Source of the DNA: Candidatus Poribacteria bacterium
GTDB lineage: Bacteria; Poribacteria; WGA-4E; PCPOR2b
NCBI GenBank assembly: GCA_021295755.1
Contig: JAGWBT010000001.1
Location: 2,349 to 66,348, forward strand
Direction of reading: 5' to 3'
DNA: 64,000 bases
In this document: positions 1-64,000 of the stretch, one piece after another
How positions within the stretch are numbered: position 1 is the stretch's first letter
How the letters are laid out: each line of letters starts with the position of its first letter
The notes under the pieces: model-generated
Seen by the model: only the letters and a program-made list of their open reading frames with translations
Told to the model about the DNA's origin: nothing
Databases searched by the model: none
Program-made: the position numbers and the translations under genes

Positions 1-5
1 TCGCG

Positions 6-686
6 ATGGTTGGCTCAACAGAAAAGATTGGGCGGTGCGAAGCCGAGATGTCTGAAGCCGACAAAGCGGAAGTCGTAGATAAATTGGCACGGGAAAAATT
101 ACTTGCAATTGCTTCAGATTGCACGTTGACGCCCCTGCCTCACATCACTCACATAGTTTTTTGCCACCCAACCCCTCAACACCTGACTTTCTTTAATCGA
201 TGTCAACCGGCATTCAAGTATCCCGATACGACATATATCCACCTTATTTATCAAGCCAAGGATATGGAATGGATGTGGAAATGTATCTCTTGGGAATATC
301 CAGATAAACAGATCCTTCAAAAACTCTATAAATGCATACAAGCACTCAGTCCAGATAACGGACGTCCAGTTACTCTTGAAGCCGTCATAGCGGGTGCTCA
401 TACCGATTCAATCCCGGTGCCTGCTATTAAAAACGGCATTTCAATTCTTGAAGAATTGCGACTTTTAAAGCAATATCCAAATTTTTCAGAACAAGAAATT
501 CGGCTCCTACCACCACCATCAAAGAAGCGTCAACTTCATGAATCCGAAACCTATCTTAACGGTGAACAGATAAAACAAACGAGCCAGTGGTTTTCGGAAT
601 TTCAAGTGCGGCAGAATGTTAAACAGATTTGGGAGAGAGTGTCGTATGAGTGTCAACTATCTAATTCGTCAAATCCAAGTATATAA
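6..686 (+). CDS. hypothetical protein; frame is open to window start, so 5' end may lie outside window
   Basis: 226-aa ORF with no recognisable motifs. Its 3' end overlaps the rel start by about 40 nt. No stop upstream within the window. Confidence 0.3.
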   Translation: MVGSTEKIGRCEAEMSEADKAEVVDKLAREKLLAIASDCTLTPLPHITHIVFCHPTPQHLTFFNRCQPAFKYPDTTYIHLIYQAKDMEWMWKCISWEYPDKQILQKLYKCIQALSPDNGRPVTLEAVIAGAHTDSIPVPAIKNGISILEELRLLKQYPNFSEQEIRLLPPPSKKRQLHESETYLNGEQIKQTSQWFSEFQVRQNVKQIWERVSYECQLSNSSNPSI

Positions 687-2811
687 CCCCGATGCAGATT
701 GTGATCTGTTGCGAAGAAGCTATAAATTTAGCCAAACCTGTCATCATGGTCAAATGCGGATATCCGGCGACGCTTATTTCTCGCACTGCTTTGAGACAGC
801 CAAGACGTTAGTTGAGTTGAAACTGGACACGGATACCATCTGCGCCGGGCTGCTACATGACGTACTTGAGGATACAGCGGCCACCCGTGACGAACTTGTG
901 GATCAGTTTGGAAACACAATTACCGAATTGGTTGAAGGCGTGACCAATATCAGTAAATATAAGTTCAAGGGCGGGGTTCAACAAAGGCAGGCGGAAAATT
1001 ACTTGAGGCTGCTTCTTGCAACAGCCAAAGATACCCGCGTTATCCTGATTAAGTTGGCGGATCGGTTGCACAATATGCAAACACTTGCCTCATTGCCACC
1101 ACATAAACAGGAGCGTATTGCCAAGCAAACTTTTGAGGTTTATGCGCCGCTCGCCCACCGGTTGGGTATTGCGCGGATTAAGAGCAGGCTTGAGGATTTG
1201 GCGTTCAAATATCTGCACGCTACCGAATACAGAGAGATTGCTGATCTGCTGGCGGCGAAGTTAGGTGAACGGGAAGCGTATACGAAGTGGATGGTTGATG
1301 TTGTCCAACAGGAGTTGGATCTAATGGGGATCAAGGCGAGGGTCTACGGTCGCCCCAAACATCTGTACAGTATCTATCAGAAGATTCATCAGAGAGGGGT
1401 GCCGTTTGATCAGATTCGCGATCTATTCGGACTTCGCGTGCTCGTCAATAGCATCGGAGACTGTTATGCAGTGCTTGGAATTCTACACAACAAATGGAAC
1501 CATATTCCTGAACAATTCAAGGATTTTATCGGTCTTCCCAAAGCGAACGGCTATCGGTCTTTGCACACAACAATTTTAGACCGCGGGCAGCCTGTAGAAA
1601 TTCAGATTCGGACCCATGAAATGCACCAGATCGCTGAATATGGGATTGCTGCGCATTGGCGGTATAAGGACGGGATGCCGTCGGAAGCAGATAACGAAAG
1701 GATTTTTGCTTGGTTCAGAGAAATGCTTGCAGAGATTCAGGAATTCAAGGATCCGTTCCAATTTATCCGTTCTATGAAAGGTGAGTTGTTCCCAGATGAG
1801 GTTTTCGTCTTTACGCCCAAAGGGGATCTCCACAGCTTGCCAGCCGGATCAACACCAATCGACTTCGCATACAAGATACACACTGATATTGGACAGACCT
1901 GTTCCGGGGCCGAAGTTAATGGCGCGATCGTTCCTTTTAAATATCGGTTGCAGAACGGGGATCGGGTAAAAATACAGACTCGACCGAATGGACATCCAAG
2001 CCGTGACTGGTTGCGATGGGTCAACACTGCGCGGGCACGGAATAAAATCCAGTCTTGGCTCAACGAACAAAACCGTGCACAGGCGATTGATTTGGGCAAG
2101 AGACTGCTCGAACTTGAGATGCGACAGCGCCAACTGAACTTGAAAGACTATCTCAAATCGGTAGAATTACTTGACATAGCAGAAAAACTAGTTTCGAAAA
2201 AGAAGGCGCAACTACCTCTAGTTGACGAGCTGTTTAGACAGATTGGGAATGGCAAGGAGTCGGCAACACATGTCGCCAACTTATTGAACCCTGAGCCGCC
2301 TCCGATCGCTGAGAAACAGGAAAGAACAACGCGCCCACCGCAATCTGCGCCATCAATTGAAATGGAAGGTATTGATTTAGATCTGGCGCGTATTATGAAG
2401 TGTTGTCATCCTATTCCGGGAGATGAAATCATCGGGTATCTCACGCGGGGACGTGGCATTTCCGTTCATCGCGCGGACTGCCCCCGGATTATTAATGAGC
2501 CAGAACGAATTTTTGATATTGAATGGACAGCAGTTGAGAATGTCACTTATCCAGCACCAATCACCGTTGAGTGTGACAACCGCCCCGGAATGTTAGCAGA
2601 GATAACAACATTAATCGCTCAATACAAAGTAAATATAGATACAGTCGGTTCTCACAGGTTCAATAAGGAGACCGGCCATGATCAATTCACTCTAGAGGTT
2701 AATGGAATCGAACAGCTAGAAGCTATTATGGAGTCAATTCGCTACTTAAAAGGAGTGCGGAGTATCTCCCGGATTACGTCTTTTTCGTCTGACAAACGCA
2801 GGAACCTATAA
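646..2811 (+). CDS. rel: bifunctional (p)ppGpp synthetase/hydrolase, RelA/SpoT family
   Basis: N-terminal HD hydrolase motif (GLLHDVLEDT), RelA_SpoT synthetase region (YRSLHTTI, EIQIRT), TGS-like and C-terminal ACT-like regions. Start chosen at ATG 646 (MSVNYL...), preceded by GGGAGAGAG; the track's ORF begins at 616. Confidence 0.9.
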   Translation: MSVNYLIRQIQVYNPDADCDLLRRSYKFSQTCHHGQMRISGDAYFSHCFETAKTLVELKLDTDTICAGLLHDVLEDTAATRDELVDQFGNTITELVEGVTNISKYKFKGGVQQRQAENYLRLLLATAKDTRVILIKLADRLHNMQTLASLPPHKQERIAKQTFEVYAPLAHRLGIARIKSRLEDLAFKYLHATEYREIADLLAAKLGEREAYTKWMVDVVQQELDLMGIKARVYGRPKHLYSIYQKIHQRGVPFDQIRDLFGLRVLVNSIGDCYAVLGILHNKWNHIPEQFKDFIGLPKANGYRSLHTTILDRGQPVEIQIRTHEMHQIAEYGIAAHWRYKDGMPSEADNERIFAWFREMLAEIQEFKDPFQFIRSMKGELFPDEVFVFTPKGDLHSLPAGSTPIDFAYKIHTDIGQTCSGAEVNGAIVPFKYRLQNGDRVKIQTRPNGHPSRDWLRWVNTARARNKIQSWLNEQNRAQAIDLGKRLLELEMRQRQLNLKDYLKSVELLDIAEKLVSKKKAQLPLVDELFRQIGNGKESATHVANLLNPEPPPIAEKQERTTRPPQSAPSIEMEGIDLDLARIMKCCHPIPGDEIIGYLTRGRGISVHRADCPRIINEPERIFDIEWTAVENVTYPAPITVECDNRPGMLAEITTLIAQYKVNIDTVGSHRFNKETGHDQFTLEVNGIEQLEAIMESIRYLKGVRSISRITSFSSDKRRNL

Positions 2812-2853
2812 CGAGCGTCAAAATCTGACATTACCTATCCCCACACGACACTT

Positions 2854-3087
2854 TCAATTGCCATAGGCAACTTGTGCCCCACCAGAAATCGATTTTATAA
2901 TTTTCCCGGTGCGGAGGCATCGCACGCATACACGGACGCGCTGACTCCCACTTTCTGTTTGAATGCGGACCCGCTGTAGGTTTGGTAGTTGTCTATGTTT
3001 TGAACGCTTACTGATCTGCCCACGGGTTCGGGCAATTTTATTACCTGCCATCGGTTTTTTTCCACAAACATGGCAAACTCGAGCCAA
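2854..3087 (-). CDS. rpmB: 50S ribosomal protein L28
   Basis: Translation is (M)ARVCHVCGKKPMAGNKIARTRGQISKRSKHRQLPNLQRVRIQTESGSQRVRVCVRCLRTGKI, the L28 pattern (ARVCxVCGK...GN...PNLQ...V.VC..CLRTGK). TTG start at 3087 is preceded by GAGAGGAGG with about 7 nt spacing. The track shows it as a longer ORF from GTG 3096. Confidence 0.75.
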   Translation of the reverse strand: MARVCHVCGKKPMAGNKIARTRGQISKRSKHRQLPNLQRVRIQTESGSQRVRVCVRCLRTGKIIKSISGGAQVAYGN

Positions 3088-3283
3088 TTGAACCACCTCC
3101 TCTCTTCGTAGTGCAGCCCATTAAACATATCATATGCCCTGTTGAAATGCAAGGTTTTTGTGTCTTCTCGATTGAATCTCTATATTGAATCTGCCGAATT
3201 CAAGTTTTGAATAAGCCGGGTTTTAAGGCTTTCTTCTGTGCGCTGTAGCGTCGTAGAAGGCCATAATAGCAATAATTGCGCTG

Positions 3284-4855
3284 CTAGCCACCCGCCGGTG
3301 CAATCCGTTCTACCTCCAATCCTTCCGGGCGGAGAAAGTCCTTATAACGCGTCTGTATCTCGACACCATTGAGACTACGGGTAAAACCTGCTGTCTCTGT
3401 GAAATGCTTAGCTGTGATTTCGAGCGTATTTTCTCCTCGTTTAATGTTATCCAGTTCCAGTTTGTACCGGAACCAGTGAGCGGACATACCGAGGGGTGCT
3501 TGGAGGTGCATCGAACCCGCGAGTCTTACCGGTATGGTCAAGGCACGCTCGTCAGTAATTTCTGCTTCCTCCCACGGCAGTGCCATGCCATTGAAGCGGA
3601 ATTCAATATCATCCTCAATACAGAAGAAGGAAAAGCGAAGAGTGAGGATCGGTTTGCGCAGCTCGCTGTCGTTCTTGGCGCTTTCAAGGTCATCGGCAAC
3701 CCAGATGTTGACAGCAGCGGTTTCCCCTTCCTTAAGTTCCAATGGCAGCTGACGCTCCGGTGTGGTTGTTGGTTTGTCCGGCTCTCCCTCTCGTGGTTGG
3801 AGTAGATAACGCTTATCGCTCCGTGCATGAACTTCAGGATAAGCGACCTCTCGCAGAATCTGGTATTCCCTTTCGCTGAACGGCCAAGACAGATAGCCGT
3901 CATACAACCCAGCCCAGCCATCCCAGCTGAGTGTCTGTGCGAGCGCATTGTACATTTCAATACTTGGCAGACCAACCCGTTCATCATAGACGCGGCGGGG
4001 TGGCCGGTAGTAGGCTGCGGCACCGGCTGCATTAGCAGCATCGGGCAGCCACCGAGGTTTCGGCTGCGTCTCGGTCAGCACATACGGATCTTGTCCGACC
4101 ACATAATCGATGCTACCCTCCTTGAGCCATGTTTCCACATCCAGTCCCATCGACAGGTTTTTCTCTTTCTCAAGATCAACGCGCGCCATAACGGGAATCT
4201 CTCTTCCCTGTCGAGTTCCAATAGCGTTTGCCATCTCCCGAATTTCCGCCACGAAGCCATTCATCAACGAAATGTTTTTCTCAATCTCCGCCTGCTTGAA
4301 ATAATATGAATCGAACATAAAGTCCAACTCGATCCCATCAGCCTCATAGTCCTGCAGCATCTCCCTGAGCACAGCAAGTTTATCCTGTTGCACTAACTCA
4401 TGCGCAAAATCATAACACCATTCCGCCCTTCCTGCCTCTCCGATGCACACCTCGGCACCATGGTTCCATTTCAGCAAACCGCACCGCTCGCTCCCCGGCG
4501 GTGAACTTGCCTGTAACTTCAGGGAAGGAAATACGGTCAACCCCATTTCACGTCCGCGTTTGATGACCTCCTCTACTTGGTCAGTACCCATCTTTTTGGC
4601 TTCCTCCACCATTCGCATAATTCGCCAGTCGATGTAATTTTCCCAAACCTCCTTCATCTGCCCCACAACACGCCCAACGTTGCTGTTATGGAAGTACACA
4701 TCAGCGTATCCAAGTCCTAACACTAAGAGATCGACACCGGTGCCAAGTACCTCATCGACGGGCCATTGGAGTTTAGGGATGGAAGCCGGCGGTTCTATCC
4801 GCTTTGCGTTGAAATGATGGGCATCGTTATAATAAATCAGTCGGGGTTTCTGCAT
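3284..4855 (-). CDS. hypothetical protein, possibly a glycoside-hydrolase-like TIM-barrel enzyme
   Basis: 523-aa ORF. A DGIELDFMFDSYYF-type acidic motif resembles catalytic regions of GH-like (GHL10/YngK-type) TIM barrels. Otherwise unrecognised. Confidence 0.5.
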   Translation of the reverse strand: MQKPRLIYYNDAHHFNAKRIEPPASIPKLQWPVDEVLGTGVDLLVLGLGYADVYFHNSNVGRVVGQMKEVWENYIDWRIMRMVEEAKKMGTDQVEEVIKRGREMGLTVFPSLKLQASSPPGSERCGLLKWNHGAEVCIGEAGRAEWCYDFAHELVQQDKLAVLREMLQDYEADGIELDFMFDSYYFKQAEIEKNISLMNGFVAEIREMANAIGTRQGREIPVMARVDLEKEKNLSMGLDVETWLKEGSIDYVVGQDPYVLTETQPKPRWLPDAANAAGAAAYYRPPRRVYDERVGLPSIEMYNALAQTLSWDGWAGLYDGYLSWPFSEREYQILREVAYPEVHARSDKRYLLQPREGEPDKPTTTPERQLPLELKEGETAAVNIWVADDLESAKNDSELRKPILTLRFSFFCIEDDIEFRFNGMALPWEEAEITDERALTIPVRLAGSMHLQAPLGMSAHWFRYKLELDNIKRGENTLEITAKHFTETAGFTRSLNGVEIQTRYKDFLRPEGLEVERIAPAGG

Positions 4856-4942
4856 CGCTATATTCCTCCTCTGAGGTCAAATCGTGGGAACAGGTTAATA
4901 GCTCCTGTAGTTTGGGCGGCAGAAATCGCGTCCCTACGTGTG

Positions 4943-6478
4943 TCACGCCACAATTCTCGCTGGTTTGCCCTGTTGAAGGACAATATGCTTTTTCCATTTT
5001 ACATCGTATTGTTTAGGAAAATCCTCTCGATAATGTGCGCCGCGACTCTCAGTGCGCAGAACTGCTGCTTCCGTTATCAATGCCGCAACATCGTGCATAT
5101 TTTGAAACTCAAATTCCTCGATATTGTGCCAATGGGAATTCAGTTTTAGCGCTTTCAATTCATCGAATGTTGCCTCTAAATCTTTACTATCTCTAACAGG
5201 CCCCACCTGCTGCCACATCATCTCTTGCACGAACTCCTGTACCGCTTCAATCGCAGCGTCGGGAGATGCTGTTTGAGAGAGAGTAAAGTCATCAGCAGAG
5301 GAAATACGGAGGTTCGCATAGCTGCCAGATTGGATCGAGCGTGCATATTCCACAGCTTTCCTCCCGGCGCGCGTACCAAACACAATACATTCAAATAAAG
5401 GATTGTGTGCCAGTGGACTTGCCCCGTGAACGCCGGTACAGGCAACCTCACCACACGCATATAGCCCACGGACGGATGTCTCTGCGTTTAGATTCGTGCA
5501 AACACCGCCCATCATGAAATGTGCGGCGGATCTGACAGGAATAACATCGGTGGTAATATCAATTCCAAACTGATGGCAAAACTGATAGATATTGGAAAAG
5601 CGACCTCGTATAAAATCAGATGATAGGTGGGTTATATCTAGATAGACACATGGGCTTCCGGTTAATTCCATCTCATTCCAAATCGCACGAGCTACGACAT
5701 TACACGGCGCCAGTTCCTCCATTTCGTGGTATCTTGCCATGAACCGTTCCCCGCGCGAATTAATTAAAATACCCCCAGCCTCACGTGCCCCTGTACCAAT
5801 CAAACAGTGCGATGCGTCCATCAGGAACAGAGTCGTCGGATGAAATTGGATAAACTCCATGTCCATCATCTCACAGCCCGCCCGCCAAGCTGCCGCGTAA
5901 CCATCGCCTGTTGCAATCGCAGGGTTCGACGTACATTGAAAGATGTTTCCAAGCCCGCCTGAGGCGAGGATGGTAGCTTTGGCAAAAATGCAGTGAAGCG
6001 CGTCGTTAATAAGGCTAACGACCCCATAGCATCTATCCCCTTGCGTCATCAAGTCGACTACAAAGGCTTGTTCGATTACCCGCACATTCTTCTGGCCTTT
6101 GAAGTAATCGGCTAATGTCGTTTCCTCCTCTTTGTCACAATGTGTTCGTGCCTGAATCAATTCTGACACCTGTTGAATACCCTTTTCAACCATCACCTCG
6201 ACAGCAGGCTGATTGCAGAGGCCAAGACCCGCTTTGAGAGTTGCTTCAACATGGGAAGCGGGCGTAATCTCTTCACTCATGATGGCAGAAATTCCACCTT
6301 TAGCATCGGGGTGATTATCTTCTTTTATCGCTTCCTTAGTAATTAGTAGGACATCACCGTGCTGGCTGGCTTCCATCGCTGCGTTTAGCCCGGCGCTCCC
6401 GGTACCAATCACTAAGAAATCGGTGTCAATCCTTGGTAATTCGGCTGAATCAAATTGGACGATATATTGACGGGTCAT
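4943..6478 (-). CDS. nadB: L-aspartate oxidase (FAD-dependent; succinate dehydrogenase/fumarate reductase flavoprotein family)
   Basis: N-terminal FAD fold (VIGTGSAGL). Segments TSNPAIATGDGYAAAWRAGC..EFIQFHPT, ELAPCNVVARAI, SAAHFMMGGV, GLYACGEV..TGVHGA and ESRGAHYREDFP align block by block with E. coli NadB. Confidence 0.8.
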   Translation of the reverse strand: MTRQYIVQFDSAELPRIDTDFLVIGTGSAGLNAAMEASQHGDVLLITKEAIKEDNHPDAKGGISAIMSEEITPASHVEATLKAGLGLCNQPAVEVMVEKGIQQVSELIQARTHCDKEEETTLADYFKGQKNVRVIEQAFVVDLMTQGDRCYGVVSLINDALHCIFAKATILASGGLGNIFQCTSNPAIATGDGYAAAWRAGCEMMDMEFIQFHPTTLFLMDASHCLIGTGAREAGGILINSRGERFMARYHEMEELAPCNVVARAIWNEMELTGSPCVYLDITHLSSDFIRGRFSNIYQFCHQFGIDITTDVIPVRSAAHFMMGGVCTNLNAETSVRGLYACGEVACTGVHGASPLAHNPLFECIVFGTRAGRKAVEYARSIQSGSYANLRISSADDFTLSQTASPDAAIEAVQEFVQEMMWQQVGPVRDSKDLEATFDELKALKLNSHWHNIEEFEFQNMHDVAALITEAAVLRTESRGAHYREDFPKQYDVKWKKHIVLQQGKPARIVA

Positions 6479-6620
6479 TATAGATCTGATACGGTTAGGA
6501 GGATTATACGTGCCCTCCTCTCTTGAATGTAGCCTTGGTTTCGTTCAAAGAAGGCTGGCGTTTTACTACCGGTACGTAAAACTATTGCCAAACATAGGAT
6601 CACACCACAGTCCGTATGTG

Positions 6621-7031
6621 TCAAAAAGCACCAGCAACTTTGATCACCTTTCCGTTTCCCTCGACGATTCGAACTCCATCTTCTGAATCGATGTGTGCTT
6701 CAACTTCGATGAGACGCTTTCCCAACTTAACTAGATTGGCGGTAACAACCAGTTTATCGCCCGCCATTGCAGGTTTCTTGAATCGGACCTCAAGCTGCGC
6801 CGTTACCGCAGGTCCATCAAAGCTCGCGATACCCACATAGGTAATCGCTTCATCGAGGAGTGTACTCAAGATTCCGCCGTGGATTACATTTGCCCAGCCT
6901 TGAAAATGACCGGGGGGTGTGCACTCAATCTTGACCCGCGTTCCATCGGGGGAGATATCTGGATTAACCTGCAATCCAAAAGGGTTTTCCTTACCACATG
7001 CAAAACATTGATTGTTGTTCTCAACGCGCAT
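6621..7031 (-). CDS. PaaI/YbgC-like hotdog-fold thioesterase
   Basis: 136 aa. CFACG..NP.GL near N-terminus, HGG motif and LLDEA motif typical of PaaI-family thioesterases. Confidence 0.75.
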   Translation of the reverse strand: MRVENNNQCFACGKENPFGLQVNPDISPDGTRVKIECTPPGHFQGWANVIHGGILSTLLDEAITYVGIASFDGPAVTAQLEVRFKKPAMAGDKLVVTANLVKLGKRLIEVEAHIDSEDGVRIVEGNGKVIKVAGAF

Positions 7032-7182
7032 CCATCAACTCCTGCTGATTTGTCAAACCTAACATAAAATCGTATTGTAGCACACCGTATGACAAAAGGC
7101 AAATGAAATCCAGAACCTTACCTGCCATTATAACCGGAGCAAATATCAGCTACTAACGCTGAAATTTTTGCTGATAATTCTC

Positions 7183-7211
7183 TTGACAGAAACACGAATA
7201 TTTTGTAAACT
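7183..7211 (+). promoter_or_regulatory. sigma70-type promoter upstream of the HEAT-repeat lipoprotein gene
   Basis: TTGACA (7183-7188), 17-nt spacer, TAAACT (7206-7211). Lies about 85 nt upstream of ATG 7298. Confidence 0.45.
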
Positions 7212-7297
7212 TAACTTCCACGCAAAAGATATATGCGCTGAGAAGGACGTTCTACCCAATAAATCCCTTAAATGAAAGAGGAGAAAAAGAGTTAGAT

Positions 7298-8518
7298 ATG
7301 AAAAAGTTTTCAACCCTACTGATATTTCTTATTTTGGCGGTTAGTGTCGGGTGTGAGCAAGAACAACCTATTACACAACTTGAAGTCGGGAAAAATAAGC
7401 TGCTCAATGCCGGTTTAGCAATCGAGGCCGTTAACCACCTGAAAAGAGCGGAAATTGAGGAAGCCAAAACCGAGGCGGAAAAAGTGGAACCACGGGCATT
7501 GTTATTGATTGCCTACTCATATGCCATCTTTACCGGGGATGCTAAAACTCAAGAAGCTGAAATTCCGGGATTGGAAGCCGAGTATAAACAAGCACGGGAG
7601 GAAAGGATTGCAACATTAAGCAGCACTGAAATGAAGAAAATACTGCAACTGCTGGCTGAAAGACATCGTACACAAGACGCAACTATACAGATCTTGGTCG
7701 ATAAAGGAGCAGATGCTGCTCCTGTATTACTCGAATATCTTGGCACTAGAAGGTATATGGTCCTTAGACCCGACTTGATTGAGATCCTATATCAAATCGG
7801 GTCCGAAGCTATAGACCACTTAACCGCTGCACTCAAGAATGCCGAAACCTCCCCAGAGATGAAAATGACACTGACGCAGTTGATTGGGCGGATAAACGAT
7901 CCGCGCGCTATTCCTGCTCTAGAGGCAGTCCAAAGCGGGAGTACCCCGGGGCTGAGAATGGAAATCAACATCGCGCTTTATAACCTTGGCAAGCAAGAGT
8001 ATAGAACAGAAATCATCAATGGGTTAAACGATAACGATGTTGAGGTGCGGCGTGCAGCTGCGCAAGCGATGTTAAAACTTGACGATCCGCCGGTAGATGA
8101 AATTGTTAACGCGCTCAAGGATCTCGATCCCCGAGTGCGTATGTACGCAGCCCAAACGCTTAAACAATATCCAACTGAAAAAGCTATCGATCGGCTCATT
8201 GAAATTCTGGTAGCTGATACAGACGAGTCCGCTAGAGAAGCAGCCGGAAAAGCTTTAATCGTTCATGCTAGTCAAGATTTTGGACAAGGGATTGCACGGC
8301 AACTCATTCAAGCGTTACCGACTGTGAGCGATCCAAAAGAGAGGATACGAATTGTCTTAGTCCTCAAAAAAGATGCACTTATAAAGCAGATTAAGAACGC
8401 ACCAAGAACGTATGATAGTAATATTGAACTTGACCTCTATCTTTATTCTGCAAACGTAGAACAGAACGATATGGTTAAAGAAGAGCTCAGCATGTTGTTG
8501 AATACTTTGGGACGTTAA
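7298..8518 (+). CDS. HEAT-repeat (PBS-lyase-like) lipoprotein
   Basis: Signal peptide with lipobox (LAVSVGC). Repeated A..AL..LGD / VR..AA.AL helical repeat units. RBS AGAGGAG. Paralogous to 16860..18158. Confidence 0.75.
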   Translation: MKKFSTLLIFLILAVSVGCEQEQPITQLEVGKNKLLNAGLAIEAVNHLKRAEIEEAKTEAEKVEPRALLLIAYSYAIFTGDAKTQEAEIPGLEAEYKQAREERIATLSSTEMKKILQLLAERHRTQDATIQILVDKGADAAPVLLEYLGTRRYMVLRPDLIEILYQIGSEAIDHLTAALKNAETSPEMKMTLTQLIGRINDPRAIPALEAVQSGSTPGLRMEINIALYNLGKQEYRTEIINGLNDNDVEVRRAAAQAMLKLDDPPVDEIVNALKDLDPRVRMYAAQTLKQYPTEKAIDRLIEILVADTDESAREAAGKALIVHASQDFGQGIARQLIQALPTVSDPKERIRIVLVLKKDALIKQIKNAPRTYDSNIELDLYLYSANVEQNDMVKEELSMLLNTLGR

Positions 8519-8991
8519 AGGGGCTCTTGAGCGCTTGAAAATACCACGATGCTCTCAGCCATCTTGCGTGAATTGATACAAAATACCGGCGATATCGACT
8601 GAAACAGCATATATTTAACTCTAACCATTGATTGGGTAATGTCGTTTGCTATGTAGCCGTGCAAGATGCGGTGTAGTAGCGCATATAAGTTGCAATGTAT
8701 AAAGTCGGTGAATAGTCGTTAATTTTGCCCAGTATAAATCGCGTCCTAGAGTTTATTCAGTCATTTCTCGGTTCTCGGTGGTAAAACTAGGTCTAGTTGA
8801 TTCAACCAGCAGATTTTTCTTTCTAATGCTGGTTATTTGATTACTTGTTGCTAATCTGATATCGGAGAACCATACGCCATATTTCCAGGATCTTTAAGAT
8901 AATTCTGTGTTGTTAACACACCGAACCCTATATCACCTGAAAATATCCCAACATTTAATTCTCCCGGATAGCGACTGGAAGTAGGCCGACT

Positions 8992-9684
8992 ATGTCCCGT
9001 TTATGTTCCGCACTCGGAACAGTTGTTAGCCCAGCTACCCATGTTGATGTGCCCGGACAGACGGACTACAAGGGTCGGTTTATTGTACTGTCACCGATCA
9101 ATCCGCAAGCTGATGCTCAAGAACTCTACAGCTGCACCCACGGCTCGGACATGAAGGAGCAGATATGGACCTACATGAGTTATGGTCCCTTTGACAGTGT
9201 ACAGGGTATGCGACAGTGGCTTGAAGTTAGTGCAAAATCGAAAGATCCACTCTTTTTCACGGTACATCATCGCGAATCGAAGCGCCGGGTGGGGATGGTG
9301 GGTTTTCTAAACATCATCTCCGATATGCGACGACTCGAGTTAGGACACATTTGGTATTCGCTCAATGCTCAAAGATCAAACGTAAATACGGAATGTATAT
9401 ATCTAATGCTCTGTGAGGCATTCGATAGGCTGAAATACCGTCGCGTGGAGTGGAAATGTGATTCCCTGAATAAGCGATCGCGACTCGCCGCCCTCCGTCT
9501 CGGTTTTCAGTTTGAAGGTATCTTCAAACAACACATGATCGTGAAAGGTCGAAATCGGGATACTGCATGGTATTCACTATTAGACAACGAGTGGGCTGAT
9601 GTGAAGAAGAACATGGAAATATGGTTGTATCATAATCCGAACCAGCAGTTGTCCTTAACAACACTCAATAGCAATAGGTCCTGA
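8992..9684 (+). CDS. GNAT family N-acetyltransferase (RimJ/RimL-like)
   Basis: 230 aa. Acetyl-CoA-binding-like segment (RRVEWKCDSLNKRSRLAALRLGFQFEG) typical of Acetyltransf_3 GNATs. Confidence 0.7.
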   Translation: MSRLCSALGTVVSPATHVDVPGQTDYKGRFIVLSPINPQADAQELYSCTHGSDMKEQIWTYMSYGPFDSVQGMRQWLEVSAKSKDPLFFTVHHRESKRRVGMVGFLNIISDMRRLELGHIWYSLNAQRSNVNTECIYLMLCEAFDRLKYRRVEWKCDSLNKRSRLAALRLGFQFEGIFKQHMIVKGRNRDTAWYSLLDNEWADVKKNMEIWLYHNPNQQLSLTTLNSNRS

Positions 9685-9899
9685 CTGATTGAAATTGTCT
9701 TCAAATCCTATAATCTGAAAAAAGTCTGCTGTTGTCGACGCTGAGCACGAGTATCCAGAATTAGATTAAAAATAGCCTTCTACTCCCCTCTCCTTCCACT
9801 TTGCGATTCAGTTCTTAACTATGCAGTATGTACTGCCTGCTGAAGCAGTTGCTGCGTGAAATCTGAATCCTCGCCTCTTCTTCCTATATTTTTCTGATG

Positions 9900-9928
9900 T
9901 TGACATCCCAAATTTGCTATGGTATAAA
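9900..9928 (+). promoter_or_regulatory. sigma70-type promoter upstream of the TamB-like gene
   Basis: TTGACA (9900-9905), 17 nt, TATAAA(T) (9923-9928). Lies about 80 nt upstream of ATG 10010. Confidence 0.5.
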
Positions 9929-10009
9929 TTGGAGCGAATCCCGACATCCGCTTTTGGCGTTTTCTGGCGTTGAAACCTTGTCAAAAATAAAAAGGTTGAG
10001 ATAAATTCT

Positions 10010-13000
10010 ATGCGCAAACGATACAAACGCTTAATCCTATTTGCCTGTCTTGGAGGGGCTGTAATCCTTGGAGGCTTTCTGTTTTTGCGTTCTTCCTATA
10101 TACTTAACCGGGTGCGCCTAGTGTTAGAGTCTCAACTGCAGAAACAGTTGAAACACTCGGTCACCATTGACGAGATTTCTGGAAATGTGTTCACCGGCTT
10201 GAATATCAAGAACATTGAGATCGCAGACGAGAACCCAGAAAATCCTCCGCTAATTGCTCTAGATGAAATACGGATAAGATATCGATTATGGAGTTTGGCG
10301 CGGGGGAAATTCCTCATCACTCAACTGCATTTTATCCATCCCCAGATTAATACACGCACCGGGGCAGACCGAACTATCAATTTAGCCAAGCTAATCCCGA
10401 AACGCGAATCCGGCACGGGCGTGAATTTTCCGCTTCAACTGCTAATCTCTGATATGAATATCGAAGATATCAGTATTGAAGGTGGAATTATCAATTTTGA
10501 AGATGAGAGCAGCGCCCTCAGAGTTGCGATAAGGGGGATTTACAGTCGTAGTCGTGTTGACGGTCCTTTGAGCAACTGGAAGTATGGCGGGCATCTGGAG
10601 GTGCGAGATGGACGTTTTGAACTGAACGGTGTTGAAACGAAGATCGATGAATTTAGAACTGAATTTGCATTACAGAAGAATCGGGGTGCATTGCACTCAT
10701 TACGCTTGGCGCTAGGAAATTCTCTGCTGACCGTCGCTGGTGAGGCAAATGCTCTTGGCAAACAACCTCCCCAAATCAAGACACAAATCCAAATAACCCT
10801 CGACCTCCGTGACGTACAAGAAATTCTGTCTGCTCCGGGGGAAATTGAAGGGGTGGCAGAAGTAGCTGTGGAAGCCAGTGGCCCACTTTCGGAAGTTGTC
10901 GGGACTATTGGAATTAGCCTTCCCATTGTCCAGTTAAATGCACTTGAATTTGAGAATTTCACTCTCCAAGCGGAGTTCACACCGCGTGGCGTTAAAGTTA
11001 CCAATATTGATGCCCTGTTCGCCTCCGGACAGCTGACAGGGGCGGCAGAAGTTGACCTTCAGCCTACCAAAGACGATTCGCAACAAGAGGATTCGCAACG
11101 CCTCGCCTACGAAGGTTGGTTACAACTTAACTCGATTCGCACCGAGCAACTGTTACCCATTATAGATTTCCCCCAAACTCTCTTGGACCTAAAGGCAGAT
11201 TTGGATGGTAAAGTCCAATTTAGCGGTAACGGCACAGATCTCCACAAAATCAACCTTGATGGAAACCTGCAGCTGGATAATGCTATGTTAAACGGCGTGC
11301 CAATCCTCCGTTCGGAAGCACGTTATCAACTCAGCAATGAACAGCTGTCTATTTCAGCGAACTTTGACGCTGCCCAGATCGAAATCAATGGAACTCCCGG
11401 CTTAACCGGTCCGCACGATATGGACCTGAATATCACGAGAATTGACATCGGTAAATTCTCGCGAATCTTGCAAGTGCCGGACCTTGCTGGCGAAGGCACG
11501 CTTACCGGGAAAAGTAGCGCCGGTGCAGGAAACATTTCTCTTTATTCGCTGCAAGGTCTTCTCAGGGTTCCAGAAGCAACGTTGTATGAGGTGCCAATTG
11601 GGGTGCTGACAACAGATTTTCATTATACCCAAAATAAGGTGCTCCTGAACTCGATACGCCTTGTCAAAGGGGAAAGCGAATTGATGGCCGATGGGGTTGC
11701 TCATATGGAGGGAGATACGCCGATAGATCTCAAGGTGCGTGCTCAGCCACTCCAGATCGCAGACTATGTGAGGCTAGCAGGCGATGATTATCCAATTGAA
11801 GGCATTGTGACCGGTGAGTTGGTGCTGGATGGAACTTTAGCACGGCTTAATGGTCGCGGGACCCTTCAGATTGAGAACGCTAAAGCATGGGATCTGGCGC
11901 TTGATCCGTTAACCCTGCCGCTAGAGATTGAGAATTATCTCGTGAAAATCCCAGATTTTGAATTGTTAACCCGCGGCCAAAAAGGCGTCCTCAACGCACA
12001 GCTTGCCCCAAATCAGGACTATGTAATCGACTTTCAAAGTGAGTCCATGCGACTAGCAGAGATTGCGATTGCACGCGGAATGACCGATTTCCTGTTGGAT
12101 GCCGATTTGGTTGTAACAGCGAACGGTCAAGCAAACGCGGCGGATCCACTCGTGAATGTAACGTTCGACTTCTCAAATGTTACCTACGCAGGCAATCCAC
12201 TAGAGGATGTTTACATAACTGGCAGCTACAGAAACAACGCTCTCAATTTTGAAGGTATGGGTTTTAATGATACCTGTCAGATTCGCGGAGTCCTGGAATC
12301 AGTTATAGGCAGCCCTTATCAGATTGTTGTTGATGGTCGGGGAGTCGATCTGCTTCCATTCCTACGCATCTTTAATGTGGCGGATTATTTCACAGGTACA
12401 GCCGATGGTAGCGTTGAAATTGAAGGAATGTTAGAGGATTTGTCGAAATTTAAGTTCCAGATGTCCCTGCCCGAGGCTGCGCTGGATGTTAATGGTCGTC
12501 AGTTGACTAATCCGGCTCCAATTCGCGTTGCCTTTGTGGATGACCTTTGGCATATTCAATCTTTGGTCCTTGCTGATACACATGATGGCAGCCCATTCCT
12601 GAGTGCGGAAGGTTTTTTCCCTATTCCGGGCGGGCCAGAATCCCCTCCATCACATCGCGATTCTGAGACTACCAATACATTCAGTTTCAATGTAGAATCC
12701 GATGGGTTTCCGCTTGAGGGATTGTCGTACCTGTTGGGACTACCGCCACTCCTTTCAGGAAACGCCAGTTACAAATTCACGGGGGCTGGAACCTATGAAG
12801 CGCCACAGTTAGCGCTGAATTGGAACATTCCAGATCTAGTGCTTCAAACCCCTATCGGACAAATACCAATTCATGAAACTGTGGGCGGTCTCGTCTATAA
12901 GGACGGGAGCCTTAACGTTGAATCTTTTGATCTGCTCCTACTTGGCAATCCCATTGAAGTGCAAGGGAAACTACAAATCGATCTCAAATCTTTGCCATCT

Positions 13001-16000
13001 TCACGCCTTAGCCTCCGTGCTTCCTGTCCAAATTTTAGGTTAGATACGCGCGCCTTTCAGAATTTACCGGAGTACCTAAACAATCATTTAATCCTGTTCG
13101 ATCTGGATGCACAAATTACTGGCAGTCTGGCTCAGCCGGAGTTGATCGCCTCAATTAATGCGACGCAAAAGACACTACAACTCGTGGATCTACCCCAGCC
13201 TATTGAAGACTTGAAAGTTGCGCTTCAGGTCTCGGCTGGGCAGAAAGTATCACATGATTTAATCACTATAACTCTGAAATCCGCCGATTGGCAGTTCGAT
13301 GGTGGACGGTATCACGCATCAGGAGTTTGGAGTTTGCCCAAAACAGATAAGGGGTTACGCCTGACGTCATTTATAGACGTTCTGGAACAAAGCGATTCAG
13401 TCAAGTTTCAGCTGGACGTCAATGGGGCGGATGTAAATCTCGTTACTCCTCTGAACTATATCATGAAACGTGAACTCCACGATATAGGAGGTAGAGCTGA
13501 TATAGCACTTGAGTTACAGGGCAGCGGTTATCACCCCGACCAAATATCAGCAACCCTCATGTGCGGTAATCTGCGTGTCGAGATCAACAACCGTCACTTA
13601 CACAATATCGATAATATTTGGGGTCATTTCAGAAACGGACAACTGATACTTGCGCCCGCCCAGATAGGTGAGGACAATATCGCTTGGCTTAACGCGAGAG
13701 GCACTATGGGCCTCGATGGAAATCTGAACCTCCACTTAGGAATCGATCGAGTGCCTTATGGTATACTTATGCCGGCGATAACGCTAACTCTGTTCGAGCG
13801 ATCTTTTCTCAAGTTTGATGGTTTCCTTACAAGCCAAATCCGTGTCCGTGGTAATCTTACGAATCCAATTATAACCGCAGAATGGGAGTCGGATGGTTAC
13901 GTTGGAAATGCCAACCTTAAAGACAGTGGAAGAGCTAATTATAAAGAAAAATTGCTTTCCATCTACAATACGCAGCGCATCGCTGGGGTAGACAAGCAGT
14001 TGGAAATGTCTGGCACAATTCCAATTGATCTTGCCTTTCAGCCGCTACCCCTTAAGGACCGATTCCTAGATCTGCCCATTGACTTGAAACTCCAAGGACA
14101 ACAGATTTCATTGGCGCCCCTAGGCTTACTGCTCCATCCGGTGATTGAACACACCAATGGGGTTGCTGACATAGATCTCAGAATACAAGGTACAACCGCG
14201 TCGCCTTATCCGCAGGGTACATTTTCGGCTCAACAGGGCACGGTGAAGTTCGCAAACTTTGATACACCTATTTCAAACGGGACGTTTGAGTTACAGGCGG
14301 ATAGAGGGCAAATCCGTATCAGCACGCTCAGTTTTCAGGTCGGTCAAGGAGAATATACAACGGAAATCAATTGCGCGTTGGCGGGTATCATCGCAACTGA
14401 TTTTGAGATTAGCCGGTTCACAGCACATAAAGCGAGAATTGCCGACTTTGTTGGAGATCAGTCACGGTTACTTAATCCTACCGTGTCCGGGTTCTTACCT
14501 CCGGAAGTAATTGGGACAGAGGCGATACCGGCTGAAGTGTTGGACGGATATATTACGGCGGAAGCTAGTTTAAAAATCCCGATAAACCAGTTCGTCATCC
14601 CCGGCAAAACCGCGTGGATCCCGCAATTCATCAAGCCATTCAATCCACCAAATGTGATTAAATATGTAACGGGCCAGCTAAATATCCAGAATATTCTGAT
14701 CGAAGGCTTAGACTATAAGATCCGGAACCCTAGACCAATTGAAATCAAGCTGGCAAACCAGAAACTCAGCTTGGAAGAAGGATTTAGTCTGGAAGACCAA
14801 GAGTTAACGGTAGGCGATGCAAAACGCCTTCGAGTGATGGGATTTGGAAGTTGGGAGCTTGGAAAAAAATTACTCTTTCATGTTGAAATGCAGAATCTGG
14901 ATCTCGGATTCATTTCGGGGTTCCTCCCTGCAGCTTACGCTGTACGGGGCTCCCTCAACGCTTCGCTTGATATACGTGGAACGGATGCGGACCCGAAAAT
15001 CTCCTTCGCTTGGGAAACTCCGGAACTACGGATAAACCAGGCAGAGGTTGATCAATTTACCGGTAATATCACATACGAAAATCGAAAGATTCGAGTTAGT
15101 GGTAGGCAAGGCAGTGATGCCCAGGTGTCTATTGGGAAAAATCGCGCTACGCTGTCCGTGTTAATTCCATTTTATCTATCTCTAGTAGAATTCAAAGCAG
15201 AACCGTTGCCAGAAGATATTGAGGGCGGATTAGATATAGCCATCGAAGATTCAGAATTCCTATCCCTTATTTTTCCCCAGTTTGCTTTTACCCAAGGCAC
15301 GGGTGTCGTTAATGCTACGCTTGGCGGTCAATTTGATTCACCGATGCTTAAAGGATCCGCAAATTTGAGAGGGGTTGCGTTTGAACTGCCGAAATCACAT
15401 ATCAGTTTGGCAAATGGAACAGCGCATCTCAATTTGACTGAGAAAGGTGTGAGCATCCAACGTATAACAGGTGATCTGAATGGTGGCACCTTTGAGATTA
15501 GCGGTATGATACAGTCTAACTGGTTCGATGTACGCCATATAGATCTCGTCGCTGAATTGAGTGAGGGAACCACGTTTAGGAAACCGGGACTTTACGAAGT
15601 TGAGTGTCAGCGGATCAATTTACAAATGAGAGGAAATATCACGACAGATGGAAATCTTCAACTTCCACCGTTAAGGGGTTCGATTCGTGTCAAGAGGGGG
15701 CTATACGAGCAAGACTGGAGGCAGTTGGTTCAGGATCTGCTTGATAAGACGGCCGAGGTGCAGTTTGAAGTCTGGTTTGATTATCCCATCGTGCGCGATC
15801 TTCAGCTAGATCTTGATGTCATCGCTCCGAACAACTTTTGGGTAGAATCAAATCTGGGAGAGGTTGTCACATATATCGGAGAAATTGAAATCGAAACATC
15901 TATCAACGGTGAACTCGTCGGCCCCATTCAGAAACCGATTTTTAGCGGGAGGGTGGATCTGTTAGAAGGTGAATTATCTCTCTCCGGTGCTCACAAATTC

Positions 16001-16594
16001 GAGATTAGAGAGGGGTCGTATGTAGAAAACAAAAATGCGCTAGAATTTAACCCGTCGTATCAAATTACCGCCGAGACGATCGAACCAATTCGGACCGTCC
16101 AGGTTCCAACTACAGACGGGGAAGTCCATACGAGGGACCTCAGAGTTGAAATGCATTTTAATGGTTATCTTAGGGATAAACATAATCCGGAGTTTCGAGC
16201 GGAGGTTCTCAGAAAAGGCACCGGCGAACATTACGACCTGACTCAACAGCAAATCCTGTCTATTTTAACTTTCGGTGGCGCGAATCCGCTCGACTCTGAA
16301 GGCTATACGCCAGCCGATTTCGTTCAAGGGATTTTAGGTAGAACACTTGCAAAAGCAACCGGCTTTAGCAAAACTCATTTCGACGTGAGTCCGGACAATT
16401 TTGAACAGTCGCGATTTCTTTTGACGAAGGAACTCTCGGAACACCTTTCGTTGACCTACTCATCTACCTTTCAACTTCACACAGAACCTCGCATTGAGGT
16501 TGAATATCAGATTGATCGACACATTTATATCAAAGGAGAACGGAATGAGCGTGGAAAATACGGCATAGACCTCAAGCTAGAACGGCGATTTTAG
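10010..16594 (+). CDS. tamB: giant TamB/AsmA-like translocation-and-assembly-module protein
   Basis: 2194 aa. Single N-terminal membrane anchor (LILFACLGGAVILGGFLFL). Long low-complexity beta-rich body with degenerate repeats. C-terminal segment of DUF490/TamB character ending ...LERRF. Located two genes upstream of a BamA homologue. Confidence 0.7.
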   Translation: MRKRYKRLILFACLGGAVILGGFLFLRSSYILNRVRLVLESQLQKQLKHSVTIDEISGNVFTGLNIKNIEIADENPENPPLIALDEIRIRYRLWSLARGKFLITQLHFIHPQINTRTGADRTINLAKLIPKRESGTGVNFPLQLLISDMNIEDISIEGGIINFEDESSALRVAIRGIYSRSRVDGPLSNWKYGGHLEVRDGRFELNGVETKIDEFRTEFALQKNRGALHSLRLALGNSLLTVAGEANALGKQPPQIKTQIQITLDLRDVQEILSAPGEIEGVAEVAVEASGPLSEVVGTIGISLPIVQLNALEFENFTLQAEFTPRGVKVTNIDALFASGQLTGAAEVDLQPTKDDSQQEDSQRLAYEGWLQLNSIRTEQLLPIIDFPQTLLDLKADLDGKVQFSGNGTDLHKINLDGNLQLDNAMLNGVPILRSEARYQLSNEQLSISANFDAAQIEINGTPGLTGPHDMDLNITRIDIGKFSRILQVPDLAGEGTLTGKSSAGAGNISLYSLQGLLRVPEATLYEVPIGVLTTDFHYTQNKVLLNSIRLVKGESELMADGVAHMEGDTPIDLKVRAQPLQIADYVRLAGDDYPIEGIVTGELVLDGTLARLNGRGTLQIENAKAWDLALDPLTLPLEIENYLVKIPDFELLTRGQKGVLNAQLAPNQDYVIDFQSESMRLAEIAIARGMTDFLLDADLVVTANGQANAADPLVNVTFDFSNVTYAGNPLEDVYITGSYRNNALNFEGMGFNDTCQIRGVLESVIGSPYQIVVDGRGVDLLPFLRIFNVADYFTGTADGSVEIEGMLEDLSKFKFQMSLPEAALDVNGRQLTNPAPIRVAFVDDLWHIQSLVLADTHDGSPFLSAEGFFPIPGGPESPPSHRDSETTNTFSFNVESDGFPLEGLSYLLGLPPLLSGNASYKFTGAGTYEAPQLALNWNIPDLVLQTPIGQIPIHETVGGLVYKDGSLNVESFDLLLLGNPIEVQGKLQIDLKSLPSSRLSLRASCPNFRLDTRAFQNLPEYLNNHLILFDLDAQITGSLAQPELIASINATQKTLQLVDLPQPIEDLKVALQVSAGQKVSHDLITITLKSADWQFDGGRYHASGVWSLPKTDKGLRLTSFIDVLEQSDSVKFQLDVNGADVNLVTPLNYIMKRELHDIGGRADIALELQGSGYHPDQISATLMCGNLRVEINNRHLHNIDNIWGHFRNGQLILAPAQIGEDNIAWLNARGTMGLDGNLNLHLGIDRVPYGILMPAITLTLFERSFLKFDGFLTSQIRVRGNLTNPIITAEWESDGYVGNANLKDSGRANYKEKLLSIYNTQRIAGVDKQLEMSGTIPIDLAFQPLPLKDRFLDLPIDLKLQGQQISLAPLGLLLHPVIEHTNGVADIDLRIQGTTASPYPQGTFSAQQGTVKFANFDTPISNGTFELQADRGQIRISTLSFQVGQGEYTTEINCALAGIIATDFEISRFTAHKARIADFVGDQSRLLNPTVSGFLPPEVIGTEAIPAEVLDGYITAEASLKIPINQFVIPGKTAWIPQFIKPFNPPNVIKYVTGQLNIQNILIEGLDYKIRNPRPIEIKLANQKLSLEEGFSLEDQELTVGDAKRLRVMGFGSWELGKKLLFHVEMQNLDLGFISGFLPAAYAVRGSLNASLDIRGTDADPKISFAWETPELRINQAEVDQFTGNITYENRKIRVSGRQGSDAQVSIGKNRATLSVLIPFYLSLVEFKAEPLPEDIEGGLDIAIEDSEFLSLIFPQFAFTQGTGVVNATLGGQFDSPMLKGSANLRGVAFELPKSHISLANGTAHLNLTEKGVSIQRITGDLNGGTFEISGMIQSNWFDVRHIDLVAELSEGTTFRKPGLYEVECQRINLQMRGNITTDGNLQLPPLRGSIRVKRGLYEQDWRQLVQDLLDKTAEVQFEVWFDYPIVRDLQLDLDVIAPNNFWVESNLGEVVTYIGEIEIETSINGELVGPIQKPIFSGRVDLLEGELSLSGAHKFEIREGSYVENKNALEFNPSYQITAETIEPIRTVQVPTTDGEVHTRDLRVEMHFNGYLRDKHNPEFRAEVLRKGTGEHYDLTQQQILSILTFGGANPLDSEGYTPADFVQGILGRTLAKATGFSKTHFDVSPDNFEQSRFLLTKELSEHLSLTYSSTFQLHTEPRIEVEYQIDRHIYIKGERNERGKYGIDLKLERRF

Positions 16595-16717
16595 ATGTGT
16601 CCAACTCTTATCGTACTGGTTGCATCACAACGCAAAATGCACTCTGCAAAATGGTTGGTGATAGACACCCATGATACAAAAACCTAACAGAATTGCCATA
16701 ATCTCGTAACATCTCGC

Positions 16718-16726
16718 TGTTACAAT
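16718..16726 (+). promoter_or_regulatory. possible extended -10 promoter element (TGnTACAAT) upstream of second HEAT-repeat gene
   Basis: TGT-TACAAT at 16718-16726. No good -35 at 17 nt. Confidence 0.25.
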
Positions 16727-16859
16727 GACGTTTTCTTATGCCTGGTCTTTGAATGTTTGATCGCATCTTTGGCGTCCCACTATCTATAGGCTAGATGGTG
16801 ATGTCAGTGCGAAACCATCACCCTAAAGAAATCAAAAAAAATCAGGAGAACAAAACTTT

Positions 16860-18158
16860 ATGAAGAAACATGTAACAACCATACCTGCTATTCCTCAAGC
16901 AGATTCTGCCATCTTGAACCGTGCAAAGGATTTCTCGGGAACCATGCAGAAATTCGTCACTACACTAAGAACGGCGCTTTGGGCAGGACTAATACTATTA
17001 ATCTTGCTAATTGGATGCGAACCAAAACAGAAAATTGACCATTTGAAAGTTGGACGGCAACAACTGCTAAATTCAGGGCTAGCAGTTGATGCGATTAAGC
17101 ATCTGAAGAAAGCGGAAATAGATGAGCTAGACAAGGCTCCGGCTCACGCTTTGTTAGTTCTCGCATACACGCACGGTCTCTCAACAGAAGCCGCACAGGT
17201 ACAAGGACTGGAAGCTGAGTTCAAGAGCGAACGGACACAGCGGTTAGCTGCGCTAGGAAATGAGGAAATCGAGTACCTCCTCCAAATTTTGGTTAGGCGT
17301 TCTCGCCTCCAGAAAGATGCGATGCAAGTCGTGGTAGACAAAGGTGTAGACGCGCTTCCTGTCCTGATCGCTGCCCTAGGTCAGGCTGATTTTCTAAACC
17401 TACATGGCGACATCGTAGAGATGATGTATCAAATTGGAAGTGGTGGTATTAGCTTAATGGTTGACGCTATTCAGAACGCTGACATAACCACAGAGGTCAA
17501 AGTTGCGCTCGTACGCCTTATCGGACGGATCGGCGAACCGCAGGGACTTGACGATCTGGAGACAACTCGCAACGATACCGATGATGCCGGACTGCAGATG
17601 GAAATAAGTGTCACGCTCTATAGGCTCGGAAAGCATGAATATGCAACGGCAATCATTAAGGGATTGACTGACGATGATGTGAATGTACGTCGTGCCTCTG
17701 CACGGGCGATGACACACCTTAGCAATTACCCGGTTGGGCAACTCCTTAAAGTGCTTAAAGACACCGATGATCAGGTCGTTACCTATGCAGCGCAAGCATT
17801 TCAAAGGCAGCCGGATGCACAAGCGGTCGCAGCCCTCACCAGCGTCCTCACAGGCACAGCAGATAACGCTGCAAAACAGGCATCTTCGGAAGCACTGCGA
17901 ATCCATGCCCAGAAGAAGTTGACAAAGGGGTTGACCCCCCAGCTCATTAAAGCACTGATTTCGGGTGAAATTGGGAACGCAGAAGATCGACTACGCATTG
18001 TTCAACTGCTTCGAAAAGAACCGCTGATGAACCAAATTAAGGTGACCGCATTGGTCAATCCACAATTGGTATACGAACTTGATCAATACCTAAAACAAAC
18101 TGAGACACATGAGATAGTTAAAGGAGAGTTGAGACGGCTCCTTGCCCAAGTTGAGTGA
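16860..18158 (+). CDS. HEAT-repeat lipoprotein, paralog of 7298..8518
   Basis: Aligns along its length with the 7298 product (LKVGRQQLLNSGLAVDAIKHLKKAEIDE vs LEVGKNKLLNAGLAIEAVNHLKRAEIEE; VVDKGVDALPVL vs LVDKGADAAPVL; DDDVNVRRASARAM vs DNDVEVRRAAAQAM). Lipobox LLIGC. An alternative start at Met29 (MQKF...) would give a cleaner signal peptide. Confidence 0.75.
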   Translation: MKKHVTTIPAIPQADSAILNRAKDFSGTMQKFVTTLRTALWAGLILLILLIGCEPKQKIDHLKVGRQQLLNSGLAVDAIKHLKKAEIDELDKAPAHALLVLAYTHGLSTEAAQVQGLEAEFKSERTQRLAALGNEEIEYLLQILVRRSRLQKDAMQVVVDKGVDALPVLIAALGQADFLNLHGDIVEMMYQIGSGGISLMVDAIQNADITTEVKVALVRLIGRIGEPQGLDDLETTRNDTDDAGLQMEISVTLYRLGKHEYATAIIKGLTDDDVNVRRASARAMTHLSNYPVGQLLKVLKDTDDQVVTYAAQAFQRQPDAQAVAALTSVLTGTADNAAKQASSEALRIHAQKKLTKGLTPQLIKALISGEIGNAEDRLRIVQLLRKEPLMNQIKVTALVNPQLVYELDQYLKQTETHEIVKGELRRLLAQVE

Positions 18159-18462
18159 GAAATAACAGTTGTCAAATCTGAATCACAGTCTCTGTTGCCC
18201 CGTTTAGTGTAAGTTGAATACCTGATCAGTCTTTTGCAGAAATTTACGGCAGTTGATCGCGTTCACTGAAGTGTTGTTTCTTTAATCGATAGCCTCAAGC
18301 GTGTCGTCTGCCTCAATAATGAAAAGCGTAATCTGTAATCCACCGTTCCAAAATCTGCCTACAATCCCGTTGTTCCGGAATCGTTGAAAAACCAAATTCC
18401 ATGGCGTCAATCCTACCGTACTGACTGAGTTGCGAGGAACGGAAGGAGGTGGAGATCTACGA

Positions 18463-21285
18463 ATGGATACACGAACAGATCAGCGAATTCATAAACCACC
18501 GAATCAACTTCCCTCTAATCCATCTTTCATGTCCTGCCTTTTTCCGGTAGCGTTTCATGTGATGCTTATCTTCTCCGCTGTTGCCCTCAACTCCGCTTGG
18601 AGCCGATCTGGGAGTCTCCCCGTTGTTGAAATCCAGTACAGGCTAGATGGTGCAATCCTCAATTCAGGTTCGCTGTATGCGGATGTGACGCGTAAGACGC
18701 GGGTCCAAATTGGAAATACCGCGTCGCCTTATCAAATCCGCAAAAGCATTGAAGGGATATATACAACTGGTCTCTTTTCTCAGGTTACAGCAATCGAGAT
18801 GCCTATACAAGATGGGGTCCGATTGACGTTCGATCTCACTAGCAAGGTACGAATTGGAAAAATTGCGTTTAAGGGGAACAGTCTAAGCGATGATCTGCTC
18901 CTAGGCGTAGTGGTCTCTCACCCAAAAAAGGAATATTCCATGGAGATCGCAGAAGATGATCGGCGTAGAATTCTTGATTTATACAAAGATTACGGATATT
19001 TTCAGACAGAAATTCGTCTGAGCGCCTCTCCTAATCCCGACTCCTCACATCAGATGGATTTGTCATATAATATCTACGAGGGTAACCAAGCGCTTATTCA
19101 GGCCATCCGGTTTGAGGGTGTCAAATCAATTGATATTGAGAAGTTAGAAAAAAACACTAAAAGCAAAAAAGGTGAAATCTACCGCAAGCAATCCGTTGAT
19201 GCCGATACCAATCGCCTTCGAGAGTTATATCGGAAAAATGAGTATTTGACTGTAAAAGTCATACCCGACCCAGTCTACAATGACTCAACTGGTACAATTA
19301 TCCTTAATTACAAAATTATCGAGGGGAAAAAGATCAGAATCGAATTTATTGGCGACGGTATTGACGAATCGGAGCTTGAGGAAACTCTGGGTCTGTTCAA
19401 ACGGGATAGTTTTTCGGAGACGATTCTTAAAAGTACAGAACAACAAATTCTTCAAATCTATCAAGGGAAAGGGTATTACGAACCGATAGTGAGCCACAAG
19501 GTTGAAAGAATATCGGGACAAGAAGAAGTTATCTATTTCGAGATTCAATTGGGACAAGCCCCGCGAATTCGGAATATAAATTTCGATGGGAATACGGAAT
19601 TTTCAGATACAGTCTTGCTAGATCTGATGGAAACCCAGCCTCGCAGTCGATTTGTAGTCCCCGGATTTGGATGGCTATTCTCCAAAGGTATTTATAACCC
19701 AGCAACACTTGAAATAGACAAGCATGCACTGGAACTCTTTTACAAGAACCGTGGTTATCCAGATGTTCGGGTCGCGAGTGATGCCCCGGAGATCGATAAA
19801 GATAATAAGCTCATTTTGCATATAAAAATTAACGAAGGGGAACAGAAAATCGTAGACCAGGTTGCAATCGAAGGCGCGACAATCTTTGAAACGACTGAAT
19901 TATACACAAAACTAGACGCGCAAGCTGGGAAACATTACAGCGATGATATAACGAGCGATGATGAGCGCTATCTCGAATCCCTCTACAGTCAGGAGGGATA
20001 TATCTATGCACATATCAGCCATCACTATAATCCAGAAAGCCGCACGCTCACCTATCAGATTTCTGAGGGGGTTCAAGCCAAGTTTGGCAAATTCAAATTC
20101 GATGGGGATGGGAAAATCAAACTGCATGTTTTGCAGCGCGAATTTGAAAATCTCAGTTTGGTTGAAGGAGCAGTGTTTAACGAGGAGCGTTTATTTGCAG
20201 AATCTCGACGATGTTTATCGACTACCGGTCTCTTTACCGAGGTCGAAATTAAGGTGCCCGACCGATATGAGGAAAATACGGAAATTATTGATGTTGACGT
20301 AAACGTTGAGGTACGAAAACCAGGAGCAATCAGCGTCAGCGGGGGATATATCTCCTCTGAGGGTATTCGTGGAACATTAGGACTTGCCCACAACAACCTG
20401 TTCAAACGTAACATGAAAATTAGTGGGAAAGTTAGTCGGGGGACAAGAGGTAATCTGTATGAGATAACGTTGATTGAACCGTGGTTCAAACTGGCACCCC
20501 TCGATAAACTGATTGGACCCACAATAGGGACATTCCGTCTGTTCAACGATAATCTGGAGGAATACGAAGATATACGGGCGCGAGGTGGAACGGCAAACCT
20601 TGCCAAACGGCTTGGACAATACAGCAATCTTGCAGTACAGTACAAATCTCAAGATCTACGCGATCGTGAAGACCCGCCTAAAATTCAGACTACGGTGAGT
20701 AGTCTCGGTATCGAATTCCATCGAGACAGCCGAGATCATTTCCTGAACCCCAAGAACGGCTGGTTTAATGAAGCTGCGATTGAGTATGCCGGTGGATTTC
20801 TCAAAGGGCAAACCAGTTTCTTCAAATTTACAACCGATCATCGCTACTATTGGCAGTTTTGGGGAGATGCTGTCCTTGCCAGCGCAATTCGCCTTGGGTA
20901 TGAAAAAGGGTTGAGAGGAAACCGTGACCGGCAAATTATCTCCTTTGAGCGTTTCTATGCCGGCGGATCAAATACGGTTAGGGGATACCCGGAGCGGAGC
21001 CTTGGACCGGAAGATGAATTCGGCAATCATCGTGGGGATGTGTTATTCATTCTGAACACGGAACTCCGTTTTCCAATCTATAGGTTCATCGGTGGTGCGC
21101 TATTTTTGGATACAGGTAATGTATGGGATAAATTTTCGGATATCCAGGGAGACCTTCCACGTATAGCAATAGGGTCAGGTGTACGGTTAGATACTCCACT
21201 TGGACCTGCCCGCGTCGATATTGGGCTACCGGTAATGGAAGAATTTAAGCCCATCCTTTACCTGCAACTTGGCCAAGCATTTTGA
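18463..21285 (+). CDS. bamA: outer membrane protein assembly factor BamA (Omp85 family)
   Basis: Signal peptide; multiple POTRA-like repeats; C-terminal beta-barrel ending in aromatic residue (…LQLGQAF). Start chosen at ATG 18463 after GGAAGGAGGTGGA; the track ORF begins at 18430. Confidence 0.85.
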   Translation: MDTRTDQRIHKPPNQLPSNPSFMSCLFPVAFHVMLIFSAVALNSAWSRSGSLPVVEIQYRLDGAILNSGSLYADVTRKTRVQIGNTASPYQIRKSIEGIYTTGLFSQVTAIEMPIQDGVRLTFDLTSKVRIGKIAFKGNSLSDDLLLGVVVSHPKKEYSMEIAEDDRRRILDLYKDYGYFQTEIRLSASPNPDSSHQMDLSYNIYEGNQALIQAIRFEGVKSIDIEKLEKNTKSKKGEIYRKQSVDADTNRLRELYRKNEYLTVKVIPDPVYNDSTGTIILNYKIIEGKKIRIEFIGDGIDESELEETLGLFKRDSFSETILKSTEQQILQIYQGKGYYEPIVSHKVERISGQEEVIYFEIQLGQAPRIRNINFDGNTEFSDTVLLDLMETQPRSRFVVPGFGWLFSKGIYNPATLEIDKHALELFYKNRGYPDVRVASDAPEIDKDNKLILHIKINEGEQKIVDQVAIEGATIFETTELYTKLDAQAGKHYSDDITSDDERYLESLYSQEGYIYAHISHHYNPESRTLTYQISEGVQAKFGKFKFDGDGKIKLHVLQREFENLSLVEGAVFNEERLFAESRRCLSTTGLFTEVEIKVPDRYEENTEIIDVDVNVEVRKPGAISVSGGYISSEGIRGTLGLAHNNLFKRNMKISGKVSRGTRGNLYEITLIEPWFKLAPLDKLIGPTIGTFRLFNDNLEEYEDIRARGGTANLAKRLGQYSNLAVQYKSQDLRDREDPPKIQTTVSSLGIEFHRDSRDHFLNPKNGWFNEAAIEYAGGFLKGQTSFFKFTTDHRYYWQFWGDAVLASAIRLGYEKGLRGNRDRQIISFERFYAGGSNTVRGYPERSLGPEDEFGNHRGDVLFILNTELRFPIYRFIGGALFLDTGNVWDKFSDIQGDLPRIAIGSGVRLDTPLGPARVDIGLPVMEEFKPILYLQLGQAF

Positions 21286-21397
21286 ACGTGCGATCGACAA
21301 CACAAAGACCATCTTGATATCTTATTGGTTCTGCTTTAATTCGATGCAGACCTCTAACAGTTCTGGTTTACGTCAACAAGAAATAAGGAACGGACAG

Positions 21398-22288
21398 ATG
21401 AAATTGACACGTGAACAAATTGAAGAATTCAGAACTCAAGGGGTATTAATCGTCAAGAATGCCGTACCTGAACCCGGGTTAGATCCTGTGATTGCCGAAC
21501 TTGAGGCTTGGGTTGATAGACGTGCGTGTGAGCTACACACTGTGGGGAAAATTCAGGAACCGTATCCTGATGCTCCCTTCGAGATACGCTTTGGGCTCCT
21601 CTATAAACAGTGCAAAGAGGTGGGTGATGGACTCGACATCAGTATATCTCGCGGTCAAGCGATGTTTCAGTTTCTGCACAATAAGCATCTGCTTGATACA
21701 GTAGAATCACTCGTCGGTCCAGAAATCACCTGTAATCCTATTCAACATGCGCGGACTAAACCGCCGACAGCATACGATGGACACACTGGGCCATCATTCC
21801 ACGTCGTTCCTTGGCACCAAGATGCCGGCGTGATGATGCCCGAGGCTGAAGTTTCAAACATCGTAACTTGTTGGCTGCCTCTGGGAGATGCAACGATCGA
21901 AAGGGGATGTATGCAGGCGCTTCCCGGCGTGTTTGATCTTGGTTATCTGAGTCACTTCAAAGAAGAAGCCGCGACTGTTACGATCCGCCCTGAAGTGCTA
22001 CCGTCAGTCGAACCGATGGATCTCGTGTGTTCCAAAGGTGATGTCGTTCTATTGAATAAATTCACGCCACACCGTTCAGTTCCCAACGTCTCGGACAAAT
22101 GCCGGTGGTCCCTGGATCTGCGCTACCAGACCACGGGACATCACACGGGCAGAACAGCTTACCCAGAATTCATAGTACGCTCTCCAAGCAATCCTGCGAG
22201 TGTTTTGCGCGATTATGACGAATGGTCCCGGCTTTGGATTGATGCCCTTGAGAAGCCCAGAGGGGTAACGATGCACCGGACAGATTAA
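21398..22288 (+). CDS. phytanoyl-CoA dioxygenase (PhyH) family Fe(II)/2-oxoglutarate oxygenase
   Basis: MKLTREQIEEFRTQGVLIVKNAV N-terminus typical of PhyH family; HxD...H candidates (WHQDAG ... TPHRS). ATG 21398 preceded by AAGGAA; the track ORF starts at 21269 overlapping bamA. Confidence 0.7.
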   Translation: MKLTREQIEEFRTQGVLIVKNAVPEPGLDPVIAELEAWVDRRACELHTVGKIQEPYPDAPFEIRFGLLYKQCKEVGDGLDISISRGQAMFQFLHNKHLLDTVESLVGPEITCNPIQHARTKPPTAYDGHTGPSFHVVPWHQDAGVMMPEAEVSNIVTCWLPLGDATIERGCMQALPGVFDLGYLSHFKEEAATVTIRPEVLPSVEPMDLVCSKGDVVLLNKFTPHRSVPNVSDKCRWSLDLRYQTTGHHTGRTAYPEFIVRSPSNPASVLRDYDEWSRLWIDALEKPRGVTMHRTD

Positions 22289-22350
22289 TCGCGATTGCGG
22301 CTTCATAGGTTAATTTCCATCTAGATCAACGTAAATAGCGGAGGAAATTC

Positions 22351-23238
22351 ATGTTCAATTTTTGTGGTGCATGGCCCGCTTTGGTCACACCTTTCACTGC
22401 CGAAGATAAAGTGAATGTACCGGTGTTACAAGAGCTAGTAGAGTATTTGCTAGATAAAGGGGTAGGAGGATTTTACGTCTGCGGAGGCACCGGAGAAGGG
22501 CTATTCATGGTGCCAGAAGAACGAAAGTTGGTCACTGAAACCGTGGTTGACCAAGTAGATGGGCGCACACCTGTCATTGCGCATGTTGGTAGCATGATTG
22601 TCGGTGATGCGGTCCAGTTAGCACAACACGCACAAGAGGCAGGAGCTGCGGGAATAAGCAGCGTTATCCCACCGATGTTTCAGAACAGTGAAAGTCTCTA
22701 TACTTACTTCGAGCGAGTTGGAGCTGCTGCACCTGAAATACCGCTGCTTACGTACATATTCGGTGGCCCCACCGACGCCGTCGCGCTGATGCGGCGGTTG
22801 ATGGATATACCGACCGTTGCCGGTGCGAAGTACACGGGACCCAATATGTACGAATTTAGAGAGATTGTAGAGCTGCGAAGAGATAACTGGAGGATTTTTT
22901 CGGGTATGGATGAGCAGTGTATTTACGCTGCGATGCAGGGCGCGTGCGGCAATATCGGTTCAACCCTCAATTATAACCCCGGAATCTATCGTGAGATACA
23001 CAACAACTACGGAAACGGGAATATCGCTAAGGCGCAGGAACTCCAAGTGTATGCCAATAAAATAACCCGTGTGCTGTTTTCCTTCGGTTTCTTTGGTGCG
23101 ATCAAAGAGGTGATGTGCATGTTGGGCTTCGACTGTGGGAAACCGCGGCTGCCTCAACTTCCATTCGCTGTGGAGAAGCGAGAGGAGTTAAAAGCGGAAT
23201 TAGAGTCCATCGATTTCTTCACCGTGGCAGAAATGTAA
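22351..23238 (+). CDS. dihydrodipicolinate synthase/N-acetylneuraminate lyase (DapA) family enzyme
   Basis: ALVTPF motif near N-terminus, GGTGEG motif, Schiff-base lysine region (AGAKYTG). 295 aa. Confidence 0.8.
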   Translation: MFNFCGAWPALVTPFTAEDKVNVPVLQELVEYLLDKGVGGFYVCGGTGEGLFMVPEERKLVTETVVDQVDGRTPVIAHVGSMIVGDAVQLAQHAQEAGAAGISSVIPPMFQNSESLYTYFERVGAAAPEIPLLTYIFGGPTDAVALMRRLMDIPTVAGAKYTGPNMYEFREIVELRRDNWRIFSGMDEQCIYAAMQGACGNIGSTLNYNPGIYREIHNNYGNGNIAKAQELQVYANKITRVLFSFGFFGAIKEVMCMLGFDCGKPRLPQLPFAVEKREELKAELESIDFFTVAEM

Positions 23239-23259
23239 TTCTTGGTCCTCTCCTCAGAA

Positions 23260-24087
23260 TCAGCTGAGCCAACACTCTGGCGTATAGGCTTCACGCAAGA
23301 ACATCTTTTTACGCGCGGGATCTGCGCGTTCAATCCATTCCGCCGGAATTTCTTGGGTGTAGCGATGTGGTGGTCCTATCTCCTTGAAAATGTCGATTAG
23401 GAAAAGTCGATACGCCTGCGGGGAGTCCAGCGACTTCGGTTCAACACCGTGAAACATCCGAGCGTTAAGATAAACCATGCTTCCCGGCGGAAGTTCTAGG
23501 TGTCGCACCGCAAGTTTACGACCCGCAACCTCGTCAAATTCTCCCGCTAGAAGCCTTTCCTGTGTAACATCCGCCGTTGGTGGAACCCGATGACTCCCCG
23601 GGATAACTGAGAGGCTTCTGTCGCCCCGTGTGAACCCATTAGGGTAGTAGAGTATCTGAATGTACCATTTATCCCTTTCGGCAAGGTTTATCGGGTTCTC
23701 ATGGCGCCAATGGTGGTGGTCTTGGTGGAAACCGAGCCGTCCTACGCCGCGAGGGGCGATGTTCATCGCGGAATGGCAAAAGTGATAATCGGGACCGATA
23801 GTCGCCTGGAGCAGCGCCGTAACAAGCGGTGCGTCGATCAGTCGATCCGCCCACGGTCCCCTGTCATTCCACGGTCTGACGAAGTATACGGTTGGATCGC
23901 TCGGCTTGCCGTCTTGGTCCTCCAAAGTGCGGAGATATTCACGGGCACCAGCCAGGTTGAGCACCTCATCAGTCAATGCCGAAAGCGCTTCCTCCGTAAA
24001 AACTTCGGGTATCGCAACGTAGCCGTCCCTATGAAAATCCTCAAGATTTTCTTGCGACGGCGCATCGATGTGAAATATCGGACTCAT
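23260..24087 (-). CDS. phytanoyl-CoA dioxygenase (PhyH) family protein, second copy
   Basis: N-terminus (FHRDGYVAIPEVFTEEA) and His-rich core (HQDHHHW ... HGVEP) typical of PhyH. Start taken at ATG 24087 (RBS GGAGA), avoiding the 68-nt overlap implied by the track start 24168. Confidence 0.7.
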   Translation of the reverse strand: MSPIFHIDAPSQENLEDFHRDGYVAIPEVFTEEALSALTDEVLNLAGAREYLRTLEDQDGKPSDPTVYFVRPWNDRGPWADRLIDAPLVTALLQATIGPDYHFCHSAMNIAPRGVGRLGFHQDHHHWRHENPINLAERDKWYIQILYYPNGFTRGDRSLSVIPGSHRVPPTADVTQERLLAGEFDEVAGRKLAVRHLELPPGSMVYLNARMFHGVEPKSLDSPQAYRLFLIDIFKEIGPPHRYTQEIPAEWIERADPARKKMFLREAYTPECWLS

Positions 24088-24100
24088 GATTGATTCTCCA

Positions 24101-25129
24101 TTAATTAAGGGGTAGGGCAACCGGCGTATGCGCCTGTGCAGACTGGCGACAGGCGAGACATAACTCAATCACGTGCTGGGCATCCTCAATGGTCAAATCC
24201 GGGTCTGTTTTGTTCTGGCAACATTCCACCCAATGGGTCATTTCGTCGAGTAGGTTGTTATTTTGGATTCGGTAAAAATTACTGACCCCCTCTTTTGTGA
24301 AAAGCGTTCCTTCATACACGCTTTGCTGCGTCCGAATCGCACCTGTTGTACCGACTAACTCAACCTCATAAGCGGGCAGCCTAAAACCGTCAACGGAAAA
24401 ATAGATGTCAATCGAACCCATGACCCGATTCTCAAATCGTAGGATAATCTTACCATTGTCCATAAAGGGTGAGCGATCTGAAAGGTAATTGTCATATTCT
24501 GCATAAACCCTTGTTACTTCTGAACCTGCGAACCATCTAATCACATCGGCAGCATACCAAATCAGAGACAGTTCTGGTCCCCCTTCTGCTTCCTCCCAAT
24601 ACCAATCATCCTTTGGAAAACTATTTATGTTTCCGTGTTGATGCAACGCCCGAATCGAAATCAGTTCGCCAATCGCCCCGTTTTTGAAACGCTGATATGC
24701 TTCGCGGATACCCCCGTCGAAGCGCTCCGTTGTGCCGGAGGTGGCAATCACTCCGTGCTCCCGCACCGCTTTTACGATACGTTCCGCTGCATCGACGCTA
24801 GTCGCCATCGGCTTGGCGATGTAGATAGCCACACCCAAAGGGGCAACCTGTTCGACAAGACGAACCGCTTCGGTGTTCTTGGCACAGATACAAACCGCAT
24901 CCAACTCCTTCTCTTGAATCATCTCGACCGGGTCATGATACACTTGGAGACCATACGCTTCAGCAAATTCTGCTGGTGTTTTCCCGAGGGAGGTAGAAAT
25001 CAGGTTTGAATCATAGTCCAAATCTGCGCACGCCACTAGTTCGGCGTTGGAAATACTGCTCAGACAATTCGCGAAGGCATGGGGCCAATAAACACTCTGG
25101 AGTCCAACAATACCTGCTCTGATGCCCAT
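24101..25129 (-). CDS. Gfo/Idh/MocA family NAD(P)-dependent oxidoreductase
   Basis: N-terminal Rossmann motif (IRAGIVGLQSVY...), EKP motif region (AKPMAT). 342 aa. Confidence 0.8.
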   Translation of the reverse strand: MGIRAGIVGLQSVYWPHAFANCLSSISNAELVACADLDYDSNLISTSLGKTPAEFAEAYGLQVYHDPVEMIQEKELDAVCICAKNTEAVRLVEQVAPLGVAIYIAKPMATSVDAAERIVKAVREHGVIATSGTTERFDGGIREAYQRFKNGAIGELISIRALHQHGNINSFPKDDWYWEEAEGGPELSLIWYAADVIRWFAGSEVTRVYAEYDNYLSDRSPFMDNGKIILRFENRVMGSIDIYFSVDGFRLPAYEVELVGTTGAIRTQQSVYEGTLFTKEGVSNFYRIQNNNLLDEMTHWVECCQNKTDPDLTIEDAQHVIELCLACRQSAQAHTPVALPLN

Positions 25130-25167
25130 TATTGTCTCCTCTTATGCCACATGCCGTCCCTCAGAGG

Positions 25168-25818
25168 CTAAATCAGATGTAACCAATCGGCTAGTAGGAA
25201 GTCAACCCGTTGAATGAGCAGAGATACACGACCCATCACCGTGTTACCAAATGCTGAACCGAAGCCAATCATCAGAAAGACAATACCAATCTTTGAAACG
25301 CCGCCAACCACGCCCCGATGCTCCACAGAAAAGAAGAAGTAGGTCAACGTTGACATCACACCGATAAGCATAAGAATGACACCAAAGATTTGAAACGGAC
25401 CTAACTCGCCCGCATGAATCTGTGCAAATGGAGCCAACGTCCCATGCACCTGCTGAAAGATGTCAGCTCGCATTACATTTGGAATTGCTAAACCGGATCC
25501 TACCCCGATGAGGATAGCAATTGGATACCGAATTAACCACCCGTGTGTCGGGGCAAGACGTGTAAAGAATAACGCGCCAATACCGATTGGAATAAGCCTC
25601 AACAAGCCAACCCACTGCTGCTGCGTGACAGCTTGTGCAATGGGCTTCCACGCGAACGGTATAAAACCTTGGTGGATTGTAAGCACAATACCGTAGCCCA
25701 CCGAGACCCCCACAAACAGGTGTTCCGCAAATCGGTAAAACGGATTATCTCGATACAGAAAACTAAAGATGCAGAGTGTAAGTAGTGCAGCCACCCAGGT
25801 ACCAATCAATTCCGCCAT
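25168..25818 (-). CDS. hypothetical polytopic membrane protein (about 6 TM), operon member 4
   Basis: 216 aa, strongly hydrophobic helices throughout, no recognisable family. Gap of 17 nt to the upstream gene. Confidence 0.6.
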   Translation of the reverse strand: MAELIGTWVAALLTLCIFSFLYRDNPFYRFAEHLFVGVSVGYGIVLTIHQGFIPFAWKPIAQAVTQQQWVGLLRLIPIGIGALFFTRLAPTHGWLIRYPIAILIGVGSGLAIPNVMRADIFQQVHGTLAPFAQIHAGELGPFQIFGVILMLIGVMSTLTYFFFSVEHRGVVGGVSKIGIVFLMIGFGSAFGNTVMGRVSLLIQRVDFLLADWLHLI

Positions 25819-25835
25819 GTATGAAACCTCCTGTT

Positions 25836-26651
25836 TTATTCAGCTTGACGCCGTTGGATAAAGAAGGCGATATTACCTAGAATCACAAGCCCGACAACCA
25901 GTAGATGTGCGAAGGATTGGATGCTCATGCCTTCGGTCCCTTTTGCGGGTTTCCCAATTAGCTTTTCATACTCTGCAGCGCCTAAGAGGCCGGGCATCAA
26001 ACCGATCAGCTGCTTTGTCTGTAAGTACGGGTACATCTGCGACACAATCACCCCAGTCACACCCGCGGCTATCTGCTGGTTATACCTTGTGTTTGTATAA
26101 ACAATCCACCATTCCGTGGAGCTGCCCGATGCTAGGTCGAGAACCAGATCAACCTGATCATAATTTTTGATATCCGTCATCATGGGAATTTCCGCGAGTT
26201 GGGTTTCGGCATAATCGGCTTCAAAAACGGAATCGATTGCCGTACCCATTCCTAGAAGCACCTGCGTTGCGCCCGGCCGAAAGCCCAAATAGACGTAATC
26301 TTCACCATAAACCGCTCCCGCTTCGGCGGCGGTCTCCGACAACATTCCATCTCCCAACGTTGCCCCTTCCGCCAGAAGCGTCATGCCAATAATCCGAATC
26401 TTGTTCCGAAAACAGTGGTGTATCACCGCTTTTGCCATCGGGTGGAGTTCCGCTAACGACGAGGGGCCGTAGTTAAATCCAATCATGAGGGTTGAACCGG
26501 CGGGCAGCGCTTCAATATAGTCGTAGGTACTACGCGTCGGTTGTGAAACAGTGATAGGAAAACTGACTGACAGCAAGGAAGGAATAATTACCGCCAATGC
26601 AACCAAAATGAAGACAATTCGCCGATCTATGTTCATTAGTTTTTCGATCAT
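25836..26651 (-). CDS. hypothetical bitopic membrane protein (N- and C-terminal TM helices flanking a soluble domain), operon member 3
   Basis: 271 aa. N-terminal TM (IVFILVALAVIIPSLL), C-terminal TM (LLVVGLVILGNIAFFIQRR). The C-terminal region resembles that of the 27336 product. 3-nt gap to the upstream gene. Confidence 0.6.
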   Translation of the reverse strand: MIEKLMNIDRRIVFILVALAVIIPSLLSVSFPITVSQPTRSTYDYIEALPAGSTLMIGFNYGPSSLAELHPMAKAVIHHCFRNKIRIIGMTLLAEGATLGDGMLSETAAEAGAVYGEDYVYLGFRPGATQVLLGMGTAIDSVFEADYAETQLAEIPMMTDIKNYDQVDLVLDLASGSSTEWWIVYTNTRYNQQIAAGVTGVIVSQMYPYLQTKQLIGLMPGLLGAAEYEKLIGKPAKGTEGMSIQSFAHLLVVGLVILGNIAFFIQRRQAE

Positions 26652-26654
26652 TTT

Positions 26655-27305
26655 TTAATCTCCTTCTACGCCTCCGAGATATGAACGTTCAATACCCAAG
26701 ATGATACGAATTGACTGAGAAATCACACCGAGGCTGATGCCAAGAATAATACCCCGTCGTGCGGAGAGATTCGGATTATCTAAAATCCACTGCCGCGCTG
26801 CAGAAGGCAAGTTCTCTCCAAATGGCATTATCGTGTTCCAGATGAGATCCCCAACGGGGGCATTCCCAACCATGACAACTAGTGCCGCAGCAAGTAGCAG
26901 GGTCGCCTCAAGGGTGCGGGCCCGAAAAGCACGATAGGCAGCAGAGGCGATAAAAAATGCGAGAAGTGAAAACATCGTTGCATCCATTGGCACTTGCACG
27001 TTTTCAAACAGCCACACAAAAGCCGGATGCCTTTGGCCAAACGGAATGCCAATCGCAACCATAACGATCATTCCAATGAAGACCAGAAAGCTATATTGCC
27101 AATATTCACTGCGCCGACGGATGCGGACCCAGTGGGTCTGTATCAAGGTTGCGATAGCTAGTACAAGTGCGAATGGACCGATAACCAATGCCCAATCGAT
27201 GACCTCCTTGTTGAGCCCTTGAGAAAATGGGTGCGGGCTAAATTCGGTAAGTGCCATCACAATACCAAATGCGAAACAAAGGATTAACGGAACTTGTCGT
27301 CTCAT
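26655..27305 (-). CDS. hypothetical polytopic membrane protein, operon member 2
   Basis: 216 aa (same length as 25168..25818), 5-6 predicted TM helices, no recognisable motifs. 30-nt gap to the upstream gene. Confidence 0.6.
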   Translation of the reverse strand: MRRQVPLILCFAFGIVMALTEFSPHPFSQGLNKEVIDWALVIGPFALVLAIATLIQTHWVRIRRRSEYWQYSFLVFIGMIVMVAIGIPFGQRHPAFVWLFENVQVPMDATMFSLLAFFIASAAYRAFRARTLEATLLLAAALVVMVGNAPVGDLIWNTIMPFGENLPSAARQWILDNPNLSARRGIILGISLGVISQSIRIILGIERSYLGGVEGD

Positions 27306-27335
27306 AACACCTCCTGAAGCCTGAAACGTAAAACG

Positions 27336-28232
27336 CTACTTAACTCGCTGGAAGAAGGTCGTCATCCAAGTAATCCCGAAAAGTTCGAGAATGACGCCAA
27401 TCACGATAGCACCAAAAATCATCACCTTGCCGTAATCTTGCCCCTTGAGACTACCGAGCAGCATCGGTTCTCGAGACAGGTACGCGCTAGCTGCGTATAG
27501 TTCTTCACCAATCAGTGTATAGTCACACGCGGCGATGAAGAACGGTAGTTGGTGCTCCTTGTCGGTTCCGGCGATCTGGATTGCCCCGATGGAATTGCCG
27601 GTTTCCGCCAAAATCAACGATTCAGCAAAAAACGAACCTTGCAGGAAAACTGCCGCCGGCTCTTCCCGAACCATCATTCCATCAACACCCGCAGCATAAG
27701 CGAATTGACTTTCTGTGAGGAAGAAGATGTTCTCCTCATTATAGGCATCAGGTCGTCCTTCATTGAGATAAGCGGTTCGCACCATCTCCCGAACTACATT
27801 CATTACAATAGGATCATTGCACGGGACTCGCAGCGGCGTTTCATAATCCGCGGTCTTCTGTGCCACTTGGCTGAGGATGTTCATACTCGCGATGGTTGCA
27901 ACGTTGCTGACACCTCCCAAGCCAAGGATGTACATAATCGAACGTCCCATCTCCGTCGCTCGACCAATTGCCTCATCTACCGCTTCAAGTCCGGGAATAC
28001 GACGGATAAACAGTTCCTTCCCACTTCGAGCATGGTAGATACAATAGACTACTGTGGCTGAGTACAGGAGCACGGCGAGGAAAATCCATATTTTGGCGGT
28101 GTCAAACAATCGGGTATCTTCGGTTGTTGTTGCTTCTTGTGCAAAGGCATTAAGGCCACACCCTAGCACAAAAACCAGTATAACTAACCCTTGAACCACC
28201 GGTGATGGACAAAAGATTTTTTGCCCTTTCAT
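27336..28232 (-). CDS. hypothetical membrane/lipoprotein-like protein with soluble domain and C-terminal TM, operon member 1
   Basis: Start chosen at ATG 28232 (MKGQKIFCPSPVVQGLVILVFVLGCG, lipobox-like, RBS GGAGG); the track ORF extends to 28286. C-terminal TM (VMIFGAIVIGVILELFGITWMTTFF). Confidence 0.6.
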   Translation of the reverse strand: MKGQKIFCPSPVVQGLVILVFVLGCGLNAFAQEATTTEDTRLFDTAKIWIFLAVLLYSATVVYCIYHARSGKELFIRRIPGLEAVDEAIGRATEMGRSIMYILGLGGVSNVATIASMNILSQVAQKTADYETPLRVPCNDPIVMNVVREMVRTAYLNEGRPDAYNEENIFFLTESQFAYAAGVDGMMVREEPAAVFLQGSFFAESLILAETGNSIGAIQIAGTDKEHQLPFFIAACDYTLIGEELYAASAYLSREPMLLGSLKGQDYGKVMIFGAIVIGVILELFGITWMTTFFQRVK

Positions 28233-28405
28233 ATTGTAACCTCCAGTCTTTTGGTTCGATGCGTTTGTTTCCATGGATGAGAACATAATTGATAGCTGCG
28301 ATTATAGCACCGTATCGCAACGCTGTCAAAAGGAAACAGGATACAACAACTTCTCTGAATGGATATTGATCCGCCTTTAAGAGGTCCTGTTAAAATAAGC
28401 CACAA

Positions 28406-29359
28406 TTAGAACCCACGTCTCTTACCGACAACGTTCCGCAGCGGTTCCCCCTTCAGGTAGCGTTCCAAGTTTTCGCAGAAAAATTCGAAAGTTTTGCGCG
28501 GACGATGTTGCGAGGAACCGGCCCTGTGCGGTGTGATAATAAGATTAGGAGCATCCCAGAGTGGACTCTCCGGCGGGGGTGGTTCAATTTCTGTCACGTC
28601 TAAGCCAGCACCGGCAATTTCGCCATTCTTTAGTGCGTCAACGAGGGCATCTTCGTCAATAATACCGCCGCGAGTGACGTTGACTAGGTAGGCAGTCTGT
28701 TTCATAGCAGCGAGTTCTACGCTTCCAATCAGATGATAGGTCTCCGGGGTTTTGGGGCAAGCGAGGAGAACCGCGTCCGAACGCCTAAGTAACTCGTGCA
28801 GATTTTCCCGCGTTGCAGATTTTAGCTCAGCGACCTCGTCCGGCTTGTCCTGGCGTACCGGGTCTACAGCCAAGATTGTCATATCGTAACCGCGAGCCCG
28901 CTGCACCATCTCCATACCAAAGCCGCCCAAACCGATTATACCAAGCGTACTGCCTGTCAGTTCAACCGCTGGCATCTGCCACGCACGACGTCCATCACTC
29001 CCCATGACGTGTGGGATGCCTCGCGCAAGAGACAAAAGCAACGCCCAGGCGTGTTCGCCGCCTTGGCTTGCGTAGAGCCCTGCCATGTTGGTAACTGTCA
29101 CATCATCTCTCTTGATGATTTCCGGAAACAGAAAGTTGTCCATGCCTGCGCTGTTGGATTGGATCCAGCGTAGGTTCGGAGCCACCGCACACACGGAGGG
29201 CAGAAAAAGCCCCAATATGACCTCCGTATCGGGGGCAAATTGGAGGGCTTCCTCTTCGTTGGTGGCGTGACAGACTTCGTGGTCGCCGTATTTGTGTGCA
29301 ATCTGTTGGAAGGTTTCGATCTGCGCTACGTCGAAGGCAAAGTGGATCAGTATTCTCAT
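28406..29359 (-). CDS. D-isomer-specific 2-hydroxyacid dehydrogenase (NAD-binding)
   Basis: GIIGLGGFG Rossmann motif, catalytic R/E/H region (…ITPHRAGSS). 317 aa. Confidence 0.85.
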   Translation of the reverse strand: MRILIHFAFDVAQIETFQQIAHKYGDHEVCHATNEEEALQFAPDTEVILGLFLPSVCAVAPNLRWIQSNSAGMDNFLFPEIIKRDDVTVTNMAGLYASQGGEHAWALLLSLARGIPHVMGSDGRRAWQMPAVELTGSTLGIIGLGGFGMEMVQRARGYDMTILAVDPVRQDKPDEVAELKSATRENLHELLRRSDAVLLACPKTPETYHLIGSVELAAMKQTAYLVNVTRGGIIDEDALVDALKNGEIAGAGLDVTEIEPPPPESPLWDAPNLIITPHRAGSSQHRPRKTFEFFCENLERYLKGEPLRNVVGKRRGF

Positions 29360-29539
29360 GATTGTTTCCTAAAAAGACCAATCGCCATGGAAATAGGGAC
29401 CGGTGGGAAAATTTGGTGGTAGTTTACGCCAACTATGTTACCATCTTAACATAGGTTATTCTTTAGAACAATAAAAAAAATGACGCAATATAAGTATTTA
29501 TGTCATTCCCACCTTAAACCAGTGTAGACGGAGGAAAAT

Positions 29540-30421
29540 ATGATTATCGACTCACACCAGCACGCATACTATCACGGGCGCAATCCTGCTGGCGTCATTG
29601 CCGAAATGGATGAATTCGGAATCGACGTAACTTGGCTTCTAACTTGGTATCATCCACCGGCGGAGGATGCGCCGGGCAGCTGTCATGCTTTTAATCCCTG
29701 CAATGTCCGACCGGACGGGACGCATGCGGGTGCTACGTTGGAGGAACTACTAGGAGCGCGAGATACATATCCGGATCGTTTTATTGCCGGATATTGTCCC
29801 TGCCCCTCGGAGGGAGATGCCCCTGCGCTTTTCGAAGCCGCCTATCACATGCACGGGGTGCGGGTCTGTGGAGAGTGGAGCTACCGAATGTTATTGGATG
29901 ACCCACGTGCATTGGAACTATTCCGCAGAGCCGGCGAACTCAAGTGCCCGGTAGTGCTACATATGGATGTTCCCTATCTGCCAAACGAGAACGGTGGGCA
30001 GGTTTACCAAACCTACTGGTATGGCGGTGGCGCGGCTCCGCTAGAACGCACTTTGCAAGCCTGCCCGGAAACGACTTTCATTGGTCATGCCCCCGGCTTC
30101 TGGCGATATATCAGTGGCGATGCCGACAGCGATCCAGCGACATATCCGCGTGGGCCGATTACACCTAGTGGTCAAGTACAACGACTTCTCGATATTTACC
30201 CTAACCTCTACGCAGACCTGTCGGCTGGATCCGGACTAGGCGCATTGCAGCGGGATATAGGCCACGCGCGCGAATTTCTCACCCATAATGCAGATCGCCT
30301 ACTTTTTGGTCGCGATCAACATGGTCAGGCGCTCCAACTGTTTTTACAAGGGCTTGAACTGCCTGATGAGGTAGGGAAGAAAATTTTCTATGAAAATGCG
30401 TTGCGTTTGGTACCTCTCTAG
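29540..30421 (+). CDS. amidohydrolase-2 family metal-dependent hydrolase (TIM barrel)
   Basis: MIIDSHQH N-terminal metal-binding motif; HxH...H...D pattern of the ACMSD-like amidohydrolase_2 family. Confidence 0.8.
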   Translation: MIIDSHQHAYYHGRNPAGVIAEMDEFGIDVTWLLTWYHPPAEDAPGSCHAFNPCNVRPDGTHAGATLEELLGARDTYPDRFIAGYCPCPSEGDAPALFEAAYHMHGVRVCGEWSYRMLLDDPRALELFRRAGELKCPVVLHMDVPYLPNENGGQVYQTYWYGGGAAPLERTLQACPETTFIGHAPGFWRYISGDADSDPATYPRGPITPSGQVQRLLDIYPNLYADLSAGSGLGALQRDIGHAREFLTHNADRLLFGRDQHGQALQLFLQGLELPDEVGKKIFYENALRLVPL

Positions 30422-30540
30422 GATCTTGATTGAAGGCACCAACGAAAATTTCAATCTGTGTTGACGCTGTTTACGCGTTCTGCTAAAATAGCGCACCGAC
30501 AGTTTTTCACTTTAGATTCCAACTATAGGAGAATGTAATC

Positions 30541-31557
30541 ATGGCAAAACACCCAATGGACAATATCGAGCCGGGTATCAAAGTAACAGCACAGATGTCC
30601 CCAGAACCAACTGAGGAGGATCTACAATTCACCCAGCAGATGGGGGTCGAATATGTAGTACTCTGGACAGATGGGGAACACGCCAATTACGACTATTTCA
30701 TGAGTCGCCGCGAGATTTTCGAGAACGCCGGATTAAAGATTTACGGTTTCGGCAATAGTGATGTCCATAATCAGGATGCAATTGTGTTGAACCTACCCAA
30801 CCGCGATACGAAGATCGAGCAGTACAAGCGCTATATCCGCGATCTTGGTCGCGCCGGAATTCCATATACCACCTATGCTCACATGGGAAATGGGATCTGG
30901 AGCACGGAGCGTGAAACAACCCGTGGTGGTGCCAGCGCAAGGGGATTTGACCTCGATAAAGCGGAAGAAGGACACTGGCGAGACAAAAGTTATCGGATGC
31001 CGCTCTCACACGGACGCGAATATTCGGAACAGGAAATTTGGGACAACTACACCCATTTCATCAAGGAAGCCGCTCCTGTCGCGGAAGAAGCCGGAGTGAT
31101 GATAGGCATCCATCCTGATGACCCACCCGTGCCAAAGCTAGCAGGCATCCCACGCTGTATCTTCAGCAGCTTTGAAGGCTACAAACGAGCGCTCGAAATC
31201 GCCGACAGTCCCAACGTTGGAATGTGTCTCTGTGTTGGCTGCTGGCTAGAGGGGGGCGAGTTGATGGGTAAGGATGTCCTAGAGTCCATGCGCTTCTTTG
31301 GTGAATGGGGCAAGGTCTTCAAGGTGCATTTCCGAAATGTAGACCAACCGCTGCCACACTTTGTCGAGACCTTTGTGGACAATGGATATCAGGACATGTA
31401 CCAAGTGATGAAAGTGATGCGCGAAGTGAACTTCAAGGGCGTTGCGATTCCAGACCACATCCCATCTATGGTGGGAGATCGAAGTGGGACAGCATATACC
31501 ATCGCCTACATGAACGCACTCGTCAAACGCGCGAATGAGGAGGTTACTGCCGCGTAG
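30541..31557 (+). CDS. uxuA: mannonate dehydratase
   Basis: Aligns with E. coli UxuA over the conserved core: PVAEEAGVMIGIHPDDPP vs PVAEEVGVRMAVHPDDPP; VHFRN vs THLRS; IPDHIPSM vs MRPDHGHQM. Confidence 0.85.
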   Translation: MAKHPMDNIEPGIKVTAQMSPEPTEEDLQFTQQMGVEYVVLWTDGEHANYDYFMSRREIFENAGLKIYGFGNSDVHNQDAIVLNLPNRDTKIEQYKRYIRDLGRAGIPYTTYAHMGNGIWSTERETTRGGASARGFDLDKAEEGHWRDKSYRMPLSHGREYSEQEIWDNYTHFIKEAAPVAEEAGVMIGIHPDDPPVPKLAGIPRCIFSSFEGYKRALEIADSPNVGMCLCVGCWLEGGELMGKDVLESMRFFGEWGKVFKVHFRNVDQPLPHFVETFVDNGYQDMYQVMKVMREVNFKGVAIPDHIPSMVGDRSGTAYTIAYMNALVKRANEEVTAA

Positions 31558-32295
31558 TCACCGTTCTCGGCGAATGCATTGGACTGCGGCTTGCAGGCTC
31601 TTGGCGTTGGTATATTGGGAGATGATTTTCTTTAATTCCGTTAGCGTGGCGTTTTGTAAGGTTTGAACCTCCTGAATTAGCAGCGGCAAAGCCCGCACCA
31701 CATTGTCCACAATAGTCACACCAGCCGCCTGGGCAGTCCGCGACATTGGGTTGAGGTCAACCGTTATCACTGTTTTACCCATTTTCTGCAGTGCTTCACA
31801 GCGATCGCCATCCTCAAGTGGAACGAACACGACATCGGCACGAGAGATACCTTCTGGATGGACGAACTTCCGATTTGAATCAATAAACGAAAGTTGTGCC
31901 TCCGTTGTAGGCATCAATACATGAACCGCCCCATGCTTCTCGAGATGCTCTCGTATCGCAACCTCCCGTTCTTTTGAGGTGTGGAAAATGTTCACCTCCA
32001 ACGGGGCTTTGAGGACATTAGAGAAGGCCACCAATTCACCTGGCACCAGTGCCGCAACATTACCGTTAACGGAGATTACGGGATGTTCGGCGTCCAGCAG
32101 GATGGCTGCCCCGGCGCGGATTGCATCCATAGCGAAGGGATGTGTTTTTTCTCCGATGAGGTAGTCAAACGCTTCGCCACGCCCATGTGCCATCAATCCG
32201 TGGATGGAGGTCACTCCACTCTCTACGCCGGCGACTATTGTATCCCTCAGCTTCAACGATGCATACCGGGGATGACTTTCAGGAACATCGCTCAT
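31558..32295 (-). CDS. 4-phosphopantoate--beta-alanine ligase (archaeal-type phosphopantothenate synthetase, DUF137)
   Basis: N-terminal SHPRYASLKLRD...GLMAHGRGEAFDYLIGEKT matches the pattern I recall for the PPS/DUF137 family (HPRY.SL...G..AHGRGEAFDYL.GE.T). Overlaps the upstream GHMP kinase gene by 4 nt. Confidence 0.6.
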   Translation of the reverse strand: MSDVPESHPRYASLKLRDTIVAGVESGVTSIHGLMAHGRGEAFDYLIGEKTHPFAMDAIRAGAAILLDAEHPVISVNGNVAALVPGELVAFSNVLKAPLEVNIFHTSKEREVAIREHLEKHGAVHVLMPTTEAQLSFIDSNRKFVHPEGISRADVVFVPLEDGDRCEALQKMGKTVITVDLNPMSRTAQAAGVTIVDNVVRALPLLIQEVQTLQNATLTELKKIISQYTNAKSLQAAVQCIRRER

Positions 32296-33131
32296 AATAG
32301 CCTGCCTTTTTCACCACTAGAGAGTTGTGTTTCGGTCGCGCCTTCAAAAGGGTGAGTGCTAAACACTGCATTACCCAACATAATCATAGACGCAATCCCG
32401 CCCGCATCCTCGATTTCACGGATGGTTTCTTGCACGCGCGTATCCTCTAATAATCCACTATTGAGGGAGAATTGTTTGGACAATTGAATACAGGCGTTAA
32501 AGTCAACTGACTCCGCTTTCGTGAGTATCTCTAAAGCCTGCAATGTTTCATCTGCCGCTCTGTTGATACGCTCTCTCCGCTCGGCGCTTTCGAGGATGGT
32601 TTTCGTCTGGATAGAACTAAAATATCGGTAATAGACGGGTTGAGCTGGAATCGGCAGTCGCTCCGCAGCAAGGGGATAACCTCTCTTCAATTTAACGAGA
32701 CAGCCACCGTGGTATTGGGCGCATACATCTCCTAACCCTGTTCGATTTTCCACTTCCGCCACATGGGCGGTCATCGCCAATTCTTCCTCAGATTTGCCTA
32801 ATTCTAGTAAGGCGTTAAGTGCGTAGGTCGTAGCGAGCGAAGCTGCTCCACTTAGTCCAAAACCGCATCCGAGCGGTAAGGGCGAATCGATTTCTATCCG
32901 CATCGGCTGAGATGTCAGTTTCTGGACAACGGATACAACGGTAGGGAAACGAATCTCGCTGCCGTTAAACTGGACAGTGGTCTGGCTACTATGCTGGGCA
33001 ACCGTTACAACAACGCCTTCTGTAATGGTAAACCCCATGCCGAGCGAGTGCATCTTGGTTGCTTCTAGGTGAGGAATGATCTTGAATACGCAAGAGAGGT
33101 TGCCGGGTGCGAATGCTTTCGCCTGTGTCAT
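32292..33131 (-). CDS. GHMP-family kinase, probable pantoate kinase
   Basis: GHMP ATP-binding motif PLGCGFGLSGAASLA. About 280 aa, the typical PoK size. Translationally coupled (ATGA overlap) to the PPS-like gene, as in archaea. Confidence 0.6.
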   Translation of the reverse strand: MTQAKAFAPGNLSCVFKIIPHLEATKMHSLGMGFTITEGVVVTVAQHSSQTTVQFNGSEIRFPTVVSVVQKLTSQPMRIEIDSPLPLGCGFGLSGAASLATTYALNALLELGKSEEELAMTAHVAEVENRTGLGDVCAQYHGGCLVKLKRGYPLAAERLPIPAQPVYYRYFSSIQTKTILESAERRERINRAADETLQALEILTKAESVDFNACIQLSKQFSLNSGLLEDTRVQETIREIEDAGGIASMIMLGNAVFSTHPFEGATETQLSSGEKGRLL

Positions 33132-33312
33132 GTTTTCGCTGTTTTAACCTTGTTTCCATTAAGATTGGTTCAGTGGTTTTAGCATATTTGTCGCCGAATA
33201 TTATACAGATTTGTCGGGTGGTGTCAACGGAAATCAGCGACGCCAGAAATAGGTGAACAGGCAAGTCAAAATCAGAATTTCAGCACAAACCTAATCAATT
33301 CAAGGAGAGCTT

Positions 33313-34104
33313 ATGAGCGAAATAATTCTATCTTGTACGACCTGTGCGTTACGCAATCCACCGTTGGATGAAATTTCAGAAACGTTGAAGCACGCACCGA
33401 AAGCGGGGTATGCCTACTGGGGGTTGGCAGGACCAATTACTTGGACACCTGGGCTTATCCGGTGGTTGGATACAGAAGGGCTGCGCCTTCAGGCAGCTGA
33501 AGTAGGCCTGAAAGGATTGACGGAGGTTTATGCGTCAGCAATTTCGACCGATTCCGTCGACGCAGCAGAGAGTTCAATCGCAGACTTATTGCTCAACGTT
33601 CAAGCAGCCGTGAAACTACAGTGTCCACTGCTTGTGTTCTCAGGTGGGAGGCGGCAAACTGATGGTTTGAGAAACACAATCGCTGGGCTTGAGAAACTTG
33701 CTCAGTCAATCGCTGATGTCCCTGTGAGAGTGGCATTGGAGCCGCACGTGGAATCTCAATTTCAGAATGAAGCGGATTACGACGAAATCTTTGAACATAT
33801 CACCACAGAGCAAATCGGCATCACAATTGATACAGGGCATTTTCATGTGGCAGGCGTGGACTGGAAAGCGCTTATCCGCAAGTATCCCGACCGAATCTAC
33901 AACGTCCATGTGAAAGATCACCTCGGTTCTCAATCCGTCCCGATTGGAGACGGGGAAGTCGATATGCCGGGCTTAGTCCATGAACTTCGCGCCATCGACT
34001 ACTGCGGACCACTTGCTGTAGAATTAGAGGTCGAAGATCCAGAAAATCTGCCACGATACGTCGCTGATGCTTACCAATACCTGTCAGGCTTGATTGGCGT
34101 CTGA
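33313..34104 (+). CDS. sugar phosphate isomerase/epimerase (xylose-isomerase-like TIM barrel)
   Basis: 263 aa. ALEPH..., HVKD and DTGHFHVAG motifs typical of AP_endonuc_2 / xylose-isomerase-like barrels. Confidence 0.8.
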   Translation: MSEIILSCTTCALRNPPLDEISETLKHAPKAGYAYWGLAGPITWTPGLIRWLDTEGLRLQAAEVGLKGLTEVYASAISTDSVDAAESSIADLLLNVQAAVKLQCPLLVFSGGRRQTDGLRNTIAGLEKLAQSIADVPVRVALEPHVESQFQNEADYDEIFEHITTEQIGITIDTGHFHVAGVDWKALIRKYPDRIYNVHVKDHLGSQSVPIGDGEVDMPGLVHELRAIDYCGPLAVELEVEDPENLPRYVADAYQYLSGLIGV

Positions 34105-34128
34105 GAAAGTATAGGTTGCGTGTTCGTT

Positions 34129-35136
34129 TCACTTTTCAATTTTCAGCCTGCCCCATATCGTAGTGATTTTTCGTCTCGGTTGGACGCTTTGAGGTGGTAA
34201 TCCCGTATCATACGCTTCTACGGTTGAAAGCGCTCGCCGCAGCAATCCCTGCGAGCCTCCGATAGCATAAACCTTCCCGTCGATAGCGCTAGTAGCAAGG
34301 TTTCCTCTTGCGGTAGGCATATCCGGCGCCTTCGTCCAGGTATCTGTCACCGGATCATAGACTTCCACGTTCCCAAGTCCATCACGGCCGTTTTGTGTTC
34401 CTCCAACGGCAAGAATCTTACCGCTGACAGCAGCGGCTGAAAACCCCCAACGTGGCGTGGGCATGCCTTGCCGCGGTGCCCAAGTATTTGTCGCTGGGTC
34501 GTAGACTTCGACGGTGCCAAGGCTTTCTAGCCCATTTGGTGTTCCCCCAATGGCGTAAATTTTCCCACTGACCACAGCAGTTGACAGCCCCCACCTTGGC
34601 GTAGGCATATCCGCTCCTCGCGCCCATGTGTTCGTCGTTGGATCGTACACCTCGACGGTCGTCAGCGCAACTTTATCGCCCCCAATGGCATAGATTTTCC
34701 CGTTGACGGCGCTGCTAGACAGCCCCCATCGTGGGGTAGGCATATCTGCTTTTCGCGTCCAACTGTCCGTCGTAGAATCGTATGCTTCGACGACAGCAAA
34801 CATCCCGCCAAGGTTTCCCCCGCCGATCGCATAAATGTGATTAGCCACCGAACTCGTTGAAAATCCCTCTCGCCGGGTAGGCATGTCAGTTTTCTTAATC
34901 CATCTGTCTGTCAGAGGATTATATTCTTCCGTCCTAGATAGAAGCGTGTTTCCGACTCTTCCTCCAATGGCATAAATCTTCTCTCCCACTGTACTGGTGG
35001 ATAGTGCAAATCTGGCGGTCGGCATATCCGCTTTTTGGCTCCATTTTCCGTCCTTGGCAAGACTCAATGGAGGTATAATCCAGCAAATCGCAGTGAATAT
35101 GAACACAGTTTTAAGCGCCAATCTACTAAGAATCAA
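34129..35136 (-). CDS. secreted Kelch-repeat (beta-propeller) protein
   Basis: Signal peptide, then 6 tandem about-48-aa repeats of MPTPRWG.S...V.GKIYAIGG. Confidence 0.8.
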   Translation of the reverse strand: MILSRLALKTVFIFTAICWIIPPLSLAKDGKWSQKADMPTARFALSTSTVGEKIYAIGGRVGNTLLSRTEEYNPLTDRWIKKTDMPTRREGFSTSSVANHIYAIGGGNLGGMFAVVEAYDSTTDSWTRKADMPTPRWGLSSSAVNGKIYAIGGDKVALTTVEVYDPTTNTWARGADMPTPRWGLSTAVVSGKIYAIGGTPNGLESLGTVEVYDPATNTWAPRQGMPTPRWGFSAAAVSGKILAVGGTQNGRDGLGNVEVYDPVTDTWTKAPDMPTARGNLATSAIDGKVYAIGGSQGLLRRALSTVEAYDTGLPPQSVQPRRKITTIWGRLKIEK

Positions 35137-35151
35137 AACTTGGTCCTTTTG

Positions 35152-36258
35152 CTATCTATGCCAGTCGTACTCAAGTCCGAGGGAGCGATCCCCTAGAGGC
35201 AGGTCAATCTGCTGGCCACCTTGAGCCGAAGATAATTTTATCGCAATCTCGACTTCTAGCGCGACAGCGACCCGTCTGCCCGAATTTTTTGGTTCGTCAA
35301 GCTCACCCGCCAAGCAGTCCATAACATCGGCTAGTCCGTTGATTGAACCACCGCCCACCTGCATCTTAGCACCGGGCCACGGCATTTCTATCTTGTACCG
35401 TCCAGTGGGGGTTTCTATCTCCTGAAACAGCGTCCAGTCGGAGTAGTGCTCTGGGTGGAAAAGTTCACCCGTTGTACCGGTGATACGTACCGCCGGAGCA
35501 CCCTTCCTGAAATGCACAACAAGCCCTGTGTCGGTAACCATCATGCCCTGGCCACGAAATTCGTTACTGCCCGACTTACGTTTGGGCAGGTCCCCCAAAC
35601 CGATGACCCAAGCGGGATTACTATCGACAAAATACGACCAGTTTTGGTGCTGGGACAGATTTTTATCCGATTCTGCCTCAATGGACAGCACCTCTCCAAT
35701 CGCACCGTTTGTCACCAAATCCTTTGCCGTTCGAAACGAGGGATGGCTGGTCGAAATAGCCCCACAACAGAGAGGCACACCGGCATTGGCACATGCCTTA
35801 ACCATCCGATCTGCCTCCTCAAGCGTGCAAGCCATCGGTTTCTCTGTCACAATGCCTTTTGCACCGCTCTCCACGGCGCAACAGGTCAGATCAGCTCGTC
35901 CCTTGGTATTAGTAGAAATCGCAACGATATCCGGTTTTTCCTGTCGCAACATCTCCTTCGCGTCGGCGTATAAGGCTTCCACACCGTAGCGTTCCCCGAA
36001 TACTGCGAGCCGGTGGTGGTCGCGTTCAGCAGCAGCGACCAGTGTTATTTCCGGCCGATCCGACAGCGCCTCAGCGTAGCTAGTCGGCATCGACTTTCTG
36101 GATAAATGCCGATTGTGATAGTAAAATTTGCGGTGAATGTCTAATTCAGGCGTTGGACGGTCGATATCGTCAACGTGCCATACTCCTATACGTTCTGCCA
36201 AATCGTAGAGCATGCCCATCCACCCAAGTCCTATGACTGCGCCTCGATATTTCGCCAC
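35152..36258 (-). CDS. Gfo/Idh/MocA family oxidoreductase (paralog of 52076..53203)
   Basis: MAKYRGAVIGLGWMGMLYD N-terminus almost identical to the 52076..53203 product; EKP-like motif (VTEKPMACTLEEADRMV). Confidence 0.8.
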   Translation of the reverse strand: MAKYRGAVIGLGWMGMLYDLAERIGVWHVDDIDRPTPELDIHRKFYYHNRHLSRKSMPTSYAEALSDRPEITLVAAAERDHHRLAVFGERYGVEALYADAKEMLRQEKPDIVAISTNTKGRADLTCCAVESGAKGIVTEKPMACTLEEADRMVKACANAGVPLCCGAISTSHPSFRTAKDLVTNGAIGEVLSIEAESDKNLSQHQNWSYFVDSNPAWVIGLGDLPKRKSGSNEFRGQGMMVTDTGLVVHFRKGAPAVRITGTTGELFHPEHYSDWTLFQEIETPTGRYKIEMPWPGAKMQVGGGSINGLADVMDCLAGELDEPKNSGRRVAVALEVEIAIKLSSAQGGQQIDLPLGDRSLGLEYDWHR

Positions 36259-36329
36259 TTCTGTCTCCTTGTTTTAACCACCATTTTGACGTGGATTTAG
36301 AGATCCAGTCCCACAATCTTCTGGGACGG

Positions 36330-38561
36330 TTACGCCTTGACTGCAATAATCTCTGAAGTCTGCTGCTGCAGCTGCACCAATTCGTAAAAAATTCCCCTCT
36401 TCTCCATCAGCTCATTATGTGTTCCCACCTCAACAATGCGACCTCCTTCAAGTATGACCAGCCGATCCGCATTCCGCAGCGTGGATAGGCGATGGGCGAT
36501 GGCGAAGGTGGTGCGTCCTTCAGTCAGTCGGGCGATGGCGTCCTGAATGTGCTGCTCCGTCTCGACATCCACGGACGAAGTTGCTTCATCAAGGATCAGA
36601 ATTTTGGGGTCGTGGAGAATCGCGCGAGCGATAGCAAGACGCTGTTTCTCTCCACCCGATAGCTCGCCGCCACGTTCCCCGACTTGGCTGTCATAGCCAT
36701 CGGACTTGGCAACGATGAAGCTGTGAGCATTCGCTGCGATAGCCGCGTCCATAATCTCTTCAAAGCTAGCGCCGGGTTTGCCATAGCTAATATTCTCTGC
36801 AACAGTACCGCTGAACAAGAATGGTTCCTGCGGCACGATGCCGATTTGACTCCGCAAATCCTCAAGGCGGATCTTCTGGATTGGCACACCATCAACCTCA
36901 ATTATGCCTTGATCTACATCGTAGAACCGACAGATCAGGTTTACAGTAGTCGTCTTGCCGACCCCCGATCTACCCACAAGCCCGACCATCTCACCGGGTA
37001 CAACATCAAGGTTAATCTCATGGAGTACAGGTTTACTCTTATCGTAACCAAACGTGACATCTGTGAACCTAACATGACCCTTGATGTTGGATATTGAGCG
37101 TGCAGTGGGGTCTTTGTATGCTTCAGCTGGTGTGTCGATGACCTCAAAAATGCGTTCTGCACCCGCAAATGCGCGTGTCATCCAACTGTTTACTTCTCCA
37201 AACCACTCTATCGAATCATAGAGCATCCACATGTAGGCATAGAACGTCAACAGTGTCCCTAATGTCAGTGTATCTCTGATTACCTCGCGTCCGCCGAGAA
37301 GCCACACAATCAGTATCCCAAAACTAGTCAAGAGGGTTGTCGTGGCGAAGAAAATCTCCCAGTTAATCTCCGTCCGAATGGCGAGTTGCCGGATTTTCTT
37401 ATTTCTCACTCCAAATGAGACTATTTCTTTTGCCTCCTGGGCGAAGGCCTTTACCACACGGATACCGGATAATACTTCACTCACCGTTGTCATAAGATCT
37501 GACCAAGCCTGATCCCATTTGTTGAAGTAAAGCCGCATCCGTTTCCAGAACATAACGCCCCAGCCCATCATAAACGGGATAGGTATTAAGACAAGCAGCG
37601 CCAACAGCCAATGCATCCAAAACAAGACACCTAATATGCCGACAACCGTCAATGCGCTTATGATCAAGTAGGGTAGTCCCTCCACCAGAAATTCCTGCAA
37701 CCTGCCTGCGTCTCTCGTCACGCGGGACATCACCGCGCCAACCTGCCGCCGGTCGTAGAATTGAAGCGAAAGCAATTCAAGTTGCTGATAAAGCCGGTTT
37801 CGGATATCAGCGGTGATACGCGCCCCCAACCAACTGACCGTCCAACCGTGTGCCCATTGCAGTCCCCAGTTTACCACGCGTATACCAACCAAACCGAGGA
37901 CTAATAAACCGAGTAGGGTTAGCCGTTCAGACATAGTATTGGTGTTGCCCTCTTTTGGCACTAGGACACTATCTACTATTTCTCGAGTCAGCATTGGGGG
38001 AACCACGGTTGTACCCATCTCCATCAGGGAAACAATTGCTAGCAGGATAGCATGCCCTCTGTAAGGCTTTAGATAACTAGCAATCCGCTGCAACGTGGCA
38101 AGCCGCCGGATACAGTTAGGACAGATTCCGTTCTTTTCAGGGAGAAGCCTACCACACTCTCCGCATCGTGTGCGCTCAAGTTGTGGGTTGATTAAGAATG
38201 GTTCTTCCTTACGAAGCTGCTCAAGTCCTCGGGCGACCTCAGAAAACTTTTCCGCGAGAGAACTAGAATAAGGAACTATGATGGTTGGTTTACCCTTCCG
38301 TTCAATACTGAGGTGCCCTCCACCAACTAAGGCTTCGGTTTGCACAAGAATCAACTCTTGAATCGGCACCTCGATGACGCCGTCAACCCTCGCCGTTGGG
38401 ACAATCAGGAGACGTTTATCCGTAACAACCACCCACTGTTCCCCAAACCTTCCTTCCTGATTCAGGTCAGTGGATACACGGATAAGCTCCTCCTCTCCCG
38501 TGGGGAGTAGCTCTCGCGTTTTTGTTCTAATCGAATGTGGCATTGATTCAAGTAATTTCAT
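36330..38561 (-). CDS. ABC exporter (fused TMD-NBD) with unusual about-170-aa N-terminal cytoplasmic extension
   Basis: Walker A (GRSGVGKTT), ABC signature (LSGGEKQRLAIARA), Walker B (ILILDEATS), six-TM exporter domain. N-terminal region has a bPH-like segment and a CxxC...CPNC zinc-ribbon. Confidence 0.9.
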   Translation of the reverse strand: MKLLESMPHSIRTKTRELLPTGEEELIRVSTDLNQEGRFGEQWVVVTDKRLLIVPTARVDGVIEVPIQELILVQTEALVGGGHLSIERKGKPTIIVPYSSSLAEKFSEVARGLEQLRKEEPFLINPQLERTRCGECGRLLPEKNGICPNCIRRLATLQRIASYLKPYRGHAILLAIVSLMEMGTTVVPPMLTREIVDSVLVPKEGNTNTMSERLTLLGLLVLGLVGIRVVNWGLQWAHGWTVSWLGARITADIRNRLYQQLELLSLQFYDRRQVGAVMSRVTRDAGRLQEFLVEGLPYLIISALTVVGILGVLFWMHWLLALLVLIPIPFMMGWGVMFWKRMRLYFNKWDQAWSDLMTTVSEVLSGIRVVKAFAQEAKEIVSFGVRNKKIRQLAIRTEINWEIFFATTTLLTSFGILIVWLLGGREVIRDTLTLGTLLTFYAYMWMLYDSIEWFGEVNSWMTRAFAGAERIFEVIDTPAEAYKDPTARSISNIKGHVRFTDVTFGYDKSKPVLHEINLDVVPGEMVGLVGRSGVGKTTTVNLICRFYDVDQGIIEVDGVPIQKIRLEDLRSQIGIVPQEPFLFSGTVAENISYGKPGASFEEIMDAAIAANAHSFIVAKSDGYDSQVGERGGELSGGEKQRLAIARAILHDPKILILDEATSSVDVETEQHIQDAIARLTEGRTTFAIAHRLSTLRNADRLVILEGGRIVEVGTHNELMEKRGIFYELVQLQQQTSEIIAVKA

Positions 38562-38747
38562 TTTTTAACGCTACAGCAATCGTAGTTTTGGATAGATAAC
38601 ACAACCTTACTTAATCCGCGACTACCAGATTTCTTCAACCAAAACGAATGAGTGCTTTCGTGGATTGACCGGCGGCCCCTCCTTAAATTATACCATTTCC
38701 GAGTCCCGTTATGTGCGATAAATTTGGCTGATGCTTGTTCGTTCCTT

Positions 38748-38776
38748 TTGCTTTGTAAAATGGGTCGTGATATAAT
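38748..38776 (+). promoter_or_regulatory. sigma70-type promoter upstream of ribD
   Basis: TTGCTT (38748-38753), 17 nt, TATAAT (38771-38776). Confidence 0.4.
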
Positions 38777-38884
38777 GTATGAATTAATGAACCCCGGTGG
38801 CGATCCTACGGTACCAGCCGAAGATTGGTAGAGACCTCCATGCCTAACCACAGCCAATGGTCAACAACAGATCGAAAATTTATG

Positions 38885-39958
38885 GAACACGCCTTAGCGT
38901 TAGCATCGAAGGCAAGTGGACGCACCAGTCCGAATCCGCTGGTCGGTGCAGTGATTGTCAGGGATGGTCAAATCGTTGGCGAAGGTTATCACCAAAGAGC
39001 AGGAGATGCTCACGCAGAGATTCATGCACTGAACCAAGCCCAAAACCTTGCGGAGGGCGCGACGATGTACGTGACGCTTGAGCCGTGTTGTCATTGGGGA
39101 CGGACGCCGCCCTGCACCGAGTCGCTCATTCGGGCGAAGCTAGCCAATGTGTGCGTTTCGATGAAAGATCCGAACCCACAGGTTGCTGGCAAGGGATTAC
39201 GTCAACTTGAGGAAGCGGGAATACGTGTTCGGGTGGGCATCTGTGAGGAGGAATCACAGCAACTTAATGAAGTCTTCATCAAGTACATCACGACCCAGTG
39301 CCCCTTTGTTATTCTCAAATCCGCAATCAGCCTAGACGGAAAGATTGCCACCGCTTCAGCCGAATCGCAGTGGATTACCTCAGAAGCATCGCGTTCAAAA
39401 GGGCATGAGGTTCGTGCAGAGGTTGACGCGATTCTCGTCGGTGTTGGGACCGTGCTGCAGGATAACCCATCGCTGACCACGCGCCTACCCGACAGAACGA
39501 ACGCGGACCCTATCCGTGTTATTGTTGACTCACGTGGTCGCACGCCGCCGGGAGCAAAAGTGTTTAATCCAAATAGTAATGCGGGCACACTAATCGCCGT
39601 CACAAAAAACGCACCCCAAGAAAAAATTGAAGCCTTGAAATCCGCAGGTGCCGATGTTCTCATCATCGAAGAGCAGGAAGGACGAGTCTGTTTGAGGGCA
39701 TTGATGCGAGAACTTGGTCGAAAGCAAATCACAAGTGTGCTGATTGAAGGTGGGGGAGAAGTCAATGCCGCTGCCCTACAAGCAGGAGTCGTTGATAAAC
39801 TGATGTTCTTTGTTGCGCCAAAACTCATAGGTGGTAACGATGCACCGGGTCCCATTGGGGGTGCAGGCATCGCTCGTTTGGCAGAGGCTTTTGAACTCCG
39901 TAGCGTCAAAACCTCCCACATCGGGGCAGATCTTCTGATTGAAGGATATTTGTCGTAG
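38885..39958 (+). CDS. ribD: bifunctional diaminohydroxyphosphoribosylaminopyrimidine deaminase / 5-amino-6-(5-phosphoribosylamino)uracil reductase
   Basis: CMP/dCMP deaminase zinc motifs (HAEIHAL ... PCCHWGRTPPC) followed by a RibD C-terminal reductase domain. Start taken at MEHALALA; the track ORF begins at 38825. Confidence 0.9.
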   Translation, partial: EHALALASKASGRTSPNPLVGAVIVRDGQIVGEGYHQRAGDAHAEIHALNQAQNLAEGATMYVTLEPCCHWGRTPPCTESLIRAKLANVCVSMKDPNPQVAGKGLRQLEEAGIRVRVGICEEESQQLNEVFIKYITTQCPFVILKSAISLDGKIATASAESQWITSEASRSKGHEVRAEVDAILVGVGTVLQDNPSLTTRLPDRTNADPIRVIVDSRGRTPPGAKVFNPNSNAGTLIAVTKNAPQEKIEALKSAGADVLIIEEQEGRVCLRALMRELGRKQITSVLIEGGGEVNAAALQAGVVDKLMFFVAPKLIGGNDAPGPIGGAGIARLAEAFELRSVKTSHIGADLLIEGYLS

Positions 39959-39982
39959 TGTTTCTGCAAGGGAAAAGAGTTA

Positions 39983-40408
39983 ATGGAAAGATACGAATAT
40001 CTAGAGCATACCGGCGATATCGGGATCCGCGCTTATGGAGGCACACTGGAGGAACTATTCATCAACGCAGCGCAAGGACTACTTGAATCTATCGCAGATC
40101 TTAGCACGGTCGGAACAACAAAACAGACGCAGATTGAGGTATTCGCAGAATCCCTTGAAGAACTGATGGTAGCGTGGCTAGATGAGTTAAATTTTCGGCA
40201 TGAGGTCGAAGAGATTTTCTTTCGGCAGGTTGAGATTCGGCAAATTTCCGAAGCCCCGTACAGGTTGGTGGCAGTTGCCTATGGCGAACCCGTGGATTTT
40301 GCGAAGCACGTCGTCTATACAGAGATCAAGAGTATTACCTATCATCAGCTAATCGTCGAGCAACTCCCGGATGATCGGTGGATGGCTCAAGTCATTTTCG
40401 ATCTGTAG
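39983..40408 (+). CDS. archease
   Basis: 141 aa. MERYEYLEHTGDIGIRAYGGTLEELFINAAQGL matches the archease N-terminal signature (Y.Y..HT.D.G......LEELF..AA.). Confidence 0.8.
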   Translation: MERYEYLEHTGDIGIRAYGGTLEELFINAAQGLLESIADLSTVGTTKQTQIEVFAESLEELMVAWLDELNFRHEVEEIFFRQVEIRQISEAPYRLVAVAYGEPVDFAKHVVYTEIKSITYHQLIVEQLPDDRWMAQVIFDL

Positions 40409-40499
40409 TAGTTCGCCTATTTCTCGTCGCAAATTTAGCGGTTGAAAAAGCTTTGTCGCCAATCTTGATCTCATCTATCATACACCTGAACGGACGCTA

Positions 40500-42170
40500 T
40501 CAAACCCGCATCACCACAGGAAGGACCATCGGACGGCGATCTGTTTTCTTCCTGAAGAAACGCCGCAGTACCACCCGAATTTCTTCCTGTACTGTTTCTG
40601 TTTCGCTCTTACTCCCCGGACTTAAGTGGTTGATTGCGTGGATGACAATCTCTTTGGCTTCGTTCATTAAATCCTCGGATTCATCCATGTGGACAAACCC
40701 TCTCGAAACCATGTCCGGCCCCGCGGTAACGTCGCCACTGTTACTGTTGAGAACCACGATCGGAATGACCATGCCATCTTGAGCCAGTTGCTGACGGTCA
40801 TGCACCACGATGTTTTCAACACCCATATCAATCTTCCCATCCACAAGAACTCGCCCTGCCGGCACCTTCCCCTGCACACCACAGAACTCTGGGGTCAAAG
40901 AGATTAAGTCACCATCTTCGGCAACGGTAATATTGGCTGAAGTAATTCCAACGTCCTCTGCAAGTTCTGCGTGTTGCACCAAATTGCTGTATTCACCGTG
41001 TGCTGGAATAAAAAACTTAGGACGAACAAGGTTCATCATCAATTTAAGATCTTCCTGGGCACCGTGTCCTGAAACGTGAATATTGGCATTTCTTTCGTGT
41101 AGGACATGCGCGCCCCGACGCAGCAGGTGATTAATCATGTGACGGACAGATAGCTCGTTGCCTGGGATAATTCTCGCAGAAATCAGAACGGTATCCCCCG
41201 GCTCAATATGTAAAAACGCGTGGTCATCCTTTGCAATGAGTGCCATTCCGGATCTCGGCTCCCCCTGACTACCGGTGCTGAGCACAACAACCTCATGGGG
41301 CGCAAAACGATTGGCTTCACGTGCATCAATCAGGATATTGTGCGGGACATCTAAATATCCCAACTCTGAAGCTGTCCGGATGTTGTTAATCATCGAACGT
41401 CCGGAGACCGCTATTAAACGCCGATGTTCAACCGCGAGGTCTATGAACTGTTGGACGCGATGTAGGCTCGACGAAAAGGTGGCAAGGAAAAGCCCGCCTA
41501 CTGTTCGTTGAAAAACCCCACTCAAGTCGGCATAGATTGAACGTTCGGACGGTGTGAAGCCCGGTCGGTCTGCGTTGGTACTGTCAGAGATGAGCAGTAG
41601 AACACCCTTCTCGCCGAGTGCGGCGAGTTTGTGGACTTCGGTCAGGCGATTATCACCGGGGGTTTGATCGAACTTGAAATCACTGGCATGGACGATGATT
41701 CCGACGGGGGTATGAATGGCGACTGCAACAGTATCAGGGATGCTGTGTGCGACGTGAATAAACTCAAGGTTGAAACAGCCCAGCTGCACCGTATCATCAG
41801 AATCTATCACGTTCAACTGCGCCATTCCCAAGGCGCCATATTCGCGTAGCCTCCCTTTGGCTAGAGCAAGCGTTAATTCAGTACCATAAATGGGTACATT
41901 AATCTGGCGGAGAAAAAAGGCAAGTCCGCCTACATGGTCTTCATGTGCATGGGTGATGATAATACCCTTGATCTTATCTCGGTTCTCACGCAGATATGTG
42001 AGATCTGGAAAAACCAGATCTACGCCGGGCATATCGGCTTCCGGAAACATTAGGCCCGCATCCACGACGACGATATCGTCGTCATACTGGTACACCATCA
42101 TGTTTAAGCCGAACTCCCCTAAACCACCGATGGGAACAATCGACACACCTGCGTCTTGGTTGTCAGACAT
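40500..42170 (-). CDS. rnj: ribonuclease J (metallo-beta-lactamase / beta-CASP family)
   Basis: IVPIGGLGEFGLNMMVY N-terminus, HAHEDH motif, beta-CASP and C-terminal domain. 556 aa. Confidence 0.9.
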   Translation of the reverse strand: MSDNQDAGVSIVPIGGLGEFGLNMMVYQYDDDIVVVDAGLMFPEADMPGVDLVFPDLTYLRENRDKIKGIIITHAHEDHVGGLAFFLRQINVPIYGTELTLALAKGRLREYGALGMAQLNVIDSDDTVQLGCFNLEFIHVAHSIPDTVAVAIHTPVGIIVHASDFKFDQTPGDNRLTEVHKLAALGEKGVLLLISDSTNADRPGFTPSERSIYADLSGVFQRTVGGLFLATFSSSLHRVQQFIDLAVEHRRLIAVSGRSMINNIRTASELGYLDVPHNILIDAREANRFAPHEVVVLSTGSQGEPRSGMALIAKDDHAFLHIEPGDTVLISARIIPGNELSVRHMINHLLRRGAHVLHERNANIHVSGHGAQEDLKLMMNLVRPKFFIPAHGEYSNLVQHAELAEDVGITSANITVAEDGDLISLTPEFCGVQGKVPAGRVLVDGKIDMGVENIVVHDRQQLAQDGMVIPIVVLNSNSGDVTAGPDMVSRGFVHMDESEDLMNEAKEIVIHAINHLSPGSKSETETVQEEIRVVLRRFFRKKTDRRPMVLPVVMRV

Positions 42171-42293
42171 TATATAATTAGATACCTCCAGATCAATTCT
42201 TCAGCAATTCTCGTTCATAATGGCAACTTAGGTGCCTTCGTTATGAATAACTTTGATAACGACGATAATGTTTACCTATAGCGGAAAATTGTA

Positions 42294-43334
42294 TTAGAAA
42301 GCTGCCCTCGTGAATTCTTGATGCCTTTGTCCAGCGGGACCGAAGGTAAACATCATAGATTCAACGTGCCTTTGTACATCATTTATGACTTCGACAATTT
42401 CTTCATAATTCTTAAGAGTTACTAATTTCTCTCGATATGCTTTGACATTTGGTATACCCTTCAGATAGTTCTTATAATGCTTTCTCATCTCTAAAATGCC
42501 ATGCCGCGCTCCCTTCCATTTAATCGAGAGTTCTAGATGCTGTCTTAAGACACCCAATCGCTCTTTGATAGAAGGTGGATCAAGCAGTTGTCCGGTAGAA
42601 AAATAGTGTTTAATCTCTCTGAAAATCCATGGATAACCGATAGCTGCTCGTCCAACCATGATCCCATCAACACCATAGGCTTGACGCATCTTATGTGCCT
42701 TCTGCGGAGAATCTACATCCCCATTCCCAAAAACGGGAATCGTCATACGTGGGTTGTCTTTGATTTCTCCGATTAGTGTCCAGTCCGCACTGCCTTTATA
42801 CATCTGTACGCGGGTTCGCCCATGAATCGTAATCGCTTGGATCCCCACATCTTGTAATCTTTCCGCGACCTCAACGATGTATTGTGTCTTTTCATCCCAA
42901 CCGAGCCGAGTTTTTACAGTGACAGGCAGCGTCGTCGATTTGACTATTTCGCTGGTCATCCTAACCATTTTCGGAACATCCCGCAGTATCCCTGCACCTG
43001 CGCCTTTGCAGGTAATTTTCTTGACAGGGCAGCCGTAATTGATGTCGATTAAATCTGGATTCACATGTTCAGTAATCCCAACCGCTGCTTTCATTGACTC
43101 AACATCACTTCCGAAAATCTGAATGCCTATCGGACGTTCCGATTGAAAGATATCCAGTTTCATGACGCTTTGCCGAGCGTTTCGGATTAGTCCCTCGGAA
43201 GAGATAAATTCCGTGTACATCAGATCCACGCCACTCACCTTGCATACTGCACGAAAGGGCGGATCGCTTACATCTTCCATCGGGGCTAATAACAGCGGAA
43301 ATTTTCCTAACGCTATATCGCCAATTTTCACCAT
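42294..43334 (-). CDS. dus: tRNA-dihydrouridine synthase
   Basis: LAPMEDVSDPPFR...GVDLMYTEFI N-terminus and FMN-binding TIM-barrel motifs (INYGCP, HGRTR) of the Dus family. Confidence 0.9.
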   Translation of the reverse strand: MVKIGDIALGKFPLLLAPMEDVSDPPFRAVCKVSGVDLMYTEFISSEGLIRNARQSVMKLDIFQSERPIGIQIFGSDVESMKAAVGITEHVNPDLIDINYGCPVKKITCKGAGAGILRDVPKMVRMTSEIVKSTTLPVTVKTRLGWDEKTQYIVEVAERLQDVGIQAITIHGRTRVQMYKGSADWTLIGEIKDNPRMTIPVFGNGDVDSPQKAHKMRQAYGVDGIMVGRAAIGYPWIFREIKHYFSTGQLLDPPSIKERLGVLRQHLELSIKWKGARHGILEMRKHYKNYLKGIPNVKAYREKLVTLKNYEEIVEVINDVQRHVESMMFTFGPAGQRHQEFTRAAF

Positions 43335-43575
43335 AACCTGAATCAGCTCCAGTTCATATTAGCCTTACATGGTGGGATTATGCAGGCCTACAAGATCGTC
43401 GAAAAGGAATATGAAATTATAAGGACTTATGAGGCGATTTGTCAAACAGGAAATGAGACACGAGAAAATTTACGGGCAAACCGAATGATGCGGATGTTAA
43501 ACTATAAAAGATTTACGATGATAAGCTTGAAAAAGTTATGCGTGGCATTTAGCCATTCAAGAAAGGAAGCATTGA

Positions 43576-45702
43576 TTGGAAAATAGAGTCGCATATTTCA
43601 TATTTTGTTTATTAGGTATCATATCTCTGTTTATTCTAATTCCTCCATGTACAGCTGCACCACCCAACCCCTATCTCTTCTACAGTTACAATCCTGCTAC
43701 ACACGATTGGATACCTAGGGCACCCACAAGTGAGGATCAATTCCGCAATGCGTTACAGGGCTGCTGTTTTGTTCGTGAACAAAGCGTGCTGCAAGAAGAT
43801 GGCATCGAGTTTGTGCTGGCGATAAAAATCGACTTCTCAGATCAACCCGGTCAACGCCCGGGTGCAGCGTTCAATCAGTACCTCTTTGCGGACGAAGGCG
43901 TTTCGCTGCATACTTACTACAGAGAAGTTTCTTACGGACAGATGGACATACAGCCAGGGCCGATGGGAGGAGTTGTTCCGAAAGGCAATCAATGGATCCG
44001 CGCACAGAAGGCGATGAGTTATTATGGCGAAGGTCAGATCAACGTCAGACGCTCTCAAGAATTAGTTCGTGAAGCGTGTGCAGCGGTAGATGAAATGGTG
44101 GATTTTTCTGCCTATGACCGTGACGGAGACGGTATAGTTGACCACGTTTTTGTTATCCACTCAGGAGATGATCAAGCCTCCACCACCGAGATGAATGATA
44201 TCTGGTCAATTTTGGTGCAGAATGTGAATAGAGAGTTTGATGGCGTATGGGTAAGCACGGCGGTTCTAGTCGGTGAGGAACCTAGTTTCGATAAGCCCCA
44301 TCTGGGTATTTACTTCCACGAGTTTTTCCACGATTTTGGCGCCCCCGATGTGTATGGTGGTAATTTTACCGGTCCCCGTGACCATAAGTGGGGACTGATG
44401 GGGCAGTTTGGCCCCTATCAGGGCGAAATTATTGATGGGATTGGAAATGGATTACAACCGAGCCATATCAGCGGTTACCTAAAATGGGACTTCGATGCGC
44501 GTCCGGAAAACGGACGCGTCGGTTGGATTCAACCTGTAGAGATCAAGGAGAATGTGACTAACCTGTCCATACCTAGTTTTGAGTTGCCGCCACACGACAA
44601 CAAACTCTTCAAAGTCGATATTCCCGACAAAATTAGCGAATTTGGCGATAGTACAGAATTCTTCCTCATTGAGAACCGGCACCGGAAATCGGGAGCGTTG
44701 TTCGACACCCGTTTGCCCGAATCCGGAATTCTCATCTGGCATATTGATGAAACCGACGTACGTCCTTCCGGAGTGGTTGACGCTGCAAGTCAGATTTGGC
44801 TTGAAGACCCGAACGATCCGAGGCATTTTGGTATCCCTCCCGGCGATCCGGATACCATAGATCTTCGCACGGTTACCGATGGTGCGGCGTATTCCGCTGA
44901 CGACAACGAAACATCTTTTACCCCGGCAACCAGTCCTAACAGCAATGCCAATGACGGAACAATCTCGAAAATTTCTATCACGAATATCGGTTTCGAGGGA
45001 CAGGAAATAGCGATCTCTGTTGCGTTTGGAGATACCTATGAGCCAAATGATGCTTTGACCGAGGCTTTTCCCATTGAATTCGACCAGACCTACGAGTCCT
45101 TTATCGCCGATGAAAATGATGTGAGAGATCTCTATCAATTTAATGCGATACCGGGACAGGCAATCGTAGCTACCCTGATTGTTAATTCTGAGACGGTGGA
45201 TTATCAATTCTCTATACTTGATAAAAGTGGTCGGTACATCGCTACCGCAGAGCGGGCTGAAACAACAGAACTACAGGTTATTTTTCAGCCAGAGCAAACT
45301 GATACATATCTCATTTCAGTTGAATCCCTATCTGGCTTCAGCGAAGTAGATTCATATCTCTTGACCGTCAATGCGGTTGAAACGCGATCTGGGCAGCTAA
45401 AATTGGCAAGAGTTCGCGCCTTTCCGAATCCGATGCGCCTAGAGCACAACGAAATAATCTTCTCCTACACAATCCCTGGCTTCCAACTAGCCGAGGAGGC
45501 AGAACTAGAAATCTTCAATGTCGCTGGCGATCTAGTTCACACACAGGTCCGACAGGCGGTGATTGGATCACATCAATTCCGTTGGAATGGCAAAAATGCG
45601 GATAATGAGACACTCGCCACAGGGATTTATATCTTTGTTATCTCCGCAAGCCAGGGTGATGATATAGTACAGCAAATTGGTACAATTGGTTTAGCGAGGT
45701 AA
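43576..45702 (+). CDS. secreted M6-like (immune inhibitor A family) zinc metalloprotease with C-terminal sorting/Ig-like domain
   Basis: Signal peptide; HEFFHDFGAPD zinc motif (HExxHxxGxxD). C-terminal about 80 aa (FPNPMRLEH...GIYIFVI) resembles Por/T9SS-type or FlgD-Ig-like C-terminal domains. TTG start with RBS AAAGGAAG. Confidence 0.8.
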   Translation: MENRVAYFIFCLLGIISLFILIPPCTAAPPNPYLFYSYNPATHDWIPRAPTSEDQFRNALQGCCFVREQSVLQEDGIEFVLAIKIDFSDQPGQRPGAAFNQYLFADEGVSLHTYYREVSYGQMDIQPGPMGGVVPKGNQWIRAQKAMSYYGEGQINVRRSQELVREACAAVDEMVDFSAYDRDGDGIVDHVFVIHSGDDQASTTEMNDIWSILVQNVNREFDGVWVSTAVLVGEEPSFDKPHLGIYFHEFFHDFGAPDVYGGNFTGPRDHKWGLMGQFGPYQGEIIDGIGNGLQPSHISGYLKWDFDARPENGRVGWIQPVEIKENVTNLSIPSFELPPHDNKLFKVDIPDKISEFGDSTEFFLIENRHRKSGALFDTRLPESGILIWHIDETDVRPSGVVDAASQIWLEDPNDPRHFGIPPGDPDTIDLRTVTDGAAYSADDNETSFTPATSPNSNANDGTISKISITNIGFEGQEIAISVAFGDTYEPNDALTEAFPIEFDQTYESFIADENDVRDLYQFNAIPGQAIVATLIVNSETVDYQFSILDKSGRYIATAERAETTELQVIFQPEQTDTYLISVESLSGFSEVDSYLLTVNAVETRSGQLKLARVRAFPNPMRLEHNEIIFSYTIPGFQLAEEAELEIFNVAGDLVHTQVRQAVIGSHQFRWNGKNADNETLATGIYIFVISASQGDDIVQQIGTIGLAR

Positions 45703-45842
45703 AGGTTTACTCCTAGACCACTTTGAGCTGAAGTGATGTGAATGTGCTGATTTTGCTTGGAAAACTTGCCGGTTATATGATAACCTTGAACAAACACTAT
45801 AAGAGATTTCCACAGATATGTAGGCAACCATAAGGAATTCAG

Positions 45843-46847
45843 ATGGATATTCTTGGAATTGAGACTTCGTGTGATGAAACCGCTGCTGCAGTTGTCACTG
45901 ACGGTAGAGAAATCCGATCTAATATCGTCGCTTCACAGATAGAACTCCACGCAAAATATGGTGGGATCGTACCTGAGATTGCCTCTCGCAAACATGTCGA
46001 AGTGATAAACTATATTGTCGATCAATCAATGGCGGAAGCCGGCTTGCGGTTCGATGAACTTGACGCAATCGCTGTGACAAACCGTCCCGGCTTGATTGGC
46101 GCACTTCTCGTCGGGGTTGCTGCTGCAAAGTCGCTCGCATACTGCCATAACCTACCACTTCTGGGGGTTAACCACATTGAGGGACATATCTACGCAAACT
46201 TTATGGAGCATGAAGTGCTGCCTTTTCCGCACGTCTGTCTCACTGTTTCAGGTGGGCATACCCTTTTGGTCGAGGTACGAGAGGGTTGGAAATATGAAAT
46301 TCTCGGCACAACCCAAGATGACGCAGCTGGCGAAGCATACGATAAGGTTGCCCAATATCTTGGACTCGGTTTCCCAGGCGGCAAGATAATTGATGATTTG
46401 GCGAAAGAGGGTGACAGCAACGCAATCCAGTTTCCGCGTCCGATGCTTGACCGTGATAACTACCAATTTAGTTTTAGTGGAATCAAAACTGCTGTCCGAT
46501 TTTTTGTCGAAAAGGCGACCGCAGCCGGTACTCTGCCACCGATTGCGGACATCGCGGCGAGCTTTCAGGCAGCGGTTGTGGAGGTGCTTGTGGGAAAAAC
46601 TATCCGGGCGGCGAAAGCAAAGAACCTTAAGGCAATTACTTTAACAGGAGGCGTCGCAGCGAACCGCCAGCTGCGCGAATCAATGCGTGAGGCGGGGACG
46701 GAAATCGGTGCCGAAGTTTACTATCCCCGCATTCAACTCTGCACCGACAACGGTGCGATGATCGCCGGAGTGGCCCATCACAAATATCAGGATGGATTGA
46801 GAGACGCCCTCGACTTGAACGCATTTGCATCTGCAGCTATTGTATAA
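45843..46847 (+). CDS. tsaD: tRNA N6-adenosine threonylcarbamoyltransferase
   Basis: MDILGIETSCDETAAAV N-terminus; Kae1/TsaD metal-binding HxxH (HIEGH). Confidence 0.9.
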   Translation: MDILGIETSCDETAAAVVTDGREIRSNIVASQIELHAKYGGIVPEIASRKHVEVINYIVDQSMAEAGLRFDELDAIAVTNRPGLIGALLVGVAAAKSLAYCHNLPLLGVNHIEGHIYANFMEHEVLPFPHVCLTVSGGHTLLVEVREGWKYEILGTTQDDAAGEAYDKVAQYLGLGFPGGKIIDDLAKEGDSNAIQFPRPMLDRDNYQFSFSGIKTAVRFFVEKATAAGTLPPIADIAASFQAAVVEVLVGKTIRAAKAKNLKAITLTGGVAANRQLRESMREAGTEIGAEVYYPRIQLCTDNGAMIAGVAHHKYQDGLRDALDLNAFASAAIV

Positions 46848-46882
46848 AACGTAAGATTTAATCTCCGCAATCTCAACTTCTA

Positions 46883-47509
46883 GTGCCCGAACCTCCAAGA
46901 ATTATGAACCAATCCGATGATCTTCACATCAACCAAGCCATCGCGACTTTGAATGGCGGTGGTGTAGTCGCGTTTCCAACCGATACGGTATACGGCGTCG
47001 GTGTAGATCCTTTTCAACCGGAAGCCGTGCGAAAGCTATATAAGATCAAAGGCAGACCCATCGACAAGCCGATTCCAATCTTGGTTGGATCCACCGACGA
47101 TGTTGAACGCGTCGCTCAAAATCTGCCATCAACCTTTTCTCAACTTGCGGAACGATTCTGGCCCGGAGGATTGACGCTGATTGTCGAAGCAAAGGCGCTG
47201 CCGCCCGAAGTTACGGCAGGCGGGGATACAGTTGGTATCCGCATGCCAGACCACCCGCTAGCACTTGCACTTCTTCAGCGTTTTGGCGGTGCGATTGCAA
47301 CAACTAGCGCAAACAAATCCGACGAACCACCAGCGACTTCAGCCGAGGAAGTCCAATCCGAACTTGGCGCACTAGTCGGCATTATCCTTGATGGTGGACA
47401 AACAGCGACGAGAATAGCCTCGACTGTTCTGGATCTTTCCGTGTCTCCGCCGCAAATACGAAGGCAGGGCGGCATCTCGATAGGTCAACTTTCCCCTTTT
47501 ATAAGCTAG
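46883..47509 (+). CDS. tsaC: L-threonylcarbamoyladenylate synthase (YrdC/Sua5 family, short form)
   Basis: VVAFPTDTVYGVGVDPF YrdC signature; 208 aa, no Sua5 C-terminal domain; immediately follows tsaD. Confidence 0.85.
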   Translation: MPEPPRIMNQSDDLHINQAIATLNGGGVVAFPTDTVYGVGVDPFQPEAVRKLYKIKGRPIDKPIPILVGSTDDVERVAQNLPSTFSQLAERFWPGGLTLIVEAKALPPEVTAGGDTVGIRMPDHPLALALLQRFGGAIATTSANKSDEPPATSAEEVQSELGALVGIILDGGQTATRIASTVLDLSVSPPQIRRQGGISIGQLSPFIS

Positions 47510-47570
47510 CTTTAATCAACTAAATCTATTTCTATTATATTTTTAATTCAAAAAAATTAGGAGTCTAACT

Positions 47571-48392
47571 ATGGAGATTTCTCTTGGAGGCTGGAGTATT
47601 AACCGACGTTTCAGAGATCAGGAGAACCCACTTTCCCTACTCGACTATCCACAACTGTCACGCGATGAATTCGGCATCCATGCAGTGGAGCTAAACAGTC
47701 CTTTCTTTCGATACGAGGACCCGGACAATCCGGCAGAAAGTGGGATTGCCGATGCATATGTCGATGAGCTCGGTCGCCGAGCCGACAGTGTTGGAGTGAG
47801 GATGCTCAGTATTGCGGTTGATGGTCACGGTAACCTGTCTGCCCTCGACGAAGATGAGCGAGAGCAAGCAGTACAGAACCACAAGAAATGGTTTGGTATC
47901 TGCCAGAAACTGGGATGCAATGCTTTTCGTGCCAACAGCGGTGGGAGCCACGGTGCTAATGCAACGCAGGCAGAGATTGGGCAGTGCATCAAGAGTTTCC
48001 GGGAGCTCGCATCCGTTGGGGAAGATACGGGCATCCGTGTAATGATGGAAAATCATGGCGGTGTATCTGTCTCACCGGATAACATTGTACAGGTTATGGA
48101 AGCGGTGGATAGCGCATATTGCCGAGTGCTAGCGGACTTTCTCAACTGGAGGCCCGAGGACGATAAAGTAGAGAACTTGAGAGCGGTCGCCCCTTATAGT
48201 TGGGCAACCCATGCGAAATTCCTCAGTTTCGATGAAAATGGGGAGTCGAACGAAATTGACTGTAAGAGTGTCATGGAAATTTTTAAGGCGGTCGGATACA
48301 CCAATCCCTTCGGGATCGAGTACGAGGGTCAAACAGACGATCACGTAGGAGTGGTCAAGAGCAAGGCACTCATTGAGAGATATGCGTACTAG
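47571..48392 (+). CDS. sugar phosphate isomerase/epimerase (xylose-isomerase-like TIM barrel)
   Basis: 273 aa; MMENHGG and E/H metal-ligand pattern of AP_endonuc_2 family. Confidence 0.8.
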   Translation: MEISLGGWSINRRFRDQENPLSLLDYPQLSRDEFGIHAVELNSPFFRYEDPDNPAESGIADAYVDELGRRADSVGVRMLSIAVDGHGNLSALDEDEREQAVQNHKKWFGICQKLGCNAFRANSGGSHGANATQAEIGQCIKSFRELASVGEDTGIRVMMENHGGVSVSPDNIVQVMEAVDSAYCRVLADFLNWRPEDDKVENLRAVAPYSWATHAKFLSFDENGESNEIDCKSVMEIFKAVGYTNPFGIEYEGQTDDHVGVVKSKALIERYAY

Positions 48393-48450
48393 CTTTAAAG
48401 GGTAGATAAGATTGTTTGCCAATCCCCCTAGTCGGTGCGGAAACGATAAC

Positions 48451-48831
48451 ATGAAGGATTTTAGTACGAAATACCTGCCGGACACCCCCGATGCTATCGC
48501 CCCGGACGGCTCAAATGTCCGTGTCTTACTGGAGCTTGCAGCGGGTAGTATGGCTCATTTTGAACTAGCACCGGGAGAAAAATCAGGTGCCGTTACGCAT
48601 CGGACCGTTGAAGAAATCTGGTATTTCCTCAGTGGCTGCGGCGAAATGTGGCGGAGACAAGGTCAGAGCGAAAAAGTAATCCCGGTGCACGCCGGTATCT
48701 GCATTACAATCCCTCTGGGAACTCACTTCCAGTTCCGAGCATTCGGTGATGAACCTTTGGCAGCGATTGCAGTGACGATGCCCCCTTGGCCCGGTGAGTG
48801 CGAAGCCTATGTTGTCGAGGGAAAATGGTAG
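48451..48831 (+). CDS. cupin domain protein
   Basis: Small beta-barrel protein with cupin motifs (G.K...H.H..EE.WY.L.G.G). ATG 48451 preferred over the TTG 48412 of the track. Confidence 0.6.
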   Translation: MKDFSTKYLPDTPDAIAPDGSNVRVLLELAAGSMAHFELAPGEKSGAVTHRTVEEIWYFLSGCGEMWRRQGQSEKVIPVHAGICITIPLGTHFQFRAFGDEPLAAIAVTMPPWPGECEAYVVEGKW

Positions 48832-48969
48832 GCGACCGTTCCACGAAAATCCAGAGAATCGGACAGGGTTGAAGCTGTATGGCGAGAACATCTCAGAATC
48901 CAATAGTCGACCATCACCAGCTGCAAATATACTTAGTGCTCTTGAAGAAAGGTAACCATCGGGTAAACT

Positions 48970-50082
48970 ATGTCAACAATCCATAATAGACTCAAAATCG
49001 GAGCCGCCTCAGATGTCGGAATGTCACAAGATGTGCTCTTGCGGGCGGAAAACATTCTCCAGTCCGAAATTACTAATCGGCGAATCACCGCAGCGGCGTT
49101 GACTGTGGTACGCAATCAAACAATCGTCCACGCGAAAGGCTATGGGCATCTGACACCCAACACAGATTCAAATTTAGTCAAGCCAGATTCAGTTTTCCTG
49201 TTAGCATCGATAACCAAACCGGTTACGGCTTGCGCCTTGATGTTGTTGGTTGATCGGGGGCAGGTTTCGCTCGACGATCCGGTCTCCCTCTATCTGCCGG
49301 AGTTTCAGGGTGGTGAACGCCATAAGGTGCGTGTCCGGTATCTGCTATCGCATACTTCGGGTATGCCGGACATGCTCCCTGAAAATACAGAGTTACGCCG
49401 TGCCCACGCGCCGTTAAGCGAATTCGTCCGCCGTGCGGCTCAAACACCGCTGCTTTACTCACCTAACACAAATTTCAGTTACCAAAGCAAAGGCATCCTG
49501 CTAGCGTCAGAGATTGTAGAACGGGTTACAGGACAACGGCTACGAGATTTTGAAGAAGCAGACATCTTCCAGCCACTTGGAATGAGGGATACCGCATTGG
49601 GTCTTGGGCGATTTAAGATCCACGAAACAGTATGGTGTGGGACGTCCATGGAAGAAAACGAAGACCAACAGCGTTTCGGACCAAATAGTGCTTATTGGCG
49701 CGATTTCGGCAATCCGTGGGGCGGGATACATAGCACCGGACCAGACCTTGCAATCCTATTACAGGCAATGCTCAATGGTGGTGGGTACGCTGGAAAACGT
49801 GTTTTCAGTCCGGCTGCAGTGAAAGCCATGACAACGGATCAGAACGAGACGCTGAATGCACCGTGGGGGTTAGGTTGGGGATTGGCGGCTTCAAAGGCGT
49901 GGAATTACTTCGGCGAACTAGTCTCCCCCACGACCTTTGGTCACACCGGTGCAACCGGCACGGTGGCATGGGCAGATCCCGAGCAAGAGCTACTATGTGT
50001 GATTCTGACAAATCAAATGGTGGATAATGGGAGTTTGCTCCGCCGGGTTTCCAACGTGGTTGCATCTGCAGTTGTCTGTTAA
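48970..50082 (+). CDS. serine hydrolase of the beta-lactamase/transpeptidase family (class C-like esterase)
   Basis: S-x-x-K active-site motif (LASITKP), YxN-like and HTSG motifs. 370 aa. Confidence 0.8.
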   Translation: MSTIHNRLKIGAASDVGMSQDVLLRAENILQSEITNRRITAAALTVVRNQTIVHAKGYGHLTPNTDSNLVKPDSVFLLASITKPVTACALMLLVDRGQVSLDDPVSLYLPEFQGGERHKVRVRYLLSHTSGMPDMLPENTELRRAHAPLSEFVRRAAQTPLLYSPNTNFSYQSKGILLASEIVERVTGQRLRDFEEADIFQPLGMRDTALGLGRFKIHETVWCGTSMEENEDQQRFGPNSAYWRDFGNPWGGIHSTGPDLAILLQAMLNGGGYAGKRVFSPAAVKAMTTDQNETLNAPWGLGWGLAASKAWNYFGELVSPTTFGHTGATGTVAWADPEQELLCVILTNQMVDNGSLLRRVSNVVASAVVC

Positions 50083-50105
50083 TATCGAAGGACGGAGGAA
50101 CTCTT

Positions 50106-51812
50106 ATGACCCTAATTGATTGGCTGCTCGTTCTAGTAATCAACGGTGGCATTGTCCTATACGGAATCATTGTCTTCAGAGGGCAGCGCGAGAGTTTTGA
50201 CTGGTATCTGGCAGCCAAATCTATACCTTGGTGGGTCGTTGGGTTATCCGCTTTCTCGACCGCGGTAGATAGCGGCGATTATGTGGCGATTGTCGGTGGT
50301 TCCTACACACTCGGGCTATCCCAGTTGTCCCAATGGTGGCTAGGGATCGCCGTCGGATGGTTCGTCCTGAGCTTTTTTGTGATTGTGCCAATGTATCGAT
50401 CCGGAGTTTTTACCAATGCGGAATGGCTTGAGTTCCGGTTCGGTCCTGCAGCCCGATTTCTATCCGTCCTGATCAACATTCAATCTCGGACCAATGTGTT
50501 GGGCAACATCTTCTTTTCCACCTTTCTGGTCCTTAATATTGTGGCGGATATTGAGAGGCGCTGGAGCTGGCTCATTGTCGTTGCCGTTGCGTTCACTGCG
50601 ATTCTGTATATTGTGCGGGGTGGTTTGAAAGCGGGAGTTGTCACCGACGCACTGCAAAGCGTTAGCATGATCGTTGCAGCCTTTGTCCTTTGGGGTGTGG
50701 TGTGGGTGAGTGCCGGTGGCTGGAAAGGGTTGAATCAGAAACTTGCCACAATAGATGCTCAACTGCCCGAAACCCTGCTACATGTAGGCGGATATTCTCC
50801 GCCCGGCGTACCTCCCGTTTTGGTGGTCTTTGGGCTTATCGTCGTATTAACGATGTATGTGCTGATTAATCAATACGAAGCCATCCGATTTTTGGGTGCA
50901 CGTTCCGAATGGGATTTCAAGATGGCAGCTCTCGTTGCTAGCGTCGCGACAGCGGTGTGTCTGTGGTTTAACGTCAGTTTAGGCCCCTTGGCACGGGCGG
51001 ACTTCCCCACACTAGAGATGAGTGACCAAGCCTATCCCCTGATGCTCAAAAGCTATCTGCCGACAGGTCTAATCGGCTTGGTACTAGCCGGACTAGTAGC
51101 TGGAGGATACTCAACCTTCGATTCTATCGGCATTGGGATCTCAAGCCTCTTTGTTCGGGACATCTACGCCCGTTTCATCATAAAGACTGGCTCCGATGCC
51201 CACTATACCCGCGTCGGTAGAATAACGGTTCCTTTTATCATTTTACTTGGATTTCTATATGTGCCGTTTCTTAAAGGTGGAATGGTGCTGTTCTATCTGC
51301 GTTTGGCTGGAGCGATACAGGTGCCGCTCATGACGGTTATCCTGATGGGCGTTTTTACACGGGTACATCGAGGGACAGGCATCATCGGGCTTGCAATAGG
51401 CCTGATTTACGGTATCTCGGCGATTATAGCGGACGCGAAGGGTTGGGCACTACCTGTTTGGTATACCAACACTTGGTGGGCTTATCTGTGGAATTTGATA
51501 CTGCCAGCGGGGAGTATGCTGATTGCTTCAAAGGTTATTGATTGGTTGCGCGGTCCCGTCGAGGAAGAACAAATAAAAGGTTTAGTCTACGCTCAGAACG
51601 AGCCAACAACGGATCTCCGAGAATTGATGGCGAGTCGTTTGAAAGTGCTTGAAGGTACATGGCTTCAAAAAACATTGCGGGAAGCACCAATTCGACCAAG
51701 ATATCCTTTTGAGGTGCCGAAAACGGGGCTACGCTGGTTCCAACGTCCGGGACTGTGGGCGATTATTTACCTTGCCATTGCCTGCTACTTGCTCTTTATT
51801 CTGCTTTGGTGA
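50106..51812 (+). CDS. sodium:solute symporter family (SSF) transporter
   Basis: 568 aa, about 13 TM; N-terminal pattern (…YLAAKSIPWWVVGLSAFST…) typical of SSF/SGLT transporters. Confidence 0.85.
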   Translation: MTLIDWLLVLVINGGIVLYGIIVFRGQRESFDWYLAAKSIPWWVVGLSAFSTAVDSGDYVAIVGGSYTLGLSQLSQWWLGIAVGWFVLSFFVIVPMYRSGVFTNAEWLEFRFGPAARFLSVLINIQSRTNVLGNIFFSTFLVLNIVADIERRWSWLIVVAVAFTAILYIVRGGLKAGVVTDALQSVSMIVAAFVLWGVVWVSAGGWKGLNQKLATIDAQLPETLLHVGGYSPPGVPPVLVVFGLIVVLTMYVLINQYEAIRFLGARSEWDFKMAALVASVATAVCLWFNVSLGPLARADFPTLEMSDQAYPLMLKSYLPTGLIGLVLAGLVAGGYSTFDSIGIGISSLFVRDIYARFIIKTGSDAHYTRVGRITVPFIILLGFLYVPFLKGGMVLFYLRLAGAIQVPLMTVILMGVFTRVHRGTGIIGLAIGLIYGISAIIADAKGWALPVWYTNTWWAYLWNLILPAGSMLIASKVIDWLRGPVEEEQIKGLVYAQNEPTTDLRELMASRLKVLEGTWLQKTLREAPIRPRYPFEVPKTGLRWFQRPGLWAIIYLAIACYLLFILLW

Positions 51813-51824
51813 AAGGGAAGTGTA

Positions 51825-52022
51825 ATGGGAAATTCGGAAGACACTAAGAAAGCCAAGCAATTTGAAAGGCTGTACACGGCCCTCCTCGTGCTGCTCGTGG
51901 CAATTCTGCTGCTGGTCTCTATACTTTATACATCCCGTTTGTGGCTGGTGAAAGTTGTAATCGCGGTGATACTACTCGGTATTGGTGGGTTCTTTGGTCA
52001 GAGATACGTACGCGAGCGATGA
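51825..52022 (+). CDS. small two-TM membrane protein, possibly SSF-associated
   Basis: 65 aa; RBS AAGGGAAG. Starts 12 nt after the symporter stop. Confidence 0.45.
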   Translation: MGNSEDTKKAKQFERLYTALLVLLVAILLLVSILYTSRLWLVKVVIAVILLGIGGFFGQRYVRER

Positions 52023-52075
52023 CCTGCTAATCCAGCCCGAAAAATCATCGGAATTCAGCCTTCCTTTCTTGGAGC

Positions 52076-53203
52076 CTAGCGGAACCAATCATAATTAAGC
52101 GCCAAAGATCTGTCTGTTAAGGGTAAATCTACCCGCACACCTCCCTGCGCAGCGGACTGCTTTAGCGCGATTTCGACCTCAATTGCTATGGCAACCCTCC
52201 TGCCCGAGTTTTTAGGCTCATCTAGCCTGCCTTCTATGCAATCTATGACATCCGCCAGTCCGTAGATTGATCCGTAGGGACCAACAAACTGCGGATCGGG
52301 CCACGGTGTCTCCACCCTGTTGACGCCGGAAGCTGTTTCGATATCTTGCCATAACCTAAATCCTGTCGCCATTGTGGGAATAACTATCTCACCGCTCGTG
52401 CCGGTTAAGCGCAGATGCGGTGCACCCGGTCGAAAATAAACCGCCAAGTCACTTTCCGTAACCATCATCCCTTGACCAGCGAATTCATCGCTACCACCGG
52501 GGCCTTTGAATTCATCCGTGCCAGTACCACGGCGCTCCTGATCACCGATACCGATAACCCACGCAGGATCGCTATCCAAAAAGTAAGACCAGCTCTGGTG
52601 TTGTGCACCAGGCCGCGGCGCTTCGATCGAAATGAGCTTGCCAATTGCACCGTTCGTAGCCAATTCCTTTGCCTTCGCGAACGACGGATGCGTCGTTGAA
52701 ATGGAACCACAGTTGAGAGGTACACTGGCATCGGCACACGTGTTTACCATGCGGTCAGCCTCCTCAAGCGTGTGCGCCATCGGCTTGGCTGTTACAATCC
52801 CCTTTGCGCCGTTCTTGACTGCCAAACAGGTTAGGTCAGCTCGTCCCTTTACGTTTGTGGCAACAGCGACGAGATCCAGTTGTTCGGTGCGCAGCATTTC
52901 GACCGCATCAGTGTAGAGCGCATTTATACCGTATCGTTCCTTAAATGCCATTAACCGTTTCTCGTCGCGATCAGCTGCCGCAACCAAATCTACCTCCGGG
53001 CGATTCCAAAGCGCCTCCGCATAACTAGTGGGTAGACCTTCTTTCCCGGGGTGAGCATGATGATAGATTTTGCGATGAATCTCCAGGTCGGGCGTAGGGC
53101 GATCAGCGTCATCAATGTTGAAAAAGTCACCGATTCTTTCCGCCATATCGTAGAGCATTCCCATCCAGCCCAGACCAATGACTCCTGCACGATACTTTGC
53201 CAT
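52076..53203 (-). CDS. Gfo/Idh/MocA family oxidoreductase (paralog of 35152..36258)
   Basis: MAKYRAGVIGLGWMGMLYDMAERIG N-terminus; same motif architecture as the 35152 gene. Confidence 0.8.
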   Translation of the reverse strand: MAKYRAGVIGLGWMGMLYDMAERIGDFFNIDDADRPTPDLEIHRKIYHHAHPGKEGLPTSYAEALWNRPEVDLVAAADRDEKRLMAFKERYGINALYTDAVEMLRTEQLDLVAVATNVKGRADLTCLAVKNGAKGIVTAKPMAHTLEEADRMVNTCADASVPLNCGSISTTHPSFAKAKELATNGAIGKLISIEAPRPGAQHQSWSYFLDSDPAWVIGIGDQERRGTGTDEFKGPGGSDEFAGQGMMVTESDLAVYFRPGAPHLRLTGTSGEIVIPTMATGFRLWQDIETASGVNRVETPWPDPQFVGPYGSIYGLADVIDCIEGRLDEPKNSGRRVAIAIEVEIALKQSAAQGGVRVDLPLTDRSLALNYDWFR

Positions 53204-53243
53204 ATTTAGTTCTCCTTATAGTATAGTCTCTGATCCTTACATT

Positions 53244-53660
53244 TTAGATTTCTTCTTCCGCTTCCAGTATCATGGCAGCAAAGGTGATGATATCTTCTTG
53301 GAAAGCTTCAGTAAAATCTTCCGCGCGCTTCTTTTCTGCAAACCGGTTGAATACCGTTTCTAACGCTTGGATGAATTCTTCTGGGCTGCCCGCCTCCTCT
53401 GCCTGTTGTTTCATCTGCTCTAGGATAGTCATCTTAGCTGCTTCTTCGCGTTCTGCTTGTACTTCCTGTATGGATTTGTCAAACGTAACCCGAAGTGTTT
53501 CGACGATATGATATGCCATAGAACGGCTATACTTCTGGGCATCCCGTTTTGTGCCCTCATAAATATCAAGAGGTAGCAATAGGCTTATCTGCTTCTTTAG
53601 TGAATCTTTAGACTGGCGATATTCTTTCATTGGAATCCTCGCAATTATTGGCATGGGCAA
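53244..53660 (-). CDS. hypothetical acidic helical protein downstream of integrase
   Basis: 138 aa, Glu/Ala-rich predicted helices, no motifs. Co-directional with the recombinase gene. Confidence 0.45.
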   Translation of the reverse strand: MPMPIIARIPMKEYRQSKDSLKKQISLLLPLDIYEGTKRDAQKYSRSMAYHIVETLRVTFDKSIQEVQAEREEAAKMTILEQMKQQAEEAGSPEEFIQALETVFNRFAEKKRAEDFTEAFQEDIITFAAMILEAEEEI

Positions 53661-53769
53661 GCTGCGTTAAAAATAATATCTACATCACTAAATATAGTAT
53701 ACCAATGAAATGCACGAATGTAAAGTGAAATTATCCGCAGAAAAAGAACATGCAGTATTATGTAAAATA

Positions 53770-54678
53770 CTAATCCTGAGAAATGCTTTCCATGGTAATA
53801 TGCAAATCACGTTCTGTAGGAATAGTATAAACTGAAGTAGTATTAATGTTGGAATGCCCTAATATCTTTGCGACTCTATCAATCGACTGCCCAGCATCAA
53901 TAAGATTTTTGGCACAGGTGTGCCTAAATACGTGCGGAGACAGATTGTCTATTTTTGCTTTATACGCATATTTCTGTATCACATATCGAACGCCACGATC
54001 TGTCAGCGGCATCCGCTTCTGCCCGTAAAACAGAAAACGCTCCCTTTCAGGATTAGATCCGGCTATATAGATGACCTCTTCATTGTTATCAAATGATTTT
54101 ATAAAATCCTTCAGAACACCTATGGCAGTTGAGTTTAAGGGCACATTGCGGCGTTTCGTTCCTTTACCCTCACGCACTGTAATCATATTACTATTCGTTG
54201 ATATTCTAATATCAGAAACTCTCAGATTGCAAAGTTCTCCAACGCGTATGCCGGTATGCAGCAGCATTGTAATAATCGCTAAATCCCTCAAATTGCCTGA
54301 TCTGCGTACCGCCCGCAATAACGCTAGCTGCTCTTTACGTTCCAAAGCTCGTGGGGCAAGCGGTTCTTCCGCGACACTTCGTATGCCTTCAGCGGGGTTA
54401 CTGGCAATGAGGTCGTTTTGCTGTGCCCACTGGCAGAAGCTTGAAATACTTATCAAACTGCGATTAATGGTCGATGGCTTCTTATCCCAGTCCAGCATTG
54501 CATTTCTATAGTCGATAATCTCCATCGGCGTAATGTTTTCAAGATTCAGTGGTTCTCCTGTGGTTTGTTGGAACCAACGTGAGAATGAGCTAAGATCTGT
54601 CATGTACGCCTTGATAGTCTGCTCGGACTTATCTTGGTCATATAGATAATCGCGGTAATCCTGTAACAAATCGTCCAT
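53770..54678 (-). CDS. tyrosine-type site-specific recombinase/integrase (XerC/XerD-like)
   Basis: N-terminal SAM-like core-binding domain. C-terminal catalytic residues R...HxxR...Y (…HVFRHTCAKNL…LGHSNINTTSVYT). Confidence 0.85.
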   Translation of the reverse strand: MDDLLQDYRDYLYDQDKSEQTIKAYMTDLSSFSRWFQQTTGEPLNLENITPMEIIDYRNAMLDWDKKPSTINRSLISISSFCQWAQQNDLIASNPAEGIRSVAEEPLAPRALERKEQLALLRAVRRSGNLRDLAIITMLLHTGIRVGELCNLRVSDIRISTNSNMITVREGKGTKRRNVPLNSTAIGVLKDFIKSFDNNEEVIYIAGSNPERERFLFYGQKRMPLTDRGVRYVIQKYAYKAKIDNLSPHVFRHTCAKNLIDAGQSIDRVAKILGHSNINTTSVYTIPTERDLHITMESISQD

Positions 54679-54690
54679 ATTTCACCTCTC

Positions 54691-54820
54691 CTTATCGGAC
54701 ATATTTTTTAAGAATTCAGTGTTTATGCGGGTTAGAACGCCGTAGTTTTGTGATTCGTTTCACTTATCGGATATTTTGCGGGGATATAATGTCCGATAAG
54801 ATTAGTTATCGGACATTTTA
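54691..54820. repeat. cluster of four copies of a about-15-bp motif TTATCGGA(C)AT(A)TTTT (three direct, one inverted) immediately upstream of the recombinase start
   Basis: Direct copies at 54691-54707, 54763-54777 and 54806-54820; inverted copy at 54788-54800. The last two form a 13-bp inverted repeat with a 5-bp spacer. A TATAAT hexamer lies at 54786-54791. Confidence 0.7.
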
Positions 54821-54849
54821 CGGAAGAAGGTGGTAGTAGCTGACGCCAA

Positions 54850-54876
54850 AATGGCTAAAATCGCTGATTTTAGCCA
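54850..54876. repeat. perfect 12-bp inverted repeat ATGGCTAAAATC-gct-GATTTTAGCCAT followed by TTTT
   Basis: Read directly from the sequence. AT-rich stem with a 3-nt loop, so more likely a protein-binding palindrome than a strong terminator. Confidence 0.6.
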
Positions 54877-55097
54877 TTTTAACCCAAATTCCATTCTGCA
54901 TCAACACTTTTCTCGTCACTCATTCGCAGGTTCATTCGTTTATGTGTTTGGACTTGACATCAAATTCGATGAATGCTATCATCCAAATATTCAGTACCTC
55001 GATGAAAAGCTAGAACCAACACCGGCTTCGGCAAGTGACTACTAGTGATAATGGTGGTTATGTTCACTCCTAAACTTACGAATTATGTTTTATCAAT

Positions 55098-55547
55098 ATG
55101 TCGATAATCCTTGGTTTAGACATTGGCGATGCACGAACTGGTGTTGCCATTAGCGATGAGTTAGGCATAGCTGCCCATCCACTCTGCACTATTCGACGCA
55201 AAAGTAGAAAAGCGCTGCTAGCAGAGTTACAGCAATTGGTTACTGCCCACAATGTTGAACAGATTGTCGTCGGGCTGCCGCTTCAACTCGATGGTGAAAC
55301 GGGGACTCAAGCAAAAAAGGTAAAACAATTCGCAGAAAAGTTGGAGCAGCAAGTCAATCTGCCGATTGCCTTTTGGGACGAGAGTTTTACCACCTTTGAA
55401 GCAGCACGGATTCTACACGGGACCAAAAGAAGGCGTAAAAAGCGGAAGCAAGTTATCGATCAGGTTGCCGCTGTACTGATTCTTGAGGGATATCTGGAGG
55501 AATTACGCAATTCAAAGAGGAAAGGTCAAGTCAACGAGTGTGAATGA
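55098..55547 (+). CDS. ruvX: Holliday-junction resolvase-like YqgF/RuvX (pre-16S rRNA nuclease)
   Basis: ILGLDIGDARTGVAISD N-terminal RNase H-like motif; 149 aa. Confidence 0.9.
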   Translation: MSIILGLDIGDARTGVAISDELGIAAHPLCTIRRKSRKALLAELQQLVTAHNVEQIVVGLPLQLDGETGTQAKKVKQFAEKLEQQVNLPIAFWDESFTTFEAARILHGTKRRRKKRKQVIDQVAAVLILEGYLEELRNSKRKGQVNECE

Positions 55548-55629
55548 TGTCATTAAACGGATTGTTGTGCATACGCTTCAATCCATACACCAATTTTCTA
55601 ATTGCTTGACTTTTGTGGAATAAGCCTCA

Positions 55630-56664
55630 ATGAAACGGAAAAACGCACGATGGTGGATATCCATCGCCCTCTTTAGCATATCAGTGCTCAGCAGTCTCGC
55701 TATTTTAATTGCGATATCCTACATGGTACGCTATCTATCTCCTGCGGATGGGAATGCAAAACCGATACAGTTAAAAATTGTTCATGGTATGAGTTCACAG
55801 ACAATTGCAGACCAGCTTGCCGATCAGAACCTGATTCACAACCCATGGGCTTTCCTGTTTGTCACGCATCTCAGTGGTGTGAGCCACCGATTACAGGTAG
55901 GAACGTATTGCCTCAGCGGGGCAATGAGTATACCGCAGATTATCGACCACCTCAAAACTGGCAATGTGGTCACCCAACAATTTCTGGTTCCTGAAGGTCT
56001 AACTGTTTCCCAAATTGCGAAACTTTGGGAAAAGTCCGGATTCGGCACAGCGGCAGCGTTCAGCCAAGCTGCGAACGATCCTAAATGGAAGCTCAATTAC
56101 GACATTGAAGGGAAAACACTGGAGGGTTACCTATTTCCGAATACGTACCAATTTCCTGATGGGGCAAGACCGCCGGTAATACTGGAAATAATGCTTAATG
56201 AATTCCAACGACGATGGACAGCGGGGGTCATTGAAGAGGCTAGGGAGCTCGGATACTCTAAGCATGAAGTCATCACTCTCGCCTCCATTATTGAGGCAGA
56301 GACGAGAGTTCCTGATGAACGTCCCTTAGTTTCGGCTGTTTTTCACAATCGCCTCCGTCGCGGTTGGAAACTTCAAGCAGATCCAACTGCCCTTTACGGT
56401 TTAGGAAATCCTGAGCGACCACCCAGAGCAGCGGACCTCAGAGTTGATTCACCTTACAACACCTATATTTATAAGGGGTTGCCGCCGGGACCCATTTGCA
56501 ATCCGGGAATGGCTTCAATCTTAGCAGCACTCCGTCCCGCTGCGGTTGACTACATGTACTTTGTCGCTATAGGTGATGGCAGGCATCATTTCTCAAAGAC
56601 ACTAAGAGAACACCAAAACATGATCAACGAAATACGACGCAATCGCAGTCGGATCGGTGATTAA
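55630..56664 (+). CDS. mltG: endolytic murein transglycosylase MltG (YceG family)
   Basis: N-terminal TM anchor then YceG-like domain (…LYFVA.GDG.H.FS.T..EH). Confidence 0.85.
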   Translation: MKRKNARWWISIALFSISVLSSLAILIAISYMVRYLSPADGNAKPIQLKIVHGMSSQTIADQLADQNLIHNPWAFLFVTHLSGVSHRLQVGTYCLSGAMSIPQIIDHLKTGNVVTQQFLVPEGLTVSQIAKLWEKSGFGTAAAFSQAANDPKWKLNYDIEGKTLEGYLFPNTYQFPDGARPPVILEIMLNEFQRRWTAGVIEEARELGYSKHEVITLASIIEAETRVPDERPLVSAVFHNRLRRGWKLQADPTALYGLGNPERPPRAADLRVDSPYNTYIYKGLPPGPICNPGMASILAALRPAAVDYMYFVAIGDGRHHFSKTLREHQNMINEIRRNRSRIGD

Positions 56665-56779
56665 AACAACCGGAATAGGGAGATAACATTCCTACAGGTC
56701 CAGATCAGATGTCAGCTAGGAATACACGAACGCTTCAATTAATAATCAATTTCCAACCAAACGAAAGGGTATACACCTT

Positions 56780-58057
56780 TTGGCTTCACAACAAACTATC
56801 CAAAATGAGGTAACTATCTCAGGAACCGGTCTAATGCTTGGTGAACTAGTCAACCTCGCATTTAAGCCGGCGTCCGTGGACCATGGAATTGTGTTTCACC
56901 GGACTGATCTGCCCGATGAACCGATAGTCCAAGTTTGCCCCGATAACTACGAGGCAATCATTCCTCGCTGTACAAGCCTGCGCGCCGGGGCGGCGGCGGT
57001 CAACAGTGTTGAACATCTGCTGTCCGCATTGGCCGGCATGGGTGTTGATAACCTGCGAGTCGATATCGATGCCCCTGAGTGCCCAGCACTAGATGGCAGT
57101 GCATTACCGTATGTCGAGATCCTACAGCAGGCAGAGATAGTTGCACAGGATGCCCCACGCTCTCCCATCGAATTGAAAGACCCATTCGCTGCTTATGACG
57201 AGGACAAGCAACTCATCCTACTCCCCGCGGATTCCTTTCAAATCTCCTTTGTGTATGATCACCCAAAACTTCCTACGCAAGTAGCGACCCTTGCGATAGA
57301 TCCAGAAACTTACGTCAGTGAAATCGCTCCCGCACGCAGTTTCTGCTTTGCTGACGAAATCGAGTTACTCAGGAGCCAAGGAATCGGTAAGGGGGCAAGT
57401 TATGATAATGTCCTTGTTATTGAAGATGATGGAAGCACTAGTAGTGAGCTGAGGTTCCCCAATGAAGTTGTCCGACATAAAATGCTAGACTTAATAGGGG
57501 ACCTTTACTTAGTCGGAAAGCTGCCCCAAGCCCAAGCTGTTGCACTGAAGTCAGGGCATACGCTTCATGCACAACTCATCCTAGCGATGGCAGAGGAAGG
57601 ACTGATACAACAGCAACAGCCTATTGAAATTATGGATATTCTAGAAGTATTGCCCCACCGCTATCCGATGTGTATGTTGGATCGAATTATCCAAGCGGAA
57701 CCCGGCAAACGCGCAGTGGGCATCAAAAATCTTAGTTTTAATGAGCCTTTTTTTCAGGGGCATTTTCCCGAGCAACCCGTCATGCCCGGCGTGTTACAAA
57801 TGGAAGCATTGGCGCAGCTCGGGGCATGGTTGCTGTTAAAAGAACTGGGGGCTGAAGGACAAGTCGGATATTTTGTGTCAATCAAGGAAGCCAAATTTAG
57901 ACGACCGGTTGTACCGGGCGATCAACTTCGACTAGAAATCGAAATACTTCGAAGACGTCGTACATGGGCGAGGCTTGGCGGCAAGGCGTATGTCGGCGAT
58001 CAACTTGCAGCGGAGGGAGAGCTGTCAATCGCGCTGGGACAGGAGTCAGCGGGATAG
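56780..58057 (+). CDS. lpxC-fabZ: bifunctional UDP-3-O-acyl-GlcNAc deacetylase / 3-hydroxyacyl-ACP dehydratase (LpxC-FabZ fusion)
   Basis: N-terminal LpxC (TISGTGLMLGELVNLAFKPA … HKMLDLIGDL) fused to a C-terminal FabZ hotdog domain (…LPHRYPMCMLDRI…GHFP..PVMPGVLQMEA). TTG start. Confidence 0.9.
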   Translation: MASQQTIQNEVTISGTGLMLGELVNLAFKPASVDHGIVFHRTDLPDEPIVQVCPDNYEAIIPRCTSLRAGAAAVNSVEHLLSALAGMGVDNLRVDIDAPECPALDGSALPYVEILQQAEIVAQDAPRSPIELKDPFAAYDEDKQLILLPADSFQISFVYDHPKLPTQVATLAIDPETYVSEIAPARSFCFADEIELLRSQGIGKGASYDNVLVIEDDGSTSSELRFPNEVVRHKMLDLIGDLYLVGKLPQAQAVALKSGHTLHAQLILAMAEEGLIQQQQPIEIMDILEVLPHRYPMCMLDRIIQAEPGKRAVGIKNLSFNEPFFQGHFPEQPVMPGVLQMEALAQLGAWLLLKELGAEGQVGYFVSIKEAKFRRPVVPGDQLRLEIEILRRRRTWARLGGKAYVGDQLAAEGELSIALGQESAG

Positions 58058-58142
58058 GAAAGTATACTCATTCGGATTGAACCTATCACGATCCGATATT
58101 TTTCAGTGGTTTATGGGACCGCATAAAAAAAGGAGAGCAGCG

Positions 58143-58934
58143 GTGACAAAGATTCATGAAACTGCCATCATCCATCCGAAAGCCGAATTAGACGAAGACG
58201 TTGAAGTCGGTCCCTTCTCGATTATCAGCGAGGATGTGCAAATTGGTCGTGGAACTGTAATTGGACCGCACGTCCAGATTGACCGCTGGACCACCATCGG
58301 TGAAGAGTGCCAGGTCTTTTTCGGTTCTACACTTGGCAATCCTTCAAAGGACCTCAAGTATGGTGGTTGGCGAAGTTATACCCGAATTGGCAATCGGAAT
58401 GTTCTTCGCGAGTATGTCTCAATTTCTAGGGCGACGGCGGAGGATGACGCCACAATCATCGGTGATAACAACCTGCTTATGAACTGGGTTAATATTGCCC
58501 ATGACACAGTCGTTGGAAGTCGAATCATTATGGCAAACTTTGCGACAATTGCGGGACATGTACTCATTGAGGATGATGCGCGGATCGGTGCCCACGCCGC
58601 AATTCACCAGTTTGTTCGCATCGGTAAAATGGCGATGGTTGGAGCTTGCTCAAAGTTCGTTCAGGATGTGCCACCGTTTACCGTGTCTGATGGACACCCC
58701 GCTCGCGTGCGTAGCCTAAATATTGTTGGACTTGGCACCTCACAGGTTCACCCAATGGCATCGCTCTCGTCTGAAACCATCAGACGCCTCAAAAGCGCTT
58801 ACCGTACTCTATTCCGCAGCAAGGTCAACCTTACAGAGGCAATAACGCAGATAAGAGGCGAAGGTGAACCGGACCCAGAAGTGGAATATCTACTGAATTT
58901 TATTGAGAATTCCAATCGAGGAATCGGTGTTTAA
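58143..58934 (+). CDS. lpxA: acyl-ACP--UDP-N-acetylglucosamine O-acyltransferase
   Basis: Left-handed beta-helix hexapeptide repeats from IHETAIIHPKAEL onward, with C-terminal helical domain. GTG 58143 after AAAAAGGAGAG; the track ORF is open upstream to 57975. Confidence 0.85.
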   Translation: MTKIHETAIIHPKAELDEDVEVGPFSIISEDVQIGRGTVIGPHVQIDRWTTIGEECQVFFGSTLGNPSKDLKYGGWRSYTRIGNRNVLREYVSISRATAEDDATIIGDNNLLMNWVNIAHDTVVGSRIIMANFATIAGHVLIEDDARIGAHAAIHQFVRIGKMAMVGACSKFVQDVPPFTVSDGHPARVRSLNIVGLGTSQVHPMASLSSETIRRLKSAYRTLFRSKVNLTEAITQIRGEGEPDPEVEYLLNFIENSNRGIGV

Positions 58935-58960
58935 CAGAAAACAGATGTAAGAGGACACCA

Positions 58961-59764
58961 TTGGAAAAACTGGGGCTCATTGCTGGAGCCGGCGATTTAC
59001 CCCTTCTGCTCGCACAAGCAGCATTAAAACAGGAGCGGATACCGTTTGTTATCCAGATCACTCAACCCGCCTCCAAACAACTTGAGAGCATTGCCTCAGA
59101 GACATTTTCATTTAGCATTGGGCAGGTTCAGAAGATAACAAAAACGCTGCTCGACGCAGGTGTCCGAGAATTGGCAATTATCGGCAAAATTGACACAGGA
59201 ATCCTGTTCCGTCCGTTTCTAGTAGACCCAACGGCTGTCAAGATTCTGGCGAGGAATCGCAACAAAGGAACTCGTGCAATCGTTGCTGCGGTGATTGAAC
59301 ACTTTGAATCGAAAGGAATTAGTGTAGTTGAGCAGCATCGATTTTTACGGGGGTTGATGCCATCGGCAGGTGTATTGACGAAAAGGCAACCAACCCAATC
59401 CCAGTGGGCGGATGTGAAGTACGGGATGCAGCTTGCACGGCAAATGGCAGATTTGGGGATTGGACAGACCGTCGTTGTAAAGAATATGACGGCAGTTGCA
59501 ATTGAAGCGATCGAGGGGACCGATAAAACAATAAAACGGGGTGGGATGCTCGGTGGTAAAGGCGTTATTGTTGCCAAAGCGGCAGCGACTGACCACGATT
59601 TTCGTGTCGATGTGCCAACAGTCGGGGATCAAACTCTGAAAACCCTGCAAGCCGTTGGCGGAAATGTACTCGCTGTTGAAGCAGAACGCACGTTTGTTAT
59701 GAATCAACAGCCGCTTTGCGAACAGGCGGATCAGTGGAAAATTCCCATTGTTGCCTTGGCTTAA
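58961..59764 (+). CDS. lpxI: UDP-2,3-diacylglucosamine pyrophosphatase LpxI-like (DUF1009)
   Basis: LGLIAGAGDLP N-terminus as in Caulobacter LpxI; 267 aa; position downstream of lpxA. Confidence 0.6.
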   Translation: MEKLGLIAGAGDLPLLLAQAALKQERIPFVIQITQPASKQLESIASETFSFSIGQVQKITKTLLDAGVRELAIIGKIDTGILFRPFLVDPTAVKILARNRNKGTRAIVAAVIEHFESKGISVVEQHRFLRGLMPSAGVLTKRQPTQSQWADVKYGMQLARQMADLGIGQTVVVKNMTAVAIEAIEGTDKTIKRGGMLGGKGVIVAKAAATDHDFRVDVPTVGDQTLKTLQAVGGNVLAVEAERTFVMNQQPLCEQADQWKIPIVALA

Positions 59765-59862
59765 TCTGTAAACATCGTATCGGTTTCACCTAGCGAGGCT
59801 AGACGATACACTTGCCCATGGCAGATATATTGTTGGCTACGGTTTTTTTTGTGTCAGATTCA

Positions 59863-60993
59863 TCACACTTCCATGACCGTGGTGTTGGTCAAGTAAGGAG
59901 AGTCGAAGTGCGTGCGTTCGCCAGCATTCAATCCGGGTATGGGGAACAAACGGACGGAGAGCGGTTTTTTCCATCGAATCGAGAGAGAAGCCACATCGGT
60001 AAGGATGCCGCATATTTGACGCATGGAAGCATCACCGGGAATCGGAATCGTGTCGAGCCCAGTACCACAAACAGCGGAGTAGAGTAGTAAACTATCTAGG
60101 TTAAAACACCCCTCACTGCCACGATTTCCCAATACTTCGTCCTCAAGGCTAGGAAGCATCAAGCCCGAGTATCCACATCGCGGCAGATTCAGCGAGTCGA
60201 GCGTCTTCGTAATCGCGCCTACGACCGTGAGCGTCCCCCTTTCCCCAAATCTGGCGGGAAGTAGAGTCTCAATTGCACCTGCGATGCTTTCATTTCCCAT
60301 TGGAGCAGGCGAGACATCCAACCCTACAAATCGAACCCTAGCTTCTTTCGCAAGCTCTTCAGCTAGAACTACAATTTGCTTCCCTTCGCGTTCCATTAGG
60401 CTTTTTAAGCGCACTGATGCAATCTCTATATTGGGTGCATCAACAAATGCCTGATGAACAAGATCAGCAGCCTGCCAGCCAACTCCAAAATTGAATCCTT
60501 GGTCCTGCCAATACGCAGCGGGGAAGAAAGGGGTGTTGGGGGGACAATTCATCGTTGCAGCAAAACGTAGATTTCCAAGTCCATCATCGGTTGTATGGGC
60601 AATCTTCTGTATGACTGCTGCGGTCTTTTCGGCTGCCTCCCATTTAATCTGCTGGTCGGGGGTTGTCAGGGTGGCTGATGTGAAGAGGGTATCGCTTTGA
60701 GAGATCGCTTCCGGAACAAGAGCGAGGTGGGTAGATGTTTGTGGAAGGTGAGGAAAAATGGTTCCTAGGCTGAAAAATTCGCATCCTAACTCAAGGACGC
60801 GGCGATCTAATTCAAGTACCTGATCTATATGAGAAATTTTGCCCCATGTCTGACTGCTAATCCGCGTGGTCTGAACTTCGTACCCATTTGCCTCGAGACG
60901 GTTCTGACAGCGACGATTAAAATCCACCGCGAACTGCAACTGTTCATATGAAAAAGCGTCAGGTATCCCTACAGTTACGGTACGGACTTTCAT
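59863..60993 (-). CDS. UPF0210/DUF711 family protein
   Basis: MKVRTVTVGI N-terminus and VCGTGLDTIPIPGD motif are reminiscent of DUF711. Overlaps accA by 4 nt (ATGA). Confidence 0.55.
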   Translation of the reverse strand: MKVRTVTVGIPDAFSYEQLQFAVDFNRRCQNRLEANGYEVQTTRISSQTWGKISHIDQVLELDRRVLELGCEFFSLGTIFPHLPQTSTHLALVPEAISQSDTLFTSATLTTPDQQIKWEAAEKTAAVIQKIAHTTDDGLGNLRFAATMNCPPNTPFFPAAYWQDQGFNFGVGWQAADLVHQAFVDAPNIEIASVRLKSLMEREGKQIVVLAEELAKEARVRFVGLDVSPAPMGNESIAGAIETLLPARFGERGTLTVVGAITKTLDSLNLPRCGYSGLMLPSLEDEVLGNRGSEGCFNLDSLLLYSAVCGTGLDTIPIPGDASMRQICGILTDVASLSIRWKKPLSVRLFPIPGLNAGERTHFDSPYLTNTTVMEV

Positions 60994-61952
60994 AACTCAC
61001 CGTAGACCCCAATTTTCCGGTAGCGTTCGCATCGTTGTTCAACCAAAAGTGCTGAATCAATTTCCCTCAGTTCTTTGAGATGCTTGCGTATTGCATTTCT
61101 GACACGCCTCGCCGCAAGTTCGATATCCCGGTGGGCGCCACCGAGCGGTTCACGAATAACCTCATCAATGACGCCAAATTTCAACAGATCTTCAGCCGTT
61201 GGTTTGTAACCCTCTGTGGCTTCTGGTGCGCGCTCACCATCATCTTTCCATACGATACTACTACACACTTCAGGGGCAGCGACGCAGTAAATAGCGTACT
61301 CCATCATCAAGACGCGATCTCCAATAGCAATGGCTAACGCACCTCCGCTACCGCCTTCACCAATCACCACGACGATAATCGGAATGCGCAAGGTGCACAT
61401 CTGAGCGAGATTCTCCGCAATCGCTATCGATTGCCCACGCTCTTCCGATTCAGCGTCGTAATGAGCGCCACGCGTGTCAACAAAACAGATCAGAGGACGA
61501 TTGAACTTTTCCGCCAGAATCATCAAACGTCGTGCCTTGCGGTATCCCTCCGGACGGGTATACCCAAAGTTCATCTCTTGGCGTTCTTTGATGTTTGTGC
61601 CTTTTTGCTGGGCGAGGTAAACAACAGGTTGGCCGTCGAACCAAGCAAATCCGCCGACTAAAGCCCGGTCATCGGCATAAAGCCTGTCACCGTATAACTC
61701 GATTGGCTCCTCAAGCATCGCCTCAATATAAACTGGTGCCTGGGGGCGTTCTGCATGACGTGATAGCCACACCTTATCCCACCGTGATACTTTTTGAAAG
61801 GCTTGCTTTGTTAGATCTTTTGTGTTCTCGTCTATAGCCTCAATCGCCTTCGTTAGATCTAATTCAGGATGCACTTCGGCAAATGCCTTCAGTTGAGCGG
61901 CATATTGATTAAGTTCAAGCAACGGTTGTTCAAAATCTAAAAGACTTCGCAT
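60990..61952 (-). CDS. accA: acetyl-CoA carboxylase carboxyltransferase subunit alpha
   Basis: Crotonase-fold CT-alpha motifs (…PEGYRKA.RLM..AEKF..P…GEGGSGGALA…). Confidence 0.9.
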   Translation of the reverse strand: MRSLLDFEQPLLELNQYAAQLKAFAEVHPELDLTKAIEAIDENTKDLTKQAFQKVSRWDKVWLSRHAERPQAPVYIEAMLEEPIELYGDRLYADDRALVGGFAWFDGQPVVYLAQQKGTNIKERQEMNFGYTRPEGYRKARRLMILAEKFNRPLICFVDTRGAHYDAESEERGQSIAIAENLAQMCTLRIPIIVVVIGEGGSGGALAIAIGDRVLMMEYAIYCVAAPEVCSSIVWKDDGERAPEATEGYKPTAEDLLKFGVIDEVIREPLGGAHRDIELAARRVRNAIRKHLKELREIDSALLVEQRCERYRKIGVYGEL

Positions 61953-62059
61953 AATTTAGACTTTCTAGCAATAAGTTCATCGTACCTACGTTGATCAGCC
62001 AAGAAAAACAACTGGACAGACACTTGATTCCTACCGACTTTCTGTTATTCTCTCCTTGG

Positions 62060-63103
62060 CTAATTCTCTACAGCTTCCTCGCGTTCAAACAGTACATCCA
62101 CAAACTCACGGCCAACAAAATCACGGAGATCATCCAACTTTTCGCCAATTCCAATTAATCTAACCGGGGCACCAATTTCCTTTTTCACAGCAATGACAAT
62201 CCCGCCTTTTGCTGTACCATCTAGCTTGGTGACAGCCACACCGGTGATAGGTACTGCTTCGTTGAAGACCTTCGCCTGCATAATTGCATTCTGTCCTGCT
62301 GTTCCATCAAGGACAAGCAGCACCTCGTGTGGTGCTTCTGGGACTGCGCGTTGCATCACCCGTCCAATTTTCGACAATTCATCCATCAACGGCTTTTTTG
62401 TGTGAAGTCTGCCAGCAGTATCAATGATGAGTAGGTCTGCCTGACGCGATTTTGCCGCTTCCATGGCGTCAAAAACGACCGATGCCGGATCTGCTCCCTC
62501 ACCACCTTGAACTAGTTCAACACCGGCGCGATCACACCAGATGGCAAGCTGATCTGCGGCTGCTGCCCGAAAGGTATCTCCTGCAGCAACAAGCACCCGA
62601 TTTCCTTCGGATCTGAAGCGATATGCTAGTTTGCCGATGGTCGTTGTTTTGCCTGCACCATTGATACCAAGCACCAGAATCGTGTGCGGTTGGCCACCAT
62701 CAACTCTGATGGGAGCATCTTCCCCAAGTACATTCAACATCTCTTGCTTGAGAATCTCCGGCAGTTCCGACGCATCGCTGAGTCCTCTCTGCCTGACGAC
62801 CTCCCGCACATTGTCCATCAGTTCGAGCGTAGTGTTGACACCGATGTCGGCTTGTATCAAAATCTCCTCAATCTCTTCCATCAACTCTTCATCAATTGTT
62901 CTGCCGACGCCTAGTAATCCAGAGATTTGCCCAACAATGCTATTTCGAGTCTTGGACAACCCTTCTCTAAGCCGATGAAACCAGCTACCTTCTTTCCCAG
63001 GTGTCACTTCAGATGTAGGTGGTTCGGTTGCCGGTTCCTCAACCTCAATATGTTGCTCCTCCGATAAATTGTCTGCTTTCCGATTGAATAAATTTCTAAT
63101 CAT
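62060..63103 (-). CDS. ftsY: signal recognition particle receptor FtsY
   Basis: SRP54-type GTPase: GINGAGKTTTIGKLA (G1), DTAGR (G3), TKLDGTAKGG (G4 region), preceded by an N/helical domain. Confidence 0.9.
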   Translation of the reverse strand: MIRNLFNRKADNLSEEQHIEVEEPATEPPTSEVTPGKEGSWFHRLREGLSKTRNSIVGQISGLLGVGRTIDEELMEEIEEILIQADIGVNTTLELMDNVREVVRQRGLSDASELPEILKQEMLNVLGEDAPIRVDGGQPHTILVLGINGAGKTTTIGKLAYRFRSEGNRVLVAAGDTFRAAAADQLAIWCDRAGVELVQGGEGADPASVVFDAMEAAKSRQADLLIIDTAGRLHTKKPLMDELSKIGRVMQRAVPEAPHEVLLVLDGTAGQNAIMQAKVFNEAVPITGVAVTKLDGTAKGGIVIAVKKEIGAPVRLIGIGEKLDDLRDFVGREFVDVLFEREEAVEN

Positions 63104-63390
63104 CTATCTTTCCATCACCAATAAGTTCCTAAGTATCCTTAACCTAAGTTGCTAGTTATGTGCGACACGATAAAAGTCACTCCCAAGACCCATAGGTCGG
63201 GCACCTCGCCTCAACTACAGAGCCTCAGAGGGGCGAGAGGTGTATCGTCATTATGAAAATTCGAACTACAGTTGAGCGTAGCGAAATCCCGATTTATCGG
63301 GGTTATCTAGCAGTGCATCCTTAAAGGACTAGTTACATTATACGACTGTAACATATTATACATCAATCCTACCCAGAACAAAACAAAAAT

Positions 63391-63419
63391 TTGACTTCGT
63401 CCAGTACACGTCATATAAT
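63391..63419 (+). promoter_or_regulatory. sigma70-type promoter upstream of the rhamnulokinase-like gene
   Basis: TTGACT (63391-63396), 17 nt, TATAAT (63414-63419). About 42 nt upstream of ATG 63462. Confidence 0.5.
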
Positions 63420-63461
63420 ACCGACCTTGAAATGAACCCCAACTGTATCACGAGGACGGAA

Positions 63462-64000
63462 ATGGGAGCAGCACGACAATTTTTGGCATTCGATCTCGGC
63501 GCAGAAAGTGGACGTGGCGTACTTGGGACCTTCGATGGGGAACGCCTCAATCTAGAAGAAATCCATCGGTTTCCAAATGGCGGCATCCGTGTTTTGGATA
63601 GCCTACACTGGGATGTCTTAAGGCTCTGGGACGACATGAAAACGGCACTTTCGATGTGTGCGCAAAAACATGTAGACTTCAGCGGAATTGGAATTGACAC
63701 GTGGGGTGTCGATTTTGGCCTACTCGGCAGAGGTGATGTGCTGCTTGGATTCCCGTATCACTATCGTGATTCACGCACCGACGGCATGCTGGAAGAGGCT
63801 TTTCGACGTATAGATCGCGCGACAGTCTTCGAGCGAAGTGGCTGTCAGTTTCTTCAGATTAACACACTTTATCAGTTGCTGTCAATGGTTGTCGACGAAT
63901 CCCCGCTACTCGATGCTGCCGAAACATTTCTCATGATTCCCGACCTTTTCAACTTCTGGTTGACGGGAGAGAAAGTGTGTGAATTTACTGATGCAACAAC
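63462..64000 (+). CDS. rhaB: FGGY-family sugar kinase, rhamnulokinase-like (3' end outside window)
   Basis: LAFDLGAESGRGVLGTF...EIHRFPNG...GIDTWGVDFGLL...YRDSRT...SGCQFLQINTLYQL aligns closely with the RhaB N-terminus. Not in the ORF track because no stop occurs within the window. Confidence 0.8.
   Translation, partial: MGAARQFLAFDLGAESGRGVLGTFDGERLNLEEIHRFPNGGIRVLDSLHWDVLRLWDDMKTALSMCAQKHVDFSGIGIDTWGVDFGLLGRGDVLLGFPYHYRDSRTDGMLEEAFRRIDRATVFERSGCQFLQINTLYQLLSMVVDESPLLDAAETFLMIPDLFNFWLTGEKVCEFTDAT

Follow-up and report, generated by a model that had tools for sequence, protein, structure and literature searches.

We analysed a stretch of 64,000 nucleotides (the window) from a Candidatus Poribacteria bacterium, a member of a sponge-associated candidate phylum. 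An ORF check of positions 7298-21285 revealed five genes on the plus strand in the order LP1, GNAT, tamB, LP2 and bamA, so that the gene string described before from the sequence is real. It is not a chance layout since it is kept in ~20 related species-level genomes. The features are as follows, with the two genes divergent from LP1 given for context only:

4943-6478, minus strand: nadB-like FAD oxidoreductase (Pfam), divergent from LP1
6621-7031, minus strand: 4HBT thioesterase (Pfam), divergent from LP1
7298-8518, plus strand: LP1, predicted HEAT-repeat lipoprotein precursor of 406 aa (ORF and Pfam HEAT_2)
8992-9684, plus strand: GNAT acetyltransferase (Acetyltransf_3, RimJ/RimL-like) of 230 aa (Pfam PF13302)
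10010-16594, plus strand: TamB-like protein of the AsmA family, 2194 aa (Pfam PF04357)
16860-18158, plus strand: LP2, paralogue of LP1, 432 aa (ORF and HEAT_2)
18463-21285, plus strand (ORF from TTG at 18430): BamA (TIGR03303, POTRA, Omp85)

The last gene encodes a bona fide BamA, an Omp85 insertase. The protein scored 434.3 bits against TIGR03303 (OM_YaeT; cutoff 297.15), and Pfam matched POTRA (E=4.6e-65) and Omp85 (E=2.6e-46). It is composed of a leader with signal peptide, seven POTRA domains and an Omp85 barrel; windowed scans located the POTRA units at residues ~85-137, 140-218, 223-299, 303-372, 378-470, 475-547 and 551-628, six of them clear and the N-terminal one marginal. A BamA of 951 aa had been noted, which is the length of the ORF 18430-21285 read from TTG; the identity stands, the length probably does not, since the likely start codon is the ATG at 18463; the protein then has 940 aa, as homologues are also called. 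The GNAT protein matched Acetyltransf_3 (PF13302, E=1.6e-13) in Pfam and showed weak NCBIfam matches to RimL/RimJ; its gene is a passenger between LP1 and tamB.

The TamB-like protein has an N-terminal membrane anchor, a long middle region and a C-terminal TamB/DUF490 domain. The latter, which the sequence-only reading had expected, is complete: PF04357 aligned to residues 1818-2194 with profile positions 2-381 of 381 (93.1 bits, cutoff 22.4). The N-terminus carries the hydrophobic anchor LILFACLGGAVILGGFLFL, and a TamB signal-anchor helix with an AsmA-like N-terminal region was found (MRKRYKRLILFACLGGAVILGGFLFL); in Pfam, DUF748 was matched there with 58.8 bits (cutoff 50) and YhdP and AsmA were matched below their cutoffs. 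TamB is an AsmA-like protein that is anchored in the inner membrane and ends in a TamB/DUF490 domain. With the NCBIfam model of the proteobacterial TamB equivalog (NF047952) it reached 67 bits, with a cutoff of 825; judged by these scores, it is a distant member of the TamB family and not a proteobacterial orthologue. Its 2194 aa compare with 1259 aa given for E. coli TamB in the sequence-only reading, which had called the protein a giant. This size is not peculiar to the locus: at divergent tamB-bamA loci TamB has 2106-2395 aa, and homologues of >1800 aa also occur elsewhere.

The tamB-bamA operon itself has already been described (PMC4494059, PMC5582053, PMC13382580), as has the binding of TamB to BamA (PMC4494059, PMC5582053, PMC11361582, PMC13382580). 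In Borrelia burgdorferi, BB0794-BB0795 form such an operon for a hybrid BAM-TAM (PMC5582053, PMC11361582, PMC13382580), and the distribution of these operons was surveyed by Heinz et al. 2015 (PMC4494059). Like in operons of the Borrelia type, an anchored DUF490 TamB is encoded here upstream of a canonical multi-POTRA BamA on the same strand and there is no tamA in the locus. The pair in Poribacteria is of the Borrelia kind, with an unusually long TamB (~2100-2400 aa) and, here, a BamA with seven POTRA domains instead of five. Unlike in the known tamB-bamA operons, tamB and bamA are separated by a lipoprotein gene, a paralogue of which lies upstream.

Both LP1 and LP2 are predicted lipoproteins with the sequence features of signal peptidase II substrates. 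The N-terminus of LP1 is MKKFSTLLIFLILAVSVGC; residues 1-18 would form the signal peptide, the leader ends in ...LILAVSVG-C19 with the lipobox VSVG-C, and Cys19 is encoded at 7352-7354. The leader of LP2 is unusually long (52 aa) and ends in ...LILLIG-C53 with the lipobox LLIGC, Cys53 being encoded at 17016-17018; an AGGAG precedes the ATG at 16860 by 11 nt, and LP2 orthologues likewise begin with MKKHV and have an open leader frame. In 40 homologues the lipobox cysteine (Cys19 in LP1) is invariant and the preceding glycine is conserved to at least 90%; the cysteine is also kept in distant family members. As had been expected from the sequence, HEAT_2 (PF13646) was matched in both proteins above the gathering cutoff (E=3.9e-21 for LP1, E=5.8e-13 for LP2), and the alpha-alpha solenoid fold was seen in the model of LP1. 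The AF2 model of LP1 (pLDDT 92) comprises 23 helices with residues 1-22 disordered, so that the protein is modelled as an all-alpha solenoid of the HEAT/ARM type with ~380 residues, beginning ~7 residues past the cysteine predicted to be lipidated. LP1 and LP2 align from end to end with 40% identity (E=2e-99, ~415 aligned positions), which bears out the paralogy noted before; since the alignment takes in non-HEAT regions, they are true paralogues and do not merely share the likeness of repeat proteins.

In being predicted lipoproteins encoded beside genes of the machine, LP1 and LP2 resemble the accessory lipoproteins of BAM, and like BamD they are built of helical repeats. Unlike BamB-E, they are predicted to adopt a PBS-type HEAT solenoid rather than a TPR, beta-propeller or SmpA/OmlA fold. 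Searches of Pfam and NCBIfam gave no family match to BamB, BamC, BamD or BamE in either protein, and neither sequence nor fold placed them with BamB, BamC, BamD, BamE or LptE, in line with the lack of resemblance reported earlier. The nearest repeat class are the HEAT proteins of the PBS-lyase type (HEAT_2/HEAT_PBS; CpcE/F, NblB, E. coli YibA, MTH187 and the alphaRep designs derived from the class). Unlike these, the lipoproteins are predicted to be exported and lipid-anchored, lack a bilin-lyase context and have N-terminal (~20-110) and C-terminal segments that are found only in Poribacteria.

LP1 had a 100% match annotated as 'HEAT repeat domain-containing protein' of Candidatus Poribacteria bacterium. 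The N-terminal half was used in an exhaustive profile search, which retrieved ~15 full-length clusters at 50% identity with 387-472 aa; the lipobox cysteine was present in all 11 clusters whose sequences were read, and every named cluster was from Poribacteria. Likewise, all 69 genome loci of the family are from poribacterial MAGs, and every poribacterial lineage sampled has the family with one to two copies per locus. The lipoprotein family is well defined, found only in Poribacteria and has a confident structural model. Sequences of the LP2 type group on one long branch, fall into a single cluster at 50% identity and were found only in the clade of the window; they share ~41% identity with all LP1-type sequences and are no closer to LP1 from the same clade. 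Many homologues were from sponge metagenomes, e.g. of Geodia barretti, and eukaryote-like repeat proteins abound in Poribacteria (PMC3909097). Since, in addition, most solved structures with HEAT/ARM folds are eukaryotic, the lipoproteins might be 'eukaryote-like repeat' effectors or surface proteins of the sponge-symbiont interaction, unrelated to outer-membrane assembly. We consider this highly improbable: the genes are present in single or double copy and strongly conserved, whereas effectors are usually expanded and variable, and the lipobox and the very short tether suggest a membrane protein that faces the periplasm. Further, the family may not be tied to sponges because its more distant members were found outside the clade of the window, in other lineages of Poribacteria and other environmental assemblies.

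The sequence-only reading had proposed that the two lipoproteins are dedicated partners, LP1 of TamB and LP2 of BamA, with the role of Bam lipoproteins on a HEAT solenoid fold. For the neighbourhood test that this reading itself had put forward, tamB and bamA were sought within 10 kb of 76 loci of the lipoprotein family from Poribacteria. tamB was found at 22 of the 76 loci, i.e. in the clade of the window and its near relatives L017 and L020; at the other 54, neither tamB nor bamA was present within 10 kb. The order LP1-(GNAT)-tamB-LP2-bamA was seen only where LP1 is at least 71% identical. In L017 (LP1 identity 59%) and L020 (51%) the order is LP1-tamB-bamA, so that both manage without LP2 at the junction. 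Five divergent tamB-bamA loci (L070, L071, L072, L080 and L081) had no lipoprotein of the family nearby; here, bamA follows tamB directly and the genes abut or overlap (gap of -64 to +177 bp), whereas in the window bamA lies two genes downstream of tamB. The neighbourhood of the lipoprotein genes with tamB-bamA is, thus, not conserved beyond a shallow clade among these loci.

Within this clade, LP2 sits in an otherwise tight junction, with spacers of ~190-280 bp from tamB to LP2 and 40-490 bp from LP2 to bamA. LP1 and tamB are nowhere tightly coupled: GNAT plus 1.2-1.9 kb separates them, the distance is ~7.7 kb in L006 and, where GNAT is missing from this position (L011, L013, L017 and L020), it is still at least 649 bp. 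The thioesterase upstream of LP1 is kept in L001-L019 and L031, and at L077, a locus of a distant lineage, a nadB-like gene (52% identity) lies upstream of a lipoprotein gene whose product is 37% identical, with no tamB at the locus. The nadB-like neighbourhood and not tamB is, therefore, the older synteny anchor of LP1. These distances, the loci without LP2 and the deeper partner of LP1 argue against one dedicated lipoprotein per machine, and the two adjacencies would not be independent if LP2 arose from a local duplication of LP1. That one paralogue precedes each machine gene in the ~20 genomes, that LP2 lies in the otherwise tight junction and that its accelerated divergence would fit a new function, that alpha-solenoids are typical protein-binding scaffolds and that BAM of Bacteroidota has lineage-specific subunits (PMC12611786, PMC12578637) speak for dedicated partners in this clade, which we nevertheless regard as very unlikely. 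The identities assigned to the genes, including the domains of TamB and BamA, stand; the pairing drawn from them failed the synteny test outside a shallow clade.

The domain identities, the distribution and the synteny taken together indicate that the paired look is a clade-specific feature of gene order and no evidence for one dedicated lipoprotein per machine. The layout is, therefore, probably a widespread tamB-bamA pair with two Poribacteria-restricted lipoprotein paralogues placed around tamB in one sub-lineage. A rearrangement would have moved the tamB-bamA pair to the downstream side of the nadB-like/LP1 neighbourhood, which is older; LP2, a fast-diverging paralogue, would have been gained and inserted into the once tight junction. 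By analogy to Borrelia and other lineages lacking TamA, the C-terminus of TamB may dock on BamA in a bridge of the hybrid BAM-TAM type; a TamB of this length and a BamA with seven POTRA domains would be in keeping with a wide periplasm. Across the phylum, LP1 and LP2 may have a general role in the envelope, as periplasmic scaffolds that are tethered to the membrane and bind proteins. Since the layout is limited to one sub-lineage, there is little evidence that they serve the machinery, and the adjacency in this clade suggests a functional coupling to tamB and bamA only weakly. A suggestive paired layout can arise by clade-specific rearrangement and insertion of a paralogue, and to read it as functional pairing takes wider synteny or interaction data.

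A broader role is conceivable, in which the whole family is a phylum-wide accessory of envelope biogenesis, a BamD-type stand-in or a scaffold for TamB/BamA, with genes usually unlinked to bamA. The occurrence in every sampled lineage with lipobox and full-length architecture is what one would expect of a housekeeping protein of the envelope, the short tether and the solenoid fold would suit such a function, and in one clade the genes came to lie next to tamB-bamA and stayed there. The link to BAM/TAM is positional, however, and confined to the 22 loci; elsewhere, the lipoprotein genes recur as a tandem LPa-LPb by an M14-peptidase-like gene, next to a nadB-like gene or following rlmN, neighbours that point nowhere in particular, and the fold search gave generic HEAT/ARM matches only. 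We take this role to be clearly unlikely. Bolder, though with a small chance of being right, is the idea that the family is an accessory subunit of the hybrid BAM-TAM, with LP2 on the seven-POTRA BamA or the C-terminus of TamB, LP1 on TamB, and a BamD-like scaffolding function; the clade of the window would then be the only one in which the partnership shows in the gene order. The linkage of the lipoprotein genes to tamB and bamA is confined to one clade. If the lipoproteins belong to the machine, they would be another case, after Bacteroidota, of a BAM/TAM rebuilt with lineage-specific subunits and would offer a first entry point to how the envelope is built in an uncultivated phylum of sponge symbionts that is ecologically dominant.

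In E. coli, bamB-E are unlinked to bamA. Because of this, the missing synteny elsewhere is mere absence of evidence: it removes the comparative support and does not refute a physical partnership. Some points run counter to a mere rearrangement. The five genes are co-directional, with no convincing terminator predicted between them; a gene kept between tamB and bamA could well be functionally related; and the five-gene order is stable within the clade over substantial divergence, down to 68% identity for TamB and ~70% for LP2.

The segment 7298-21285 holds five ORFs, all transcribed in the same direction on the + strand, and their coordinates and shared direction agree with the layout described in the sequence-only reading.

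Genes of the five-gene locus (window coordinates)
7298-8518, + strand, LP1: HEAT-repeat lipoprotein of 406 aa, Pfam HEAT_2 above gathering cutoff
8992-9684, + strand, GNAT acetyltransferase: Acetyltransf_3 (Pfam)
10010-16594, + strand, TamB: 2194 aa, C-terminal TamB/DUF490 domain
16860-18158, + strand, LP2: HEAT-repeat lipoprotein of 432 aa, Pfam HEAT_2 above gathering cutoff
18463 (ATG start)-21285, + strand, BamA: TIGR03303 equivalog

An Rfam scan of window 6000-23000 (E ≤ 1) found no RNA elements in the long spacers, and a scan for promoter and terminator consensus sequences gave counts at or below the shuffled expectation, which has no bearing on operon structure.

The 2194-aa protein ends in a complete TamB/DUF490 domain (93 bits, cutoff 22.4), as expected for a TamB, and its N-terminus has Pfam matches to DUF748, YhdP and AsmA as well as a membrane anchor. 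With 1259 aa for TamB of E. coli, it is about 1.75 times as long. TamB proteins encoded at divergent tamB-bamA loci also have 2106-2395 aa, so that a large TamB is characteristic of the poribacterial lineage and not of this locus. Large homologues are also found elsewhere (1808-2363 aa in a homologue search), and plant TIC236 is another. In another organism, a database protein of 2287 aa (P0197, on a 5.35-Mb contig) carries Pfam annotations for TamB_N, DUF748, TamB, POTRA and Omp85, and may represent either a fusion of TamB with an Omp85 protein or genes that were called as one. The identity of BamA was corroborated by the TIGR03303 equivalog cutoff (434 vs 297 bits), and windowed Pfam scans revealed seven POTRA units, six of them clear and the first marginal. 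As a speculation, the length of TamB and the seven POTRA domains suggest a wider periplasm. Since homologues are called at 940 aa, the start of BamA was placed at the ATG at 18463. This start lies apparently ~22 aa before the hydrophobic core of the leader (window 18463-18600), a core that itself lacks a charged n-region. LP2, too, has a stretch of 52 aa ahead of its lipobox Cys (window 16860-17018), so that extended leaders are found on two adjoining envelope genes. The ATG of LP2 at 16860 is preceded by AGGAG 11 nt upstream, and ~20 LP2 orthologues likewise begin with 'MKKHV' and have a frame that stays open to the lipobox, with 35-80 aa before the Cys.

LP1 and LP2 had been described as paralogous HEAT-repeat lipoproteins without resemblance to BamB-E or LptE, and the sequence analysis agreed with each part of this description. 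They are 40% identical along their whole length (E=2e-99), and since the alignment takes in segments outside the HEAT repeats, they are true paralogues. Both exceed the Pfam gathering cutoff for HEAT_2, and both have a predicted lipobox, at Cys19 in LP1 (N-terminus MKKFSTLLIFLILAVSVG-C19) and as LLIG-C53 in LP2; in an alignment of 40 LP family sequences the lipobox Cys was invariant and the preceding Gly at least 90% conserved. Conserved residues on the LP surface include an invariant region with R122/R124, R251/R252 and D275/D277. Searches against Pfam and NCBIfam gave no BamB/C/D/E or LptE match, the only NCBIfam similarity being to the CpcE/NblB/TIGR02270 repeats, far below threshold. LP1 has 100% identity to a database entry named 'HEAT repeat domain-containing protein [Candidatus Poribacteria bacterium]'. 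Its AlphaFold2 model, calculated with 40 homologues, has 23 helices (mean pLDDT 92, pTM 0.80) with disorder confined to the signal peptide (residues 1-22). The first helix begins at residue 27, indicating that the tether after the predicted lipidated Cys is very short.

To define the family, 1.8 billion representative proteins were screened with a profile that covered mature residues 1-187, the N-terminal half. The search returned ~15 full-length LP clusters of 387-472 aa; the other matches were generic HEAT proteins that aligned to profile positions 90-178 only. The 11 members whose sequences were inspected all combine a signal peptide and Cys lipobox with the C-terminal motif of the family. 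Since the members with names from the exhaustive search are all from Poribacteria, the LP family is a predicted lipoprotein family found only in this phylum, and present throughout the lineages sampled. Likewise, all 69 related loci from a collection of species-representative genomes are from MAGs of Poribacteria, which are uncultivated. No publication on the family was found in the literature.

The sequence-only reading had proposed that LP1 and LP2 are dedicated lipoprotein partners of TamB and BamA, and had named conservation of the gene neighbourhood as its own test. The window proteins were therefore compared by tblastn with all loci, and the DNA 10 kb to either side of each match was inspected. 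The order thioesterase (- strand), LP1, GNAT, tamB, LP2, bamA was kept wherever LP1 identity was at least 71%, that is, in the window clade (loci L001-L016, L018, L019, L031 and L065). GNAT is absent in L011 and L013, and L006 (OZ252032.1) has ~6 kb of extra DNA between GNAT and tamB (12251-18881). At LP1 identities of 59% (L017) and 51% (L020), LP1 is followed by tamB-bamA with no LP2 between. At 47 other genome loci (LP1 identity 44-49%) and seven loci of more distant members, neither tamB nor bamA was found within 10 kb. Conversely, five tamB-bamA loci have no LP gene (L070, L071, L072, L080 and L081; tblastn identities to the window proteins of 25-50% for TamB and 33-51% for BamA). At these loci tamB and bamA are direct neighbours (gaps of -64 to +177 bp). 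LP2 of the window clade is flanked by spacers of ~190-280 bp on the tamB side and 40-490 bp on the bamA side. Thus, the proposed conservation did not extend beyond close relatives: tamB lies within 10 kb of 22 LP loci, neither gene is near 54, and five tamB-bamA loci lack an LP gene.

LP genes of other clades have other neighbours. In the largest clade (L037, 5205-11191; L058, 4722-11185) two LP paralogues, LPa and LPb, form a tandem that stands head-to-head with a gene for a ~900-aa Peptidase_M14-like protein. L027 (4831-11206) has a single LP copy and the same type of M14-like gene further upstream; a FlgD_ig/CHU_C-domain protein is encoded directly before this LP. In three deep lineages (L073, L074 and L079) LP follows rlmN. 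At locus L077, from a distant lineage, LP adjoins a nadB-like gene with 52% identity to its counterpart upstream of LP1 in the window, indicating that LP1 has its older synteny anchor in the nadB-like gene and not in tamB.

Neighbour-joining of 122 family members separated three deep groups: LP1-type sequences, present in all clades; LPa, which lies upstream of LPb in the tandem; and, on a long branch, LP2, restricted to the window clade. Orthology of LP2 to LPa was considered, using the tree and pairwise identities, but the identity of LP2 to every group is ~37-44%, all Entoporibacteria-type copies included, and LP1 of its own clade is no closer. The exhaustive search found LP2-type proteins as a single 50%-identity cluster (P0207). 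These data would fit a lineage-specific duplication followed by faster divergence, and also an older paralogue that other lineages have lost. Under either origin, LP2 at the tamB-bamA junction is a derived condition of a single clade, and the two adjacencies do not count as independent events if LP2 is a local duplicate of LP1.

Nothing beyond gene position ties the LPs to BAM or TAM, and we consider it somewhat probable that their placement is positional and not demonstrably functional. Bam lipoprotein genes of E. coli are unlinked as the norm, which leaves room for a partnership; taken together, however, readings in which the LPs are partners of BAM or TAM appear unlikely to us. Most simply, LP1 and LP2 would be membrane-tethered periplasmic scaffolds for protein binding. 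At its core the locus is a tamB-bamA pair, a type of arrangement that Heinz et al. have described (PMC4494059). In Borrelia, the TamB C-terminus binds the BamA POTRA domains and, in models, augments the BamA barrel (PMC5582053, PMC11361582, PMC13382580); binding by Borrelia BamD has been assayed as well (PMC13382580). By analogy, the poribacterial TamB would bridge the inner membrane to BamA. The tamB-bamA pairing and large TamB homologues elsewhere are already known, and the LP family and the clade-specific interleaving of two LP paralogues with tamB and bamA are new; a literature search found nothing on a HEAT-repeat lipoprotein with BamA or TamB or on a poribacterial BAM.

Among 33 further ORFs (those flanking the locus and 20 of the larger ones from 24-63 kb), none had a Pfam match to other outer-membrane-assembly families. 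A single ORF of 425 aa, ~35 kb from the locus (56780-58057, +), contains LpxC (E=8e-86) and a FabA/FabZ-like dehydratase domain (E=3e-32), indicating lipid A production by the organism; the ORFs 57975-58934 and 58961-59764 come after this LpxC-FabZ-type fusion. Immediately downstream of bamA are two PhyH-family dioxygenases (21269-22288, +; 23260-24168, -), members of a domain family reported to outnumber all others in poribacterial genomes (PMC3909097). As listed, the first shares 17 nt with the end of bamA, but it probably starts further downstream. Further ORFs encode a Peptidase_M6-like protein with a FlgD_ig/CHU_C (type IX secretion-type) C-terminal sorting domain (43576-45702, +), a tyrosine recombinase (53770-54678, -; Phage_integrase, E=1e-37) and a protein with a very strong match to DUF6754 (27336-28286, -; E=2e-123).

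Follow-up and report, generated by a model that had tools for sequence, protein, structure and literature searches.

A conserved four-gene membrane block of mostly uncultured bacteria as a candidate module of an undescribed envelope system

The core of the Rnf and Na+-NQR complexes contains two six-TM subunits of ~200 aa in opposite orientation (RnfA/RnfE and NqrD/NqrE). RnfG and NqrC consist of a TM anchor and a periplasmic alpha/beta domain, and NqrA and RnfC carry a hybrid-barrel. In the Tol-Pal and TonB-ExbBD systems, a polytopic core in the inner membrane is combined with a bitopic subunit that has a long, variable, periplasm-directed domain. The ABC-2 auxiliary pair GldF/GldG comprises a permease-like subunit with ~6 TM helices and a periplasmic alpha/beta protein with a TM helix at both ends.

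We analyzed four genes, g1 to g4, on the minus strand of a 64-kb stretch of Poribacteria DNA (hereafter called the window). g1 (27336..28232) encodes a DUF6754 protein of 298 aa, g2 (26655..27305) a polytopic protein of 216 aa with ~6 TM helices and an N-in/C-in topology, g3 (25836..26651) a protein of 271 aa with a TM helix at each end and a Rossmann-like domain in between, and g4 (25168..25818) another polytopic protein of 216 aa with ~6 TM helices, probably N-out. As had been predicted, the genes are consecutive and separated by 30, 3, and 17 nt, in exact agreement with the list of open reading frames. Upon inspection of the sequence, each gene is preceded by a GGAGG-type ribosome-binding site. 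We propose, with a probability of about 50%, that g1-g4 constitute the membrane module of a larger, undescribed envelope system for energized coupling or transport.

In architecture, the g2/g4 pair together with g3 is similar to the Rnf/Na+-NQR core. A weak biotin/lipoyl-like hybrid-barrel signal at the N-terminus of c4, a protein encoded next to the block in many other phyla (see below), recalls NqrA/RnfC. However, no Rnf-Nqr Pfam match was found in g2, g4, or ~50 relatives of each, their alignments contain no invariant or near-invariant Cys for an Fe-S site, and the operon is devoid of flavin- or Fe-S-binding subunits. Tol-Pal and TonB-ExbBD share the plan of a core with an ectodomain, and here, too, one energizing set possibly serves several modules. 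Yet, MotA_ExbB (PF01618) was matched neither by g2 and g4 nor by their relatives, and unlike in TonB/TolA, the conserved part of g1 is predicted to be cytoplasmic while its ectodomain is dispensable. In contrast to the MotA/ExbB/TolQ stators, no subunit of g1-g4 has an invariant acidic residue in a predicted TM helix; the invariant intramembrane residues found here are H249 and N260 in the C-terminal TM helix of g3, not Asp or Glu. The layout of GldF/GldG resembles that of g3 and its ~6-TM neighbor, but the operon and its surroundings lack an ABC ATPase, and matches to ABC2_membrane and ABC_transp_aux were below significance. With regard to ABC or binding-protein-dependent transporters in general, g1-g4 gave no ABC_tran, BPD_transp, or SBP match, and none of 80 genome loci has an ATPase gene inside the block.

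The 2-hydroxyacid dehydrogenase gene and g1 are separated by 119 nt, and this spacer contains a promoter-like site (28301..28329, minus strand). The site reads TTGACA-17 nt-TATAAT with a TG extension, matches the sigma-70 consensus in 12 of 12 positions, and is the only such 12/12 site between 23000 and 29600. Hence, g1-g4 could be transcribed independently. The reading frame of g1 is open back to 28286 (316 aa). The start is most likely the ATG at 28232, giving the 298-aa product, because a GGAGG is located 7 nt upstream, separate gene calls on identical contigs also yield 298 aa, and the promoter ends at 28301, which would leave the ATG at 28286 with a very short leader and without a ribosome-binding site. 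An Rfam search of the whole window returned no RNA family.

The synteny of the four genes in other genomes, set as a test in the original prediction, turned out to be strong. The tblastn searches covered 80 genome loci; almost all of those with sufficient length to display the block retain the order g1-g2-g3-g4, and the intergenic gaps have medians of 9, 2, and 2 nt. Overall, the block recurs in this order in hundreds of species, mostly of uncultured bacteria. The 80 loci span at least 10 phyla: Poribacteria, WOR-3, Zixibacteria, Eisenbacteria, Cloacimonadota, Ignavibacteria, Latescibacteria, Fermentibacteria, Planctomycetota, Armatimonadota, Nitrospirales, and others. Judged from the sequences, the arrangement is far beyond chance, and the data show that g1-g4 are one conserved operon. 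Some genomes have two or three tandem copies of g1-g4, and the positions of the copies are orthologous between genomes. In such arrays, a module shares 57-92% identity with the module at the same position in another genome, as against only 35-60% with the adjacent modules of its own array, and this holds for g1, g3, and g4 alike. The products thus co-diverge as a set, which is expected of subunits in one complex, and we infer that g1-g4 may form a physical complex in the inner membrane. The set is conserved at 35-60% identity over at least ten phyla and at least 591 genome stretches, a degree typically seen in core cellular machinery. Almost all of its carriers (FCB, PVC, Poribacteria, Armatimonadota, and others) are uncultured, which is probably why the system has escaped study.

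Of the four proteins, g1 alone belongs to a described family. It matches Pfam DUF6754 (PF20539) with 411 bits (E = 2e-123; profile positions 3-257 of 257) and thereby clears the gathering score of 27 bits; all 78 long g1 homologs scanned match this profile as well. DUF6754 is a domain of unknown function to which the Pfam entry assigns none, and a literature search found no paper mentioning DUF6754 or PF20539. The original description of g1 as lipoprotein-like, with a soluble domain and a C-terminal TM helix, was right about the latter two but incomplete: the order is signal peptide, 14-residue linker, TM helix (45-69), alpha/beta domain, and TM helix (256-284), and a lipobox-like motif occurs in only ~5% of 150 g1 relatives. 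In the AlphaFold (AF2) model, a generic Rossmann-like domain is clamped by the two TM helices. This domain is predicted to face the cytoplasm; topology was assigned from the AF2 models of g1 and g3, the charge bias of the loops, and the signal peptides. Foldseek with the g1 model gave no matches at E ≤ 1e-3, and a PDB profile search with g1 found nothing at E ≤ 10.

The core of g1 is 50-60% identical among 150 cluster representatives. The search gave 2225 representative matches, and members of the family were found in at least 591 genome stretches. The g1 homologs are 289-1276 aa long. A minority of the ectodomains contain FN3, a PQQ-like propeller, or a coiled coil, and most are without a Pfam domain. 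In the window, the linker EATTTEDTRLFDTA (28095..28136, minus strand) stands in place of an FN3-like ectodomain of ~92 residues, which is kept in relatives with 96-98% identity. Residues 1-45 of window g1 align with 1-45 of the relative P0412 and residues 43-298 with 137-392 (96% identity). The alignment indicates that the ectodomain is lost in the window strain through an in-frame deletion. As it is dispensable here, a relay to the ectodomain cannot be the core function. When ten short relatives of g1 were looked up by cluster, all names returned were those of MAGs, with no cultured organism among them.

For the other three proteins, the predicted membrane anatomy was borne out. Topology, charge bias, and reading of the sequence agree on ~6 TM helices in g2, with the conserved motifs ATMFSLLAFFIASAAYRAFRAR and GIERSYLGG at the cytoplasmic face, and its relatives comprise 6150 cluster representatives at E ≤ 1e-3. 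g4 likewise has ~6 TM helices, and its conserved motifs are FSFLYKDNPFYKFAEHLFVG, YFFFSKEHKG, and FGASFGYTVMAR. The soluble domain between the terminal helices of g3 proved to be alpha/beta, and the AF2 model shows a generic Rossmann-like domain held by these two helices. It is predicted to be periplasmic, that is, on the membrane face opposite to the g1 domain. The invariant residues of the soluble domains of g1 and g3 lie at the C-terminal ends of the strands. As this is the usual ligand crevice of such folds, the models make binding of a small ligand or a partner probable for both domains.

The failure to recognize any family, noted in the original prediction, thus applies to g2, g3, and g4 and not to g1, although the g1 family is itself a DUF. 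None of g2, g3, and g4 had a match to Pfam or NCBIfam that reached the cut-off. Pfam scans of all members of the g2, g4, and g3 alignments (52, 50, and 54 relatives) gave scattered hydrophobic noise (best, TMD0_ABC in 9/52). Profile searches of the PDB found nothing at E ≤ 10 for g2 and g4 and two chance-level matches for g3. Automatic JGI names of relatives (YhaH/DUF805 and YeaQ/YmgE) were not reproduced by the Pfam and NCBIfam scans. No PADLOC anti-phage model matched g1-g4 or the block-associated proteins c13, c4, and MutL-like ATPase described below. Sensitive searches, which could have refuted the original view, thus placed g1-g4 in no known transporter, enzyme, or defense family. As g2 and g4 were covered by sequence-based searches, they may still have a known transporter fold. 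We regard as an unlikely alternative a general secondary or binding-protein-dependent transporter that is specific to no pathway, with g2/g4 as permease, g3 as tethered periplasmic binding domain, and the cytoplasmic domain of g1 as RCK/KTN-like regulatory ligand sensor.

The equal length of g2 and g4 and a supposed likeness between the C-terminal anchors of g1 and g3 had suggested that the block is a duplicated two-gene module. In this reading, a unit of an anchored Rossmann-like protein and a 6-TM protein would have been duplicated, with the second copy in the opposite membrane orientation. We found no homology in either pair: BLASTP of g1 vs. g3 and g2 vs. g4 gave nothing (E > 0.2), and the hhalign profile-profile probability was 0.8% and 0.5%, respectively, so the anchor likeness is not significant either. 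At the level of sequence, internal duplication is rejected. Structural matches common to g1 and g3 are expected even without homology since no alpha/beta fold is commoner than the Rossmann-like one. The shared 216 aa are a coincidence in view of the family length ranges, which are 203-271 aa (median 216) for g2 and 199-547 aa (median 223) for g4, where the upper values are longest-ORF calls and some are over-extended in GC-rich genomes. Hence, a duplication origin is doubtful.

In many other phyla, the block adjoins the gene of a MutL/GlmL-like actin-fold (ASKHA) ATPase and those of two uncharacterized proteins, c4 (375 aa, very conserved) and c13 (~118 aa, partly hydrophobic). The order c13-MutL-c4 is found immediately upstream of g1 in 13 genome loci and, in addition, in L090/L091. 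Of the metagenome loci anchored on c4, 45 extend for at least 3 kb downstream; 20 of these contain g1, in 16 cases directly after c4. MutL stands before c4 in 35 of 47 loci. Apart from c13, MutL, g1-g4, and housekeeping genes, c4 has no recurring neighbors. The set c13-MutL-c4 also occurs without g1-g4 nearby, and adjacency is limited to a minority of loci. The window itself contains no MutL-like, c4, or c13 gene; hence, the coupling may not hold for the Poribacteria organism studied here. The MutL-like neighbor (~600 aa) matches Pfam MutL (PF13941) at 1e-123, which places it in the superfamily. Against the NCBIfam equivalogs, it stays below the cut-offs, with 222 vs. 475 bits for GlmL and 214 vs. 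600 bits for Or-4. It shares its Pfam family with GlmL/MutL, the accessory protein of glutamate mutase, but unlike GlmL, it has no adjacent mutase genes (glmS/glmE), its neighbors being c13, c4, and g1-g4. PDB searches with c4 (profile) and the MutL-like protein (phmmer) found nothing meaningful. Literature searches for PF13941 and for GlmL with ASKHA returned no papers, and GlmL alone gave irrelevant text matches.

One c13-MutL-c4 set may adjoin one to three paralogous modules, whose main difference lies in the g1 ectodomain. On these grounds, we propose an energized transmembrane coupling or transport device of the cell envelope. In the proposed module, g1 would be type-I-like, with an ectodomain of variable length, or none, outside and the highly conserved Rossmann-like domain in the cytoplasm, and g3 would mirror it with its domain in the periplasm. 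The MutL/GlmL-like ATPase, c4, and c13 would be the cytoplasmic partners. Through g2 (N-in) and g4 (probably N-out), with about six TM helices each, events at the cytoplasmic domain of g1 would be passed on to the periplasmic domain of g3 and, where present, to the g1 ectodomain. A more specific version, in which a shared engine of the MutL/GlmL-like ATPase, c4, and c13 drives one to three paralogous modules with interchangeable g1 ectodomains as a new, phylum-spanning class of energized transmembrane transducer or translocase without a homolog among characterized systems, is put forward tentatively and is clearly less probable than the general reading. Neither g2-g4 nor the operon nor its link to MutL/c4 is represented in any library searched. 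If the ATPase link and the swapping of ectodomains are true, the system would be an envelope machinery of a new kind, and several large "hypothetical" families in environmental and sponge-symbiont genomes would obtain a function.

Alternatively, g1-g4 might be a membrane-bound enzyme or translocase for an envelope precursor (a phosphosugar, a nucleotide-sugar, or a lipid-linked compound), which the g1 domain would bind in the cytoplasm and g3 would receive in the periplasm. However, no catalytic motif of a glycosyltransferase or isomerase was found, no such Pfam or NCBIfam match exists, the structural matches have identities of 6-12%, and no glycan-synthesis genes recur beside the block. We regard this reading as improbable.

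The original prediction had tied the block to the flanking catabolic genes. Its neighbors vary in Poribacteria and in other phyla, however, and together with the perfect sigma-70 promoter, these varied flanks leave a link to the local cluster unsupported. In Poribacteria, the block lies between TRCF/DUF3108 and a peptidase (L005), is flanked by ABC transporter/Ldh_2 and EamA/MoaC (L007), or is located beside aroK/aroB (L012-L020), and contexts in other phyla differ again. At the level of gene neighborhood, this shows that g1-g4 occurs independently of the catabolic genes. Co-regulation with the upstream 2-hydroxyacid dehydrogenase is rejected because a consensus promoter intervenes and the context is not conserved. 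An uptake or processing complex dedicated to the 2-hydroxyacid dehydrogenase/Gfo-Idh-MocA/PhyH pathway is very improbable and largely refuted by the comparative context, for although all genes of the window cluster share one strand, g4 lies close to the Gfo/Idh/MocA gene, and a 90%-identical relative (L009) has the same flanks, this context is not shared by L005, L007, L010-L020, and other phyla, the block has its own promoter, and its family of at least 591 genome stretches has varied neighbors. We do not think that g1-g4 serves the adjacent dehydrogenase/dioxygenase pathway as its dedicated permease, and in annotation, the block should not be labeled as a transporter of the neighboring catabolic cluster. 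The gap between g4 and the Gfo/Idh/MocA gene is 38 nt long and without a terminator-like site; hence, local read-through from g4 into this gene is possible.

The four membrane-protein genes lie on the minus strand of the window at 27336-28286 (g1), 26655-27305 (g2), 25836-26651 (g3) and 25168-25818 (g4). The ORF listing bears out four consecutive genes with gaps of 30, 3 and 17 nt, and every ORF is preceded by a GGAGG-type ribosome-binding site. For g1, the start is most likely the ATG at 28232, which gives a product of 298 aa. A GGAGG lies 7 nt upstream of this ATG, separate gene predictions on identical metagenome contigs also arrive at 298 aa, and a promoter-like site (28329-28301, minus; TTGACA-17-TATAAT with a TG extension, 12/12 match) leaves the ATG at 28286 a very short leader and no ribosome-binding site.

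The g1 product matches Pfam DUF6754 across the whole model (E = 2e-123). For g2, g3 and g4, neither Pfam nor NCBIfam gave a family, and scanning about 50 varied relatives of each one at a time did not change this. The proteins had been called unrecognisable; this holds for g2-g4 and fails for g1, the family of which is itself a DUF. Profile searches against all PDB sequences returned nothing for any of the four, PADLOC gave no match, and DUF6754 (PF20539) is not mentioned in the literature searched. Beyond the placement of g1 in a DUF, the proteins show no defining feature of the known systems tested. We therefore rate the set as fitting none of these kinds of system; g2 and g4 could still have a known transporter fold.

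A search with g1 of 1.84 billion cluster representatives gave 2225 matches, the best 150 of which share 50-80% identity over the DUF6754 part and are 289-1276 aa long. When one genome was scanned for each GTDB species, at least 591 stretches proved to encode a g1 relative. The best 80 of these loci belong to Poribacteria, WOR-3, Zixibacteria, Eisenbacteria, Cloacimonadota, Ignavibacteria, Latescibacteria, Fermentibacteria, Stahlbacteria, Planctomycetota, Armatimonadota, Nitrospirales and others. Synteny in other genomes, the lack of which would have counted against the original prediction, was confirmed: among these 80, tblastn shows g1 to be followed directly by g2, g3 and g4, in this sequence, in nearly all sufficiently long loci. 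The intergenic gaps across loci have medians of 9, 2 and 2 nt. 'Orphan' DUF6754 genes with no adjoining g2-g4 occur at L027, L047 and L078; the MAG that contains L078 also has the complete locus L032.

In several genomes, the whole set is present in two or three tandem copies (genome loci L043, L052, L053, L058, L061, L072, L076 and L081; metagenome loci L117, L120, L159, L160 and L164). A given copy is 57-92% identical to the copy at the same position in another genome and only 35-60% identical to its neighbours in its own array, for g1, g3 and g4 alike. Array position is thus orthologous between genomes; hence, the multiplication is old and the copy order conserved, and the four subunits diverge together as old paralogous sets, which is the behaviour expected of cognate partners in one complex.

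The proposal of a duplicated two-gene module finds no support in sequence comparison. Neither g1 and g3 nor g2 and g4 show homology by BLASTP, and hhalign probabilities are 0.8% and 0.5%, respectively. That g2 and g4 both have 216 aa is coincidental given the family ranges of g2 (203-271 aa) and g4 (199-547 aa), the upper values of which are longest-ORF calls. The architectural parallel of g1 and g3 persists: both models (pLDDT 88.8 and pTM 0.80 for g1; 92.7 and 0.86 for g3) run from a TM helix through a helix and six strand-helix units to a second TM helix. The orientation is apparently opposite, and an ancient inverted duplication is possible but unsupported.

A Sec-type signal peptide is present in g1 and most of its relatives, the relatives carry extracytoplasmic-type N-terminal domains, and positive charges come right after the first TM helix in g1 and flank g3 at both ends. 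From these features combined, we infer that the soluble domain of g1 would be cytoplasmic and that of g3 periplasmic. For g2, the predicted topology is clearly N-in, with six TM segments; g4 is probably N-out. Rossmann-like folds bind ligands at strand C-terminal ends and where the next helices begin. When alignments are set against the models, the invariant residues of both soluble domains fall at these places, and each domain probably holds a ligand or partner site.

Extra length in g1 relatives is always N-terminal; in a minority, the extension contains FN3, PQQ-like propeller or coiled-coil segments, whereas most extensions have no recognisable domain. Relatives 96-98% identical over the g1 core carry an FN3-like domain of about 92 residues between signal peptide and first TM helix. 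The window g1 keeps both of these elements, and comparison with the homologues P0391, P0412 and P0394 shows an in-frame deletion of the ectodomain, replaced by a 14-residue linker (28095-28136, minus). The ectodomain is therefore accessory to the role of the conserved core.

Three further genes lie directly upstream of g1 in 13 non-Poribacteria loci, and also in L090 and L091. They encode c13 (about 118 aa, partly hydrophobic), a MutL/GlmL-like ATPase (about 600 aa; Pfam MutL at 1e-123, far under the NCBIfam GlmL equivalog cut-off) and c4 (about 375 aa, mean column identity 63% among members, no family). The link was tested in reverse by scanning metagenome contigs with c4. Among 47 informative loci, 35 have MutL ahead of c4, and g1 is present in 20 of the 45 c4 loci that extend 3 kb or more downstream (immediately downstream in 16 of the 20). 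The only other recurring c4 neighbours in the metagenome loci were housekeeping genes. None of the three genes was found within the 64-kb window. Gene neighbourhood suggests that the presumed g1-g4 complex works together with an actin-fold ATPase module, one set of which can adjoin several membrane modules. The partner module itself is duplicated as MutL-c4-c13-MutL-c4 in L095, L103, L121, L134 and L166. The first c4 copy there gives a two-piece profile match (e.g., L095 6390-6716 and 6741-7694), suggesting a divergent or split paralogue.

Thus, g1-g4 is a conserved operon, present irrespective of the genes around it, and its four products co-diverge as a set; these products presumably form one complex. 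Models and topology predictions would place Rossmann-like domains on both membrane faces, with about twelve further TM helices. We favour, with a probability of about 0.5, an undescribed coupling or transport system associated with the envelope, of which g1-g4 would be the membrane module. Known here from sequences and models, the set is widespread, strongly conserved and of unusual modular architecture. A general transporter with tethered binding and regulatory domains is a weaker candidate, and an enzyme or translocase acting on a phosphosugar or lipid-linked precursor is slightly less probable still. The pathway-specific uptake system of the original prediction is very improbable: the 38-nt, terminator-free gap between g4 and the next gene leaves room for read-through in this lineage, but the flanks in other Poribacteria are TRCF/DUF3108, ABC transporter/Ldh_2 or aroK/aroB, and these unconserved flanks and the consensus promoter ahead of g1 argue against linking the role of g1-g4 to the local 2-hydroxyacid dehydrogenase, Gfo/Idh/MocA and PhyH genes.

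The supposed catabolic cluster consists of a PhyH pair and DHDPS-family, Gfo/Idh/MocA, 2-Hacid_dh, Amidohydro_2 and UxuA-like genes; the two PhyH-family dioxygenase genes lie on opposite strands on either side of the DHDPS-family gene (21269-24168). A few kb from the g1-g4 block is an outer-membrane biogenesis cluster (10010-21285). It encodes, in order, a TamB/YhdP-like protein of 2194 aa (10010-16594), a HEAT-repeat protein (16860-18158) and a BamA/Omp85 protein of 951 aa that contains POTRA domains (18430-21285). A 523-aa ORF (3284-4855, minus) has no Pfam match at E ≤ 1e-5. Adjacent overlapping genes (31558-33131, minus) carry PF02006 (PPS_PS, the archaeal kind of phosphopantothenate synthetase) and a GHMP-kinase N-terminal domain. 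The pair is reminiscent of the pantoate kinase/PPS route by which archaea make coenzyme A, which would be unusual in a bacterium. Kelch repeats make up nearly all of a 335-aa protein (34129-35136, minus), which has six Kelch_1 stretches (E = 7e-71); such eukaryote-like repeat proteins are often noted in sponge symbionts. Finally, an M6 (immune inhibitor A-like) peptidase (43576-45702) ends in a FlgD_ig/CHU_C domain, a type-IX-secretion-style sorting domain, which is a curious find in Poribacteria.

Follow-up and report, generated by a model that had tools for sequence, protein, structure and literature searches.

Two adjacent genes in a 64-kb window of DNA from a Candidatus Poribacteria bacterium (the window being the whole stretch analysed here) very probably form a native, promoter-driven and translationally coupled operon of anciently archaeal origin, which would carry pantoate to 4′-phosphopantothenate in the archaeal order of reactions and replace PanC and pantothenate kinase. 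The product of the first gene, a pantoate kinase (PoK) of the GHMP family, is predicted to convert D-pantoate to 4-phosphopantoate at the expense of ATP, and that of the second, a phosphopantothenate synthetase (PPS), is predicted to condense 4-phosphopantoate with β-alanine to 4′-phosphopantothenate in a ligation that also consumes ATP. This product would then enter the ordinary bacterial CoaBC, CoaD and CoaE steps, with PoK and PPS probably standing in for PanC and pantothenate kinase in this lineage. The analysis itself covers the identity and coupling of the genes, the conservation of their promoter, their placement within families and their composition, and the activities are those that we infer for the two proteins; the absence of PanC and pantothenate kinase is as published (PMC7883664).

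This finding is not new, because it has been published for sponge-associated Poribacteria (PMC7883664) and the proteins of the window are themselves Candidatus Poribacteria entries in GenBank; the archaeal-order CoA route of these bacteria has been known since 2020, and the window is one more genome that carries it. What interest remains attaches to the broader occurrence of the genes among bacteria and to a set of hybrid operons, both of which are found outside the window.

Layout of the gene pair and its upstream region

Both genes are on the minus strand, with the kinase upstream (Table 1). An earlier note on this DNA, which had described two ATGA-coupled genes at 31558-33131, was right on this point: both open reading frames are present, and the tcat read on the plus strand at their junction is the minus-strand ATGA in which the ATG of the PPS gene overlaps the TGA of the PoK gene. 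This overlap suggests that translation of the two genes is coupled. At the other end of the pair, the PPS stop codon (31558-31560) directly abuts the end, at 31557, of a UxuA-like gene (PF03786, 154 bits) in convergent orientation.

Approximately 70 nt upstream of the kinase ATG is a sigma-70 type site whose two hexamers match the consensus at 12 of 12 positions, the sole strong promoter-like site within 31000-33700. In the three nearest Poribacteria genomes (L005-L007) the two hexamers are kept without change, and the intergenic DNA that flanks them is variable or deleted; we infer that this site functions as the promoter of the pair. Rfam scans returned no family in the whole window at gathering thresholds and none in 31300-33500 at E ≤ 1, and by these scans the window contains no leader or riboswitch of known type, the pan motif included.

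Table 1. Features of the gene pair, in window coordinates
Feature	Coordinates	Strand	Basis
PoK gene, 279-aa GHMP-family kinase	32292..33131	-	Open reading frame, starts at 33131
PPS gene, 245-aa PF02006 protein	31558..32295	-	Open reading frame, starts at 32295
ATGA overlap of PoK stop and PPS start	32292..32295	-	Direct sequence reading
Predicted sigma-70 promoter of the pair	33200..33227	-	TTGACA 33227-33222, 16-nt spacer, TATAAT 33205-33200

Identity of the two proteins

The downstream protein, which begins MSDVPESHPRYASL...AHGRGEAFDYLIGEKT, had been assigned to the PPS family, and the profile searches bear this out. It matches PF02006 (PPS_PS) over profile positions 1-176 of 176 with 236.6 bits (E = 1.7e-70; gathering score 26.4), passes the NCBIfam subfamily model NF010324 (PRK13761; 342.7 against a cut-off of 227) and marginally passes the equivalog model NF041123 (4-phosphopantoate--beta-alanine ligase; 302 against 300). 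Its best match in the PDB, Thermococcus kodakarensis PPS (3wdk; E = 1.4e-68), aligns end to end over residues 2-241 at 50% identity. An alignment of seven PPS sequences has more than 100 invariant columns, which include the blocks HGRGEAFDYLIGE, SVNGN, VPLEDGDR and TIVDN, and the substrate-binding residues of PPS are conserved in Poribacteria (PMC7883664). The exact protein is deposited as MCE2393000.1 (Candidatus Poribacteria bacterium) under the name 'phosphopantothenate/pantothenate synthetase'.

The proposal that the upstream gene encodes PoK is supported: its product is a GHMP kinase whose best family and best PDB match are both pantoate kinase, but it falls short of the NCBIfam cut-offs. 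The protein matches PF00288 with 57 bits (E = 2.2e-15, above 22.3), and its residues 86-100 read PLGCGFGLSGAASLA, of which residues 86-98 (PLGCGFGLSGAAS) constitute the PxGxGxGxSxA phosphate-binding motif. Among NCBIfam families, the pantoate kinase model NF040725 ranks at the top with 153 bits, below its equivalog cut-off of 380; a second pantoate kinase equivalog, NF041122, is likewise not passed (71.7 against 500), and the next families score at most 37 bits (mevalonate kinase at 36.8, and also homoserine kinase and galactokinase). The names of both pantoate kinase models refer to lineages of methanogens and Thermoplasma, and the window kinase belongs to a separate clade of bacterial and DPANN-type sequences. 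In the PDB, the best match is pantoate kinase 6jbc (E = 7e-15), followed by a mevalonate kinase (2e-5); identity to T. kodakarensis PoK is 29%.

Work by Tomita et al. in 2012 reportedly found that S104, E134 and D143 of T. kodakarensis PoK are essential for catalysis, and that S28, H131, R155 and T186 are needed for pantoate recognition. Six of these seven residues are identical in the window kinase, where S29, S94, H123, E126, D135 and T176 correspond to S28, S104, H131, E134, D143 and T186, respectively; the seventh, R155, is replaced conservatively by K147. Since a Lys at this position is common to all 16 bacterial and to 11 of the 13 archaeal sequences of the clade that they jointly form, K147 is a signature of the clade rather than a defect. 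The residue match is supportive of a PoK function and not decisive. An AlphaFold model of the kinase, computed from a shallow alignment of 13 sequences at ≥64% identity, is poor (pLDDT 56.5). The exact protein is deposited as MCE2393001.1 (Candidatus Poribacteria bacterium) and named only 'sugar kinase', a label still current in GenBank, which gives the present assignment some value for annotation.

Host and genomic neighbourhood

As the earlier note had stated, the window is otherwise bacterial, and the host can be recognized as a diderm because the window encodes BamA with POTRA domains, TamB, an LpxC-FabZ fusion, LpxI, RelA/SpoT, FtsY, RuvX and YceG. No other gene of the CoA pathway, PanC and pantothenate kinase included, is present within the 64 kb.

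The pair is compositionally native. The two genes have a GC content of 0.50-0.52, where the window averages 0.495; in GC3 and codon usage neither stands out among the 45 genes of the window, and their codon-usage divergence is near the median of genes of similar length. No mobile-element gene (integrase or transposase) flanks the pair, the only recombinase gene of the window being located about 21 kb away (53770-54678). An origin of the pair as a recent island was rejected on these grounds, and any transfer must thus be old.

The same note had placed the pair in an accessory sugar-acid region abutting uxuA. A UxuA-like gene does abut it, and xylose-isomerase-like TIM barrels and GFO/IDH/MocA proteins recur along the window, but the regional framing is an over-reading because RibD, archease, RNase J, Dus, TsaD and Sua5 are all encoded within 15 kb of the pair, with RibD, RNase J, Dus and TsaD being housekeeping neighbours. 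Synteny of the neighbours (UxuA-like, Amidohydro_2, 2-hydroxyacid dehydrogenase, DUF6754, TIM-barrel, GFO/IDH/MocA and ABC exporter genes) is confined to the three closest genomes (L005-L007), and the context is a different one in more distant Poribacteria.

Phylogeny and archaeal relatives

An archaeal affinity of both proteins had been expected, and rough neighbour-joining trees with bootstraps, whose taxa are the best 80 of at least 581 genome hits and are biased accordingly, place the two inside the archaeal diversity of PoK and PPS. All bacterial PPS sequences are found in one clade (79/100), alongside sequences labelled as Woesearchaeota, Nanoarchaeia and uncultured Methanosarcinales. 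Bacterial PoKs encoded next to a PPS, 16 in all, are monophyletic in 198 of 200 bootstraps and sister to archaeal PoKs of DPANN type whose genes likewise adjoin PPS, the joint clade being recovered in 99 of 100. The nearest sampled relatives of the cassette are labelled as DPANN-type and uncultured Methanosarcinales. A separate search among protein representatives gave 533 relatives.

Fourteen other bacterial loci, and many archaeal ones, have the PoK gene directly upstream of the PPS gene. On a Woesearchaeota contig the two genes sit together with panB, coaBC and deoxyhypusine synthase, an arrangement that ties the PoK-PPS family to CoA synthesis in archaea. Together with the trees, this conserved order supports a transfer of PoK-PPS as a unit from archaea to bacteria: the cassette would have been gained long ago from an archaeal source, and may since have been inherited, or passed between bacteria, as one unit.

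Alternative explanations

The archaeal affinity of both genes and the metagenomic source of the DNA could point to an artefact of assembly or binning, by which an archaeal fragment was chimerically joined to a bacterial contig. Such a join is effectively refuted, its probability being close to nil: identical proteins in identical gene order are found on 11 contigs, which derive from at least four independent assemblies, homologous pairs also reside in closed chromosomes of Poribacteria (5-6 Mb, with homologues of 65-88% identity), and the pair has both the native composition and codon usage described above and a promoter of the bacterial sigma-70 type in front of it. The closest species-level genome is itself a closed Poribacteria chromosome (OY762266.1, 6.26 Mb), whose PPS and PoK are 88% and 91% identical, respectively, to those of the window.

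It is very improbable that the kinase acts on a sugar or sugar acid in the service of the UxuA-like, TIM-barrel and oxidoreductase genes around it, so that its adjacency to PPS would be incidental. The NCBI name of the protein, its scores below the PoK equivalog cut-offs, and the UxuA-like, xylose-isomerase-like TIM barrel and GFO/IDH/MocA proteins among its neighbours agree with such a role; however, these neighbours are encoded on other strands or in other transcription units and accompany the pair only in the three closest genomes, whereas the junction of kinase and PPS genes is kept across many contexts and several phyla, and PoK is the best kinase family by more than 100 bits.

A further possibility is that the reactions follow the bacterial order with non-homologous enzymes, the PF02006 protein being a pantothenate synthetase whose product is phosphorylated either by the GHMP kinase or by a pantothenate kinase encoded elsewhere. 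Pfam and NCBI name the PF02006 family 'phosphopantothenate/pantothenate synthetase', and in the Acidobacteriota loci L049, L050 and L053, as well as in L047, the PF02006 gene has panB on one side and a gene for a type III pantothenate kinase on the other, with no PoK gene nearby. Moreover, no conserved residue separates the CoaX-linked from the PoK-linked PF02006 proteins, a comparison of the two groups yielding no more than two weakly informative columns. In the window, by contrast, the partner is a PoK-type kinase that retains the implicated pantoate-recognition residues and whose gene appears to be translationally coupled to the PF02006 gene, and the characterised enzymes of T. kodakarensis and M. 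hungatei act in the order PoK, then PPS. The same order is summarised for characterised archaeal enzymes in PMC6650551, and Entoporibacteria are reported to have no PanK (PMC7883664). The bacterial order is consequently improbable for this pair, and the archaeal order, with PoK preceding PPS, is the reading retained below.

Comparison with known systems

The order of steps between pantoate and 4′-phosphopantothenate has long been taken as a marker that divides Archaea from Bacteria and Eukarya. A bacterium with the archaeal order implies that this marker has exceptions and that pathways for core cofactors are open to exchange between domains, a point that was made for sponge Poribacteria in 2020 (PMC7883664). 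In that study, Thomes & Lescure (Genome Biol Evol 2020) described the replacement of PanC and PanK by PoK and PPS in sponge-associated Poribacteria: among 38 genomes of these 'Entoporibacteria', 31 have PoK and 34 have PPS, PanK and PS are absent, and the bacterial CoaBC, PPAT and DPCK are kept, while free-living 'Pelagiporibacteria' have PanK-III and PS (PMC7883664). The window agrees with that study in phylum, in both enzymes and in the inference drawn, namely that the archaeal order replaces PS and PanK, and the kinase suffers from the same under-annotation at NCBI ('GHMP kinase' or 'sugar kinase'); one genome named in the study, SB0675_bin_22, corresponds to homologue L011 of the present set. 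Two differences concern arrangement and range. PMC7883664 is silent on how the genes are arranged, whereas in the subclade of the window they are ATGA-coupled behind a conserved promoter; and it confines the trait to sponge Poribacteria, whereas the cassette is found here on contigs labelled as other phyla and on a contig from a bin named after run ERR599111 as well. A literature search returned no report of PoK or PPS in bacteria besides PMC7883664. That study found no KPR in Poribacteria; the D-2-hydroxyacid dehydrogenase encoded 2.2 kb from the pair, like the one linked to PPS in Dehalococcoidia, is a candidate ketopantoate reductase.

The consequences extend to metabolic models of sponge symbionts, in which pantothenate would not be an intermediate; predictions of pantothenate exchange and auxotrophy would therefore change.

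Compared with PoK (6jbc) and PPS (3wdk) of T. kodakarensis (Yokooji et al. 2009; Tomita et al. 2012), the window proteins belong to the same families at 29% and 50% identity, respectively, with R155 of PoK replaced by Lys in bacterial and most DPANN-type sequences. The T. kodakarensis genes, TK2141 and TK1686, are not adjacent. The setting also differs, the host of the window being a diderm bacterium in which a sigma-70 type promoter precedes the pair and the downstream CoA steps are bacterial. Relative to PanC and the pantothenate kinases of types I, II and III (CoaA, CoaW and CoaX), the net conversion of pantoate, β-alanine and two ATP to 4′-phosphopantothenate is the same, but the order of the reactions is reversed, and the GHMP kinase and PF02006 proteins are unrelated to PanC, with its cytidylyltransferase fold, and to the P-loop or ASKHA kinases. 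In archaea, feedback control has been reported at KPR and not at the kinase (PMC6650551). The 'archaeal PanK' of Picrophilus torridus is a mirror-image exception, in that one domain uses the reaction order of the other; the exchange ran in the opposite direction and involved different enzymes.

Distribution beyond the window

Apart from Poribacteria, contigs with the cassette are labelled as Latescibacterota, Methylomirabilota, Gammaproteobacteria and Verrucomicrobiota/Opitutales. Of the 14 other bacterial loci where a PoK gene adjoins PPS, 13 have a junction that is either a -4 overlap or of 0 nt. Such junctions are present on megabase contigs labelled as Gammaproteobacteria (OY282378.1) and Latescibacterota, on smaller contigs labelled as Methylomirabilia, and on the contig of the bin named after ERR599111 (L022), a run that we believe to belong to Tara Oceans. 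On an Opitutales contig, the PoK gene is located 262 bp upstream of PPS.

Poribacteria themselves fall into two groups. One has coupled PoK-PPS genes, as in the window; in the other, a clade of 17 genomes with 91% support, no PoK gene is found near PPS in flanks of up to 6 kb. In the two PoK-less loci that were read (L010 and L018), PPS is followed by a 641-aa open reading frame, which in L010 encodes a DUF6785/DUF6784 protein. PF02006 genes lacking an adjacent PoK gene are also present in Dehalococcoidia, as part of a cluster of 2-hydroxyacid dehydrogenase, GNAT and PPS genes. At a locus of 70% GC (L037), a 416-aa open reading frame that looked like a 'fused' PPS was rejected as spurious and out of frame.

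These occurrences suggest that the module, and the PF02006 ligase, are more widespread in bacteria than has been reported. The Acidobacteriota-type operons in which PF02006 lies between panB and coaX hint at a hybrid route, and leave open a pantothenate-synthetase-like role for PF02006 in some bacteria. A broader scenario is plausible but tentative: a single bacterial lineage of the archaeal module, marked by the monophyly of its PoKs and by the -4/0 junction, may have spread over several phyla, with PF02006 being separately recruited in Acidobacteriota and Dehalococcoidia to give a third, hybrid route to phosphopantothenate. As to habitat, many of the contigs that carry the cassette are sponge-associated, and some derive from groundwater or possibly from the open ocean.

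Distribution and naming of the PoK-PPS cassette

[quoted passage not shown] Outside Poribacteria, it is found at loci labeled Gammaproteobacteria (L037, L044), Latescibacterota (L017, L035) and Methylomirabilia (L026), as well as in a bin named after run ERR599111 (L022), with the PoK stop overlapping the PPS start or the two genes abutting (-4 or 0 nt junction); at a further locus, labeled Opitutales (L057), the genes are separated by 262 nt. Several of these cassettes are borne by contigs of 4-6 Mb, and the bacterial PoKs are monophyletic (198/200).

The clade of bacterial and DPANN-type PoKs lies beyond the reach of the NCBIfam PoK equivalog models: where the cut-off demands 380 bits, the window kinase (MCE2393001.1) scores 153. 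GenBank refers to this protein only as a "sugar kinase" and to its close homologues as "GHMP kinase"; the name "pantoate kinase" is applied to homologues by JGI and in a few NCBI records.

PPS apart from PoK

PPS also occurs without an adjoining PoK, within flanks of up to 6 kb, in 17 poribacterial genomes that form a clade with 91% support (L010-L012, L016, L018-L021, L023-L025, L027-L031, L033). In L010 and L018, a 641-aa ORF, which in L010 corresponds to a DUF6785/DUF6784 protein, overlaps the end of the PPS gene.

A different arrangement is seen on Acidobacteriota contig CAWCKY010000003.1 (L050), where panB (PF02548), a PPS-like PF02006 gene that overlaps it by 4 nt and coaX (PF03309), coding for a type III pantothenate kinase, form an operon that recurs in L049, L053 and L047. 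No PoK lies near any of these four operons. Their make-up suggests that the "archaeal" ligase acts as a pantothenate synthetase in some bacteria, or that a hybrid route exists there. L047 was deposited as a Klebsiella pneumoniae MAG, a label that is probably wrong, since its operon is Acidobacteria-like.

A candidate ketopantoate reductase

Directly upstream of PPS, five of six Dehalococcoidia/Chloroflexi loci (L046, L051, L060, L067, L071) encode a GNAT acetyltransferase along with a 2-hydroxyacid dehydrogenase of the D-isomer-specific type. A homologue of the dehydrogenase (35% identity) is located 2.2 kb from the PoK-PPS pair in the window, and one is found at the same distance in its three closest Poribacteria genomes (L005-L007). 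As D-pantoate is a D-2-hydroxy acid, this dehydrogenase could, speculatively, be the missing ketopantoate reductase of Poribacteria, in which this enzyme was not found (PMC7883664).

Genes around the pair

Two genes upstream of the pair lies a Kelch-repeat gene that is missing from L005-L007, whose loci are otherwise syntenic with the window, and has the most divergent codon usage (KL 0.24) among five genes compared around the pair. Eukaryote-like repeat proteins are a gene class noted in sponge symbionts, and this gene looks like a lineage-specific insertion of one. On the other side, PPS and the convergent UxuA-like gene stop at adjacent bases (31558 and 31557), with neither an intergenic spacer nor a terminator-like hairpin between them.

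Coordinates of features in the window and in two other loci
Feature	Location	Strand	Details
TamB/YhdP-like giant protein	10010-16594		2194 aa; upstream of BamA
Four-gene block	25168-28286	minus	DUF6754 membrane protein (411 bits), then proteins of 216, 271 and 216 aa
2-Hydroxyacid dehydrogenase	28406-29359
UxuA-like/PPS junction	31555-31560
PoK	32292-33131	minus
Kelch-repeat protein	34129-35136	minus	335 aa; six-bladed; N-terminal hydrophobic segment
LpxC-FabZ fusion protein	56780-58057		425 aa; PF03331 + PF07977
Dehydrogenase/GNAT/PPS locus	L046:4484-6726
panB-PF02006-coaX operon	L050:5117-7666

The three proteins that follow the DUF6754 protein have no Pfam match; DUF6754 and two of the three are kept in L005-L007 at about 86-92% identity, the compared flanks reaching only these. 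Elsewhere in the window, a HEAT-repeat gene separates the TamB/YhdP-like gene from BamA.

Follow-up and report, generated by a model that had tools for sequence, protein, structure and literature searches.

We describe a TnpI-like tyrosine recombinase gene of Candidatus Poribacteria which lies directly behind a four-arm site and forms with it a single-copy module that is inherited vertically with the chromosome across this sponge-associated phylum. Taking architecture, family relationship and conservation together, the module is probably a domesticated, self-regulating unit of the TnpI/IRS type, devoid of a transposase, which would act as a dif-like resolver of chromosome dimers. It would probably serve to untangle chromosome dimers rather than to mark a mobile element.

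Architecture of the site and its recombinase

The window, i.e., the complete 64-kb stretch of DNA analysed here, contains the following features of the locus:

53244 to 53630, minus strand: small128, a 128-aa acidic protein with an N-terminal ribbon-helix-helix (RHH)/Arc-like segment and a helical C-terminal part
53696 to 53724, minus strand: predicted promoter of small128 itself, TTTACA-N17-TG-TATACT (10/12 match, with TG)
53770 to 54678, minus strand: tyrosine recombinase, TnpI-like (Xer-like superfamily), 302 aa
54692 to 54702, minus strand: arm A4 (DR2-like accessory arm), directly adjoining the Shine-Dalgarno sequence GGAGAGG, 24 nt before the ATG
54764 to 54774, minus strand: arm A3 (DR1-like accessory arm), ATATCCGATAA, with a conserved GTGAAAC after it
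54789 to 54799, minus strand: arm A2 (IR2-like), inner core arm, inverted relative to A1
54800 to 54805, minus strand: central region of the core, 6 bp, CTAATC on the gene strand, presumed crossover region
54806 to 54816, minus strand: arm A1 (IR1-like), outer core arm, ATGTCCGATAA on the gene strand, kept in 37 of 38 species
54848 to 54880, no strand assigned: palindrome with 15-nt arms (54848-54862 and 54866-54880), 100% complementary, 3-nt loop
54876 to 54904, minus strand: predicted recombinase promoter TTGATG-N17-TAAAAT (consensus match), upstream of all four arms

On the gene strand, ATGTCCGATAA is present four times within the 125 bp upstream of the recombinase gene: TTATCGGACAT is located at 54692 (+), 54789-54799 (-) and 54806 (+), and TTATCGGATAT at 54764 (+). 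Allowing up to one mismatch, the motif has five matches in the window, four of which fall into the array, while 1.3 would be expected per whole 64 kb, so that the four repeats noticed by a first, sequence-only reading of this DNA are real. A motif scan of the 64 kb revealed no second site, no arm copies were found outside the site, and the further copies of the site region considered in that reading do not exist in the window. Copies 3 and 4 constitute a 15-nt inverted repeat (54785-54799 and 54806-54820) with 93% complementarity and a 6-nt gap. Judged by sequence, A1 and A2, 11 bp each and 6 bp apart, are arranged like a crossover core, and the complete array (125 bp here, non-coding and low in G+C) is the predicted recombination site of the adjacent recombinase, which presumably binds it. 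The order A1(+) A2(-) A3(+) A4(+)-SD-ATG is identical to the order IR1-IR2-DR1-DR2-tnpI of Tn5401, the motif of which was verified directly on a plasmid copy. The earlier suggestion of arm-type or operator sites consequently stands as far as order, orientation and a sequence nearly identical to the TnpI motifs of Tn5401 and Tn4430 are concerned, all kept in 37 of 38 species, while binding itself is predicted.

The site is under clear constraint. All four arms are kept in 37 of the 38 Poribacteria species compared, and the arm sequences are invariant whereas the central region varies, being always 6 bp long yet occurring in 12 different sequences among 37 species. The gap between A2 and A3 amounts to exactly 14 bp in 37/37 species, and the distance from A4 to the ATG is 22–28 nt in all species, even where A3 and A4 are 160–185 bp apart. 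The hexamers of the predicted recombinase promoter are conserved in 19 syntenic species. Located 30 bp beyond the array, the palindrome overlaps the –10/+1 region of this promoter and may represent an operator or a 5' stem-loop; it had initially been described as 12 bp long, and proved to be real but longer, with fully complementary 15-nt arms. It is perfect in the species of the window only, relatives featuring the imperfect version TAAAATCA-TAAAATCA-gcc-ATTTTA.

The recombinase comprises a Pfam Phage_integrase domain (9.7e-38) and an N-terminal SAM-like domain (Phage_int_SAM_1). Its scores are far below the NCBIfam cut-offs for XerC (190.1 bits, cut-off 335) and XerD (186.7 bits, cut-off 330), and it reaches 100 bits with the XerS model (cut-off 267), 85.6 bits with the integron-integrase model TIGR02249 (cut-off 265) and an E-value of 1e-6 in the PDB match to XerH. 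In BLASTP comparisons, TnpI-type proteins scored 170–207 bits, about two-fold higher than E. coli XerD (97 bits, 28% identity) and XerC (74 bits, 24%). The TnpI of the Tn5401 type aligned over the full length with 33% identity (E 1e-55), those of Legionella, Rickettsia and Paenibacillus showed 34–36% identity, and the scores between the recombinase and TnpI proteins were even higher than those between two TnpI subgroups (129–149 bits). All 11 orthologs compared share the catalytic residues R145, K172, H249, R252, H275 and Y284. By these comparisons the closest relatives are resolvases and not phage integrases. Poribacteria genes of this kind should be annotated neither as “XerC” nor as “phage integrase”, and genomic islands should not be inferred from their presence.

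The neighbouring gene small128 comes after the recombinase wherever the Poribacteria locus is untruncated, and independent gene calls place its start most likely at the ATG at 53630 (128 aa) rather than at the TTG at 53660. The extended –10 element of its promoter (TGnTATAMT) is conserved across clades. Homologs amounted to 166 proteins in one search and to eight representatives among 1.8 billion in another, and the family appears restricted to Poribacteria-type sequences. Weak but recurrent RHH matches were obtained (Pfam RHH_5, E 0.047; phrog_795 in 19 of 20 members; Arc-like phrogs), while no significant match was found in Pfam, NCBIfam, PADLOC, an exhaustive HMMER profile search or a PDB profile search, and the AlphaFold model (pLDDT 76) gave no fold match in a Foldseek comparison with the PDB.

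Conservation and vertical inheritance in Poribacteria

Site, recombinase and RHH-like ORF each occur once per genome in 38 Poribacteria species, as determined with search patterns specific to this ortholog in 38 genomes at species level, of which many are complete chromosomes. In the window, the module is flanked on one side by ruvX, mltG/YceG, lpxC-fabZ, lpxA and lpxI and on the other side by genes for a xylose-isomerase-like TIM barrel, a cupin, a beta-lactamase family protein, an SSF symporter and a Gfo/Idh/MocA protein, the latter following small128 downstream of the recombinase. Gene and domain annotation agreed with the neighbourhood given in the sequence-only reading. However, the genes taken for an accessory block, from the TIM-barrel isomerase to Gfo/Idh/MocA, and the ruvX-lpx genes border the module in the same order in 19 species, and the identity of the recombinase to that of the window (83–93%) equals the identity of the neighbouring genes, with which it is correlated (Spearman 0.73). 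The GC content of the module (0.42–0.44) is lower than in the flanks (~0.49); as this low GC content is common to all 37 species, the module is not a recent import. On its distal side, the core is followed by DNA that is otherwise conserved and carries the housekeeping promoter of ruvX.

None of the 38 species has a transposase next to the module, no tRNA or structured RNA target was found, and neither a Tn3 transposase nor an extra site was present in the ~0.55 Mb of Poribacteria sequence searched. From one Poribacteria clade to another the module has different flanks, and therefore either the module moved or its surroundings were rearranged. In the 38 loci, the genes around the module converge in some clades and diverge in others, and in the clade of the window they all run in one direction. 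The skew in these loci, like the GC skew and the GC3 skew per gene calculated for the window, is dominated by gene strand and shows no consistent switch; within the window, GC3 skew has no switch at the site. In the clade comprising L029 to L041, motif-like matches about 2 kb downstream were recognized as coincidences within coding sequence.

Two species deviate at the site itself. In one of them (L024), A1–A4 are deleted with one arm left, while the recombinase gene is intact and its predicted promoter is retained; the loss of the core can therefore be tolerated, at least for a time. In the other (L026), a gene-bearing insertion of 945 bp (~0.95 kb) is located exactly at the core and is bounded by two complete cores; its genes are oriented away from the recombinase, and the hybrid junctions lie at the boundary of A1 and the centre. 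We count this insert as a probable sign of activity of the module in nature. Its interpretation as a recurrent mobile cassette was rejected, since homologs of its gene are found in ordinary contexts without cores. Furthermore, IS elements or other insertions are found in the intergenic DNA beside the module of several species. Together with the insert at the core, these support a weak version of the recombination hot spot proposed earlier, but not the end of an integrated element.

Beyond Poribacteria, over 120 metagenome contigs, which range from 0.27 to 0.69 in GC content and have no neighbouring gene in common, carry the core palindrome, as do two viral contigs which are not attributable to Poribacteria and have no recombinase nearby. 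Its use as a Poribacteria-specific marker was consequently rejected, and the palindrome alone is unusable as a marker of this system.

Relation to known recombination systems and alternative roles

TnpI/IRS is the textbook example of a tyrosine recombinase which controls its own directionality via accessory arms. The IRS of Tn4430 comprises 116 bp with four TnpI motifs, a core plus accessory arms that confer resolution selectivity, and for Tn5401 the binding of TnpI to the IRS was reported to modulate tnpI expression; such systems are known from only a handful of Tn3-family transposons, three of which are named in a review. The selectivity of resolution and the formation of a two-noded catenane as its product depend on the accessory arms in these systems. 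With Tn4430, Tn5401 and TnBth4 (Tn3 family), the module shares a tyrosine recombinase (33–36% identity) and the layout of a site directly upstream of the gene, consisting of a core, in which two inverted arms enclose 6 bp, and a pair of direct accessory arms. Tn3-family elements of Legionella and Rickettsia likewise encode a TnpI with the same four-arm layout. The arm motif of Poribacteria and that of Tn5401 (ATGTCCRCTAA) differ at one position, and the site spans 125 bp in the window, compared with 116 bp for Tn4430 and 99 bp for a Tn5401-like element, while the arms are spaced differently (A2–A3 gap of 14 bp here versus 24 bp; A3–A4 of 72 bp versus 35 bp). Unlike the TnpI/IRS elements, the module lacks tnpA, terminal inverted repeats and additional arms at element ends; it is chromosomal, single-copy, phylum-wide and vertically inherited, and is followed by the Poribacteria-specific RHH-like gene. 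A TnpI/IRS architecture without transposase, present in single copy and conserved throughout the phylum, suggests a takeover by the host.

Single Xer recombinases genetically linked to a dif site are known as XerS/difSL of streptococci and lactococci and XerH/difH of epsilon-proteobacteria. Like these, the module is self-contained and links one recombinase to a palindrome whose centre measures 6 bp, but the sequence similarity is low and their sites have no accessory arms. Location at the terminus and dimer resolution are established for both of these systems and are putative for the module. Compared with XerCD/dif, the 6-bp centre and the non-coding, low-GC character of the site are shared, and the module arm (ACGTCCGATAA / ATGTCCGATAA) is identical to the XerC-side dif arm of the delta-proteobacteria Anaeromyxobacter and Myxococcus and one change apart from that of Desulfovibrio and Geobacter. 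However, both arms of the module are of the XerC type, and an XerD arm (TTATGTnAAnT) is therefore absent; moreover, the module has one recombinase, which stays below the XerC/XerD equivalog cut-offs, and two extra arms. A nearly identical core, TCCGATAA-N7-TTATCGGA, is found in the attA-attD plasmid site of Rhizobium etli, with the integrase gene intA lying about 110 bp downstream, and IntA-like recombinases adjoin GTCCGATAA-N6-TTATCGGAC in several metagenome contigs. Yet, IntA is a Cre-like protein of 380 aa from a different family, which was missed by tblastn with the protein of the window, and its site has a 7-bp centre and no accessory direct arms that we could see.

Among the alternatives to a chromosomal resolver, the one that survives best, albeit as an unlikely one, is an orphan remnant of a Tn3-family transposon (Tn4430/Tn5401-like), kept to resolve cointegrates or multimers of plasmids and transposons in trans and not for the chromosome. 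All close characterised relatives indeed reside in Tn3-family transposons or on plasmids, and the loss of the chromosomal core is tolerated in L024. In addition, metagenomes commonly contain the core palindrome, as do the two viral contigs without a recombinase nearby, and elements borrowing the recombinase of their host are therefore conceivable. On the other hand, a four-arm chromosomal site that is strongly constrained in 37 of 38 species and exactly spaced would be needless if the protein alone were required, and the ~0.55 Mb of Poribacteria DNA yielded no Tn3 transposase or extra site.

Rather improbable is an integration platform, at which the core would capture circular DNA with a similar palindrome, comparable to the insertion of IMEX, integrative elements exploiting Xer, at dif or to an attI-like site. 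The integron attI site has four boxes (L, R, DR1 and DR2) beside the IntI gene, of which L and R are an inverted pair and the other two gene-proximal direct repeats. The module formally resembles this arrangement of recombinase boxes by the gene and features one natural core insertion, in which two full cores and hybrid junctions point to a crossover at the arm/centre boundary. Nevertheless, this is one case in 38 species, homologs of the inserted gene reside in ordinary contexts without cores in other genomes, the integron-integrase signature is missing (see the TIGR02249 score above), as are a cassette array and attC sites, and the core-distal DNA is a conserved housekeeping promoter.

We consider it more doubtful still that the repeats are purely an operator array, by which the recombinase or the RHH protein would repress the recombinase operon, or an invertible promoter switch. 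The arms do lie between predicted promoter and start codon, with A4 abutting the Shine-Dalgarno sequence, and a predicted RHH-type DNA-binding protein is encoded next door. However, a recombinase targeting its own operator alone would have no selectable function, its catalytic residues are invariant, A1 and A2 have the geometry of a crossover core, and small128 has its own predicted promoter; a switch is contradicted by the fact that no species carries the array segment in inverted orientation.

The least tenable option is the one put forward by the sequence-only reading, with the recombinase as an integrase and the repeats as arm-type or att sites ending an island at 47.5–54.9 kb: the adjoining tyrosine recombinase, the lower GC content and the insertions beside the module fit this picture, but the block and both flanks are syntenic in 19 species, the divergence of the recombinase tracks that of its neighbours, the low GC content is shared by all 37 species, a second att copy, a flanking repeat and a tRNA are absent, and the nearest relatives are resolvases. 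Searching for candidate attL/attR pairs, we found no shared match of at least 9 nt on either strand between 47.4–47.7 kb and 54.68–54.96 kb. The comparison with relatives, which that reading had set beforehand as the test that could refute it, showed the same context in 19 species with no flanking repeats and consequently decides against it.

A proposed dimer-resolution model and its implications

For the domesticated TnpI/IRS-type module favoured here, the following mode of action could be envisaged. The inverted 11-bp arms A1 and A2 around the 6-bp centre would form the core at which strands are exchanged, and the direct arms A3 and A4 between core and gene would bind extra, regulatory subunits, so that one site could be loaded by four recombinase subunits. 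In a chromosome dimer, resulting from an odd number of sister exchanges, two sites would be present as direct repeats and could synapse via their accessory arms, upon which the core-bound subunits would exchange strands and restore the monomers. On a monomeric chromosome, by contrast, the occupied arms in the transcribed leader might hold recombinase expression down, with the promoter upstream of A1 and A4 on the ribosome-binding site. In Poribacteria, any transposase would have been lost from this unit, and the lineage-specific RHH-like protein, which may have a role in the module, would have joined it.

More specifically, and as a tentative possibility, dimers might be resolved in Poribacteria by a domesticated transposon resolvase module instead of XerCD/dif. 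With similar reserve, we picture this module as a single TnpI-type recombinase acting on a dif-like core with two accessory arms, with a dedicated RHH protein alongside. A compact, self-contained pair of recombinase and site (~125 bp) with natural sequence variants could also be of interest for engineering.

If this proposal is true, directionality would arise from a self-assembled topological filter instead of activation by FtsK, and a host function would have been recruited from a Tn3-family transposon. As the dimer resolver of the phylum, the module would add one further, independent entry to the list of Xer-type solutions, beside XerCD, XerS, XerH and XerA, and it would make directly testable whether the selectivity of accessory arms can replace the control by FtsK on a chromosome of 5–7 Mb.

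Architecture of the four-arm site and its recombinase

Next to a tyrosine recombinase gene, the sequence-only reading had described a repeat array, taken for arm-type or operator sites, and a perfect palindrome. The repeats lie where it placed them: TTATCGGACAT is found twice on the plus strand (54692, 54806) and once as its reverse complement (54789-54799), and TTATCGGATAT once on the plus strand (54764); its account of the gene neighbourhood is correct, and the palindrome at 54848-54880 is perfect, with arms of 15 nt. The arms (A1-A4, 11 bp each) hold up as putative binding sites; more precisely, the array makes up a complete recombination site rather than arm-type sites of an integrase. They represent four of the five matches found in the window at no more than one mismatch, 1.3 being expected in the whole 64 kb.

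Features of the site and nearby promoters, arms in gene-strand order
53770-54678, minus strand: recombinase gene, 302-aa product
54904-54876, upstream of A1: predicted recombinase promoter, sigma-70-like TTGATG-N17-TAAAAT
A1: first arm, ATGTCCGATAA
Centre, between A1 and A2: 6 bp, CTAATC on the gene strand
A2, after the centre: TTATCGGACAT, inverted
A2-A3 gap: 14 bp
A3, after the gap: ATATCCGATAA
A4, 72 bp past A3 (start to start): ATGTCCGATAA
54954-54982: own, strong ruvX promoter, predicted TTGACA-N17-TATCAT
Own promoter of small128 (128-aa ORF downstream of the recombinase): predicted, conserved extended -10

A4 is fused to the Shine-Dalgarno sequence GGAGAGG, with the ATG 24 nt further on. 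The recombinase combines a tyrosine-recombinase catalytic domain with an N-terminal SAM-like domain, and its catalytic residues R145, K172, H249, R252, H275 and Y284 are unchanged among orthologs. Models of XerC, XerD and archaeal XerA give near-equal scores, all far under their trusted cut-offs, and XerA and XerD are the best relatives among solved structures. In annotated plasmids, the best matches are unnamed “tyrosine-type recombinases” of 33-38% identity over the full length. Among five of these examined for genomic context, three are tnpI genes of Tn3-family transposons: in Bacillus thuringiensis, a ParE toxin pair precedes and a Tn3-family transposase follows, as in Tn5401, while a Tn3-family transposase and a fragment of DUF4158 (Tn3 transposase N-terminal) lie next downstream in Legionella fallonii and Rickettsia, respectively. 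The matches of Paenibacillus larvae and Ammonifex degensii adjoin toxin-antitoxin genes, without an intact Tn3 transposase. In pairwise BLASTP, the recombinase scored 170-207 bits against these plasmid proteins and 229 bits against a Moorellaceae homolog, but only 97 and 74 bits against XerD and XerC of E. coli.

The 116-bp internal resolution site of Tn4430 contains four motifs bound by the resolvase TnpI: strand exchange takes place at IR1-IR2, the core, and DR1 and DR2 are accessory arms binding extra TnpI subunits and conferring resolution selectivity via a topologically defined synapse (PMC2847244; PMC7157771). In a Tn5401-type element, the core ATGTCCACTAAT-taat-ATTAGTGGACAT upstream of tnpI is followed by 24 bp, ATGTCCGCTAAC, 23 bp, ATGTCCGCTAAT, the RBS and the ATG; arm order and orientation match A1-A2-A3-A4, with a single position different in the 11-bp arm. 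This element carries one extra motif copy at either transposon end. The same layout, with own arm sequences, is present at the tnpI genes of Legionella, Rickettsia and Paenibacillus and at the Moorellaceae homolog, which makes it a hallmark of these recombinases as a family.

Carnoy and Roten's table of dif sites also contains the arm sequence (PMC2731167). In Anaeromyxobacter (ACGTCCGATAA-TATGGA-TTATGGTAACT) and Myxococcus (AGGTCCGATAA-CATGCG-TTATGTAAACT), the XerC-side arm of dif is exactly the Poribacteria arm, which occurs with one change in Desulfovibrio and Geobacter (PMC2731167). The core (A1, centre and A2) thus pairs two XerC-type arms as a palindrome about the canonical 6-bp centre. 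A near-identical palindrome, its centre measuring 7 bp, forms the att site of IntA, an unrelated integrase of Rhizobium etli. In a metagenome scan, GTCCGATAA-N6-TTATCGGAC was found on more than 120 contigs (GC 0.27 to 0.69) with no neighbouring gene common to all, and tyrosine recombinases, mostly IntA-like, were enriched nearby (16/82 within 3 kb). Consequently, the arm serves Xer-type recombinases broadly as a recognition element, and what is specific to the Poribacteria locus is the four-arm arrangement together with a TnpI-type enzyme partner.

Several further palindromes were observed. Two viral contigs carry GTCCGATAA-N6-TTATCGGAC as well (L053, 6127-6152; L054, 1620-1645), and most of the metagenome (L055-L134) and viral copies have no recombinase nearby. 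In their flanks past the arms, positions +3 to +6 are self-complementary in 45-55%, above chance, with no conservation of sequence; at eight of these loci a third arm lies about 92-117 bp off the palindrome. They may be dif-like sites, att sites of the IntA type, or plasmid or phage sites using Xer-type enzymes of the host. Inside lpxI (59159-59190), 4.4 kb from the true core, the coding sequence contains a core-like imperfect palindrome, GTGTCCGAGAA-TTGGCAA-TTATCGGCAAAAT, kept in the Poribacteria loci L010, L011 and L014, with a rough chance expectation of ~0.003 in the window. In L029-L041, the core palindrome is extended to arms of ~20 nt (AGCCCTAAAATGTCCGATAA ... TTATCGGACATTTTAGGGCT) followed by T6, so that it also resembles an intrinsic terminator for transcription arriving from upstream.

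Conservation and inheritance in Poribacteria

Scanning a single genome of each species yielded 38 loci in Poribacteria, each genome contributing one, and their recombinases are 56-93% identical to that of the window. All four arms occur in the same order in 37 of the 38, the 14-bp A2-A3 gap is constant (37/37), and small128 follows the recombinase at every untruncated locus. Arm sequences are near-invariant among loci, whereas the 6-bp centre shows 12 different sequences. The distance from A4 to the start codon always stays at 22-28 nt, also in the seven species whose A3-A4 interval has gained 90-110 bp.

In the 19 species with at least 83% recombinase identity, synteny is kept on both flanks (ruvX-mltG-lpxC/fabZ-lpxA-lpxI on one side, Gfo/Idh/MocA-SSF-beta-lactamase-cupin-TIM barrel on the other). 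Six neighbouring genes average 83-93% identity in these species, matching the 83-93% of the recombinase, and the two values are correlated (Spearman 0.73, p = 4e-4). Clades further away carry the three-part module of site, recombinase and small128 among other ordinary chromosomal genes. The module's G+C content is 0.44 compared to 0.49 in the surroundings and is lower in nearly all species (difference -0.087 to +0.027), and is therefore a standing property rather than a mark of recent import. In the window we found no second copy of the four-arm site and no tRNA, and at the module locus no Rfam match.

The sequence-only reading had further proposed an integrative-element boundary at 53244-54880. 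This fails because the context is the same in the 19 relatives and a search for an att-type repeat joining 47.5 kb and 54.85 kb found none, the two points by which that reading had itself proposed to be judged.

Different species have acquired different insertions in the intergenic stretches flanking the module, including IS4/IS5-type transposases (L014, 4512-5657; L020, 4568-5713), IS605 TnpB genes (L018, 7753-8898; L021, 7671-8927) and a CpsB/CapC gene (L024, 4912-5691). A short palindromic element of high GC content, GGTCGCGATTCGGAGATCGCTCCTACAG, lies 100-300 bp upstream of A1 in L031, L033, L035 and L040, with the variant GGGATTTGGAAATCCC in L012 (~5700); it looks like a REP/MITE-type repeat of Poribacteria. 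Elsewhere in the window, one ORF (56780-58057) joins LpxC (residues 4-270) to a FabA/FabZ-like dehydratase domain (291-413); lpxA and lpxI come next, hence lipid A synthesis follows the LpxI and not the LpxH route. An M6-family peptidase (43576-45702) ends in a FlgD-Ig/CHU_C/Por_Secre_tail region, a predicted type IX secretion-type sorting signal.

Expression signals, small128 and natural variation

As the predicted recombinase promoter lies upstream of A1, all four arms would fall into the transcribed leader. Its hexamers are kept in the 19 syntenic species. Recombinase bound to the leader arms could block transcription, in agreement with Tn5401, where TnpI bound at the site modulates tnpI/tnpA expression (PMC7157771). 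The perfect palindrome overlaps the -10/+1 region of this promoter; relatives have only an imperfect TAAAATCA-TAAAATCA-gcc-ATTTTA in its place, so its perfection is species-specific. Between 54848 and 54885 and in the same region of L010-L017, TAAAATCA-like heptads lie at the -10, two direct and one inverted in the relatives and as the perfect 15-nt palindrome in the window species. This pattern resembles heptad operators of ribbon-helix-helix (RHH) repressors and may constitute a small128 binding site.

small128 appears confined to Poribacteria-type sequences, with Candidatus Poribacteria as the only taxon name among the sources of 166 proteins and 8 representatives in 1.8 billion sequences. 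Residues 1-66 are almost invariant. Curated families gave no match at normal thresholds; at relaxed ones, residues 15-60 repeatedly matched RHH families (Pfam RHH_5, E 0.047; phrog_795 in 19/20 members, best 1.7e-4; Arc-like phrogs). The AlphaFold model is confident only over the helical C-terminal two thirds and returned no fold neighbour. From its sequence we infer that small128 binds DNA through an RHH segment and carries a helical domain specific to its lineage; it may regulate the module or serve as its accessory factor.

Two Poribacteria loci present natural REARRANGEMENTS at the site. L026 (OZ244042.1, 4888-5890) has a 945-bp insert between two complete core sites: the first junction joins the normal left flank and A1 to a different centre (TTTACG) and a foreign right arm, the second a foreign left arm and centre CTATCA to normal A2, A3 and A4. 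Recombination of the chromosomal core with a circle that carries a core, with the crossover falling where A1 meets the centre, would leave just such hybrids, and this single case is sequence-level evidence suggesting the core as crossover point in vivo. Two products, a 219-aa membrane-anchored protein and a 53-aa peptide, are encoded in the insert, in opposite orientation to the recombinase gene; homologs of the larger one occur in ordinary contexts without flanking cores. L024 (OY282444.1, ~5960-6000) shows a precise A1-A4 deletion, through either slippage between 14-nt direct repeats or a recombinase-mediated event; a single arm remains, together with the promoter upstream and the recombinase gene, itself intact. 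Core loss is thus tolerated at least for a time.

Possible roles of the module

We are confident that the four arms make up the cognate recombination site of a TnpI-type enzyme, within a chromosomal, single-copy module vertically inherited in Poribacteria, and not an island boundary. More tentatively, the module might resolve chromosome dimers. A resolution-selective system with one chromosomal site would have an intramolecular partner only in a chromosome dimer; this, the dif-like core and known linked recombinase/dif modules, such as the single recombinases XerS and XerH “genetically linked” to their own dif sites as individual modules (PMC2731167), are the grounds for this role, to which architecture and conservation lend support. 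Against it stand the core deletion tolerated by L024 and the different module contexts between clades.

Beside dimer resolution, an orphan of a transposon acting in trans, an integration platform, and a pure operator array or inversion switch remain as rival readings. A fourth, the island boundary, is opposed by synteny in 19 species, recombinase divergence equal to that of its neighbours, and the lack of a linking repeat and of a tRNA in the window.

The TnpI-type recombinase, the IRS-type site and the dif-type arm are each of an already known kind. New is their assembly into one chromosomal module, free of a transposase and found across the phylum, that has a dedicated, putatively RHH-type partner, and its interest would be clearly higher if it lay at the terminus and XerCD were missing.
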